Below, in pieces: positions 1 to 64,000 of a stretch of DNA of 64,000 nucleotides (the stretch's first letter is position 1; each line of letters begins with the position of its first letter). The DNA lies in the NCBI GenBank assembly GCA_964016885.1, contig OZ024741.1, positions 97,526,001 through 97,590,000 of the forward strand, written 5' to 3'. The notes under the pieces were generated by a model, which made no database searches, was not told the origin of the DNA, and saw nothing but the letters and a program-made list of their open reading frames with translations. The DNA comes from Eledone cirrhosa. Lineage: Eukaryota. The position numbers and the translations under genes are program-made.

Positions 1-2032
1 CTGTAATAATAATAATAAAAATCTATCGATTGCTTGGATAGATTATAAAAAAGCATTTGATAGTTTGCCACACAGTTGGATTGAAAAATGTTTAGAGATT
101 TTCAAAATATCCCCCGTTATCAGGAGGTTTTTGTCATTCAGTATGAGGACATGGAGAACGACACTCCTTTTGAATAGTGAAACAAAATCACTGGAAGCTG
201 GAGAAGTTAACATTAATTGTGGAATTTTTCAGGGTGACTCTTTATCACCGCTTTTATTCTGCATCGCACTTATACCATTAAGTAAAATGCTCAATGAAAC
301 AAAACATGGATATAGAGTCTATGACAAAACCATTAATCACCTGTTCTACATGGATGACCTGAAACTATTTGCAAAAAATGATGAACAATTGCAAGGGCTA
401 TTATCCACTGTGAAGCAGTTCAGTGATGACATTAAAATGGAGTTTGGACTGGATAAATGCGCCAAAGCAACGTTCACCAGAGGAAAGCTGCTGAAGAGTT
501 CAGACATTAATCTTGATCGGGGGAACGTGATAAGAGAGCTTGATCAAGAACAAACTTACAAATATCTAGGTGTTTGTGAAGGAGACGGAATCAAGCGACA
601 ATGAGAGAAAGGATAAGGAAGGAATGTTACCGCAGAGTCAGAGCAATCTTAAGAACGGAATTGAATGCAAGGAATAGGATCGATGCCATAAACACGCTTG
701 CCATACCAGTAGTAACCTACAGTTACAATGTCATCAACTGGTCAAGCACAGAGATCCGTAGGCTCGATACAAAAATCCGAAAATTCTTAACCATGCACAG
801 AATGCATCACCCTAAGGCAGACATAGATAGAATATATCTCCCTAGGAAAGAAGGAGGACGTGGGTTAATCCAGTGAGACATTGCGTTGAAAACTGCAACA
901 ATTGGATTATCCACATATCTAAGGGAATCACATGATTGGATGATCAAACTCGTTTTGAAACACGAAAGCACCAAAAGATCATATTCCATTACAAAAGATG
1001 CACAAAGATACAGTAATGGACTACAAATTTCCGACTTCCATTTACTGCTGAAATGGAAAACACAGAAAAAGCAAAGCAGGTAAAAGTAACTGCAAAGAAA
1101 GAACTGCTACAGAAACTGGCTAAGAAATGGCAAGAAAAGCCTCTGTATGGAAAATACCCAGAGCAAGCTAACAATCCTGATGTTGACAAAACTTTAACCC
1201 ATCAGTGGTTGGCATCCTTTGGACTGAAATCGGAGACTGAAGGACTGATTATATCCGCACAAGATCAGTGTCTGCCAACAAAAAATTACCAAGCCAACAT
1301 AATAAAAATTGGGTGCAGCCCATTATGCCGTGTATGCAAAAAACAACCAGAGACCATTGACCATATAATTTCAATGTGCAGTCCTATAGCTCCAACCGAA
1401 TACCTAAACAGGCATGACAGAGCTGCACAATACATACATTGGATAATGTGTTAGCATTTTGACCTGCCCCATCAAAAGAATTGGTGGGAGCATCAACCAC
1501 CTCCCATACTTGAAAAAGATCACATCTCAATCTTGTGGAACTTTAGCATCCAAACAGACCGAAAAATAGATGCAAATAGACCTGATATAATATTGAAGGA
1601 CTTTCAAAAGAGGGTATGCCTGCTAATTGATATGTCTGTTCCAATAGACAAGAATGTATCTATAAAAACATTTGAAAAATTGAGCAAGTATAAGGACCTG
1701 GAGATAGAAATTGGAAAAATGTGGAAATTGAGAACTAAAACAATACCAGTGGCTGTAGGCGCTCTGGGAATGATACCTAAGGGGTCTAACGACTACTTAT
1801 CGCAAATCCCAGGAAACCCGCGTATAGGAGAAATACCAAAGATAGTACTAATGGGAACTGCCCATATACTAAGGAAGATCCTGTCAATATAAGTACATCA
1901 CAAGTCTAAACACTAAGGATGCATGTGTGAATATGTGTGTTCTTTCTTGAACATGGCGGACCTTGTTGTCTCTTGAGGTCACTGGTTGTGACTTGGTGAT
2001 AACTCTTATAAACATAAAGCAAGATAAATGCA
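1..2032 (+). mobile_element. R4/Dong-clade non-LTR retrotransposon (RT + restriction-like endonuclease), 3' part, degenerate; continues off the window start
   Basis: RT motifs WLDYKKAFDS, GIFQGDSLSPLLF, HLFYMDDLKL, YKYLG; CCHC finger (CRVC..ETIDHIISMC) and RHD; RLE motifs NRPDII, LIDMSVP, KLSKYKDL; ends in (TAA)n at about 2033-2071. Frameshifts and stops split the ORF (65-604, 601-876, 1053-1454, 1533-1892). Confidence 0.92.
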
Positions 2033-2070
2033 AATAATAATAATATTAATAATAATAATAATAATAATAA

Positions 2071-5000
2071 TTACTTTATTGGCCACAAGGGCTGACATCA
2101 AGAAAACATTACAGACGGCACAGGACGGTACAGGACGGTACAATGTGGGTTTTGTGCATGTAAATATTTTTATTAGTTATATAAGAAACGAAAGAAAAGG
2201 ACAGAGAAACATATATATATATATAAACAATAAAAATGATAATTGAAACAATAAAAAATTCCCCGATAGGGGGGAAACCTCCGAGGGTTACTCGTGGCGA
2301 AAACCACACAAAACACCACGGCCACCCCGACCACCAGGGCAAGCGCTCTCTCTCAATTTATTCCCAATCCTCAAACTACAAGCGTATATTCAGAGCGGTC
2401 CCGTTCATTCTCACTACAATCACTCACCTTTCAACAAACTTGCTAGAAGAGAGCACTTGCCTCTCGACCCTGATTTTACTCTTCAAGTGAAATTTGAAAA
2501 AGTAAATCAGGGATTCGCCGAAGAGGAAATTGTCTGTCTTCAACCCTTTCAACCTTGTCCACCACACAATCTCTTTCGCCATGGCCACCAAGCAGAAGAA
2601 AACCGCTTGCCCTTCCACCACTTTAAAGGAGGATGGCGGGGCTATTTGAACAATGGTCTCAGTCGATAACCGGATCCGTCCAATACGCTACTGCAGCTGT
2701 TCGACATAGCTCCACAAGTCAGCAATGCTCGGGTACTGAACGAGTGCGTGCAGCGCGGTTTCGTCGCCCTGCGCGTATCTCGGACAGGCTCGGCTGACAG
2801 CACCTCCGTCCCTGGAGAGCTTATCCCGAACCAACAATGCTACCCGGTAGCACTGCGAGACAAGGGATTCCTGGAAGTTGTCTATAGGCCCCGGTCTGAA
2901 AGTTCTCTTGAAGAGATCGAACAGCTAATCGTCTTCGATGCCCAGGGTCTCCCCGAGAACATCGTTACTCTTTTCCTCCACTAGCCCTCTATAGAACGCC
3001 GAGGTGGATTTTTCACTGATACTAGTGCCCAGCTGGTAGAGGGCGGTGTGCGCTTGGAGAAATTCCAGCTTCCAAGCGCTATGCCTCGGTCTTTTCCTGA
3101 TCCACGACTGCAGCTCTGTCAAGGATACGAGCTGGGAAAAGCACGTCTGGCAAACGGCGAACACACATGTTCACCGTAAAGGAAGCACCAGAAATGTCGC
3201 AGCCTCAGCGCATGTTTGCGCATCATCAGCCACAGCACCCTAGTCCTCTACGCAACGGGTGTTGAGAGGAAATGGATCGTCTGACCATAGCAGCTCGTCC
3301 CTTTCACAAAAAGCGGAAGAGAAGGTGCTCCATTTTGGTGAGAGTTGGGCGGGGGCAAGATACGAAGGTCAGGCGGTAGCAAATGACGGACGCTATGTAC
3401 GAATTCGCCACCTCCACCCGACCTTTCAGAGACAGCCTCCTCTCGGCCCATTTCTGGGTGAGAGAGGCCACCCTGCTCGTCACCTTGCTCCAGTTGTTGT
3501 CCACCTGGAGGTCCGGACCGAACCAGACCCCGAGCAATTTAACCGCTCCTTCCATCCAGCGCCCCACGATGCTGTCGAACGGCGTGGACTTGCCTCTCCA
3601 GGTGCCGATTTGCAAGCCCACCAACTTTTTCTGGTTAATCTTTGCTCCTGTCACCGCTTCGTGTTCCTTGAGAGCGGTGCCGAGCATCTGGACGTATTTG
3701 ACGTCGTCGGCGTAAGCTGACACGGATCTCCCGCAACCCAGTTCGTGTGGGATCCCCCTCATCGTCTCCAATTTGTGAAGTAACAGCTCGAGGGCCTGTA
3801 CATACAGTGGTGGACCTAGCGCATGATCCTGAAAGGCTGCGACAGGTGACCACTCACCCTCACAATCGAGAAGATGTCGTGTGCATCGCAGCGATCGAGC
3901 CCCTAAAAACGGGCCCGCAGCCGGCTGCCTCGAGGACTGCTGCCAGGTACCGATTGGTCGACCCTATCAAATGCTTTAGATTGATCCAAGATGATCAGAG
4001 CCTCTACCGTGCCAGGTTCCTTATAACGCTCTCCTATGATGTATCGCATGAGATCGAGGTTGTCGATGATTGATCTGTCCGGAATGGCGCATGTCTGCGC
4101 CTCTCCCACCAGATCACCGACGAAAAGCACCAAACTCTTTGCTGACACCTTGGCCAAAATCTTAAACTCTGCATTTAGCAGAGTTACGGGCCTGAAGTTT
4201 TCTATAACGACCCCTTTGTTCGGCTCTTTTCTCAGCAGCGCCACCGCTCCCCGGTCACAGAACTGGGAATGCTCCTGTTTTGCTGCCAGTTGCAGTATAG
4301 ATCTGCCAAGTGGTCTCCGAACAAGTCTGGCATATACGCATAAAGCTCGTAGGGTAGACCATCCAAACCTGGCGATTTACACCTCATGCAGGCAGACATC
4401 GCTTCCCGTATTTCATTGGCTTTTATCGGCTTTTCGCAGCACTGCGCTGCGGCCGTCTAGAGCCGCGGCAGTCCGTCGAGGTATGCACCAAAGTCCATAC
4501 TCCGATCCGGCCCGCCACTCCTGAACAATCGAGCAAACTGCTGTTGAAAACCGCCCACATCTGCTCGGGTCTAGCAACATGCGCTCGATTTGCTCAAGCA
4601 AAGACCGAATTGTGGACATGTTGCCACGTCACGCCTCCACCACCCGAGCCCATTTAACGGCTTTCGTCCCCTCGTGTCTTAGAGCACGCGCTCTAGCTCT
4701 GACAACGCATCCTTCATGCATTACGTTGATGAATTGGTCGAGTGCCAATCTCGCCGCAAGCACGTCGGTTGCGATGCCTATCCTAAACGCCTCTTCTAGC
4801 TTTCCAACTAAGTCTCCCTCTAATCTATTTTCCTATATAACTACTCCTTTGCTAAACCTTATCGATTCTACTCTAATAGTCCTTTTCAGGGTAAAGCACC
4901 ACCTGTTGTTGACAATCGCGACTGTCAACGCACGCTTAACTAATTCGCTAATCCGGTCTCTGTAAGCTTTGCGCGCCGGGAACGACGCGTTCAGCTTCCA

Positions 5001-6641
5001 GTAGCCGGGCCCTTGCCTATGGAGTCTATCTAAGTCATCTTCACAGATCACAAATTTGTGGTCCGTGTAGTCGACTACTTTAGATTGTGGACAACCTACA
5101 CTAACCTTATCTGTTTCCCTACAGAATACCCTATCTGAATACGATCTGGATGACACTATGCGGTTTGCCCATGTCCACATTGGCACATTCGGATAATCCA
5201 GTCTATACCTGACAGACGAGTTCAAAATGTCTGAGCAGGTTGTTGAGGTTTTTACACCCTCCTGTCCTGTCTACTAACCCCACCCAATCCCAGCGTGCAT
5301 CTAAGATACCGTTCCAGTCAACCACTAACACTAAAGAGCGGGACGTTCCAAGAAAGGTCTCTAGACGTCTGAAGAAACCTGCCCGCCCTACCCCAGTTGG
5401 GGCGTAGAAGGCTACTAGCCTGAAAGCAATGCCTTCGCTGCCGGTCACGTCAACCAGGTGACCCTGCTTCCAAGATGACCCCAGGCCACGTGCATTTATA
5501 CTGCCTATTCTGAGTACGGCCATGTTGGATGAGAAACGGGCAAGTGAGAAAGGGTCACTTACCTGGATCGTGTGGTGAAGGGACAGTAGAACCGTCCCTA
5601 TGGCTGATCATGGGTATTTCCAAGTGGACGTCAGTGAATATCCTCTTCGTAACCGACCCTCTGAAGTCTCCAACTGCGTTGGGGAATTTTTGTTTTGAAA
5701 GTTTGTACTGTTCTATTTTGATTTCAATGATACTTATGTTTGTCGGGAGAGTGCTTGGTGTTGGTGGGGTGTAGTAATTTCTTTCTGTGATGTCTGTGTG
5801 CTGCTTTATATGTTGTATGACTTCTTTGTTTGCCATGTACTTTTGGGGGGGGGGAGGGGCGATTTTGTTCCTGTTTTCTTGTTGTTGCTGTTGGGTGTGT
5901 GTGTTTTGTTGTGTTTGCGATGTTGGTGTTTTTGTTGATGCTGGTGGTTGCGTGGTTGTTGTTGGTGGTAATGCTTGTGGTGGTGATGGTGATGGTGGTT
6001 GTGTTGCTGCAAGTTTGCTTACAGCCTTTACCCCTCTTTGACTGCCTTCACTTTTGGAGGGTGAAGTTAAGGGGTTTTTCCTCTTTTGTTTTTTGTGGCA
6101 GATCGTTTGCCACTTCCCACCCGCCTCATACTCCATGTCATATTCCGTGACGCCTGGGAGGGTTATGAGCTCCACTGCTGTTGGTGGTGGTAGTGGAGTC
6201 CGTTCCGGCGATTTTGCCGCCGGTGTGGTTACTGCGGCTGTTGGTTTTGCCGCCACTGCCGCCGCTGCTTTAGTTGAAAGTGGCCATGGTATGGGTGCCA
6301 CGAACGTTTCCCTCCTACTCACCATGGAAGGGTCTTCTGCTTCTGTTGCCTGCCCTGCTCTTGGTAGTAGCGGATCAGGCGTCGGAAGAAGGGGGCCCCT
6401 TCTTGGCTGTGTTCTGCGGGCAGAAGGCCCTGAGGTGACCCTTCTTCCCCCAGAGATAGCACTTTAGGCGCCTTCCTGCCATGCTTATAGGGAGTTGGCG
6501 CCGTTCTTAGAGGTCTATGATGTCTGGGATAGACTCGATGCACACCTGGTCAGTCTGTATTAGCATTTGCATGCCTATTCCTGACCAGTTCTCTCTTCCA
6601 ATTCTCTGTATTTGCAGTATGGTGGTCTTGCCCTCGATTCC
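2071..6641 (-). mobile_element. Tx1/L1-clade non-LTR retrotransposon, family B copy 1, 5'-truncated and degenerate
   Basis: ORF2 fragments: MAVLRIGSINARGL (APE), PGYWKLN, ENFRPVTLLN, DQSKAFDRVD, SAYADD. ORF1 C-terminal half at 5555-6325. 3' end gcccttgtggccAATAAA followed by an ATT tract. Several internal deletions relative to the copy at 29859-35819. Confidence 0.93.
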
Positions 6642-6768
6642 AAAGTATATATCTTAATTGTTTCTACTTTTGGCACAAGGCCAGCAATTAACCAGTGTAT
6701 TACTGGTACTTTATTTGGGTAATTGCTGGCCTTGTGTCAAATGTAGAAACAATTAAGATATATACTTT
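6642..6768. repeat. Inverted repeat built from two SINE 3' ends (arms about 50 bp)
   Basis: aaagtatatatcttaattgtttctacttttggcacaaggccagcaatta ... taattgctggccttgtgtcaaatgtagaaacaattaagatatatacttt; the arms match the SINE tail at 60929-61011. Confidence 0.8.
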
Positions 6769-6949
6769 ATATCATCTCATTTATTTCATTATATATATTT
6801 CGCAGATGCAAATTTTACGTATAACTTAAAGCAAAACATGTTCTCCTCAGACAAAATATATAGAACATGTATAATTTTTTCCTGATATGATGGTAGACAA
6901 ACGAACTGGAAAGATCGGTGGCCACCGGGCATATCTATAGCTATCTCTC

Positions 6950-6994
<45 letters not shown>

Positions 6995-7024
6995 ATATAT
7001 ATATATATATATAGGGAATTATTT

Positions 7025-7988
<964 letters not shown>

Positions 7989-9376
7989 TCAGTATCTTAG
8001 AAAAGGATGTGAGAAACATTTACTCTCGCTTATAATGCAAACATTCCTGAGTGTTCTTTCTGAAACGTGATGGTCTTTACCAGTGATCAGCTTTTTCCAT
8101 TCAACATGTGTCATCTGCCCATTATAATGTATTGATTGACATTGATTAAATGGACACTATTTTTACGGGACAGAAACAGAGGTGTTGTTTTTAGCCAGGG
8201 AAGATATTTTAATTCATATGGGTATTATGTTTCTGAGCTTTGCTTATTACAATGTTACCAGGATGAAAATATTGTTTGTCGGAGGATTTATCAGAATAAT
8301 ATTGCGAACGTACTTTTACAGAAATATTTACACAATAATGTATCTGGGCTCTCAGGAACAATAAGGGAAATGTAATTTAGCAATATAAGACACTACGTCG
8401 TTCGTGTATCTTAGACCAGTAATGTAACAATTTAGAGATGTATTCTATCGGTTCATGGTTATCAAAAGCGCGATGGGGGAAATGTCATACTTGAGTTGTC
8501 AGAATATGAACCACGGAACATTAGGTTTATTTCCAGTACAATATATGCAGTGCTACATAACTTCTGAAGATGTCACAAGTTCTATTGGAAAGTGAAAATT
8601 AGAGAATGAGTAGGTATACTTGAAGTGTAATTCAGAGAACTAAAACTGGAATTCATAATAATTAAAAGCTTACTTGTGGAGATGAGAATTATTCAGATTA
8701 AACGATATAGATAGCTAATGGAATATATCTATTATGGTTCTTAAACAATACTATTAAGCACCAAAAGAATTAAATATGTTTGCCAATCTACTTAATCTGA
8801 GTCCAAACTTTCACACTTAGTCTAATACGTCAAGTGCTTTTATTGAACATTTAAATTGTTATACGCATAGACATTCTCTTCAATTTCCTTCAATTCAAAC
8901 CAATTTAATTATTAGGTCATTGCTAAGTATCAAAATATTATTAGAGCCATAGCCTAGATATTTTCCTGCGTATAGTTAGTTCCTTCAATGGTCTAATTTA
9001 AAACGAAACTACAGAATCTGGTCACATCGATAATCTAATGCTTGGACATCACATCATGATTATTTATCGAGAAAATATAGTATTTAAATTCTCACTCAAT
9101 CAAACCTACTAACCTTAAAATAAAACAGATTCCAAAATTATGTTCTTGAAATATTTACTCACCGATTACACTGAAATAGTCAAGGCAAAAATGCTCATGC
9201 CACGGGCTCTTTGTTCAGTACTCTCTGATGTTAAACAGTATAGATACTAACAATAATCACGCACACAGTAGACAATTAATGAAGGGGTTGTCCCCCGTTT
9301 GTGCTTTCCTTTTACTTTTAAATACACTTCATCAAGTAATCACACATCTCCGTGATTCATCTTCTTATATATATAT

Positions 9377-9649
9377 ACCCTAAGTATTGAGAACTTTGGT
9401 GTGTTATGGTCCACCTGGTTCCTTACCACATTTCCTTCGTTATATATATATATATAAATAGAAGTAAGTAAGACCCCGACGGCTGAGCTCAAGCCGTTTC
9501 GACGGCTAATTCTGTACTGAATTAGCCGTCGAAACGGCTTGAGCTCAGCCGCCGGGGTCTTACTTACTCCTATTACCCACTCTACTACCCTAAGTATTGA
9601 GTAATTTGGTGCGTTATGGTCCACCTGGTTCCTTACCACTTTTCCTTCG

Positions 9650-9650
<1 letters not shown>
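9377..9650 (-). mobile_element. Two copies of a short (TA)n-anchored dispersed repeat ('AACGAAGGAAATGTGG' family), one with a fold-back end
   Basis: Reverse complement of aacgaaggaaatgtggtaaggaaccaggtggaccataac..actcaatacttaggg at 9377-9441 and about 9585-9650; inverted repeat at about 9464-9567. Strand given relative to the AACGAAGG orientation. Confidence 0.85.
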
Positions 9651-9715
<65 letters not shown>

Positions 9716-9840
9716 ATATATAAAACATGAGAAGAAAGAATACTGCGTGGTTGCACATGGGTTACATATGATAAAAATAGTCCCCTGATAAAAACTCGGC
9801 CATTTCGGACCATACCAAAATCAAGATACTGATTGCGGAT

Positions 9841-10656
9841 TTGGTACGGGTGATGAGGAACGTGTCCCGCATGTGCAACCCCGAAGAACTAGAGAGACAC
9901 ATACAACACTTCATCCACCGTATGCAGTTCTCTGGCTACAATCAGAGAGATAAAATCAGAGTGTATAGAGGAGCCAGAACCAAATGGGAAAAAATGGTAA
10001 ATAATGACATAAATGGGACCTGCCCCTTGTATAGGAGCACATTTTGGAATAGAATAGAAAGAACTAGGAACAAGACCAATAGAATAAACTCATGGTATGA
10101 TAGCAATAAATACCAGAGTGTAATGTTCATCGATACAACCCCTAGAGGTGAATTAGCTTACAAATTTAGAAGGGCCCTAAATAAACATAAACTCAATATT
10201 AAGATAGTAGAAAGAACAGGTACCTCCGTAAAAACACTTATTAGCAAGACATACCCTTTTCAAAGACCCTCATGTATAGATAAGAAATGTATAACCTGTA
10301 AAATAAGCCCCCATATTAACTGTAAAACTAGAAATGTAGTGTATAGCATAAGATGTACTGAAGGACAATGTAGAGACAAAAATATAGTGTACATAGGTGA
10401 GACAGCTCGTAGTATAGGGGAACGGATAAATGAACACTGGCGAGACCTTCAAGATAATAAAGAATCATCTGTACTCTACCAACATGCTAAGATAGAACAC
10501 AAGGGTAAATTAGAGAACATAGAAATAAAAATAGAATCTACACACAGAAAAGACGCAATGTTTAGACAAATTACAGAGGCAATAAACATAAAAGAATTAC
10601 AACCAAAATTAAATAGAAAATATGAGTGGAACAGCAACATCACAACTTACAATTAA
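9841..10656 (+). CDS. PLE protein fragment: RT C-terminal region, zinc finger and GIY-YIG endonuclease
   Basis: MQFSGY, IKIVERTG, CIDKKCITC..NCKTRNVVYSIRC, YIGETARSIGERINEH, RQITEAINI, LNRKYEW. A Cys linker between RT and endonuclease is typical of Neptune-like PLEs. The 5' end is truncated and the listed start is not a real initiator. Confidence 0.88.
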   Translation: MVRVMRNVSRMCNPEELERHIQHFIHRMQFSGYNQRDKIRVYRGARTKWEKMVNNDINGTCPLYRSTFWNRIERTRNKTNRINSWYDSNKYQSVMFIDTTPRGELAYKFRRALNKHKLNIKIVERTGTSVKTLISKTYPFQRPSCIDKKCITCKISPHINCKTRNVVYSIRCTEGQCRDKNIVYIGETARSIGERINEHWRDLQDNKESSVLYQHAKIEHKGKLENIEIKIESTHRKDAMFRQITEAINIKELQPKLNRKYEWNSNITTYN

Positions 10657-10856
10657 GGACAAAATGAAAACACACACACACATAGAACAAACAACCAACC
10701 AGTAACATGTAAATAAACAAATAAATAAATGAACATAAACACACACATACACCCGGATGTGGCGCATGCGCAGACTGAGCAACCAACACACACAGAGAAA
10801 CAAAATGGCGTAGGACAGAACAAAGGAGAGGCACAGAAACAAAGAAAGGAATCCCC

Positions 10857-10901
10857 AGTCACTGAAGAGGTCACAGAGTGTGTGACGAAAGAACTATGAC
10901 T
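10857..10901 (+). ncRNA. Minimal type I hammerhead ribozyme motif in the PLE pseudo-LTR
   Basis: Stem I AGUCA/UGACU; core CUGAAGA (plus one extra G); stem II GUCACA/UGUGAC; GAAA; 2-bp stem III; cleavage triplet CUA, predicted cut after 10896. Confidence 0.78.
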
Positions 10902-11105
10902 ATATATAAACAACTATCTGGTTGTGGAACCAACCAACCAACCAGAAATTTATAAATTTATAAATTTATAAATATATAATAAATTGAAGTGAAAGCAACT
11001 GGTGCGTGTGTTTCTTATTGGCAACATGACCATCCCAAAGTATAACAATATCGGTTTCAACACACGATTTCAGATAAAGAATCTTGCTAAACAAATTCAG
11101 AAACG

Positions 11106-11149
<44 letters not shown>

Positions 11150-11619
11150 GCTGAAAAATAACAGGTAGATATCATAAAAGGTAATTTATTCCGTGTGTTT
11201 ACGAATGTTTCCACGGTGGTACTACAGCCTAGTTATGCTATGTGCAAATTTATAACTATTTGCAAAACTCAATTATCAAATGCTGTTACCACTGTATCCT
11301 CAGAGTAGAATGGCAAAATGTAAAATACCCTTAAGGGAAGTTATTGGGGAAGATAGAGTAGAAAAGGAATAGAGAAAGAAGGGGAGAGGGATAGAGAGAG
11401 AGAGATATGCAGGGGTTGGAGAAATGGGAGAGAGTGGTTTGTAGAATACAGATATCTTAATCAAAATGTTGTGGTAGTGGTTTTATTATACTGGTTACTC
11501 TCAAAGCGACAACCTTAAGCGATGCGTTGATAGTTAAGGTTGGAGTTATTTATTGTCACAGAGGGCGGGTTCATAGATGTGGAGAGGGAGGGAGGTGGAC
11601 CAATGGCGAGAGATAGAGA

Positions 11620-11669
<50 letters not shown>

Positions 11670-12525
11670 ATTGAGAGAGAGGTAGAGATAGAGAGGGGAC
11701 AGACGAAAGCTATGGGATGGGTGTACATTGAGTTCATAGTTGTAGGTTACAAATTGCACTTAAGTCTTCATTTATAGAGATAAGCAGGGTATTGTCTTTT
11801 AGTGTGGGGGATATAGTTAAGAAGTTGTTATTGAGAGAAAGTAGTTAGCGAGAAAGCAATGTTATAGTTACGAGTTAAGTTATTTTATAGTGAGAGAATT
11901 TAGCCTTCAGTTTGCGGTTGCAGTATAATGATCGTTCGATTCTGTCATTTAGTATTTTAATTTTGGATTTTAACATGTAAAGAGTTCAAGGTTACATAAC
12001 CTGCAGTACTTCAATCCACTCCGATATGCACTAGCGCTGGAAAGTATATCCCATTTCAAGGTGAACTGTAGGTTGCGTTCATGGAGTTGCCAGGTCTTGT
12101 TGGCGAGCGTTGTCACAAAACGGTGATTAGGATGTTTACTTGAGATTCGATGACGATAACACCTAGATTTAAAGGAGGTAGAGAGTAACCAGTATAATAA
12201 AACCCCTACCACAAGATATCTGTATTCTACAAACCACTCTCTCCCATTTCTCCAACCCCTGCATACATTTCTCTCTCTCTCTCCCTCTCCCCTTCATTCT
12301 CTCTTCCTTTTCTACTCTATCTTCCCCCAAAACTTCCCTTAAGGGTATTTTACATTTTAACCATTCTGCTCTGAGGATACAGTGGTAACAGCATTTGATA
12401 ATTGAGTTTTGCAAATAGTTATAGATTTGCACAAAGCATGACTAGGCTGTATAACCACCGTGGACACATTTGTAAGCACACGGAATAAATTACCTTGTAT
12501 GATGTCTACCTGTTATTATTCATTC
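11150..12525 (-). mobile_element. Second PLE family: GIY-YIG C-terminal fragment between inverted pseudo-LTR copies
   Basis: 11970-12190(-) translates FKSRCYRH..TTLANKTWQL..KWDILSSASAY..CRLCNLE, followed by ILNDRIER..C. Arms at about 11150-11502 and 12182-12525 are reverse complements. Confidence 0.75.
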
Positions 12526-12654
12526 TTTATCTACATTCCGGAATACAGAAGGATCAGGAACTGAGTTTCTTCAGCTATTCTCGTAACCCCTCACAGTACT
12601 TCAACTCTATCCAGTGTAGTAATTAACCATTACTGCATCCAGGATATCCTATAC

Positions 12655-13930
<1,276 letters not shown>

Positions 13931-14000
13931 TTGCTTATATTTTGATATATATATTATCCTTATCGATCCCTCTTCACATTTAGTCTTCATTAGTCTTAAC

Positions 14001-14073
14001 TAGAATGTTGTTGTTATTCAATCTGGAGCTTGCATAATTACAAAGCTCCGGATTGAATAACAACGACATTCTA
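14001..14073. repeat. Inverted repeat (arms about 30 bp)
   Basis: tagaatgttgttgttattcaatctggagctt ... aagctccggattgaataacaacgacattcta. Confidence 0.85.
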
Positions 14074-14220
14074 ATGTTTTAATCAACTCGAATATTTTAT
14101 TCCAGACATTCGCAGTTAGGTCCCTTACACCTTTCACTCGTGGTTTTACATCGTTGGGGGAAGTGACCCTTTCTGCGTATGTGCGTTCATACGGTTGTGT
14201 TTCCCGTTCCGTATAACCAT

Positions 14221-14275
14221 TACCAGTCCGAGCTGAAGATCTGCATAAGGTGAAACAATTGTTCTCGGTATGGTG
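14221..14275 (+). ncRNA. Minimal type I hammerhead ribozyme motif (solo PLE pseudo-LTR remnant)
   Basis: Stem I CCGAG/CUCGG, extended by UACCA/UGGUG; CUGAAGA; weak stem II; GAAAC-AAUU-GUU with the palindromic stem III typical of dimeric PLE hammerheads; followed by (TA)n. Confidence 0.68.
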
Positions 14276-14315
14276 AACTAACTATTGTGTTATTACTTAT
14301 ATATATATATATATA

Positions 14316-14991
14316 CTATATGAACACGCCAGACAACAACACGACGGTAACATAAACAACATAGAAATTAAAATAATATGTAAACATAGAAATGACCCAG
14401 CAGATAGGCAAATCGGAGAGGCAAGTGAAATAGAACTTAGAAGGCCAAAGCTAAACAGAAAAAATGAATGGAATAACAACAACACCCAAACAAACAATAC
14501 TGACTTAAGAGAAATATAAATAAATAAATAAATAAATACATATATACAGAAGCACAATAACAATAAACACATATAAGCACACACTAATAAACTAAGATAG
14601 AATACAATAACCAAAACACAGTCACCCAAACGCGAATACACACCAAACACTATACATACACGCAAAAACATGCGCAGAGAAGAAGACAAAAATAAATAAA
14701 TAAACAGATTAAATAAAGATGGCGTAAATATACAATACAACAGGAGGAACATAATGGTACCAGTGATTATGTTGCAGATGTTCAACGAGGGAACATTGTT
14801 AGACTATATATATGTGTTTATATCTATATTATATCTGTATTTTTGACCGTTGGTCAGTCAATGGTAAACATTGAGGACCGAATGAATTAACTGATATAAA
14901 AGATACAGAAGCGAAAACCAACCAAAGAGTGAGTGTGTACTGTTATTAATTCTGGCAATATTATTACAACAATATGACCCTCCCCAAGTAT

Positions 14992-15000
<9 letters not shown>
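14316..15000 (+). mobile_element. PLE 3' fragment related to 9725-11107 (not in the ORF track)
   Basis: 14316-14519 translates LYEHARQQHDGNINNIEIKIICKHRNDPADRQIGEASEIELRRPKLNRKNEWNNN..*, aligning with LYQHAKIEHKGKLENIEIKI..RQITEAINI..PKLNRKYEW. Shares catgcgcaga, atggcgta and atgacc.tccc.aagtataacaata downstream. Confidence 0.82.
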
Positions 15001-15080
<80 letters not shown>

Positions 15081-15346
15081 ATGTGTAAAGCTATCATAAC
15101 ATATAATATATATGATGATTATGTTTCTCAACAGAGAGGGAGAAATAGATATGTACCAACACTTTTCGTACTGCATTCTTCGTTATTGTTTTTGTTTTTT
15201 TGTTTTTACTTCTATATACATATATACTTATATGTATCACACAGTACATAAATACAGGTGTGAGTGTGTATGTGCGCATATATGCATATATAGAAACATG
15301 TATATGTAGAGGGATGGTAGATAGATTGATGGCTATATATATATAT

Positions 15347-15824
15347 AACAAAGGAATTGTGGTAACGAACCAAATGGACCATAACGCACCAGAGTACTCA
15401 ATACTTAAGGTAGTAGAGTGGGAAATATGAAAAAGTATGACCACGACGGCAGAGTTCAAGCCGTTTCGACGGCTATTTCAGGACTAAATAAGAATGTTTA
15501 GTATGGGAGGTAGGGGTGCCTGAACTTGCCTGCAGAACAATAGGGGAGTGAGTGGAGCGGTCAAGCGCTTGACCGCTCCACTCACTCCCCTATTGTTCTG
15601 CAGGCAAGTTCAGCCACCCCTACCTCCCACCAAATGCCATGATAGACTTATTTGTGTTTACAGGAAATTTTAACCAATCCTCTTGACAACTACAATCTTC
15701 CCTTATAAGGAAGTACCCACTTGAAAAGTTCGGCTATTTATTCACCATACTAAACATTCTAATTTAGTCCTGAAATAGCCGTCGAAACGACTTAAGCTCT
15801 GCTGTCGGGGTCATAATTTTTCAT
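15347..15824 (+). mobile_element. Diverged, longer member of the AACGAAGG family with nested inverted repeats
   Basis: aacaaaggaattgtggtaacgaaccaaatggaccataacgcacc start; outer inverted repeat about 15427-15506 / 15745-15824; inner palindrome 15504-15629. Confidence 0.82.
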
Positions 15825-16462
15825 ATATATATATATATATACAGAGAGAGAGAGGTGGGGGTAGATAGATAAATAGAGATAGATAGGTAGAGAAATATGC
15901 ATATATATATATATATACAAACACTTCCCAAATCTGTCAAGTTCATAGGCCATTTCACAAGAAATAAGGTGAAACGTTTTAAGGAGACTAAGCAAGTATT
16001 TAGATAAACTACCACCAAAATGGTCATTACGTGCAATTTTCACCATCACTGTGCATTGAATTCACTCCACGGCGAAGGAACATCAACTTCAGGTTATTTA
16101 ACTGCCAAATATCAAACATACAAGAGAGTGGCATTTGATATATAAAATTATTGCTGGATTAGGAGAAAATTACAACTTCTCTGTAGTGAAAAATTTACAA
16201 AAAAATAAGTATATTGTATATATATATATATATATATAGGATTTCGCTTCAAACATAACTTTAAACAATATGTATAGAAATTTCGTATTTCGTATTTCGG
16301 GGCGCATATAAATACACATACATATGTATATATATATTTATTAAAATAACAGATCAAAGTTTAAGCAAAGAATCGCTGCTTTCACCCTTAACGGAATCTT
16401 CTGAAACTAGTTTCAGAAGATCCCGCTAAGGGCACATGCGTAAGCATGAGTTTGTGTGTGTG

Positions 16463-16495
<33 letters not shown>

Positions 16496-16935
16496 ATGCT
16501 TGTGTGCACTTACTCGTTTAGATATGTATGTTACGTTTATAGGGGAGTGTCTGTACATGATAATTTGAGTGCATTTGTACGCGCTATCATTGTACTCCGT
16601 TTGATCGCTCATTCGACATGTAGAAACATATAGAGATGTTCACTGTTATTAGGATATGCATGTGTCCCTAAGGATAGATGCGAGACTATGAATAATTAAC
16701 AATTGGATCCATTTTACGATACTCTATATTCTACTCCGACATACTCAGAGGGTTCGAACAGAGATGCTTTTTTCTGGTTCAAACGGTATTAGTATCCCGA
16801 GAAGGTGAAGTAACATGGAACTCTATGTTGTATGATTAGTCACACATATATAGACATACCCAATTATGCAGACGTATTTATCTAGCTACCTCTCATTTTT
16901 ACTCCTACCCGTCTCTATCGCCTCTTCTTCTGCAG

Positions 16936-16936
<1 letters not shown>

Positions 16937-17024
<88 letters not shown>

Positions 17025-17029
17025 TGTGT

Positions 17030-17110
<81 letters not shown>

Positions 17111-17148
17111 TGTGTGTGTGCGTGTGTGTGTCTGTGTGTGTGTGTGTG
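16937..17148. repeat. (CA)n-(TA)n-(TG)n compound microsatellite
   Basis: Visible tracts. Confidence 0.97.
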
Positions 17149-20100
17149 AATGAATGAGAAAGGTGGAATAATTGGGTAGCATTTTACTTAATGGGTAGTG
17201 CTAAAGACATATTCTATCTTTTCTGCTAGATAGCTTATTAATGCGAGATAAGGAGATCTATTTCAGAGATTGACGTGATTCTCATTTGGAGCCAATACTT
17301 GTTCTTCATGGATGTTGCAATAATCACCTATCTGCTCTTTATGGCGCTATCTATGTATTATACATCGCCAATTATAGCCTCTTGCTTATTCTTCCGTATA
17401 TACTTTTATTGTATCAATTGATGTGTAGGTTATGTATTGCTATTTCTGAAATAATATTACTGTAATCAAATATTGCGTTCCTGCCAGCTAGCAAGTACTA
17501 TAAACTAATATGCTGGATCTCTCTGCACAGTGTTATCTACTTCCCATAAACGTTTTGTGACAACGCACTTAATTAAACCCATAAATAACTTTTAAGTAAG
17601 CATTGACGTCTCCATAAATTCTTGATTTTGTTTTGCACAAAGGTATTTACTCGTTATCCTTATCTTTAATTTTTTAGTTTGTATAGTCATTACGACGTAC
17701 GTTTGCTAGATAGAGCAAAAGTATGCTCAAAGCCGCCCAATTACGTCTTCTTTTGTACGCAGGACTAATATGTACATGTCCTTCAATATTTAAGACATTA
17801 CTATTGAATTTGTGCAAATTTGATCGCATTACCTAGCGGATGGAATCTCCTCGATGAGGCACTCTCGTTCACTTATGAAGATATCACATATACAGTTTCC
17901 TGTAGCAGGGATATAGCAGGAACATAATTATATCGGAGAAAATTGTAGATAGGTCTGTGGATACGATTAAGTTAAATTTTCTTCTTACATATTGAAGTTA
18001 TTATTTAGCTGAACGAAATGTGATTATTCGATGTCGGGCTCTGCTACCCGTATATATCCCCACTGATAAAGTCGACCAAAAGGTGAGTGCTAGACTGTGG
18101 TATTCATCATTCCAAATGCAACTAGGAAACTGTTTCAGTCGCCATTTGAAACAGTTTCCTACAACTTGCACTTGTATGTCATTTCACGTTTAAATGGTTG
18201 TGGTCAGCTTCTCATCCTTCACTGACATAATTTAAACGAATACGGTGACGTTGTAGCAAATATACCTCCCTAGGTTTAATGAATGTGGTGAGTGCGTATA
18301 AAACATGACGAAAGACATTTGAGTCTTTCACATAAAAAACAACAGATTGACTTGCGTCACCAAATGTTTTGCCTATTGTAAAAAGTCGCTTCACACTTAT
18401 GGTCTCCATAGTCAACAGATTCTGGGTCATTAAACGGAAGAAAGTTTTATACATTAATACGTCATTTCAATTTATATCTAAATACGACGCAAAACTAAGC
18501 TTGATGTTCACTGGAAAACAAATTTGTTCGTAGTCATAACAGAGTTACCTCCCTCGTCATGGACTGTATCCTACTGATAAGCGACAACGAATATACATTC
18601 TGCAACATACCTTGTTTTAGAAAAGACGTATTGGGCCAGCAACAAAACAACTAGCTATCTGCTGCCGACTGATGATCTGGGACATGTTAATTCAGCTATT
18701 CTTCAAATAAATCAGAAACGTCTCAAACAAATAATAATCTTCCTTCCAGTAAGCACAATCTCTTATACGTTATAATAAAAAAGGAATAGAAGTGTTATAT
18801 ATTCAGGACCTTTCCAGTGATATTGAATATATAGAAAATGCAGTGATTTAACCTTAAGTATTACTATATGAAACCATATAATGTGATATTTCTGTAGATA
18901 ACTTTATCAAATTTCGATAATGTTCAATATATGTATGGAAATATAGGTATTTAAATGGATTACATTGGTATTTTACCTGATTAATACTTATTTCATCGTC
19001 ATCCCGTCTTCCAAACCAATGTTACAACTATTATAACCTTAACTGTTTATACATTTAAGTCTTAAATTTAGAACGTCTCAAAAATGTCTTTATCAGAAAG
19101 AAATATAATACGTTCTCCGGACTAGATAAAAGAAAATTGCAGGATGTGGGAGTATATTTAATCGAAGTAACATCAAGTACAAATAGGATTAAATATCATA
19201 ATTTCATTTCATATTAATCAAACAGAAAGTGCTAAAATTATTGTGCTAAAATTATTAATGAATGTTCGGGATTTAAACTGATATTACATTTTATTTTAGT
19301 GAAAGACTTTTCAGATAAATATATCTTTTTCCTTTACCGAATATTGACTGATTGTATACGGTATTTATTTCAGGTGAACATTAAAATAATTGAGTTTCCT
19401 TGATGAAACTTTAATTTGCAAGTAGATATCTAAATGCTATGCATGTATGGGTCAGGCTAATGTAAAGGTGAGATCGAATCGCAGAAAATGAGCTGATGAG
19501 TGATTACAATTATATCGCTACTGCATGATCCATTACTAGTGAAGGCATGTATGAAATATTGATGGATTAGCAGATAATTCAGGAACAAACTGTTTCCTCT
19601 TGCACATTTAATGCTGGCTTTTTTTCTCTTTATTCCTTTCTTTCATTTAATTTGTGCTTTATTTCACGCAATTATAATTCATTTTCCAATTTCATTTAAT
19701 ATCTTCTTTTTTTAAATAAATCATATTGTTAATTTTATGAAAATTGCTGCATTGATATTGAACGTAGGCCAGTGGATATTAAAATTCAAACAAAATGAAA
19801 TGCATCTAGCTTATAAAAACTTTACACCACACCCTACCGAAAAACAAACAGAAAATATATAAAATATAATGCTACATAAAACAATATAATTCATTTGCAT
19901 AGAGGCTATAACAACAAAAAATATAAATATTTCTAATAGTGTTAAATCGATAAATGGTGAAAATTGAAAGGAAAATTAGAAATTAAATGGAGATATGATA
20001 TTGTGTATGCAAGATATTTGGTTGAAACGAATCGCAATTGAAACTGCGCTGTTAATAAGGTGGTAATATTCGTTACACGCCCTGATAATGATTGATAGTA

Positions 20101-20620
20101 AAATATTTGGTTTGCAATTAGATTGGAAATAATACCTCTATATTAATGGTGACGGCTTCTAGAGGAACAATACCTACAAAAATAACAAGCAACTATTAAA
20201 TCATGTATATTTCAATAATAACGACAATAACTACAGTAAGAATATATATAGTTCCAAATCTAACCGTAACACTGAATATAACCAATATAAGAATAACAAT
20301 AAAAGTAGTATCACTGTCTACACCTACACTAATGGCACAAACAACAACAACAGCATCATGAAAATCACATATAAGCTTTTCTATTCACATTGAAAATCTG
20401 ATGTGTAGATTTATTTCAGATGGCAACAGCTGTCAAGTGTGGTTTAGCTCGATGCTCACAGAACTCATACGGAACATGAGAGGTACAGTGTTCGATTCTC
20501 TGTTGCAGCTGCTTACCACTTTTTTCCGTCATCAGTTCCCTTCCTACGTTCGAACATTTCTACATTTCTACATTTACAAAGCAATTCAATTGACTCGACG
20601 CTTCAATATTAACTCACAAT

Positions 20621-20663
<43 letters not shown>

Positions 20664-20675
20664 CATATATATATA

Positions 20676-20850
20676 TAACGAAGGAAATGTGGTAAGGAAC
20701 CAGGTGGACCATAACGCACCAAAGTACTCAATACTTAGGGTAGTAGAGAGGGTAATAGGAACCAGTAAGATCCCGACGGCTGAGCTCAAGCCGTCGAATT
20801 AGCCGTCGAAACGGCTTGAGCTCAGCCGTCGGGGTCTTACTGGTTCCTAT
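20676..20850 (+). mobile_element. AACGAAGG family copy with fold-back end; partial second start at 20872
   Basis: ataggaaccagtaagatcccgacggctgagctcaagccgt...acggcttgagctcagccgtcggggtcttactggttcctat; (TA)n on both sides. Confidence 0.88.
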
Positions 20851-21177
20851 ATATATATATATATATATATATAACGAAGGAATAGTGTTAAGAAATGCGC
20901 ACGGTATGTGCGCATTTCTTCTAAGTTTAATTTTACTACTAATTACGTGCGGTTGACGATATATTTGATCGGATTCTGCATGCTGCCGAAGTGTTTAATA
21001 AATAGTGAACGGAGTTACCGCGAACTAGCTGCGGTCAATTATTTGTCGGAGATTTCCCCGTTAGAAAATTTATTCTTAAAGCTTGCTAGATTTGATTATG
21101 TATATGGTTAATTATGCTGATTAGAAGAAGAAATAGTATATATTTTAATATCTGATTGATTCTATAGACATGAGTTA

Positions 21178-21212
<35 letters not shown>

Positions 21213-21446
21213 AACATACATATATATATTTCAGGTAGAAAAAAAAGCTTCAACAGCCCTATATCAACATAGGTGTCAAGGTACACAGAGGTTTCACTAC
21301 ATTTACAATAAAAAATGCATCTAAAGCTTGGTAAGTCTGGTGTTAGAGGAATGCACGAGATTAAAATTATGAACAATTGTTTATTAGTATATGTTTAACC
21401 AAGTGATAAATAATATCCTACTATCTCTTCTGAAATATATTTTCTT

Positions 21447-21477
<31 letters not shown>

Positions 21478-23000
21478 ACATATGCAGAGGGAATGAAAGA
21501 GAGAAAGAGAGAGAGGAGTATGTGTTTTTGCTAGTGTGTTATTTTTTATACTTGTAACTGATATTCCGTCAAGTATATCATTTTTTACTTCATCTCTATA
21601 CAACATTATTTTACCGACCTGACGCTAAAAATAGTCATTTTCCAACAGCATTTTCCTAATGATTTATCGAAAGATATATTTTCGATATATTTGCTGCGTT
21701 TGCACACGCACACACACACACACACGCACACACGCACACACACTCACAGGCACACAGACACATGCATACATACATACATACACATATACATACATATATA
21801 TATATACATAGGTGGTTGATGGCTGAGAGAAAGATTACTCAATACAAATGTAGAGTTTTAATATTAATTTTACTAGATCAACTGTGACCCGTTGGGTCCC
21901 GTTCACATCAAAATATTTTAAAAAAATCATATTTACTTAAGATTAATTTTTAAATAATTAAAATATACACAGACATGTATATAATGTGAAATGAAACTGG
22001 AAGGCATATATAAATACGTATTTATATGTATATATATAAAAGGGTGTGTATATATACACAATAACACTACCAGCTCTCTCTCTCTCTTTCAGTTTCTTTT
22101 TCTATATGTATATACGTACATATTGAGAACATCTATATATATCGCACGTGGATGCAAGGTGGTTAGTGAATTGGTACGCAATGTTATTTAAAGTAGAGTT
22201 AAATATACATTTCTATTTAAAACAAGAAAAAAAAGTACTTCCCAAAATCTCTTTCACGTGGCCGATCCTCATCATCATCATCATCTTCGTTTAACGTCCA
22301 TCTTCTACGCTAGCATGGGTCATTGAATGGAAATCCCGCAGCCTGAAACTCAGAGTAGAGATTAATGAATTTTGGGAATACAGATACACGTTTGCTCGGT
22401 GCGTTTATACATGTCTCTTTTCTCGCTCGGATTACACATATATACACACTCGTGTTCACAAATATATACATGTATGTATGTCTATGTGTGTGTATGTGTA
22501 TGTGTGCTTGTGTGTGTGTTTGCGCGCTGTTTGTGTGTGTGTTTGCGCGCTGTTTGTGTGTGTGTGTGTGTATGTGCCAGCGTATGTGTATATATATATA
22601 TATATATATATAGTTTTGATACATTTCTTATTGATATTCCTTTTTAATTTCATTTGATCATATCCTAAAATTGTGTTTCAGAATTTTTGATGAGAGCTTG
22701 TTTTCAATTTTCATTATTTTATATTTACTTCGTTGTCAAAATCAATATAGCTAGAATCAACACTTTCAACCCACCAACAGCAACAGCACCACCTTTGCCA
22801 CCACTACCTCCGACAATAATAAAACGAAGTAGAAAACTAGCTTTTCTATTCCTTCTGTCGATGTAAGCTATCCATCATCTCACTTGTTACAATTTTATTG
22901 CTCCAGAATATTGTTCGCGATTGTAATTCCACTGGAAATGTTTGACAAATGAAATCACTCATTTTATGTCTTAACACATCTCTTATATTTACATTTAGTT

Positions 23001-23128
<128 letters not shown>

Positions 23129-23460
23129 GTGAAAAACACTAACAATGTCTCTTTAATTCTATTTCTACACATCTCTCTGTCTTGCTTCATGTTTCTTTTC
23201 CCATGCTCTCTTTGAAATCTTCATTAATGTTATTTTTGTTGTGGTTGTTCGTGCTAACTTCATTTCCCTGTTGATAAAGGTTTTGATGAGGAAGTATATC
23301 AGGAGATGTAGGTTGAAAGGGAGGATGACAGTTTTGATTATCTTGATCTTAATAGTGAATTTTATAGTGGTGATGATACTGGTGGTGATGATACTGGTGG
23401 TGATCACTAGTGATGAAGGTGAAGATGATGACGTTGATAACAAATTTGTTTTTATTATTA

Positions 23461-23500
23461 CCCTACATGTCGGCCCTTGTGGCCAATAAATGAAATCATT
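23461..23500 (+). mobile_element. About 40-bp 3' stub of Tx1 family A in an ATT tract
   Basis: ccctacatgtcggcccttgtggccaataaatgaaatcatt is nearly identical to 29801-29840. Confidence 0.85.
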
Positions 23501-23510
23501 ACTACATTAT

Positions 23511-23646
23511 TATAATAAATTGAAGTGAAAGCAACTGGTGCGTGTGTTTCTTATTGGCAACATGACCCTCCCAAAGTATAACAATATCGGTTTCAACACA
23601 CGATTTCAGATAAAGAATCTTGCTAAACAAATTCAGAAACGAAATT
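23511..23646 (+). repeat. Copy of the PLE pseudo-LTR 3' segment at 10975-11108
   Basis: tataataaattgaagtgaaagcaactggtgcg...aaattcagaaacgaaat is near-identical in both places. Confidence 0.9.
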
Positions 23647-23754
23647 ACTATCATTAATATTCTTGATACGCACAGTGATCTTATTACCACTGGAATTTTG
23701 TCTCCCTATCAAATTATGCAACATCCGATAAACATATTTTTCCGATGGATATTC

Positions 23755-23952
23755 GCTGGTGAATTGGCAGTATCGGTAGAGGGTCGGACGCCATACTTTC
23801 CAGCATAGTTACGTCCCTTTACGGTCTGAGTTCAAATCCCGTGGAAGTTAACTTTGCCTTTGACCCTTACCGGGTCGATAAAATAAAGTAGCAGTAATGA
23901 ACTGGTTGATTGCGGCCTTGTGCCAAAACTAGTAACAATTATTATTATTATT
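23755..23952 (+). mobile_element. tRNA-derived SINE with (ATT)n tail
   Basis: A-box-like tggcagtatcgg (23765), B-box-like gagttcaaatcc (23828), core gggtcgataaaataaagta, 3' ggccttgtgcc hairpin. Confidence 0.82.
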
Positions 23953-23963
23953 GTTTTTGTTTA

Positions 23964-23994
<31 letters not shown>

Positions 23995-24035
23995 ATCGTT
24001 ATTTGGATGAGAACCCTTACATAAATGAAATTATA

Positions 24036-24080
<45 letters not shown>

Positions 24081-27000
24081 GGTCTAATCGGACGTATGTT
24101 GCTCGCTCCCAGTAAGTCACTTTATTTGCCTGTTAAAATTATTTGTTGTTAAATATTTCTTGTTGTGTAAGGGATATAAGCCCTTAGACTTTGTCTCGTG
24201 AAGGGGAAAGTATAATATTGGGCCTTTTGGCCCAAATATTTGAACTTTTTTTACATTTTAAAAAAATTTACGGAGAAAAAAAACATGGCTGAGCCACGCC
24301 CCCCAGCGATATGTCTGCTGTCGTGCGACAACGACGTAGAGATTGAGAGGAGCACTACAGCGAAATTAACACCAATTGATAACACAAACACCACCACAAA
24401 GAATGTAAACAAAGAAACAAATGATACCAATGAGAACTCTAATTTTGAAAAAAATGACAGTAACAGCGACAACGAAAATACAGATAATTAAAAAAATGAT
24501 AAATGCAACAACAATATCAACACCACTAACATGAAAACAAATAGCGACAACACCAACAGCAACAATACCAACTGCACCGAGAATAACGGTGGAAAGAAAC
24601 AGTGATAACAACAACACCAACAAGAACAACGACAACCACAACAACACCCCCAACGAAAACAAGAAAAAGAGTTTCGCTGCAGCAGAAGCAAAAAAGAGGC
24701 CATGCTTCAACATGGACCTCTCAAACAAAGATGAAAAGTTGGCCCAGGCATGGAAGCTCATCAAGCAAGAGCAAACCTGGGCCAACTTAAATGTCCCGGT
24801 AGAAGCTATTGAGGCAGTGGAGCGCAGAACGGTGCATTATAGATGCATCTCAGCAAAAACCAAAAGGTCAGCTTTAATCCCACAAGCAGATGTCGAAGTC
24901 GCGGTGAGGTGAATCAGAGAAGACACCGAATACATAGAGAGGAGCCGACAGTACGGCACCATTTCGGTGCTGTTCAAGTCAGAAGCCCTCGCTATGAAAC
25001 ACGCTATGACTCCTTGCAAAACCAGCAAGGTCATAATGTACCCATCCCACATGGGAAAAAGAACGGCCAGTCTCCGCATTCCCAGTATTCCACCAGGACT
25101 TGACATGTGGTGGCTTCTGGGATGTGTGATTGTGGAGCTGACGGATACCATCCCTATAGAAGTGACCAGAACGGCCATAGAGGAGTGGTCCGGGGTTCAC
25201 CTGGAGATCCTTCTCCAGATCAGGCCCGAGAATGTGAAGACAATCCCGAACCACATCCGCCTTCAGAATGGGACGGTCATTCACATTATGACCGAAGGCA
25301 AAAGGCCGCAGTGTTTTGTTTGTGGGGAAAAAACCCATTTGAGAGCCTTCTGCCCTCAACTGCTGAAAGAGGCAAGGGGTCGAAAGGCTCCATTGCTGCT
25401 GACGCCGGGGCGATGACCACAACCAACACCAGCACCGGCAAAACCACCAACAACAACACCAATAGAAAGACCACCACCAACATTGACCACCCAGGGGAGA
25501 AACGAGGAAAGCTGTCAAATTCCCCCTACTCCCAAAATACACACACCAATAAAACCATAAACATACACACAGACACACTTACGTACACAGACCCCTCATC
25601 TACCAGTAGGGAAGATGAGGGAAAACCAAAATCCCCCAAAATACAAAAAAACGAAATACAAAAAGAAAAAAAAATCTCAACAAAGCACAAAATCACCCAC
25701 AATAAAAAACGCAGACACCACCCACGCAAATATCTCTCCAATTACACCAACATCAACACCACTATCACCATCACCAAAATCCCCCAAACGCAAACAACCT
25801 AAACAGACGCAAGAACATATAAACACAAACAACTGAAACCACAGACACCGCACTCACAACAAACAGACACAACCGAAACAACACCACCAAAACAATCACA
25901 ACACAGCCACGCAAACAAATAAAATCACACCAACGAAACATACAAAACTTCGTGCTCGTCAGGAGGGCCAACAAGGAACTGATGGCCCTCGTAGCACGAA
26001 GTGAAAATATACAAAAAGAGGGGGAAATGTTTAAATCGAGCACATTTCGCATGCCGGAAGATTTGGTTCTGGTGCGAATGTCGCTCGATTTATACAAAGA
26101 AATACGAGACAGCTTTCCTCGGGACGTGGGAACCCCGAACGTAAAACCCACTTCAAGACTTTTAAAGGGTTCCCAAAAGAAACCCCACCAACTATGGAGG
26201 TCGGACAACCCGACCTTCACAAGAGCCCGGAAGGTAAGTAAACATTTCCTCTCTCTCTTTTTAACCTGCCAACATGGCCGTATTAAGAGTAGGATGTTTA
26301 AATGTTCGAGGCTTGGGATCGTCCTTGAAGCAGGGTCACCTGCTCAACGACCTCAGGTCTCTACAAATGGATGTAATTGCCGTCAGCGAGACCAGGATTT
26401 CCGACACGCGCGCACTAGCCCCCATTTTCGACGGCTATCAGATCTTTGCATCTGTTAGCCGGCCGGGAATGGGAGGCGGGGTGCAGTGCTGTTTAGGAAA
26501 GGCCTGGATCTCGAGGTAAGGTCGATCTTCCGGGAGCCGGACGGGAAGTTGGTGGTCCTGGACGTGAACAATAACGAAGGTGGTGCCTTTAGACTGGTGG
26601 CCGTCTATACTCCTACTGGGGCAGGACGGCCGGACTTCTTTAGACGCCTGGAAGCCTTTCTGGGTACGTCTCGCCCTTTACTGTTAGCGGCGGACTGGAA
26701 CGGCATCTTAGAAGCACGCTGGGATTGTGTGGCAGTATCCGATAGGAGTGGGGGGGGGGGGCTTGCACAAACCTCAAGAACCTGATCAGCCAGTTCTAAC
26801 TGTGTGACAGGTACCGACTAGATTTCCCTAATGCGCCAGTGTGGACCTGGACTAACCGCATAGGGTCATCTAGATCGTATATAGACAGGATATTCATTAG
26901 GAAAATAGACAGAAATAGTGTAAGCTGTCCACGTTTTGAAACGATTGCCTATTCAGATCAGATAGGACGCGTAGGTTAGGATCTGTTTACTGGAAGCTAA

Positions 27001-29837
27001 ACATGTAATTTCCGGCACGTAAGGCTTACAGGGACCAGGTCAACAATTTAGTTCATAAAACGTTGACAGGGGGAGTCGTCAACAATAGATGGTGGGGTCT
27101 CTCAAAAGAGAGATTAGAGTAATGTCGATAGAGTTTAGCAAAGAAGTAACGTTAGAGAAAAATAGAAAGGAGGGGGAGTTGGTAGATAAGTTAGACGAGG
27201 CTATTGGTAGTGGCATTTCAACTGACGTGCTAGCGGCGAGAATGTCATTAGACAATTTCTTCAATGCGAAACAAAATGGTTACATTGTCAGAGCTGAGGC
27301 GCGTGCACTGAGAAGCAAGGGAACCAAAGCTGTTCGATGGGCCCGCGTGGCAGAGGCGCACCGTGGTTCGGGGGAAGTGGCGGGTCATAGAGGGTGGCGG
27401 ACTTCAGTCCCTACCTCGATGGCTTGCCGCAACTCTCGACGGATGACGCTGGGTGTTCCGAAAGGCCAATTACTTCAGCCGAGATTCAGGATGCTCTTGA
27501 CGGCTGCATGAGGCGCAAGTCACCCGGTTTGGATGGTCTGCCCTACGAGCTTTACGTAAATATGCCAGACTTGTTCTCCAATCTCCTCGAAGCCCTCTAC
27601 TGCAACTGGCAGCAAAACGGGAGTATTCCCAGTTCTGTGAGCCGGGGTGTAGTGACGCTGATAAGGAAAGACGAGAACAAGAGGGACACATTAGACAATT
27701 TCAGGCCCATAACTCTGCTCAACACAGAGTTTAAGATTTTGGCCAGGGTGTTAGCGAAGAGGTTGGCGCTTGTCGTCGGGGATTTGGTTTGGGAAGCGCA
27801 AACTTGCGCAATCCCAACCAGGTCCATACACGACAACCTCCACCTAATGCGATACATCATAGAAAGGGTAGGGTGTAAACCTGGCTTCGGTGGGGCTCTG
27901 ATCAATTTAAGTCAATCGAAAGCATTCGATAGGGTCGACCATTGGTACATGGAGGCTGTCCTCAAGGCGGCTGGCTTCGGCCCCGTCTTGAGAAGCTAGA
28001 TCACTGCAATGCACAGCGGCACCTGCTCGATAGTCAAAATAAATGGCCACCTCTCGGAACCGTTTCACGTCGCCCGATCGGTCCGTCAAGGGTGCCCTCT
28101 CTCCTCCCTTCTCTACGTATTGACTATCGAGCCTTTACTGCGGAAGCTGGAGCTGTTGCAGGGCAGCCCGCTTGAACCGGGACGCGGAGGCTGTGTCGCC
28201 TTATGCGGACGACATCACCGTGATGGTGTCGGACACCTCAGAAATCGAGGTGGTCGGCAACTTATTGGAGGAATATGAAAGTTTGACGGGAGCACCTGGA
28301 GAGGCAAAGCCATGCTGTCCAACAACGTCGTTTGGCGCTGGACGGACGGACCAGTAAAGTTGCTCGGGGTTTGATTCGGGCCAGACCTCCAGGTGGATAA
28401 GAATTGGGAGGAGGTGAAGGATAGGGTAGCCAGTCTCACCCAGAAATGGGCTGGGATGAAGCTATCACTGAAAGGTCGGGCTGAGGTGGCGAAAGCGTAC
28501 ATGGCGTCCATTATCTACTACTGTCTTCCCGTCGTCCCTTGCCCCCGTTCGCGCCTCGCCATCTTGTAGCGGCTCCTCTACAAATTCATGTGGGTGTGGG
28601 GGATCAGGGTCCGCTGGTGAGGCGGTCCATCTGCTGCCAGCACTCTCTACGTGGAGGGCTGGGCATGCTGTGGCTAATGATGCGCAGGCACGCGCTGAGG
28701 CTGCGGCATCTCCAGATATTCTGCCTAAAGGGTGAACAGGTGTGGTCGCCGTTTGTTAGACGGGCCTTTCCGCAGCTCGTTTCTTTGACTGAACTGCAGT
28801 CCTAGGTCAAGAAGAGACCGAGAGTGGATGACTGAAATCAGAAATGTTGCCAGGCACTCACTGCCCTCTACCAGGCGGCCAATGCGGTCAGTGGAACTTC
28901 CACTCTCGATTTCTATAGAGGATTAGTGGTGGGCTAGTGCGACGACGCACTCGGAGAGGCTCAGGGAGTCAACGAAGTCGAACTAACCAGTCTGTACTGG
29001 AGGACTTTCGAGCCGGGGACGATGGATAATTTCCAAAAATCCCTCGCTTGGCAGTGCTACCGGGGGGCACTGCCGGTTCGAGATAAACTCGACAGCCACG
29101 GAAGTGCTGTCAGACGGACCTGCCCGAGATGCGCGCAGAGTGACGAAACCGTTCTGCACGCACTCATCCAGTCTCCGTGCATTACTGACTTGTGGAGTTA
29201 TGTTGAACAGCTGTTGTCGCGTGTAGAACGGATCCGTTCATCGGCCGAGTCCATAGTCAAGATCGACCGGCCGCCTTCTTTTGGCCAGGAAGGGCAGGCA
29301 ATTTTCCTCTGTCTAGTGGCAGTAGCGAAAGAGGTTGTATGGTGAACGAGGTTGAAAGGACTGAAGACAGACACTTTTCTCTTCGGCCAATCCCTCATCA
29401 AATTGTTCAAGTTTCCCTTGGAAAGGAAGGTGAGGGTGGAGAGAGAAGTACTGCCCCCCCCCCCCCCCCCCACCACACACACACACACACATACCCCACC
29501 CACCCAGTACATTTGCTGTAAGGTGGGTGAATGTGGCGAGAATGGGCCGTGTGAGTGGGCCTACGCTGGTCATGCGGCTGTAGGTTGGTAAATTTAAGGA
29601 GAAGAGGGGGTGCCCTTCCATCGTGCTCTCGAAGCGTCGGGTCGTTCAGGATTGGTGGGGTACCTTAGCGAACCCTGTGTTGTCATCCCCTCCTATTGGG
29701 GAATTTTTTCTTGTAATTTTATTCTTACATTGTTATTGTTATTCATATTGTTTACTCGATTTTCCTGTAAAACCCCACTGCCCTAGTGTTTTGTATTGTC
29801 CCCTATATGTCGGCCCTTGTGGCCAATAAATGAAATC
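24081..29837 (+). mobile_element. Tx1/L1-clade element, family A copy 1, near full-length, degenerate
   Basis: Flanked by (ATT)n on both sides. ORF1 24285-26241 (N/T-rich start, CFVCGEKTHLRAFC knuckle). ORF2 from 26274 (MAVLRVGCLNVRGL; KSPGLDGLPYE; QSKAFDRVDH; RQGCPLS; YADD; CPRC..HAL) with many stops and frameshifts. Confidence 0.95.
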
Positions 29838-29858
29838 ATTATTATTATTATTATTATT

Positions 29859-32800
29859 AATGTTGGTGAAGCCACGCTTCTTATCGCCTCCAGTTTTTTT
29901 CAACGTTTTACCACGTTTTCAACCGTTCTAAACCGTTTATTCAAGTTTTAAGTTTGATAAAAGTTTAGAAGAAGTGACCCACCTAATACAGGGGTAAACT
30001 AGTAAACAATACGGCACTCCTTTACGTATTCGTAATACTTTTTTGAAAAATGTCAACATGGATAACACAAGAAAGAGAGAGAGCGCTGTCAGACAACACA
30101 GAGAGAGGGAGACTTTATCAGCATGTCAACAAGACAGCGTTCCAGCGGAATAATATAAACGAAAATATTACAAAGGAAAAGAAGATTGTTACAGATTTAA
30201 AATTAACAAATATTTCTAACACAAACAACGCCAACAAGAACACCATCAATAACAACAGCAACAACAAAATAACAGCGGTAAAGTTGGGAACGACAATAAC
30301 AAAAATAACAGCGGTAAGGTCGAGAACGACAATAACAATGACAATAACAACAGCCACAACAACAATAATAGTAGGAACAGTATCAACAAAAACAACAATA
30401 ATAACAACAGCCACAATAGCAGAAACAACAGCAACAGTATCAATGAAAACAACAACAACAACACCTACAACTGTACCAACGAAAACAACAACAATGACAC
30501 CGATACCTGTAATAGCGATCTCAGCACCACCAGTAAGACCAGTAGCGACAGCAATAATGGTGCTGCTGAAAAAGGGACCACTTCTTTTGCACGTGTCACC
30601 CGAAATATCGAGACAGTGTTATTCACAGAGGAGGAGATGGTAGTTGCAAGGGCCATGGTGACAAGAAGCGCAAATAGAGTCTCCCTGAAACCTCCACCCG
30701 ATTTTTTCAAGGACCAGCAACTACGGACGGTGTCTTACCGCACCGTAAGCAAAATCTCACATCGGGTGGAGAGAGCCACGGAGGCTCAAATCCAAAAGAT
30801 CTTGGGGTGCGTCTGGGCACGCAAAACCCACATCACCCGAGGCAGAAAGTACGCCAAAGTAGACGTACATTTCGCCACCCCCCACGAAGCAAAGTCTCAC
30901 TCTTTGAAAACCCTAAAGAGTGAGGAAATAGTCTTGGTGCCCTCCTACTGCGGGCAGAAAGTTGTGAGGGTCAAAGTGACCCAGGTCCCACCCAACGTGC
31001 CCATATCTTGGCTGGCCGCGTCTGTCCTTGCTGGAATCGAGAACAGGACGACCATGCTGCTAGTAGAAAAAATAGGGAGAGGGAACTGGTCAAGTATAGG
31101 CAAGCAAATGCTTATACAAACTGACCAGGAATGTATCGACGCTATCCCTGATATCATAGACATCGAGGAAGGACTCCAACTCCCTATAAATCTAGAAGGA
31201 AGACGGCCAAAATGTTATCTCTGTGGGTCGAAGGTTCACCTCAGGGACTTTTGCCCGCAGAAGACAGCGACGAAGGCCCCCCCCCTCCTTCCAATGCCTG
31301 GTCCGCTGCTACCAAGAGCAGGGCAGGCAACAAACGAAGAAACCCCTTCCATGGTGAGTAGGAGGGAAACGTCCGTAGCACCCGTACCAAGGCCACGGAC
31401 AACTAAAGCAGCATCATCAGTGGCGGCAACACCAATATCTACATTTGAAGTAGCTACACCAGCAACAAAATTGCCGAAGAGGGCTCCACTACCACCACCA
31501 ACAGCCGTGGAGCACACACACCCTCCCAGACGCCACAGAATCCGACATGATGTTTGAGGCGGGAGTGAAGTGGCAAACGATCTGCCACAAAAAACAAAAA
31601 AGAAAAAAAACCTTAGATTCACCCTCCAAAAGCGAAGCCATACAAAGAGGAGTAAAGGCAGCAAGGAAACTTGCAGCAACACCACCACCTTCACCACCAC
31701 AAGCACTACTGACAGCAACAACCACACCACCACCAGCATCACCAAAAACACCAACAACGCAAACACAACTAGACACACACACCAAACAGCAACAAGAATA
31801 AAACAGCAACGAAATTACCCCTCCCCCAAAAAAGTACACAGCCATAAACATGGCAAAAAAAGAACTCATACAATATATAAAGCAGCACACAGACATCAAG
31901 GAAAAAAACTGCTATACCCCACCAACACCAAGAACTCTCCCGACAAACATAAGCCTCATCGAAATCTCATTAGAACAATATAAACCTTTAAAACAAAAAT
32001 TTCCCAACGCAGTTGTAGACTTCAGAGGGTCGGTTACCAAGAGGATATACACTGACATCCTCTTGGAAACACCCATGACCCACGAAAGGGACGGTTCTAC
32101 TGTCCCTTCAGCACACGATCAAGGTAAGTGACCCTTTCTCACTTGCCCCGTTTCTCATCCAACATGGCCGTACTCAGAATAGGCAGTATAAATGCACGTG
32201 GCCTGGGGTCATCTTGGAAGCAGGGTCACCTGCTCAACGACCTCAGGTCACTAAACATAGATGTGGTGGCCATCAGTGAAACCAGAATCTCCGAAGCACA
32301 AGCCTTCGCACCGATCTTCGGCGGCTACGATGTATACGCATGTCCCAGCCGCCCAGGATCGGGGGAGGGGTTGCCGTCCTTTTTCGGAGAGGCTTGGATC
32401 TCGTGATACGGGCCATTTTCCTGGACCCAGAAGGTAAGTCGGTGGTGCTGGACGTGACCGGCAGCGAAGGCAATGCTTTCAGGCTAGTAGCCGTCTACGC
32501 CCTAGCAGGGGCAGGATTGCCAGACTTCTTCAGACGTCTCGAGACCTTTCTTGGAACCTCCCGTTCTTTAGAGTTAGTGGGAGACTGGAACGGTATCTTG
32601 GATGCACGCTGGGATCATGTGGGGCTAGTGGATAGGGGAGGAGGGTGCAAGAGCCTCACCAACCTGCTCAGACGTTTTGAACTGTATGACAGGTATCGAC
32701 TGGATCACCCGAATGTGCCAATGTGGACATGGATAAACCGCATCGGGTCATCCAGATCGTATCTCGATAGGGTATTCTGCAGAGAACTAGATAAGGCTAG

Positions 32801-35800
32801 TATAAGTTGTCCACAATTTAAAATAGTCGACTACACAGACCACAAATTTGTGATCTGTGAGATCGACATAGACAGACTTCATAGACAAGGGCCTGGTTAC
32901 TGGAAGCTGAACGCGTCTTTCCCGGCGCGCAAAGCCTACAGAGCCCGGATTAGCGTATTAGTTAAGCGGGCGTTGACGGGAGCGGTCGTCAACAACAGGT
33001 GGTGGTTCGCCCTGAAAGAGCAATTAAAGTAGAGTCGATTAGGTTTAGCAAAGGAGTAGTGATAGAGGAAAGTAGAGTAGAGGGAGAGCTTGCCAGAAAG
33101 CTAAAAGAGGCGTTTAGGACAGGCATCGCAACCGACGTGCTTGCGGCGAGATTGGCACTCGACCAATTCTTCAACGCAAAACACGAAGGCTGCGTTGTCA
33201 GAGCTAGAGCGCGTGCTCTGAAACACGAGGGGATAAAAGTCGTCCAATGGGCCCGGGTGGCAGAGCCGCGACGTGGCAACAAAGCCACAATTCGGTCATT
33301 GTCTGACCAAAACGGATGTGTGAAGCTTTTCAGCAGCACTTTGCTGAACTGTTCGGGAGCGGCGGCGGCGGCCCGGATTGGGGCATGGACTTCAGTGCAT
33401 ACCTCGACGGACTCCCTAGGCTCTCAACGACTGCAGCACAGTGTTGCGAAAAGCCAATAACAGCCGGTGAAATACGGGAAGCGATGGCTAACTGCACAAG
33501 GGGTAAATCGCCAGGTTTGGATGGTCTTCCCTACCAGCTTTATGCATTTATGCCAAACTTGTTCGGTGACTTCTTGGCAGACGTCTACTGCAGCTGGCAG
33601 CAGAACGGTAGCATTCCCAGTTTTGTGAGCCGGGGAGCAGTGGCGCTGCTGAGAAAAGACCCGAACAAGGGGGATGTTATCGATAGTTTCAGGCCCATAA
33701 CTCTGCTAAACGCAGAGTTCAAGATTTTGGCCAAGGTGTTAGCAACGATGTTGGCGCTTGTCGTCAAGTGGTCTGGTGGAAGAGGCGCAGACATGCGCCA
33801 TTCCGGACAGATCCATACACGACAACCTCCACCTCATGTGATACATCATAGTGAGGGTGATAAGGAACCTGGCACTGGTGAAGCCCTGATAAATTTGGAT
33901 CAATCCAAAGCATTCGATAGGGTGGCACATCGGTACCTGGCGGCGGTCCTCGAGGCAGCCGGTTTCAGGCCCGTTTTCAGGGTTTGGATCGTAGCAATGT
34001 ACAGCGACATCTGCTCAGTTGTGAGGGTGAACGGTCACGTGTCGCAGCCGTTCAGCATCATGCGCTCAGTCCGCCAGGGTTGTCCCCTCTCGTCCCTCTT
34101 GTACGTATTGGCTTTCGAGCCGTTACTGCACAAACTGAGGGCGATGAGGGGCGTCCCACGCGAACTAGGATGCGGGAAATCCGAGTCGGCTTACGCTGAC
34201 GACGTAACCTTGGTGGTGTCGAGCATCAGACATGTCAAGATGCTCGGCCCCGCTCTCAAGGAATACGAAGCGGTGACAGACGCAAAGATAAACCAGGAAA
34301 TGTCGGTGGGCTTGCAGCTCGGCACCTGGAGAGGCAAGTCCATGCCGTCCGACAGCGTCGTGGGCGTTGGACGGACGGACCGGTTAAATTGCTCGGGGTT
34401 TGGTTCGGAGCGGACCTCCAGATGTAGAAAAACTGGAACGAGGTGACGAGCAGGGTGGCCTCCCTCACCCAGAAATGGGCCGAGAGGAAGCTGTCCCTGA
34501 AAGGCCAGGCGGAGGTGGCGAATGCGTACATCGCATCCGTCATCTGCTACCGCAACTCTCACCAAAATGGAGCGCCTCCTCTTCCGCTTTTTATGGAAGG
34601 GACGCCCACCCATGGTCAGACGATCAATCTGCTGTCAACACCCGTTGCGTGGAGGACTGGGCATGCATGGCTTATGATCCGCAAACATGCGCTGAGGCTG
34701 CGACTTCTCTGGTGCGTCCTTGACGGTGAACAGGTGTGGTCGCCGTTCGCTAAGCACGTTTTCCCACAGCTCGTCTCCTTGACGGAGCTGCAGTCCTGGG
34801 TCAGAAAAAGACCGAGGGATAGCGCTTGGAAACTGGAATGTCTCCAGGCGCTCACTGCCCTCTGCCAGCTGGGCACCAGTATCGGTGGAACAGCCACCTC
34901 GGTGTTCTATAGAGGACTAGTGGAGGGGAAGAGCGACGACATTCTCGGAGATATCCTGGGCGTCGAAGAAGACAGCTGTTTGCTCTCTTCCGGAGAACTT
35001 TCAGTCCGGGGCCTATAGTTAACTTCCAAAATTCCCTGGCCTTGCAGTGTTACCGGGGAGCGCTGCCGGTTCGAGACAAGCTCTACAGGCACGGAAGTGC
35101 CGTCAGCCGAGCCTGTCCGAGATGCGCGCAGAGCGAAGAAACTGTCGTGCACGCACTCGTTCAATGCCCGAGCGTTGCTGACTTGTGGAGCTATGTCGAA
35201 CAGTTCTGTCGCGTGTAGGACTGATCCGGTTGTCTACTGAGTCCATTGTGCAGATGGTCTCGCCGTCTTCCTTCGAGGAGGAAGGGCTGGCGGTTTTCAG
35301 CTGCTTGGTAGCCATGGCGAAAAAGATTATGTCGTTGTCAAGGTTAAAAGGGTTAAAGACAAACACTTTCCTCTTCGGCGAATCCCTAATTAACTTTTTC
35401 AAGTTTCACTTGAAGAGGAAAATGAAGGGTGGAGAGGCAAGTGCTGCCTTCTAGCAAGTTTTTTGAAAGGTGGGTGAGTGTAGCGAGAATGGTCCGAGTG
35501 AACATATCTGAATATACATCTGTAGTTTGAGTGATGGAAACATTGAGAGAGGGCGCTTGCGCTGGTGGTTAGGGTGTCCATGGTCTTTTGTGTGCTTTTC
35601 GCCACGAGTAACCATCGGAGGTTTCACCCCTATTTGGGAATTTTTCATTGTTTCAATTTTCATTTTTATTGTTTATATATATATATATGTTTCTCTATTT
35701 TTTTTTCTTTTCTTATATAAATAATAAAAATATTTACACGCACAAAACCCACATCGTACCGTCTTGTGCCGTCTGTAATGTTTTTCTTGATGTCAGCCCT

Positions 35801-35819
35801 TGTGGCCAATAAAGAAATC
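29859..35819 (+). mobile_element. Tx1/L1-clade element, family B copy 2, full-length, degenerate
   Basis: ORF1 30050-32131 (frameshifted; CYLCGSKVHLRDFC). ORF2 32164 to about 35525 (APE, RT 33316-34446 with SAYADD, C-terminal CPRC finger). ATT tracts at both ends. Confidence 0.95.
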
Positions 35820-35828
35820 ATTATTATT

Positions 35829-37645
35829 GTTCTTTGAATCTCAGTCATTGATATTAGTTAACTGGAAAGTTTGTTGAAAGGAATAGCAAGCCACTACCTG
35901 CAGCCTCAGATATTCAGGACGTATCGGAGGGTTCTTGCTGTTCCTAGCAAGCATGGCTTTCGAAGCGTTCCAAAAAGCGTGGCGGGGCCAATTTTCTTTA
36001 ACCATCGCTGGAAACCTTTTGAGATAGTACCTAGTGCGCCTATGACAATCGGGACCACTTTGACTTCATGGCACTTCCAAATCCTTTTTACCTGCCACTT
36101 TAAGTCCTGGTATCGGTTAATTGTCCCCCTCTCCTTCTCGTGTCGAATGGGCAGGCCACATCCACAATAAGCTACGATCTTTTTTCCTTGTCCAAAACCA
36201 CCAGGTTAGGTCTATTGTGTTCCAGTTTCCTGTCCGTCTGTATTCTAAAATCCCACAGCACCTTCACCTGATCGTTTTCTATCATCGACTCTGGCTTATT
36301 CTCATACCACTTCTCAGAATGTGGTAAATTGTTTACTTTGCATAGGTGCCAGTGGTTCACCCCGCCCATCACATCATGTCTCCAGCCTTTATAGTGAGTC
36401 TGGGCTAGGTGTTTACACTCGGATACAATATGAGCCACAGTCTCCTCTCTCTCTCCACAGATCCTGCACAGTGGGGTAGCCTCCTCCTTGTAAATATGGT
36501 GTTTCAACCACTTCGTTTGAGGGCCTGCTCTTGTGCAGCCATTAGCATTCCGTCTGTAGCCTTTTTAATGTCTCCTATTTCAATCAGTTCCATCTGTGTG
36601 GATCTCTGAATTCAGTTTTCTCAAAGAAGGTACTATGAAGGGATTTTTCCTGAAGGCTGCTCTTTCTCCTTGTTGTTATTTCCTCCTTGGACATCCCCTG
36701 GTCTATTGTCTTCTCCTTCAGTACAATTCTGAGCATTGGCTCCTTACTATCAGTCACGTATTTGTGTAGGTTGTTTTTCTCCATCTGAACACAGTCCTCT
36801 ATGCTGATAATACCTCTTCCATCTTCAGATCTCCTTAAGTAGAGTCTATCGACATCACTCCACCGGTGATTTGATCATGTGGCACGTGATTTCATCGTGT
36901 GGAATTTAGTGTGGCACTATCACGCTGTAGACGAACATAAATAAACAAACAAACAAATAGGTAAAAACAAACAAAAAAGAATAAGCATAAGTTTCATTGT
37001 AATGTAATGTTTTTAATGTCTGACTTAGTTTTTTTTTTACCTTTCCTTCTCTGTCTGTCTGTTTGTTTTTATTTTTATTTTTATTTTCTTTACGTTTTTC
37101 GTTGTTGCTGTGCTGTTTTGATTTTGATTTTTGGTTTTTTGATTTTTTGACCGTGTCATCAAATCAGTCTATTTATATCTTTTGATGCCTTCCTCTTTTA
37201 GTGGGGACACTACGATCCATGTCTTAGCAGGAGGTAGTGGGAGAGAATAGCGGCGGTAGTGATAATGAGGCAGTGGTGGTGGTGGTGGTGGTGTTGTGCT
37301 ATTAGTACTTAGCAGGAGATAGTGGGAGAGAATAGCGGCGGTAGCGATAATGAGGCAGTGGTGGTGGTGATGTGATCGTAGTACTGTAGTGATGGTGTTG
37401 AAGTAGAAATAGAATTTGAGGTAACTTGACTAGTTTTTTTGGCGTGGTAGTGGTGATGGTGGCGGTGGTGGTGTTGGTGGTGAAATTATTTGCTTGTCTG
37501 TCCACTTAGCCATTTAGCTATTTAGCCATTTAGCCATATTCCTCTTTTTCGACTATAACATTTCTGATACAAAATTAAATATTAAATATTGGGGCCCTAT
37601 GCCGTAAAGTGATGCGTTATGGCTTGCTGAGCGTGAAAACTGTGA
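35829..37645 (-). mobile_element. R4/Dong-type element, internally deleted relative of 50636-54810
   Basis: 3' region (CRICGEREETVAHIVSEC, RHD, HNRP) at 35829-36860 is joined directly to the 5' non-coding region at about 36861-37590. (TAA)n on the element strand at both ends. The 5' boundary is approximate. Confidence 0.9.
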
Positions 37646-38189
37646 TTATTATTATTATTATTAGGATGAGAATGAAATATGTGAAGATTATTATAATCAA
37701 CATGATGATCATGACGATATTGGTATTTGTTTTTACTCTCTTTTATTATACCTACAAATGGAAATCTTGAAGTCCACTCTCAGAATTTATTTATATTACA
37801 GGTGCGGTAAGATTGACTGTCAAATGTTAATTGCTATCTTTCAGTTGATACTTAAAAACATTCCATTCAAGCACAGTACTCAATGTAGCCCTAAATAGGC
37901 ATGGCGTAATATGTGGTGATGAAAGAAAATAATAATAATGATCTCTTTATTAACCACAAGGGTTTACATAAAGTAGACATTAAGGACAGTGCAGGACAAT
38001 GCAGGACGGTACAAATGGGCATTTCTGCGTGTAAAAAACAAAAACAGAGGATGTAACAAAAAATAACAATGAAAAATTCCCCAATAGGGGAGAGACTTCG
38101 GAGGGACATTTGTGGAGAAAGCCCAGTAAAAAGCCACAATGACCCTGACCACCAAGGCAAGTGCCCTCTCCCAGTTTTCCACCTTTAAT

Positions 38190-41100
38190 TTACAGATATA
38201 TACTCAGAGTAGTCCCATTCACTCGGGCCATTCTTGCTTCTCTCACCCATCTTTCAACAAAATGCTGGGAAGAGAGCACTTCCCTCTCTACTCTGATTTT
38301 CCTTTTCAAATGAAATTTGAAAAAGTCAATCAGAGCATCACCGAAGAGGAAAGTGCTCGTCTTCAGCCCTTTCAAACGTGTCCACCATACTATCTCTTTC
38401 GCCATGGCCACCAGACAGATAAAAACTGCCTGCCCTTCCCGGCTAAAGGAGGAGGGCGGGGCAATCCTCACGATGGACTCAGATGATAGCCGGATCCGTC
38501 CTAAACGCGACAGCAGGTGTTCGACATAAACCCACAAGTCAGCAATTTTCGGACACTGGACGAGTGCGTGCAGGACAGTTTCGTCGCCCTGCGCACATCT
38601 CGGACATGCCCGGCTGACGGCACCTCCATGCCTGTAGAGTTTATCCCGAACTGGCAAGGCTCCTCGGTAGCACTGCCAGGCCAGAGATTTCTGGAAGTTG
38701 TCCATAGGCCCCAGCCCGAAAGTTCTTCCGAAGAGATTGGCTAGTTGATTTTCGTCGACGCCTAGAGTTTCCCCAAGTACGTCGTCGCTCTTCCCCTCCA
38801 CTAATCCTCTATAGAACGCCGAGGTGGAGTTTCCACCGATCACATTGCCCGATTGGTCGAGGGCTGTGAGCGCCTGAAGACATTCCAGTCTCCAGGCGCT
38901 CCCTCTCGGTCTTCGCTTGACCCAGGACTGCAGCTCCGTCAAGGAAACGAGCTGGGGAAATACGTGTCTAGCAAACGGCGACCACACCTGATCACCGTCG
39001 AGGAAGAGGTGGAGATGTCGTAGCCTGAGCGCGTGCCTGCGCATCATCAGCCACGGCATGCCCAGCCCTCCACGTAGCGGGTGTTGACAACAGATGGACC
39101 GCCTGACCATCGGAGCGCGTCCCTTCCACAAGAAGCGAAAGAGCAAACGCTCCAGCGCAGTCAGGCGAGGCTTAGGACAAGGTACGACGGTCAGGCGGTA
39201 GCAGATGACAGACGCGATGTACGCGTTAGCCACCTCCGCTCGACCTTTCAGGGATAACTTCCTCTCCGCCCATTTCTGGGTGTTAGAAACCACCCTGCTC
39301 GTCACCTCGTCCCAGTTTTTGTCCGTCTGGAGGTCCGGACCGAACCAGACCCCTAGCAATTTAACCGGTCCGTCCGTCCAGCGTCCGACGACGTTGTTGG
39401 ACGGCATGGACCTGCCTCTCCAGGTGCGGAGCTGCAGGCCCACTGACTTTTCCTGGTTGATCATTGCTCCTGTCACCGCTTCGTATTCTCTTAGTGTAGT
39501 GCCGATCGCCTCGATGTGTTTGGCGTTCGACACAACTACGGTGACATCGTCCGCATATGCTGACACGGATCTTCCGCATCCTAGTTCGCGCGGGACGCCC
39601 CTCAACGTCTCCAGTTTGTGCAGTAATGGCTCGAGAGTCAATACGTACAAGAGGGACGAGAGGAGACATCCTTGGCGGACCGAGCGCATGATGTTGAACG
39701 GTTCCGACAGGTGACCGTTCACTCTCACCACAGAGCAGATGTCGCTGTGCATGGCAGCGATCCAGCCTCTGAAGACGGGCCCAAAGCCAGCCGCCCTCAG
39801 GACTGCCGCTAGGTAACGATGGTCGACCCTATCGAAAGCTTTCGACTGATCTAAATTGTTCAAGGACCCACCCGTGCCAGGTTCCTTAGCTACCCTTTCT
39901 ATGATGTATCGCATGAGGTGGAGGTTGTCGTGGATGGATCTGTCGGGAATGGCGCATGTATGCGCCTCTCCCACCAGACCACCAACTACAAGCGCCAACC
40001 TCTTTGCTAGCACCTTGGCCAAAATATTGAACTCTGTGTTTAGCAGAGTTATGGGCCAGAAATTATCTATGTTATCCCCCTTGTTCGGATCCTTTCTCAG
40101 CAGTGCCACCGCTCCTCGGCTCACAGAACTGGGAATTCTCCCGTTCTGTTGCCAGTTGCAGTAGACGTCCGCCAAGAGGCCTCCAAACAAGTCTGGCATC
40201 TGTACGTAAAGTTCATAGGGCAGACCATCCAAACCAGGCGATTTACCCCTTGTGCAGCCAGTCATTGCCTCCCTTACTTCAGAGGCTGTTATCGGTTTTT
40301 CGCAACACTTCGCCTCAGTGGCCGAGAGCCGCGGCAGTCCGTCGAGGTAGACACTAAAGTCCATCCCTCTACCCGGCCCACCGCTGCCCCCGAACAGCTG
40401 AGCGAAGTGTCGCTGAAAAGCTTCACACATTTGCCCGGGATCGAGTAGCATGCGCCCGTCGTGGTCCACCAAAGACCGGATCGTGGCTTTGTTGCCACGA
40501 CGCGCCTCCGCCACTCGGGCCCATTGAACGGCTTTCGTCCCCTCGTGTCTGAGAGCACGCACCCTTGCTCTGACAACGCAGCCTTCGTGCTTTGCATTGA
40601 AGAATTGGTCAAGGGCCAATTTCGCCGCAAGCACGTCGGTCGCAATGCCTTTGCTAAGCGCCTCGTCTAATTTTCTAACTAGTTCTCCCTCTGCTCTATT
40701 TTTCTCTATTGCTAAAGCCTTACTAAACCTAATCGATTCTATTCTAATCGCTCTTTTCAGAGCAAACCACCACTTGTTGTTGACGATGGCCCCCGTCAAC
40801 GCCCGCTTAACTAGTTCGCTAATCCTGTCTCTGTAGGCCTTGCGCGCTGGTAAGGACGCGTTTAGCTTCCAGTAGCCGGGTCCTCGTCTATGAAGCCTAT
40901 CTAAGTCAACCACACAGATCACGAATTTGTGGTCCGTGTAGCTGACTATCTTGAATTGTGGACAGCCTATGCTAGACGTATCTATTTCCCTACAAAATAC
41001 TCTATCTAGATATGATCTGGATGACCCTATGCGATTTGTCCAAGTCCACATTGGCACATTCGGGAAATCCAATCGGTACCTGTCAGACAGTTCAAAACGC

Positions 41101-41609
41101 CTGAGCAGGTTGGTGAGGCTCTTGCACCCTCCACCCCTATCCGCTAATCCCACACAGTCCCAGCGTGCATCTAAGATCCCGTTCCAGTCGCCCACTAACA
41201 CTAAAGAGCGGGACGTTCCAAGAAAGGTCTCCAGACGCCGGAAGAAATCAGGCCGCCCTGCTCCTGTCGGGGCATAGACGGCCACTAGCCTGAAAGCTTG
41301 CCCTTCTCCGCTGGTCACGTCCAGCACCACCAGCTTACCCTCTGGGTCCAGGAAGATGGCCCGTATGGCGAGATCCAAACCTCTACGAAAAAGCACAGCA
41401 ACTCCTCCACCCGATCCAGGGCGGCTGGGAATTGCGTACACATCGTAGCCGCCGAAGATCGGTGCGAAGGCCCGTGCTTCGGAGATTCTGGTCTCGCTGA
41501 TGGCCACTACATCTATGTTTAGTGACCTGAGGTCGTTGAGCAGGTGACCCTGCTTCCATGACGACCCCAAGCCACGCGCATTTATGCTGCCTATTCTGAG
41601 TGAGGTCAA
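38190..41609 (-). CDS. Tx1 ORF2: apurinic-like endonuclease, reverse transcriptase and C-terminal zinc finger (1139 aa)
   Basis: SINARGL, VVAISET, VGDWN, SYLDR, YTDH (APE); KSPGLDG, DQSKAFDRVDH, VRQG, YADD, KLLG (RT); CPRC..ETVLHALVQC. The start codon is TTG where the paralogue at 47666 has ATG. Confidence 0.96.
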   Translation of the reverse strand: MTSLRIGSINARGLGSSWKQGHLLNDLRSLNIDVVAISETRISEARAFAPIFGGYDVYAIPSRPGSGGGVAVLFRRGLDLAIRAIFLDPEGKLVVLDVTSGEGQAFRLVAVYAPTGAGRPDFFRRLETFLGTSRSLVLVGDWNGILDARWDCVGLADRGGGCKSLTNLLRRFELSDRYRLDFPNVPMWTWTNRIGSSRSYLDRVFCREIDTSSIGCPQFKIVSYTDHKFVICVVDLDRLHRRGPGYWKLNASLPARKAYRDRISELVKRALTGAIVNNKWWFALKRAIRIESIRFSKALAIEKNRAEGELVRKLDEALSKGIATDVLAAKLALDQFFNAKHEGCVVRARVRALRHEGTKAVQWARVAEARRGNKATIRSLVDHDGRMLLDPGQMCEAFQRHFAQLFGGSGGPGRGMDFSVYLDGLPRLSATEAKCCEKPITASEVREAMTGCTRGKSPGLDGLPYELYVQMPDLFGGLLADVYCNWQQNGRIPSSVSRGAVALLRKDPNKGDNIDNFWPITLLNTEFNILAKVLAKRLALVVGGLVGEAHTCAIPDRSIHDNLHLMRYIIERVAKEPGTGGSLNNLDQSKAFDRVDHRYLAAVLRAAGFGPVFRGWIAAMHSDICSVVRVNGHLSEPFNIMRSVRQGCLLSSLLYVLTLEPLLHKLETLRGVPRELGCGRSVSAYADDVTVVVSNAKHIEAIGTTLREYEAVTGAMINQEKSVGLQLRTWRGRSMPSNNVVGRWTDGPVKLLGVWFGPDLQTDKNWDEVTSRVVSNTQKWAERKLSLKGRAEVANAYIASVICYRLTVVPCPKPRLTALERLLFRFLWKGRAPMVRRSICCQHPLRGGLGMPWLMMRRHALRLRHLHLFLDGDQVWSPFARHVFPQLVSLTELQSWVKRRPRGSAWRLECLQALTALDQSGNVIGGNSTSAFYRGLVEGKSDDVLGETLGVDENQLANLFGRTFGLGPMDNFQKSLAWQCYRGALPVRDKLYRHGGAVSRACPRCAQGDETVLHALVQCPKIADLWVYVEHLLSRLGRIRLSSESIVRIAPPSSFSREGQAVFICLVAMAKEIVWWTRLKGLKTSTFLFGDALIDFFKFHLKRKIRVEREVLSSQHFVERWVREARMARVNGTTLSIYL

Positions 41610-41644
41610 GTTTAAAATAGAGTGGAAAAGATGGGAAAGACCAC

Positions 41645-43761
41645 TTACCGTACTTTTGGTAGAGGAGGGATGGTTTTTACATCCCTTTTCATTTGATCGT
41701 CTGGTGAAGGGACCGTTGAATCGTCCCTTCGGCTGGTCGTCGGCTCTTCTAAGAAAATGTCTAAATATACTCTTCGATTGATGTTTCCTCCTAGGTCCCT
41801 GAAATCACCAACTGCGTTGGGGAATTTCGTTTTAATGTTTGTGTATTGTTTCTGTGCTATTTTTAGCAGTCTTATGTTAGTTGGCGTTTTGATTGGTGCT
41901 GGTATTATGTAGTCCTGTTGTGAAATGTGTGTGTGTTCAATTATGTAAGTCATTAGTTTCTTGTTGTGTGTATTTATTGCCGTGCATTTGTTTTTCTGGG
42001 GGTGGGGTGTGGTTCCGCTATTTTCTTGTCGTTGTTGCTGGGTGTGTGTGTTTTGTTGTTGTGTTTGCGATGTTGGTGCTTGTGGTGGTGGTGTTGAAGG
42101 TGTTGTTGGCGGTGGGGTTGTCGCCGGTGGTGATGGTGGTGCTAGTGTGGGTGGTGATGGTGTTGGTGGTGTTGCTGCTGTGGGTCTCTTTGCAGTAGAC
42201 TTTACCCTTTTCTCATTTCTTTCCTCCCTTTTCAAAGGCGACGTTGCGCTGCTTCTGCGTTTGTGCCTTCTTACGACCTTTTGCCATCCCTCTCCCACCT
42301 CACACTCCATGTCTGATTCTGTGAGGTCGGGGAGGGGTACCAGCTCCACTCTTTCACTTGTTGTTGTTGGTGATGTTTGCACTGGAGTCTCTGTTGCAGC
42401 TGCATTTGGTATTGCTGTTGTTGTTGTTAATATTTCCACTGCTGCTGCTGTTTTTGATTTCCGTGGCGTGGGTATGGGTGTCACGGACCTATCGTTCCTG
42501 GTTGCAGCTTGTCCTGTTGCTGGTAGCCGTGGAGCCGGATTCGGAAGGAGGGGGGGGGGGTTCTCCTTTCTCAGGGTCTTCTCGTTGCAGAAGGCCCTGA
42601 GGTGAGTCTTCGATCCACAGCGAAAGCATTTCGGGCGTTTGCCCTCAACACTTATGGGCAGTTGAGTGCCGTTATCGAAGTCTATCACATCCGGGATAGC
42701 TTCGATGCACTCCTGGTTGGTTTGGATTAGCATCTCAATGGAGGTGCCGACCCAATCTTCTCTTACTTTTTTCTGTACTTGCAGTACAGTTGTTTTGTCC
42801 TCGATTCCGACGAGGACAGACGCGGCCAACCAAGAAGGAGCCATTCCGGGGGGGGGGGGGGGGGGACGTGGGTCAGTTTGACCCTCGCAATTTTTTGCCC
42901 GCAGTAGGAGGGCACCAACACCATTTCCTCGCTCCTTAGGGTCACTACGGATTGGGCCTTTGCCTCCTGGGGTGTGGCAAAAAGTACGTCTACAGTGGCA
43001 TATTTTTGGCCTCGGGTGATGTGCGTTTTCCGCTGCCACACAGACCCCAAGGCTTTTTGTATTTGGGCCTCTGTGGCTCTTTCCACCCTACGGGATTTTG
43101 TACATACTGTAAGGTACGTGACCGTACAGTGCTGTTGGGTTTCGAAAACATTTTCCGCTGCCTTGCAGATTGCTCGGTGTCCATTCTTTGTCACCATCTT
43201 CTTCGCTTCCTCTAATTCCTCATTTGTTATGAGGATTGTTTCCAAGTTTTTCGCAATACCTGCAAATGAGATTGGTTTTTCTTTGCTGCTGTTGTTGTTG
43301 TTGTCGTCAGAGCTGCTGTTACTTTTGTTGTTGCTGCAGGTACTACGACTACTGCCTTCGCCGCTGTTGCTGTGGTTGTTGTTGGTGTTGCTGCTGCTAA
43401 TGCTGTTGTTGTTTATGCTGCTGGTGATGCTGTTGCGGCTGCTACTGTTGTTTTCATTGTCACTGTTGCAGTTGTTATTACGGCTGCTACTGCTATTATT
43501 CCTGACGTCAGACGAATGAACTGGGTTTTCGTATTTCCCGCACACCTGTTTCGTCTCTGTCGTCGCCGTCGTGGAGAAACCTTGCACGCTTTGCACGAGA
43601 CTTTTCTTTTCTTTCGTCACTTGCGAAAGAGAAGGGAGGGAGAGAGACACATTTAAAGAAGGGAGGGCGAGAGACAATCTTCTCTCTGCTGTAGTGATGA
43701 TTGAGGAAGCAGAAGACGGAATGAGTGGGAGTGACCTATGAAATTTCTTTTTCATAGCCAT
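41645..43761 (-). pseudogene. Tx1 family C ORF1 (nucleic-acid-binding, single CCHC knuckle), one frameshift in a G-run near 42848-42865
   Basis: ORFs 42763-43761 and 41645-43039 join at the homopolymer; CFRCGSKTHLRAFC; homologous to the ORF1s of B and D. Confidence 0.88.
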
Positions 43762-44000
43762 GTTGTTGTTTTATTGGTTAAAATAAATATTGGGTACAAA
43801 ACCCCAATAAGCAGCTATTTAACCCCGAAGGGCCAAATAACGGGCAGAAAGACCCCTCTCACGAGGAGGAGGGTGTTTTTATCTACAAATTCGTTAAAGT
43901 TTTAAACAATTTTCAATTGTTATAGTGTTCAAAATGTTCAATACCTTACAGAGCCGAGCCACCGTCAAAAATAGCATTCAATAATAATAATAATAATAAT

Positions 44001-47000
44001 GTTTTCTTTATTAACCACAAGGGTTTACATAAAGTAGACATTAAGGACAGTACAGGACAATACAGGACGGTACAAATGGGCATTTCTGCGTGTAAAAAAA
44101 ACAGACGATGAAATAAAATAACAAGGAAAAATTCCCCAATAGGGGGGAGACTTCCGAGGGACATTTGTCGAGAAAGCCCATTAAAAGACTACAGTGGCCC
44201 TGACCACCAGGGCAAGTGCCCTCTCCCAGTTTTCCACCTTTAATTTACAGACACATACTCAGAGAAGGCCCATTCATTCGGGCCATACTTGCTTCTCTCA
44301 CCCATCTTTCAACAAAATGCTGGGAAGAGAGCACTTCCCTCTCTACCCTGATTTTCCTTTTCAGATGAAATTTGAAAAAGTTAATCAGGGCATCACCGAA
44401 GAGGTAAGTGCTCGTCTTCAGCCCTTTCAAACGTGTCCACCATACTATCTCTTTCGCCATGGCCACCAGACAGATAAAAACTGCCTGCCCTTCCCGGCTA
44501 AAGGAAGAGGGCGGGGCAATCATCACGATGGTCTCAGCTGATATCTGGATCCGTCCTACACGTGACAGCAGGTGTTCGACATAAACCCACAAGTCAGCAA
44601 TGCTCGGACACTGAACGAGTGCGTGCAGGACGGTTTCGTCGCCCTGTGCGCATCTCATCTCGGACATGCCCGGCTGACGGCACCTCCATGCATGTAGAGT
44701 TTATCCCGAACTGGCAAAGCACCCCGGTAGAAATGCCAGGCCAGGGATTTCTGGAAATTGTCCATAGGCCCCGGCCCGAAAGTCTTTCCGAAGAGATTGG
44801 CTAGTTGATTTTCGTCGACGCCTAGAGTTTCTCCAAGTACGTCGTCGCTCTTCCCCTCCACTAATCCCCTATAGAACGCCAAGGTGGAGTTTCCACCGAT
44901 CACATTGCCCGATTGGTCGAGGGCTGTGAGCGCCTGAAGACATTCCGGTCTCCAAGCGGTCCCTCTCGGTCTTCACTTGACCCAGGACTGCAGCTCCGTC
45001 AAGGAGACGAGCTGGGGAAAAACGTGTCTAGCAAACGGTGACCACACCTGATCACCGTCGAGGAAGAGGTGGAGATGTCGTAGCCTGAGCGCGTGTCTGC
45101 GCATCATCAGCCACGGCATGCCCAGCCCTCCACGTAGCGGGTGTTGACAGTAGATGGACCGCCTGACCATCGGAGCGCGTCCCTTCCACAAGAAGCGAAA
45201 GAGCAAACGCTCCAGCGCAGTCAGGCGGGGCTTAGGACAAGGTACGACGGTCAGGCGGTAGTAGATGACGGACGCGATGTACGCGTTAGCCATCTCCGCT
45301 CGACCTTTCAGGGATAGCTTCCTCTCGGCCCATTTCTGGGTGAGAAAAGTTACCCTGCTTGTCACCTCGTCCCAGTTTTTGTCCGTCTGGAGGTCCGGAC
45401 CGAACCAGACCCCTAGAAATTTAACCGGTCCGTCCGTCCAGCGCCCGACGACGCTGTTGGACGGCATGGACCTGCCTCTCCAGGTGCCGAGCTGCAGGCC
45501 CACTGACTTTTCCTGGTTGATCATTGCTCCTGTCACCGCTTCGTATTCTCTTAGTGTAGTGCCGATCGCCTCGATATTTTTGGCGTTCGACACCACTACG
45601 GTGACATCGTCGGTATATGCTGACACGGATCTTCCGCATCCTAGTTCGCGCGGGACCCCCCTCAACGTCTCCAGTTTGTGCAGCAATGGCTCGAGAGTCA
45701 ATACGTACAATAGGGACGAGAGGGGACATCCTTGGCGGACCGAGCGCATGATGTTGAACGGTTCCGAAAGGTGACCGTTCACTCTCACTACAGAGCAGAT
45801 GTCGCTGTGCATGGCAGCGATCCAGCCTCTGAAGACGGGCCCAAAGCCAGCCGCCCTCAGGACTGCCGCTAGGTAACGATGGTCGACCCTATCGAAAGCT
45901 TTCGACTGATCTAAATTGATCAAAGACCCACCCGTGCCAGGTTCCCTAGCTACCCTCTCTACGATGTATCGCATGAGGTGGAGGTTGTCGTGGATGGATC
46001 TGTCGGGAATGGCGCATGTCTGTGCCTCTCCCACCAGACCACCAACGACAAGCGCCAACCTCTTTGCTAGCACCTTGGCCAAAATCTTGAACTCTGTGTT
46101 TAGCAGAGTTATGGGCCTAAAATTATCTGTTATCCCCCTTGTTCGGATCCTTTCTCAGCAGCGCCACCGCTCCTCGGCTCACAGAGCTGGGAATTCTCCC
46201 GTTCTGTTGCCAGTTGCAGTAGACGTCCGCCAAGAGGCCTCCGAACAAGTCTGGCATTTGTACGTAAAGTTCATAGGGCAGACCATCCAAACCAGGCGAT
46301 TTACACCTTGTGCAACTAGTCATTGCATCCCGTACTTCAGCGGTTGTTATCGGCTTTTCGAAACACTCCGCCTCAGTGGCCGAAAGCCGCGGCAGTCCGT
46401 CGAGGTAGACAAAAAAGTCCATCCCTCGATCCGGCCCGCCACTTCCCCCGAACAGTTGAGCGAAGTGTCGCTGAAAAGCTTCACACATTTGCCCGGGATC
46501 GAGTAGCATGCGCCCGTCGTGGTCCACCAAAGACCGGATCGTGGCTTTGTTGCCACGACGCGCCTCCGCCACTCGGGCCCATTGAACGGCTTTCGTCCCC
46601 TCGTGTCTGAGAGCACACACCCTAGCTCTGACAATGCAGCCTTCGTGCTTTGCATTGAAGAATTGGTCAAGGGCCAATTTCGCCGCAAGCACGTCGGTCG
46701 CGATGCCTTTGCTAAGCGCCTCATCTAATTTTCTAACTAATTCTCCCTCTGCTCTATTTTTCTCTATTGCTAAAGTCTTACTAAACCTAATGGACTCTAT
46801 TCTAATTGCTCTTTTCAGAGCAAACCACCACTTGTTGTTGACGATGGCCCCGTCAACGCCCGCTTAACTAGTTCGCTAATCCGGTCTCTGTAGGCCTTGC
46901 GCGCTGGTAAGGACGCGTTTAGCTTCCAGTAGCCGGGTCCTCGTCTATGAAGCCTATCTAAGTCAAGCACACAGATCACAAATTTGTGGTCCGTGTAGCT

Positions 47001-49901
47001 GACTATCTTGAATTGTGGACAGCCTATGCTAGACCTATCTATTTCCCTACAAAATACTCTATCTAGATATGATCTGGATGACCCTATGCGATTTGTCCAA
47101 GTCCACATTGGTACATTCGGGAAATCAATTCGGTACTTGTCAGACAGTTCAAAACGTCTGATCAGGTTGGTGAGACTCTTGCACCCTCCTTCCCTATCCA
47201 CTGATCCCACACAATCCCAGCGTGCATCTAAGATCCCGTTCCAGTCGCCCACTAACACTAAAGAGCGGGACGTTCCAAGAAAGGTCTCCAGACGCCGGAA
47301 GAAATCAGGCCGCCCTGCTCCTGTCGGGGCATAGACGGCCACTAACCTGAAAGCTTGCCCGTCTCCGCTGGTCACGTCCAGCACCACCAACTTACCTTCT
47401 GGGTCCAGGACGATGGCCCGTATGGCAAGATCCAAACCTCTCCGAAAAAGCACAGCAACTTCTCCCCCCGATCCCGGACGGCTGGGAGATGCGTACACAT
47501 CGTAGCCGCCGAAGATCGGTGCGAAAGCCTGTGCTTCGGAGATTCTGGTCTCGCAGATGGCCACTACATCTATGTTTAGTGACCTGAGGTCGTTGAGCAG
47601 GTGGCCCTGCTTCCATGACGACCCCAAGCCACGCGCATTTATGCTGCCTATTCTGAGTGAGGTCATGTTGAAAAGGAGTGGACGAGATGGGAAAGACCAC
47701 TTACCTTACTTCTCGTAGGGGAAGGACGGTTTTTCCATCCTTTTCACTGCTTGTGGCCTCCTCAGGTAGGATGTCCTTATAAATCCTCCTGGAGAGTGCT
47801 TGTCGGAAGTCTCCGATGTCTTTGGGGAATTTTTTTTTTAGTGTCATGTACGTTTTCTGTGTGATGCGAGTGATTTGTATGTGTGGAGTTGGTGTGAATT
47901 TTGGGGTTGTTGTGTAGTCTTTTTCTGTGATGCTGGTGTTGTGTTGGATGTAGTGTAATAATTGCTTGTTGTTCAAATTTAATGCTGTGTAGTGTGTATC
48001 GTTTTGGTTGTTTTGTTTTGTTTGCGTTTGTTTTGGGTTTGTTTCTGTTTCGCATTTTGGTGACTTTTGTGGTGTAGGTGATGGTGGTGTTGGGGTTAAT
48101 GATTGTATGGTGTTGGTGTTTGGGTTGATGGGGTTGGTGATGCTGGTGTGGATGGTGGCATATCTGTCCTAACTTTTTTGTTTCTTAGTTTATTTGTTTC
48201 CCTCTGTATTTTGTTTTTGGAGGGGGAAGGAAGAGAATTTTTTCTTTTTTGGTTTTTTTTTTTTCTTCCGGATATCTTTTCCCACTCCTCGTCGTCACAA
48301 TCTGTCTCCAGTTGTGATAGGCCGGGGAGTGGAAAATCCTCCACAGGCGTTAGTCTTGGTTGTGGCGTGGTGGATGGTGTAGGCGCTGGTGCTAGTTCTG
48401 AAGCGTTGGGTGGTGGTGGTGTTGGTTTTGCTGGTGGTGGTGGTGGTGTTGGTTTTGCTACTGTTGCTGGGGTTGTTGCTGTTATAGTTGCTTCTGTTGT
48501 TGCTGCTACAGTTGTTGCTGCCATCTCTGCTACTGGTGGTGTTGATGGTTGTGTCACTGGGGTGGGTAGGAGAGGTGGCCTCAACCTTTTAGCCTGAGGG
48601 CAGAAAGCCCTTAGGTGGGTTCCTTCACCACAAACGACACACCTAGGTCTTCTGCCCTCGACAATTACCGTGAGGTGGCTGCCGTCAGTGAGGTCTATTA
48701 CCTCTGGGATCTCCTCAATGCTTTTTTGGTCCGCTTGGATCAGGAGCTCCATCCCAGATCCGGACCAGTTCTCCTGCTTTTCTTTTGCTATTGCTATTAT
48801 TTTTGTGTTGGCTTCGATGCCGGCGAGGACGGCCGCTATTAGCCAGGGAATTTCGATGGCCGGTGGAACGTGGGTCACCCTAATCTTTACGAGTCTTTGG
48901 CCACAATAGCTTGGGACGAGTGTGAAGTCGTCACTTCTTAATGGGGCCATGGAGTGTTCTCTAGCCTCATCTGGTGTTTCAAAGAACACGTCCACGGTTC
49001 CATACTTTTGCCCACGTCTGATGTGGGTTTTTCTTGCCCACACATGTCCCAAAGCTTTTTGGATTTGGGACTCGGATGCGCGTTCCACTCGGCGCGATTT
49101 TACATTTATTGTTCGATACGCCACGGTGCATAGGCGCCGATGCTCCATTTTATTAGGTGGGGGGGGGGGCTGACCCTGTACCCATCTTTCTTTACCATTT
49201 GTTTGGCATTTTCTAAATCCTCCTGAGTTACTGTAAATGCTTCGAACTGTTTTGCTACTCTGGGGAAACTGAGGGTGGTTTTTATAACGTCATTTTTGTT
49301 GTTGTTGCTATCGTTATTTGTGTTAATATTAATTTTAGTTTCAGTTGTGGTGGTGGTGACGTCATTCGTCTTTGGTGGGGAAGAGTCCATTTTGCTTGAT
49401 TTCATTTCGACATCACCAGTTAATTAATTTTTTTCTTCTTTTGTTTCTGTTGTCGCGGTGGTAGTGGGGGTGGGGGTTGTCGCGGTGGTGGTGGTGGTGG
49501 AGGCTTTAACACCTGCAGTCATTGGTAATGGCAGGAAATGTATGTCTGCCTGAGACAAATTTAAAATATTGCTACTGCTTATATTTTTTTTAGTGTTGGC
49601 AAACGTAGTAACATTTACAATGGTGGTGTCGGTGTGAGGTGTTAATTTGTGAGGAAGGCTTTCAGCTGCTTGGTGCAGAGGTGAATTAGCCATTTTTTTT
49701 TCAAAGAAATATTTGATAATAATAAAAGTTTAAATTTTGGGCACAAGGCCCCAATCTTTTTGGGTGTCCTTTTCGGAAAACAATGTATGTGCGCTTATAT
49801 ATGCTTAACAATAAACATTTTCCATAAAGGCAATTTTTAACAAACGGAAATAACAAACCTTTGCGGAGCTCACGATGATACGATTTACTACGTAGGTCGC
49901 C
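44001..49901 (-). mobile_element. Tx1/L1-clade element, family D, full-length, few frameshifts
   Basis: ORF1 49693 to 47701 in pieces (CVVCGEGTHLRAFC); ORF2 47666 to 44245 in pieces, very similar to family C ORF2; (AAT)n at 43980-44000 and 49902-49932. Confidence 0.96.
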
Positions 49902-49932
<31 letters not shown>

Positions 49933-50156
49933 GGTGGATAGGAGGTCATGAAATCGCTCCCGTAAGTTTTTGATTTTTAACATATTTAAATCAATCGTGA
50001 AATAACAATTCTTACTACAAATGATACATAACGCACCAGACTCAAGTCTCAGAAAAATTCGGATCCATAATATATTGTTATATCGCTCAAATATTCAATT
50101 TTGTATTATACATTTTATATTCAAAAAAGAAAATGGTTATAAATGGAAGAAAACCC

Positions 50157-50295
50157 CCTCTGTTTACACTATATAGAACAGCCAAATAACAGCAATTTCA
50201 CCAACACCACAAACTAGATACACCACCTACCCCATTACTCCTCTGTTTACACTAAATACAACAGCCAGATAACGGCAATTTCACCACCACCATCA
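50157..50295 (+). repeat. Tandem duplication, period about 80 bp
   Basis: cctctgtttacacta.ata.aacagcca.ataac.gcaatttcacca occurs twice. Confidence 0.8.
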
Positions 50296-50635
50296 CCAAT
50301 CCCAGCATAATAATTATAATTACTATTATTATTGTCTCAAGTTTTCACAAAATGTTTAATTCCAATATTATGAGAATATGTCAACACATATATTAAAGAT
50401 ACGCGACTAACCACATAGATTGACCGACCAAACAAACTACAGTCTATTCAACAAAACTCAGTAACGACAACGCCATCACTATAGTCACCGCCGCTACCTC
50501 TCCATCCATAATTGCTACCACTATCCCATCACCGCCGCCACCACTCCTTCATTGCTACCACCGCTATTCCCCCATTACCTTCTGTTAACTTACGAAGGGG
50601 GAAGGTGGCGGTACCACTAGATAATATTAATAAAC

Positions 50636-53600
50636 AATATTAATATTTAATTTTCCATCAGGAATGTTGGAGTCGAAAAGGAGGAAAATGGCAAAATGAC
50701 TAAATAGCTAAATAGCTAAAGATAATTTCACCACCAACACCACCACCACTACCACGCTAAAAACTCTGGTCAAGTTGCCTCAACCTCTATTTCTACATCA
50801 ACTTCAACACCATCACTACAGTACTATGATCACATCACCACAACCACTGCCTCATTATCGCTACCGCCGCTATTCTCTCCCACTACCTCCTGCTAGGTAC
50901 TACTAGCACAGCACCACCACCACCACCACTGCCTCATTATCAGTACCGCCGCTATTCTCTCCTACTACCTCCTGCTACATCGTAGTGTCCCCACTAAAAG
51001 AGGAAGGCATCAAAATATATAAATAGACTGAATTGATGACCCGGTCAAAAAAAAAAAAAAAATCAAAGCAGCCCAGCAACAACGAAACACATAAAGAAAA
51101 GAAAAAATGAAGAGAAGAACAGACAGACGGACAGAGAAGGGAAGGGAAACACTAAGTCAGACATTCAAACATTACATTACAATGAAACATATGCTTATTC
51201 ATTTTTGGGTTTTTTTTGCCTGTTTGTTTGTTTGTTTATTTATGTTCGTCTACAGCGTGATAATGCCACTAAAAAATCACCGGGAGTGACGAAATCACCG
51301 GAGGTGATGAAATCACCGGTGGTTATGTAAGCATACATTCGCCAATCACTCGATAAGAGTGTTTAAATGTCGAACCTAAACAGTTCGAATAACGGTGTAG
51401 TGGAGACTAGAATGTCATGTGACAGACTCTCACCCAACAGGTGCTCCCTGGCTCAGCAGCAGGGACCTGGCTGTCAACCAAATACTGCTGGTGTCGGAGG
51501 AAGAAGAAGGAGGAAAGGTACCAGAACCAACTGGACGAAAGAATTGAATAGAACTGTTATGCAATGTTACCTGAAGTGTAACCCCAAGGAGAAAGGCTAT
51601 AGGAAACGGATGCATAACATCTGGAACGAGATTGGTCTATTTAATTAGATGAACAAAAATTGGCCGGGCAGACTCGGGTAATAAGAACTAATGGGTGGAT
51701 AAGCGAGCTGGAACTGGAGCAACTGAGCAGAGAGATTAGCTTGGAAATGGAGAGTGGAGTATGCCAGGCAAACGAGCCAGTGGGAAATGAAGGTGAAGAG
51801 GTCGAGAGGACGGAGGAACCATCCGAAGCAGACAATGATCTGAATGCTGAAATAAATAATACCTGGAACACTGAGGAGATGAATGCTGACGGGTAAGGAC
51901 AAGATTTGGTTGATATCCTAAACTTAGTGGTAGATGAATTGAACAATGATAGTGGGAAACCTATGAACCTAAGATTTGTAGACAGGAAAAAGTTAAAAGA
52001 AACAACAGCTAAGGTAAACAAAGTCATCCCATACCTTGAGGCGAGGAGCCTTCACCAGTGCAACAATATCCTCAAAGCAACAGCAAATACGGTGAGGAAA
52101 TTACTTGGTATAAAAGCGAAAGGAAACAACAAACAAGAAAGATCAGAGCCTTGGTCGAAGAAAGACTGAGTGGTCAAATCAGGGAAATGATAAATTACAT
52201 TGGAAAGCTTGAGTCCCTACTGAATGGGACACTAAAACACATAGACACTAAAAATAGGAGGAAAAAGCTAAATATTATCATAGAGGAACTGAAGCAACGC
52301 ATTGTAGCAAAGAGTGCAAAAATCAGGCGATACGAGAACAGAGTCAGTCAGTATAGACAGAACCGCATGTTTGACAACAGCCAGAAGATGCTGTTTGGAC
52401 AGCTTGAAGGGAAAGAAAGAGGCAACGACTTGATCCCTGAGGCGGAACAAACTAAAACATTCTGGAGAGGAATATGGGAGCAGGATGTTAAACTTTATGA
52501 CCAGGCATTGTGGATTGAGACAGTACAGAAGGAGTTAAGTGAACAGGCACACCAACAAACTGATTTGAGTATCACAGTTGAAACTCTTAAGGGGCAGGCC
52601 AAAAAACTAACCAACTGGAAATCACCAGTCCCAGATGGTGTGCAGGGGTATTGGATTAAAAATATAACATCCCTCCACCCGAAACTGACAACCATGTTCA
52701 ATGACTGCTTGATGGCAGGTGAGGTACCAGAGTGGTTGACAAAAGGTACCACAGTTCTGATAATGAAAGACCGAATCAAGGGTAATGATGTTACCAACTA
52801 TAGACCTATCACATGTCTGTCCGTAATGTGGAAACTGTTGACAAGTATTATGTCTGAGGAAATCTACCATCACCTCCACACAAACAACTTGTTACCGGAC
52901 GAACAGAAAGGATGCCGAAAGAAGTCCCGTGGTACAAAGGACCAGTTACTTATCGATAAGATGGTAATGAGGAATTGCAAGAGGAGACACACTGGTCTTG
53001 CCATGGGATGGATAGACTACAAAAAGGCATTTGACATGGTGCCTCATTCTTGGATCACCCAAAGCCTAGAGATCTTCAAGGTGGCAGATAGCATCAGACA
53101 GTTGTTGGGCAAAAGTATGAAGTCCAGGAGAATCCTTGGGAGGCGTGAAGATCAAGAGGGGTATCTTCCAGGGAGATAGTCTGTCCCCTCTGTTGTTTGT
53201 CCTTGCTCTGATGCCCCTGACCAGTATACTGCGAAAAGTGAGAGCAGGATACAAGTTGACAAATGGAGAGCTTACCATCAATCACCTCCTCTTCATGGAC
53301 GATCTTAAGCTCTTCGGGAAGAGTGAGAAGGAGTTGGATGTGCTTGTTGACACTGTCCGTATTTTCAGCAATGATATATGTATGCAATTTGGTATTGGTA
53401 AGTGTGGAGTCCTTGTGATGAAGAGGGGTAAATTGAGCAGAAGTAACGGAATCCAGATACCAACAGGTGAGATGATAAAGGAAATTGACACTGAAGAAGG
53501 ATACAAGTATTTGGGTGTTCTGGAGGCTGGTGACATTAAGAACAAAAAAATGAAGGAATTGATAAGAACTGAATATATTCGGAGAGTAAGGAGCGTATTA

Positions 53601-54810
53601 AAGTCACATCTGAACAGTAGGAATGCCATAAGTGCAGAAATTCCCGAGCTGTGTCTATTATTCGGTACAGGGCGGGAATTCTGAGATGGAATGTTGCTGA
53701 ACAAAAAGAAATGGATAGGAAGACTAGGAAGCTATTGACTATCTACAACATGTTCCACAAGAGGAGTGATGTCGATAGACTCTACTTAAGGAGATCTGAA
53801 GGTGGAAGAGGTCTTAACAGCATAGAGAACTGTGTTCAGATGGAGAAAAACAACCTACACAAATACGTGACTGATAGTAAGGAGCCAATGCTCAGAACTG
53901 TACTGAAGGAGAGGACAATAGACCAGGGGATGTCCAAGGAGGAAATAACATCAAGGAGAAAGAGCAGCCTTCATGAAAAATCCATTCATAGTACCTTCTT
54001 TGAGAAGACTGAATTCAGAGATCCACAGACATGGAACTGGTTGAAAAGAGGAGACCTTAAAAAGGTTACAGAAGGAATGTTAATGGCTGCGCAAGAGCAG
54101 GCCCTCAAAACGAAGTGGTTGAAACACCATATTTACAAGGAGGAGGCTACCCCACTGTGCAGGATCTGTGTGTAGAGAGAGAGAGGAGACTGTGGCTCAC
54201 ATTGTATCCGAGTGTAAACACCTAGCCCAGACTCACTATAAGGGCTGGATACATGATGTGATGGGCGGGGTGAACCACAGGCACCTATGCAAAGTAAACA
54301 ATTTACCACATTCTGAGAAGTGGTATGAGAATAAGCCAGAGTCGGTGATAGAAAACGATCAGGTGAAGGTGCTGCGAGATTTTAGGATACAGACGGACAA
54401 GAAACTGGAACACAATAGACCTGACCAGGTGGTTGTGGACATAGAAAAAAGATCGTGACTGATTGTGGATGTGGCCTGCCCATTCGACACGAGAGTGCAA
54501 GAAAAGGAGAGGGAGAAAATTAACCGATACCAGGACTTAAAGTGGGAGGTAAAAAGGATTTGGAACTGCCATGAAGTCAAAGTGGTCCCGATTGTCATAG
54601 GCGCACTAGGTACTATCTCAAAAAGTTTCCAGGGATGGTTAAAGAAAATTGGCCCCTTAACGCTTTTTGGAACGCTTCAAAAGGCATGCTTGCTGGGAAC
54701 AGCAACAACCCTCCGATACGTCCTGAATATCTGAGGCTGCAGGTAGTGGCTTGATATTCATTTCAACAAATTTCCAGTTAACTAACATCAATGACTGAGA
54801 CTCAAAGAAC
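50636..54810 (+). mobile_element. R4/Dong-clade non-LTR retrotransposon, near full-length, degenerate
   Basis: ORF 51367-54734 in pieces: N-terminal WTKELNRTVMQCY..GYRKRMHNIW; RT (NYRPITCL, EQKG, WIDYKKAFD, GIFQGDSLSP, FMDDLKL, YKYLG); CCHC finger; RLE (HNRPD, DVACPFD, EKINRYQDL). (TAA)n tail at 54811-54831. The 5' boundary is taken from homology with 36861-37590 and is approximate. Confidence 0.93.
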
Positions 54811-54831
54811 AATAATAATAATAATAATAAT

Positions 54832-54990
54832 GATTTCTTTATTGGCCACAAGGGCTGACATCAAGAAAAACATTACAGACGGCACAGGACGGTACGATAT
54901 CGGTTTTGTGCGGGTAAATATTTTTATTATTTATATAAGAAAAGAAAAAAAGGACATAGAAATATATATATATAAACAATAAAAATGAAC
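54832..54990 (-). mobile_element. 3'-UTR stub of Tx1 family B
   Basis: Matches 35660-35819 and 2071-2240; sits between two AAT tracts. Confidence 0.92.
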
Positions 54991-55005
54991 AATAATAATA
55001 ATAAT

Positions 55006-58000
55006 GATTTCATTTATTGGCCACATGGGCCGACATATAGGGGACAATACAAAAGACTGGAACAGTTGGGGTTTTACATATACAACGTCTAAACAATAGT
55101 AACAATAACAAAATAACAAGAAAAATACAATAAGAAAAATTTCCCAATAGGGGGATGACCACCCAGCGTTCACTCTGGAAACCCACCAATCCTGAACCAG
55201 CCGACGCTTCGAGAGCACCCGGGAAGGGCACCCTCTTCTCCTCAAATTCACTCACCTACAGGCGCATGATCAGAGTAGGCCCACTCACACAGGTATTTCT
55301 ATTCACATTCACCCACCTTTCAGCAAATGTACTGCAGGGGTAGCACTTCTCTCTCCACCCTCACCTTCCTTTCCAAGTGAAACTTGAAAACGTTGATGAG
55401 GCATTGGCCGAAGAGAAAAGTGACTGTCTTCAGTCCTTTGGACCTGGTCCATCATACAACCTCTTTCACTATTGCCACCAGACAGAGGAAAATTGCCTGT
55501 CCTTCCTGGCCAAAAGAAGGCGGCGGGTCGATATTCACTATGGACTCGGCCGATAGCCGGATCCGTTCTACACGCGACAGCAGCTGTTCAACGTAACTCC
55601 ACAAGTCAGAAATGCACGGACACTGGACGAAAGCGTGCAGAACGGTTTCGTCCCTCTGCGCGCATCTCGGGTGTGTCAGTCTGACAGCACTTCCGTGCAT
55701 GTAGAGTTTATCTCGAACCGGCAATGCCCCCCGGTAGCACTGCCAGGCGAGGGATTTTTGGAAATTATCCATCGTCCCCGGCTCGAAAGTTCTCCGGAAC
55801 AGCCTGATTTGTTCGAATTCGTCGACGCCCAGAGCCTCTCAGTGTGCGTCGTCGCACTTGCCCACCACTAATCCTCCATAGAACTCGACAGTGGAAGTTC
55901 CACTGACCGCATTGCCCGCTTGGTAGAGGGCAGTGAGTCCCTAGCAGCATTCCATATGCCAGTCACCCAATATTGGTCTCTTCTTGACCCAGGACTGCTG
56001 CTCAGTCAAAGAGACGAGCTGCGGAAAGGCCTGTCGGACAAACGGCGACCACACCTGTTCAACGTGCGCATGTCTGGGCATCGTTAGCCACGGCATGCCC
56101 AGCCCTCCACTTAGAGGGTGCTGGCAGAAGATGGACTGCCTCACCAACGGAACCTGACCCCTCTACAAGAATTTGAAGAGGAGCCGCTTCAAGTTGGCGA
56201 GGCCCGAACGGTGAAAAGGGACGACGGTCAGGCGGTAGTAGATGAATGACGCGATGTACGCGTTCGCCACCTCCGCCCGACCTTTAAGTAATAGCTTCCT
56301 TGCAGACCATTTCTAGGTGAGACTGGCAAACTCGCTCGTCACCTCGTCCCAATTCTTAACCGCCTGGATGTCTGGCTCGAACCAAACCCCGAGCAACTTT
56401 ACCGGTCGGTTCGTCCAGCGCCCAACGACGCTGTTGGACTACATGGACGTGCCTCTCCAGGTGCCGAGTTGCAAGTCCACCGACTTTTCCGGGTTAGGTT
56501 TTACTCCCTTCAACCTTTCATATTCCTCCAATAAGTTGCCGACCACCTCGATTTCCGAGGTGTCCGACACCATCACGGAGATGTCGTCCTCATAAGCCGA
56601 CACAGCCTTTTCGCGTACTGGTTCGAGCGGATGCCCTGCAATAGCTCCAGCTTCCTCAGTAAAGGCTCCAGAGTCAACGCGTACAGAAGGGAGGCGAGAG
56701 GACAACCTTGACGGACCGATCGGGAGATCTGAAACGGTTCCGAGTGGTGGTCATTAACTTTGACCACTGAGCAAATGACGCTGTGCATTACAGCAATCCA
56801 GCTTTTGAAGACGGGGCCGAAGCTAGCCGTCTTGAGGACAAACTCCAGGTACCGATGGTCGACCCTATCGAATGCTTTCGATTGATCTAAATTGATCAGA
56901 GCCCCACCGAAGCCAGGTTTACACCCTACCCTCTCTATGATGTATCGCATCAGGTGGAGTTTATCGTGTATGGACCTAGTTGAGATTGCACAAGTTTGCG
57001 CCTCCCTAACCAAATCCCCGACGACAATATTTCCCTAACACCTTGGCCCAAATCTTAAACTCTATGTTGAGCAGAGTTATGGGCCTGAAATTGTCTAATG
57101 TGTCACTCTTGTTCTTGTCTTTCCTTATCAGCGTCACTACGTCCCGGCTCACAGAACTGGGAATACTCCCGTTTTGCTGCCAGTTGCAGTAGAGGGCTTC
57201 GAGGAGATTGGAGAACAAGTCTGGCATATTTGCGTAAAGCTCGTAGGGCAGACCATCCAAGCCGGGTGACTTGCGCCTCATGCAGCCGTCAAGAGCATCC
57301 TGAATCTCGGCTGAAGTAATTGGCCTTTCGCAACGCCCAGCGTCAGCCGTCGAGAGTTGCGGCAAGCCATCGAGGTAGGGACTGAAGTCCGCCACCTTCT
57401 ATGACCCGCCACTTCCCCGAACTACCGAGCAAAATGTTGACGAAAGGCTTCACACATCCGATTGGAATCGCTCAGCTCCTGTCAGACTCGCTCCGTCAAA
57501 GAGTGAATCGTGATTTTATTAGCACGCTGCGCATCTGCCACGCGGCCCCATCAAACAGCTTTGGTTCCCTCGTTTCTCAGAGCAGGTGACTTGGCTCTGA
57601 CAATGCAACTTTCGTGTTTCGCATTGAAGAAATGATCTAATGCGATTCTCACCGCTAGCACGTCAGTTGCAATTCCATTATAAATAGTCTCGTCTAACTT
57701 ATCTGCCAGCTCCCCTCCTTTCTATTTTTCTCAAATGCAACTTCTTTTTCTAAACCCTATCGACATTACTCTATTCTCACTTTTGTGATCCCCCCACCAT
57801 CTATTGTTGACGATTCCCCTTGTCAACATTTTCTTAACTAAATCGTTGACCCGGGTTCTGTAAGCCTTACGTGCCGGAAACGACATGTTCAGCTAAAAGT
57901 AATCAGGTCCTAACCTACGCCTCTTATCTAGGTCGACCATACAAATCACAAACTTGTGATCTGAATAGGCGACCGTATGTAATTGTGGACACCCTATACT

Positions 58001-60910
58001 ATCCTTATCCACTAATCTTATTAGAAACCTATCTAAGTACGATCTAGATGTCCCTAAACGATTTGTCCAGGTCCACACTGGCGCATCAGGGAGATCTAGT
58101 CGGTACCTGTCAGACAGTTGGAACTGGCTAATCAGGTAATTGCGGTTTTTGCATCCCCCCCCACACACACACACTCCTATCAGTACTCACACACAGTCCC
58201 AGCGTGCGTCTAAGATGCCGTTCCAGTCCCACACTAACAGTAAAGGGCGAGACGTACTCAGAAAGGCTTCCAGGCGTCTAAAGAAATCCGGCCGTCCTTC
58301 CCCGGTAAGGGCGTAGACGTCCACCAGTCTAAAGGGACCACCTTCGCTATTGTTCACGTCCAGGACCACCAACTTACTCTCCGCGTCCCTGAAGATCGAC
58401 CTTACCTCGAGATCCAGGCCTTTCCTAAACAGCACTGCCACCCCACCTCCCATTCCCGGTCGACTAACAGATGTGAAGATCTGATAGTCGTTGAAAATAG
58501 GGCTAGTGCATGTGTGTTGGAAATCCTGGTCTCGCTGACGGCAATTACATCCATTTCTAAAGACCTGAGGTCGTTGAGCAGGTGACCTTGCTTCCAGGAC
58601 GATCCAAGGCTTCGAATATTTAAACATCATACTCTAAATATGGCCATGTTGGCAGGCTAAAAGAGGAAAGGTTTACTTACCTCCCGTGCTCTTGTGAAGG
58701 TCGACCACCATAGTTTGTGTGGTTTCTTTGGGGAACCCTTTTAAAAGTCTACTTGAGGCTTTTACACTGGGTGTACCCACGTCGTTGGGGAAGCTCCCTC
58801 TAATTGTTTGATAATTGGTTAATGCCATTCGCACCAACAAATGTGTTTGTGGCACCTTGAAAGTGCAGGTGTTAAACGCCTACCCCTCTTTCTCTATTCC
58901 CTTACTTCGTGTTATGAAGTTCAGTAATTTTGTGTTCGAATTCGTCACTAACACGAAGTTAGGTGTTGTGATTGTGAGTTGTTTTTGTTAGTGGTAGTGT
59001 TGTTGGTGGAGATGATGTTTGTGTTGACGGCTGTGTTTTGGCGGGGGAGGGTGTTGGAGAATGTGTGTCTGTTTTTGGTGCGAATGTGTCTTTTTTGTTT
59101 GCTGTTTGTGTTGGTGTGTAAGATTTCTTCTTGTGTTTTCTTTTTTTGTGTTTTTCTGTTTTTGCTTTCGGTGTTCCTCCTCATCTTCGTTTAGTGATGA
59201 AGACATTTCTGTGTTTGTGCCAGATGTAAGTGGAAGTGCGTGAATGGGTGTGTGTGTGTTTCAAAGTGTGGGTGTGTGTTGGATAGGGAGGGGGCGGGAT
59301 AGCTTCTTTGGAGTGGCCCCTGGGTGGTTTTGGTTGTCTTTGCAGTTAGTGTTGGTTCTGCTAGTGTTGCCGCTGCAGATTTTGTTGTTGGTGTTGTTTC
59401 TTCACGATGAGGCCTCAGCGTCGGCAGCAACGGGGTCTTTTGACCCACTGCATTTTTCAACAGCTGAGGGCAGAAGGATCGCATGTGTGTTTTTTCGCCG
59501 CAACTGATACCGTGCGCCCATTGCCCTTCATTGTAGAGCCGTCCCGATTTGGAGGCAGATCTGCTCCGGGATTTTCTTTATTTCTTCAGGTTTGATCTGA
59601 AGAAGTATCTCCAGATCAACCCCGGACCAGTCCTGTTTTCCTGTCCTGGTTAACTCTATTGGGACGGCATCTGAGCCCTCCACAATCACTCATCCCAAGA
59701 GCCACCACATATCTAGTCCAGGTGGAATCCTGGGACTGTAGACTATAATTGTTCTTTTCTCCATGTGGGAGGTGTACATAATAATCTTGCTGATTTTGCA
59801 AGGGGACGTCGATTGCTTCAAAGCGAGGGCCTCCGACTTAAACAACACTGAGATGGTGCCGTATTGTTGACCCCTCGCTACGTACTCTGTATCTCCTCTG
59901 ATGCACCTTGGGGAGAGTTTGTGGCTCTTTTCGTCTCAGCTGAGATGCATCTGAAAACCAGAATTCTCTTCCCCAGCGCTTCTATGGCCTCTGCCGGGAC
60001 AGTTAAGTTGGCCCAGGTTTGCTCCTGTTTGATGAGCTTCCATGCCTGGGCCAACTTTGTTTCCTTGTCTGTCAATTCCATGTTGAAGCATGGCATTTTC
60101 TTGGCTGTTGCCGCAGCGAAAGTGTTCTTGCTGTTGTCGTTGGTGTTGTTGTTGTCGTTGTTCTTGTTGGTGTTGCTGCTGTTATCACTGTTACGGTTGG
60201 TTATAATTTTGGGGCCGCCGTTGTTGTAGTGATCGGCGCAGTTGGTATTGTTGCTGTTGGTGCTGTCGCTGTTTATATTCTGGTTAGTGGTGTTAGTTTC
60301 GGTGTTGTTTTCGTTGATATTATTGCTTCTGCTATTGTTGTTATTGTTGTTGTTGCTGTTGTTGTGGTTGTCACTGTTGTTGATATTGTTGTCTTTGTTG
60401 TCGTTCTTTCTGTTGTTGGTGTTGTTGTCATTATTGCAGTTGTCGTTGATTTTCCTGTCGTTGTTGCTGGTGCTGTTGTCGTTTTTGTTCACGACCATTT
60501 GTTTCTTTTTACTGGTTTTGGTAATGTCGCTGTTGCTGCTGTTGTCATTTTTGTTCTCACTGTTGTTGGTGCTGGTGTTGGCGATATTGCCTGATGTGTC
60601 GTTGCATTTTTAAATTGTTGCGGGAGGGACAGTTTGCCAGAGTTTGATTCGCTGTCGCTAGGCAGCAAACTCAAACTTGGGGGTCGTGGCTCCGCCATGA
60701 TTTTTTTTTAAATAAAAACTTTGTTTTAAACACACAAAGTTAAAATATTTCGGCCAAAAGGTCCAAATATTATGGGGCGTCCTTTCTTGGGGCGAAGACT
60801 AAAGTCTTATTTCCCGTTTGAAATAAAAATATTAATGATAAACGTATTTCAAATCTTAGAAAATGCAAGCTTACGAGCTCACGATAGTACGTCCATTCGC
60901 TTCAACGACG
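55006..60910 (-). mobile_element. Tx1/L1-clade element, family A copy 2 (diverged subfamily), full-length, degenerate
   Basis: ORF1 starts MAEPRPP at 60698 (as at 24285) and contains KLAQAWKLIKQEQTWANL; ends TGGK* at 58673; ORF2 from 58647 in pieces; AAT tracts on both sides. Confidence 0.94.
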
Positions 60911-60928
60911 AATAATAATAATAATAAT

Positions 60929-61011
60929 TGTTTCTACTTTAGGCACAAGGCCAACAATTACCCAGTGCATTACTGGTACTTTATTTTATCTACCCCGTAA
61001 GGATGAAAGGC
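60929..61011 (-). mobile_element. 3' half of the SINE
   Basis: Reverse complement gcctttcatccttacggggtagataaaataaagtaccagtaatgcactggg..ggccttgtgcctaaagtagaaacaatt; its ATT tail abuts the 5' end of Tx1 A2. Confidence 0.85.
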
Positions 61012-61041
61012 AATAATAATAATAATAATAATGATAATAAT

Positions 61042-61240
61042 GCTTTCTTTATTAGCTCCAAGGGTTGACATAAAGTATTACATTAAGGAAAGCACATAGC
61101 GGTACAAGAAGGTACAAATGGACATATCTGCGTGTAAAGACAAAACAATAACAAAGGAAATAACAAAAAAGGAAACCGAAGAAAATTCTCCAATAAGAGG
61201 GAGACATCCGAGGGCACTCGTGGAGAAGGCCCATTAAAAA
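61042..61240 (-). mobile_element. 3'-UTR stub of a fifth Tx1 family (E), related to C/D
   Basis: Similar to 37940-38130: acataaagta..cattaagga, ggtacaaatgg.cat.tctgcgtgtaaa, gagac.tccgaggg; AATAAA plus ATT tail. Confidence 0.8.
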
Positions 61241-61579
61241 ATAATAACGATAATGAGAAGAAGAAGAAGAAGAAGAAGAAGAAGACACAACTCTTCAAAC
61301 AAACAGAAATATCATCAGCCATATCAATAAAATCAATAAGCTAATTCACCATAACCGAAGGAAGGTTCGAACCCATTCCTGCTAGAGAGCAGTCAGATTT
61401 CTTCAAACACACACTTGCATTGTTAAAAGAAAAAAAAAACCTCTTGGACAATGAAATCCCTGAAATGCAATCAGAGTGATTGAAAAAGGCACAGTTATCT
61501 TTCAAAGTTCTGCTGATCGAAGGAAAACACATCGGCTAAAGAACAACAGCAATAATAACGGCAATATTATCGGTAACAA

Positions 61580-61797
61580 GGGCGGTAGAATGGCAGTATT
61601 AGTAGAACGTCGGGCACTATGCTACGCAACATACAGTTACGTCCCTTTACGTTCTGCATTCAATTCCCGCCGAGGTTAGCGTTGCTTTTCATCCTTACGG
61701 GGTCGATAAAATAAAGTACCAGTAATGCACTAGGGTCGATTTAATCGACTTTCCCTTCCCTAACATAAATTGTGCATAAATCAAAAACCACTATTAT
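61580..61797 (+). mobile_element. tRNA-derived SINE, second near-complete copy
   Basis: gggcggtagaatggcagtattagtag (A-box-like), agttacgtccctttacg shared with the copy at 23755, degenerate B box, core catccttacggggtcgataaaataaagtaccagtaatgcac. Confidence 0.82.
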
Positions 61798-62966
61798 CGG
61801 GATCAACGTGATCTGGCTTAAATCATTCAAAATGTAGAGGATTCAGAGCTGCAGCATTCTCGACTATTTCATTTTAACAACTGTAGATGTATCCATCATC
61901 AAACCGAACTAAAAGAACAATAATACAATGAACAGAACCGAATCGTCTCTTTCGTGTAGCATTCAATTTATCTGGAGGTCAAGATGTGTAGATTAGATCG
62001 ACATCTTTAAATGGCTGTGACATGATTATATATGTATTTGGATCACGGCTGACTAGGAAATAACACAACAAAAATAACGACTATCTTAGCGATATACTGT
62101 CGCAAAATAATTTTCGAAACAGAAAGCTGAACATATAAATAACATGGTTCTAAGTAGTGAAATGTCTATCCTCTACTCAATCCAAGAGACGTGAGAGAAC
62201 CGGATGTTAAATGTATCATATTTCTTTTATAAATATAAAAGACGCCCATATTCTGCCCGCTGTGAAATAAATAGGGTATCAAATTGTTTCAACATCAAGT
62301 AATCGCATATTAGAAATCCATTTATGTTCACATGCTTACATTGATCTTTTACTAAACATTTGCTGATTGTGATAAATTTTGATGCTCACTATACTATAAT
62401 CCAACATGATAGAGATTTTTTTCTAAATTTAACTTAGAGTTAAGTACAATAATGTTGTCAATATATTTAGTCTTAGTGTTAGTGTGAAATATATGCATGC
62501 ATTTTTCATTTTAACGTGTTCGCTATTAAATAGCAGGTGTCTTGTCTTAAAATATAGTTAATTACATTATGAAAGCTATCTCTTTAGAATTACCATTTTG
62601 AAATCAAACGAAACTGATATTGGTTCTAATTATTTATTCATTTAAATCCCTGGCGTTTAAGTTACCGAAACAAATAAAATAATATTTGTAACATATGTAC
62701 GGAGTTTCAATAGAACTGATTCATATACTGCAACTATTCATGAGTTGGTGAGTATAAACACTGAACATAAAATATTAGAGCATTTAATTGGTTGTTTAAT
62801 GGATGTTCAATGGCCATTGCCCCCATAGCGAGATAATGTGGATGAAAACATCGGTGATTTGTCTAGTATATTTGCACAAAACTGTACTCTGTTAACCAAA
62901 CCCAAGAGGTAGCTGTTGGATGTCGAATAAAAGGCTGGGTCTTATGTCGAAGCCTATATACATCTG

Positions 62967-63019
<53 letters not shown>

Positions 63020-63021
<2 letters not shown>

Positions 63022-63145
63022 CGAAGGAAATGTGGTAAGGAACCAGGTGGACCATAACGCACGTACTCAATACTTTTTTTTTTTTAGTCCAGAATTAGCC
63101 GTCGAAACGGCTTCAGCTCACCAGTCGGGGTCCTACTCGTTCCTA
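63020..63145 (+). mobile_element. Rearranged AACGAAGG family copy in (TA)n
   Basis: aacgaaggaaatgtggtaaggaaccaggtggaccataacgcac, then the inverted arm gaattagccgtcgaaacggct..ttcctat. Confidence 0.85.
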
Positions 63146-63321
63146 TATATATATATATATACCTGAACTTCCACCAGGAAATGTTTCGTATCATTGAAAT
63201 GTTCTTTGCTTCTTGGATTTAAATATTCCACGACTCTCTACCACTTTTCCTCTACTAAAATCTTCTTACACCACCTTCTTCTGATGAAGCGTCCGAGAAG
63301 TTAAGACCCTCTTCCTGTTAT

Positions 63322-63399
63322 ATCAAGCGTTAATCTCATATATCCCTTCCATATACTGTGCCGATTGTGTTGTTATTTCTGTTTATCTTTTACATACAT

Positions 63400-63494
<95 letters not shown>

Positions 63495-63880
63495 AAATAA
63501 ATTTAATTATATTAAATTAAGGGAGTAATGTTCGAGACATGCGCCATATCCACCGTAGAATAAGCTCAAAGATTCCAATGAATAGATCCGAGCATTTTAC
63601 ATCAACTTGAAATTGATTGACATATATATATATTTTTAAAATAAACACATGAAACAATCACAGGGAATAATTTGTAAAGTGTGTAATCACACATAGCTAG
63701 GTAGGTAACTAATTAAAGTTTAATTAGAGCTTCAAATATTACCTTTTAAAAAATGATTAATCCTCCTTGTATATATTTCATTAAAGAAATATATTTCACC
63801 AATAATCAAGCGTTAACCTAATATATTCCTTACGTATACTGTACCGATTGTGTAATTTCTGTTTACCTTTTACATACATA
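63322..63880 (+). repeat. Two diverged copies of an about 75-bp segment (63322-63400, 63805-63880), each running into (CATA)/(TA)n
   Basis: atcaagcgttaa...atactgt.ccgattgtgt..atttctgttta.cttttacatacata. Confidence 0.78.
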
Positions 63881-63881
63881 C

Positions 63882-63918
<37 letters not shown>

Positions 63919-64000
63919 ACGAAGGAAATGTGGTGAGGAAACAGATGGACCATAACGCACCAAAGTACTCAATACTTAGGTGAGTAGCGTGGGTAATAGG
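63919..64000 (+). mobile_element. AACGAAGG family copy, cut by the window end
   Basis: aacgaaggaaatgtggtgaggaaacagatggaccataacgcaccaaagtactcaatacttagg directly after (TA)n. Confidence 0.88.

Follow-up and report, generated by a model that had tools for sequence, protein, structure and literature searches.

The window analyzed here, a 64,000-nucleotide stretch of contig OZ024741.1 from the octopus Eledone cirrhosa, contains six related LINEs that encode an endonuclease and a reverse transcriptase (EN-RT), and in each of them the junction between ORF1 and ORF2 carries the heptamer GGTAAGT. The layout can be followed in copy A1, a decayed Tx1-like element at 24081..29858 (+) that begins just past an (ATT)n run and ends with an AATAAA (29825..29830, +) and an (ATT)n tail. 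Its ORF1 (24285..26241, +) is broken by frameshifts and stops and ends in GGT AAG TAA; a local hairpin is predicted just 5' of the motif (26196..26218, +), as it is at a comparable position in families B, C, and D. A pyrimidine-rich spacer with 76% C+T (26240..26273, +) then leads through CCAAC to the ATG of ORF2 (26274..29583, +). This frame, which is also broken, encodes the endonuclease and reverse transcriptase and terminates at a TAG (29581-29583) that is at the same time a weak candidate splice acceptor. The spacer lies within the 5' strand (26224-26283) of a predicted long-range duplex, hereafter the zipper, whose 3' strand (29572..29627, +) covers the end of ORF2 and the start of the 3' UTR.

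The best-preserved coding sequence is the open ORF2 of copy C (38190..41609, -; 1139 codons), with Pfam matches to Exo_endo_phos (PF03372), RVT_1 (PF00078), and zf-RVT (PF13966), i.e., an N-terminal AP endonuclease, a reverse transcriptase, and a C-terminal zinc finger. In these elements an ORF1 of 587-634 aa with a CCHC knuckle precedes ORF2, which is the architecture of the Tx1/L1 group of LINEs; open ORF1 frames of 479-550 aa were found in the intact C/D copies and one of 300 aa in B1. In a tree that holds no named Tx1 or L1 reference, the window elements group with L209, P0001, P0002, and P0014 (support 1.0). The elements end in (ATT)n in families A-D and in (TCTA)n-like runs in E-J. The designation Tx1-like is thus based on architecture and simple-repeat ends.

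Several other features of these elements were observed. Copies D and C lie head to tail in the window (37928-49900, -) and are 94.7% alike in ORF2 and the 3' UTR, with differing ORF1s; the ORF1 of copy C resembles that of B (64%), which points to ORF1 swapping. Tandem arrays with a spacing of about 5.9 kb are common in the genome. In two further genomic copies (L168 and L174), the ORF1 end is duplicated and the donor and spacer are still kept downstream. A GGCCTTGTGCC-like motif occurs in the 5' UTR about 35-45 nt past a TATA-like box (24220; 49751, -; 60764, -) and also in the 5' UTR of the distant relative described below (L209); the same word forms the end of a short repeat at 6682 (-), 23914, and 60952 (-). 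Fragments of other reverse-transcriptase elements occupy 2-604 and 52040-53179 (+). Outside this genome, the NCBI gene model "tectonic-3-like" of Octopus sinensis (P0004) contains about 60 residues of the element endonuclease at 62% identity, a piece that was probably exonised or mis-annotated.

An earlier note, made from the sequence of the window alone, had reported GGTAAGT at the ORF1 stop of six Tx1 copies in two reading frames, and each of its six coordinates was verified. On the forward strand, the motif lies in A1, where the nine-base donor AAG|GTAAGT spans 26231..26239 with a predicted cut between 26233 and 26234, and in B2 (32123..32129); on the reverse strand, it lies in B1 (5557..5563), C (41643..41649), D (47699..47705), and A2 (58675..58681). 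The two frames are likewise real: ORF1 ends in CGG TAA in C and AGG TAA in D, and the motif reads GGT AAG followed by a stop in A and B (TAA in A1 and A2, TGA in B1 and B2). The six copies do carry the motif, but they represent about three lineages (A, B, and C/D) and not six independent cases. With 11 occurrences of GGTAAGT in the window against a shuffle mean of 7.8 (21 of 100 shuffles reached at least 11), the count alone is not significant; the position of the motif is. The B2 donor also falls within a predicted local 9-bp hairpin, and in family B more generally (32123-32150 in the window; L142) the donor is hidden in such a hairpin, whose 3' arm mimics the 5' end of U1. A second GGTAAGT, encoding P-E-G-K, lies about 308 nt into the would-be intron of B2 (32433, +) and D (47390, -); most families do not have it.

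Genome-wide, a pattern for the ORF2 N-terminus alone returned 12,204 matches (37 for the control), and the motif combined with the ORF2 start returned at least 9,743 (control, 12). Among the first 100 rows of ORF2-start matches, GGTAAGT was counted by eye in 73, GGTAGGT in 12, and GGTGAGT in 8, so that GGT(AA/AG/GA)GT stands 21-46 nt before ORF2 in 93 of the 100; the other seven comprise point changes, one deletion, one GGTAATT, and one GGTCAGT. With P0001 as the query, a genome search retrieved families B, C, and D and no others. From 32 fetched genomic stretches, 14 subfamilies were defined; groups L and M, single copies picked because they deviate, were left out of the motif counts, and the -1 base listed for G2 is biased by the choice of copies (G in L148-L150). 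Across these subfamilies, +1 G, +2 T, and +6 T are invariant, +5 G is present in 13 of 14, and +3 and +4 are only A or G. For comparison, the ORF2s of 16 groups agree throughout at no more than 35 of 357 third codon positions and at 3 of 28 fourfold sites.

The relation of the motif to the reading frame is less constant. Ten subfamilies (C, D, E, E2, F, G0, G1, H, I, and K) have the ORF1 stop within the motif; in A, B, and G2 it lies four bases beyond that position, and in J ORF1 reads through the motif in a third frame. These three frames would require at least four shifts on the ORF2 tree, if the ORF1 ends follow that tree. The abundant family J (L159-L163, G000:C1 5.8-19.2 Mb) has ATA at the position of the ORF2 ATG, and its ORF1 read-through stops exactly there, which suggests either a non-AUG start or a family dependent on others. 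As for the TTG start attributed to copy C, it is present but is a minority variant, with ATG in most of the 30 C-type loci. The proposal that the motif is kept beyond its neighbours holds between subfamilies but not within one, where 96-100% conservation compares with 95-99.9% for neighbouring bases and the motif is intact in 25/30, 27/30, 17/20, and 20/20 copies; this is expected, because copies decay after insertion. Taken together, the sequence comparisons show the junction motif to be a real and deeply conserved signal that likely has a function. GGTAAGT, GGTAGGT, and GGTGAGT are all permitted donor forms, but they also spell the three stop codons, and therefore the variants alone do not prove a role for U1.

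Base pairing with U1 provides a more direct criterion. The U1 genes of this genome have the usual 5' end, and the junction site forms the best U1 duplex in 28 of 37 copies and ranks among the top three in 36 of 37, each copy offering 206-333 GT sites (about 280); in A1, it is the best of 299. Complementarity covers positions -2 to +6, with variation limited to wobble pairs. Pairing with 18S rRNA was considered as well and was rejected for the main variant, because the host 18S rRNA holds only ACTCACC, which fits GTGAGT and mismatches GGTAAGT. The identification of the motif as a U1-type 5' splice site is thus well supported: it pairs with the host U1 5' end, survives four arrangements of the ORF1 stop, and finds no match for its main variant in 18S rRNA. 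In unspliced mRNA, a consensus donor that is left unused carries a cost in the form of nuclear retention (PMC4380460). That such a donor is nevertheless kept over this distance implies use or masking, and both seem to be present here.

A distant relative, whose ORF2 shares 40% identity with that of copy C, offers a further test of the motif. A scan with P0014 found 23 loci; 22 of these are arranged in tandem within a single record labelled as a bacterial genome, although this record is most likely host DNA. The junction of the relative reads GAG TAA G|GTAAGT in all 16 loci printed, seven bases before the ATG and without a pyrimidine spacer, and its donor is the best U1 match among 324 GT sites. 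The 648-aa ORF1 stops one base ahead of the cut, on the exon side. With the perfect site thus clear of the stop codon, the motif there is explained neither by that codon nor by the protein. At a constant position in the 3' UTR, each of the six loci printed has an acceptor-like pyrimidine run with a terminal TAG (five were scored, giving 4.9-10.4 bits), and the donor and ATG are predicted to pair with the homologous ORF2 end. About 820-1040 nt past the ORF2 stop, in the 5' UTR of the next tandem copy, L211, L217, L222, and L225 have a second donor-like site, which sits inside a perfect inverted repeat and is followed by a strong acceptor-like site; a masked intron in the 5' UTR is possible. Rfam gave no match in L209, a viral scan found nothing, and a metagenome scan returned one match, which was unrelated.

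Predicted long-range pairing, which the earlier note had missed, belongs to the mechanism held to be likely and is, at the same time, a rival cause of some of the conservation. By prediction, the stretch made up of the donor, the spacer, and the start of ORF2 forms a duplex with the end of ORF2, at a distance of 3.4 kb, and covariation is seen between the two strands. Matched 5' and 3' strands average -34.0 kcal/mol and strands from mismatched families -27.2 kcal/mol (13 families, which are kin; 0 of 20,000 permutations). The duplex extends through the donor, and changes in the partner strand track the donor variants in G1 and H. A family's own ORF2 end is the best pairing window along the element in 8 of 13 families. 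Cofolds pair part of the donor with the 3' strand in 20 of 24 copies, and in only 13 of 24 does the binding beat all eight control windows. Whole-ORF2 folds (3.8-3.9 kb) form the zipper in two of three cases, A1 and C, and not in J. In the minimum-energy fold of the 3.8-kb A1 stretch, 26224-26283 pairs with 29572-29627 and leaves donor positions +2 to +9 unpaired, and in that of copy C the donor is fully paired with 38156-38183.

For a donor to be used, an acceptor is needed, and candidates were scored in bits with a rough matrix of our own in 13 families. No acceptor is strong in all 13; candidates are specific to lineages. The ORF2-stop TAG scores 2.7-6.6 bits in the E-J group, -0.4 in A, and -1.4 in B, and it is replaced by TAA in C/D, where sites of 8-9 bits lie instead in the 3' UTR (38025..38032, -, 8.9 bits in copy C; 44086..44093, -, 8.1 bits in copy D), a type found among the window families in C/D only. 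The claim that no AG is conserved across families before ORF2 stands, although one is present in most A copies and in the G subfamilies, only 28-38 nt past the GT; in the G families, this spacer site scores 8-10 bits at 34-38 nt from the GT. If the donor were joined to the ORF2-stop TAG, translation would end within three codons in 7 of 11 families; chance alone would give about four, and the families are related. In E, E2, F, and G1, the same join would add 19-96 codons. The predicted zipper covers this TAG as well and accounts for its GT, which also counts against ORF1-only splicing.

Spliced retrocopies were sought with genome patterns for the ORF1 end followed by non-intron sequence, which are blind to acceptors whose exon begins like the intron. 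No exact GT-AG spliced retrocopy of the SpIRE type was found among about 7,750 C/D and E/F/G/H copies. For family D (1,069 copies), two patterns gave one and zero matches, none of them exact; for the 4,021 C/D copies with the GT, eight matches included no exact GT-AG join; and for the 3,727 E/F/G/H copies, 30 of 32 matches were inspected with none exact, and a purine-run pattern gave zero. Families B, A, and J (copy totals not counted) gave six, zero, and zero matches, with no exact join. The matches inspected were point changes, small indels, duplications, or deletions. In L173, the donor is joined to an AG 130 nt downstream with one G missing, i.e., one base off; because L234 carries a comparable deletion that lacks an AG and has short shared ends, L173 is probably a DNA deletion. 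No ORF1 homologues that could reveal a spliced C-terminus were found. Contigs of unknown kind yielded no donor joint among the 15 listed of 1,146 on copy D (runs X1, X4, X5, and X6) or among the 15 listed of 31 on L195 (X4, X5, and X6), and no conclusion is drawn from these.

The best explanation at present, for which the chances are just short of even, is that GGTAAGT is a working U1 donor for an ORF1-only mRNA and is masked by the zipper in the full-length RNA. The sequence conservation and the folding models suggest the following course. U1 would bind the donor during transcription of ORF2. Should splicing commit, the donor would be joined to a downstream acceptor that differs among lineages (the ORF2-stop TAG in the E-J group; the 3' UTR site in C/D and in the distant relative), ORF2 would be dropped, and the product would supply surplus ORF1 protein from an RNA without ORF2. 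If the 3' strand zips first, the donor and ORF2 start would be covered and the unspliced RNA could exit the nucleus; a ribosome ending ORF1 would then open the zipper, permitting ORF2 to be made and the full-length RNA to be copied. The cut always falls within a few bases of the ORF1 stop, as would be fitting if the exon closed with ORF1 and the intron took out ORF2 from the start codon onward, on the pattern of GAG in copia EVD (PMC5580714). A more far-reaching form of the proposal, which we hold to be doubtful yet worth stating, treats ORF2 as an optional intron run by the 3.4-kb zipper as one RNA switch. With the switch open, the spliceosome would yield an ORF1-only message that lacks the 5' strand of the zipper and is not copied; with it closed, the donor and ORF2 start would stay hidden until the ribosome ending ORF1 opens them. 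If this is true, a single RNA switch would set the protein ratio, nuclear export, and the choice of the RNA that is retrotransposed.

The missing retrocopies do not bear equally on all forms of splicing. A very short intron could run from the donor to an AG in the spacer or first ORF2 codons and fuse ORF1 to ORF2 in frame; AGs do occur 28-60 nt downstream of the donor, and the strong spacer acceptor of the G subfamilies is in frame for G0 and G1. Yet in G2, A, and J the join does not preserve the frame, and the spacer of the distant relative measures only 7 nt. Moreover, the RNA of such an intron would make ORF2 in cis and should be copied, so that the absence of retrocopies, under patterns able to catch them, counts strongly against it; this fusion is largely refuted by the search and is very improbable. 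An ORF1-only RNA makes no ORF2, and thus the absence counts less against it. It is still counted against ORF1-only splicing, as such an RNA would keep its 3' end. In human L1, spliced copies without ORF1 function require help in trans (PMC5860796). The combination of a strong donor with no universal acceptor and no spliced retrocopy also favours a role for U1 without splicing, in which U1 would shield the nascent RNA from early poly(A) cleavage in the A-rich ORF1 or, as a variant within the same joint reading, would aid transcription through ORF2, after which the zipper hides the site for export. Early termination is blocked by U1 in EVD (PMC5580714), and in 13 families the 600 nt upstream of the donor hold 14 AATAAA where 8.3 are expected. 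However, that count does not come from independent lineages, the representatives of F, G2, and I have no upstream AATAAA, and ORF2 already avoids the signal (2 seen, 6.2 expected). Nor would shielding account for the position of the cut, which is never more than a few bases from the ORF1 stop in any of the four arrangements; overall, this reading is unlikely, though by no means negligible.

The motif might instead be a by-product of the zipper and of translation, with the structure coupling ORF1 termination to ORF2 initiation and U1 playing no role. In this account, the loop of a 3' UTR hairpin would pair with AGG and its arm with GT(G), and the TRR between them would be the ancestral stop codon. 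The variants TAA, TAG, and TGA are the three stop codons, and 10 of 14 subfamilies do use them to end ORF1. Changes in the donor are accompanied by changes in the partner strand (e.g., in G1 and H), a +7 G that U1 does not need is kept in 11 of 16 groups, and the zipper covers the ORF2 start, which in J is ATA in place of ATG. Against this, the motif persists after the frame shifts in A, B, G2, and J, and +2 is invariant though predicted to be unpaired in E, E2, G0, H, J, and the A copies, while flanking paired bases vary freely. The distant relative has a perfect site outside the stop codon and without a pyrimidine spacer, and the ACTCACC of the host 18S rRNA mismatches the main variant. Such a by-product seems distinctly unlikely as the whole explanation.

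The large excess of ORF1 over ORF2 protein that LINEs obtain from a single RNA is generally attributed to translation, through re-initiation in L1 and an overlapping stop and start in SART1. If the spliceosome uses a conserved signal at the boundary of the two ORFs, this would bring in a nuclear step of a kind so far seen in copia-type LTR elements. The LINE group concerned has at least 12,000 junction-bearing copies in this genome, and every copy also places a strong donor into host introns. Nothing in the literature searched, consisting of main texts with few subscription papers or Repbase entries, describes a donor at the point where ORF1 of Tx1-like LINEs stops.

The elements share much with the Tx1 clade. 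Microsatellite-targeting non-LTR retrotransposons of this clade include Kibi, Koshi, and crocodilian Tx1 (PMC4494074), and L1-Tx1 families have been counted in Octopus vulgaris (PMC13282606). As in the available portions of these accounts, there are two ORFs, an ORF1 with a CCHC knuckle, an ORF2 with an AP-type endonuclease, reverse transcriptase, and zinc finger, and copies in simple repeats and in tandem; unlike here, those portions mention neither a donor at the ORF1 end nor a zipper (PMC4494074; PMC13282606). Human L1 also keeps a rarely used donor, G98U99, from which the SpIREs arise, and the authors suggest that RNA structure may hide it from U1 (PMC5860796). That donor, however, sits within the 5' UTR, and a RUNX3 site explains it, whereas the one described here is at the ORF1 stop; spliced L1 copies amount to about 2% of full-length copies, against none exact among the copies searched here (PMC5860796). 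The 5' splice site retention signal offers another parallel, as an unused donor should be costly in unspliced RNA, which would give masking its importance; that signal was demonstrated for cellular and reporter mRNAs in human cells and not for a motif-keeping retroelement (PMC4380460).

The closest likeness is to shGAG of the Arabidopsis Ty1/copia element EVD, in which the structural gene carries, close to its end, a conserved U1 donor through which surplus structural protein is obtained, with U1 also blocking early termination (PMC5580714). EVD itself belongs to the LTR elements and has a single ORF; its intron is short and defined, its RNA forms are proven, and the stop arises through splicing (PMC5580714). 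The octopus LINEs, in contrast, are non-LTR elements with two ORFs and their own ORF1 stop, in which the intron would span ORF2 and the acceptor is not fixed. Having neither LTRs nor a single gag-pol frame, they are not members of the copia shGAG type. By analogy, they may nevertheless work like EVD, and their ORF1-end donor would then represent a new variation on a known retroelement strategy, that of copia-type splicing.
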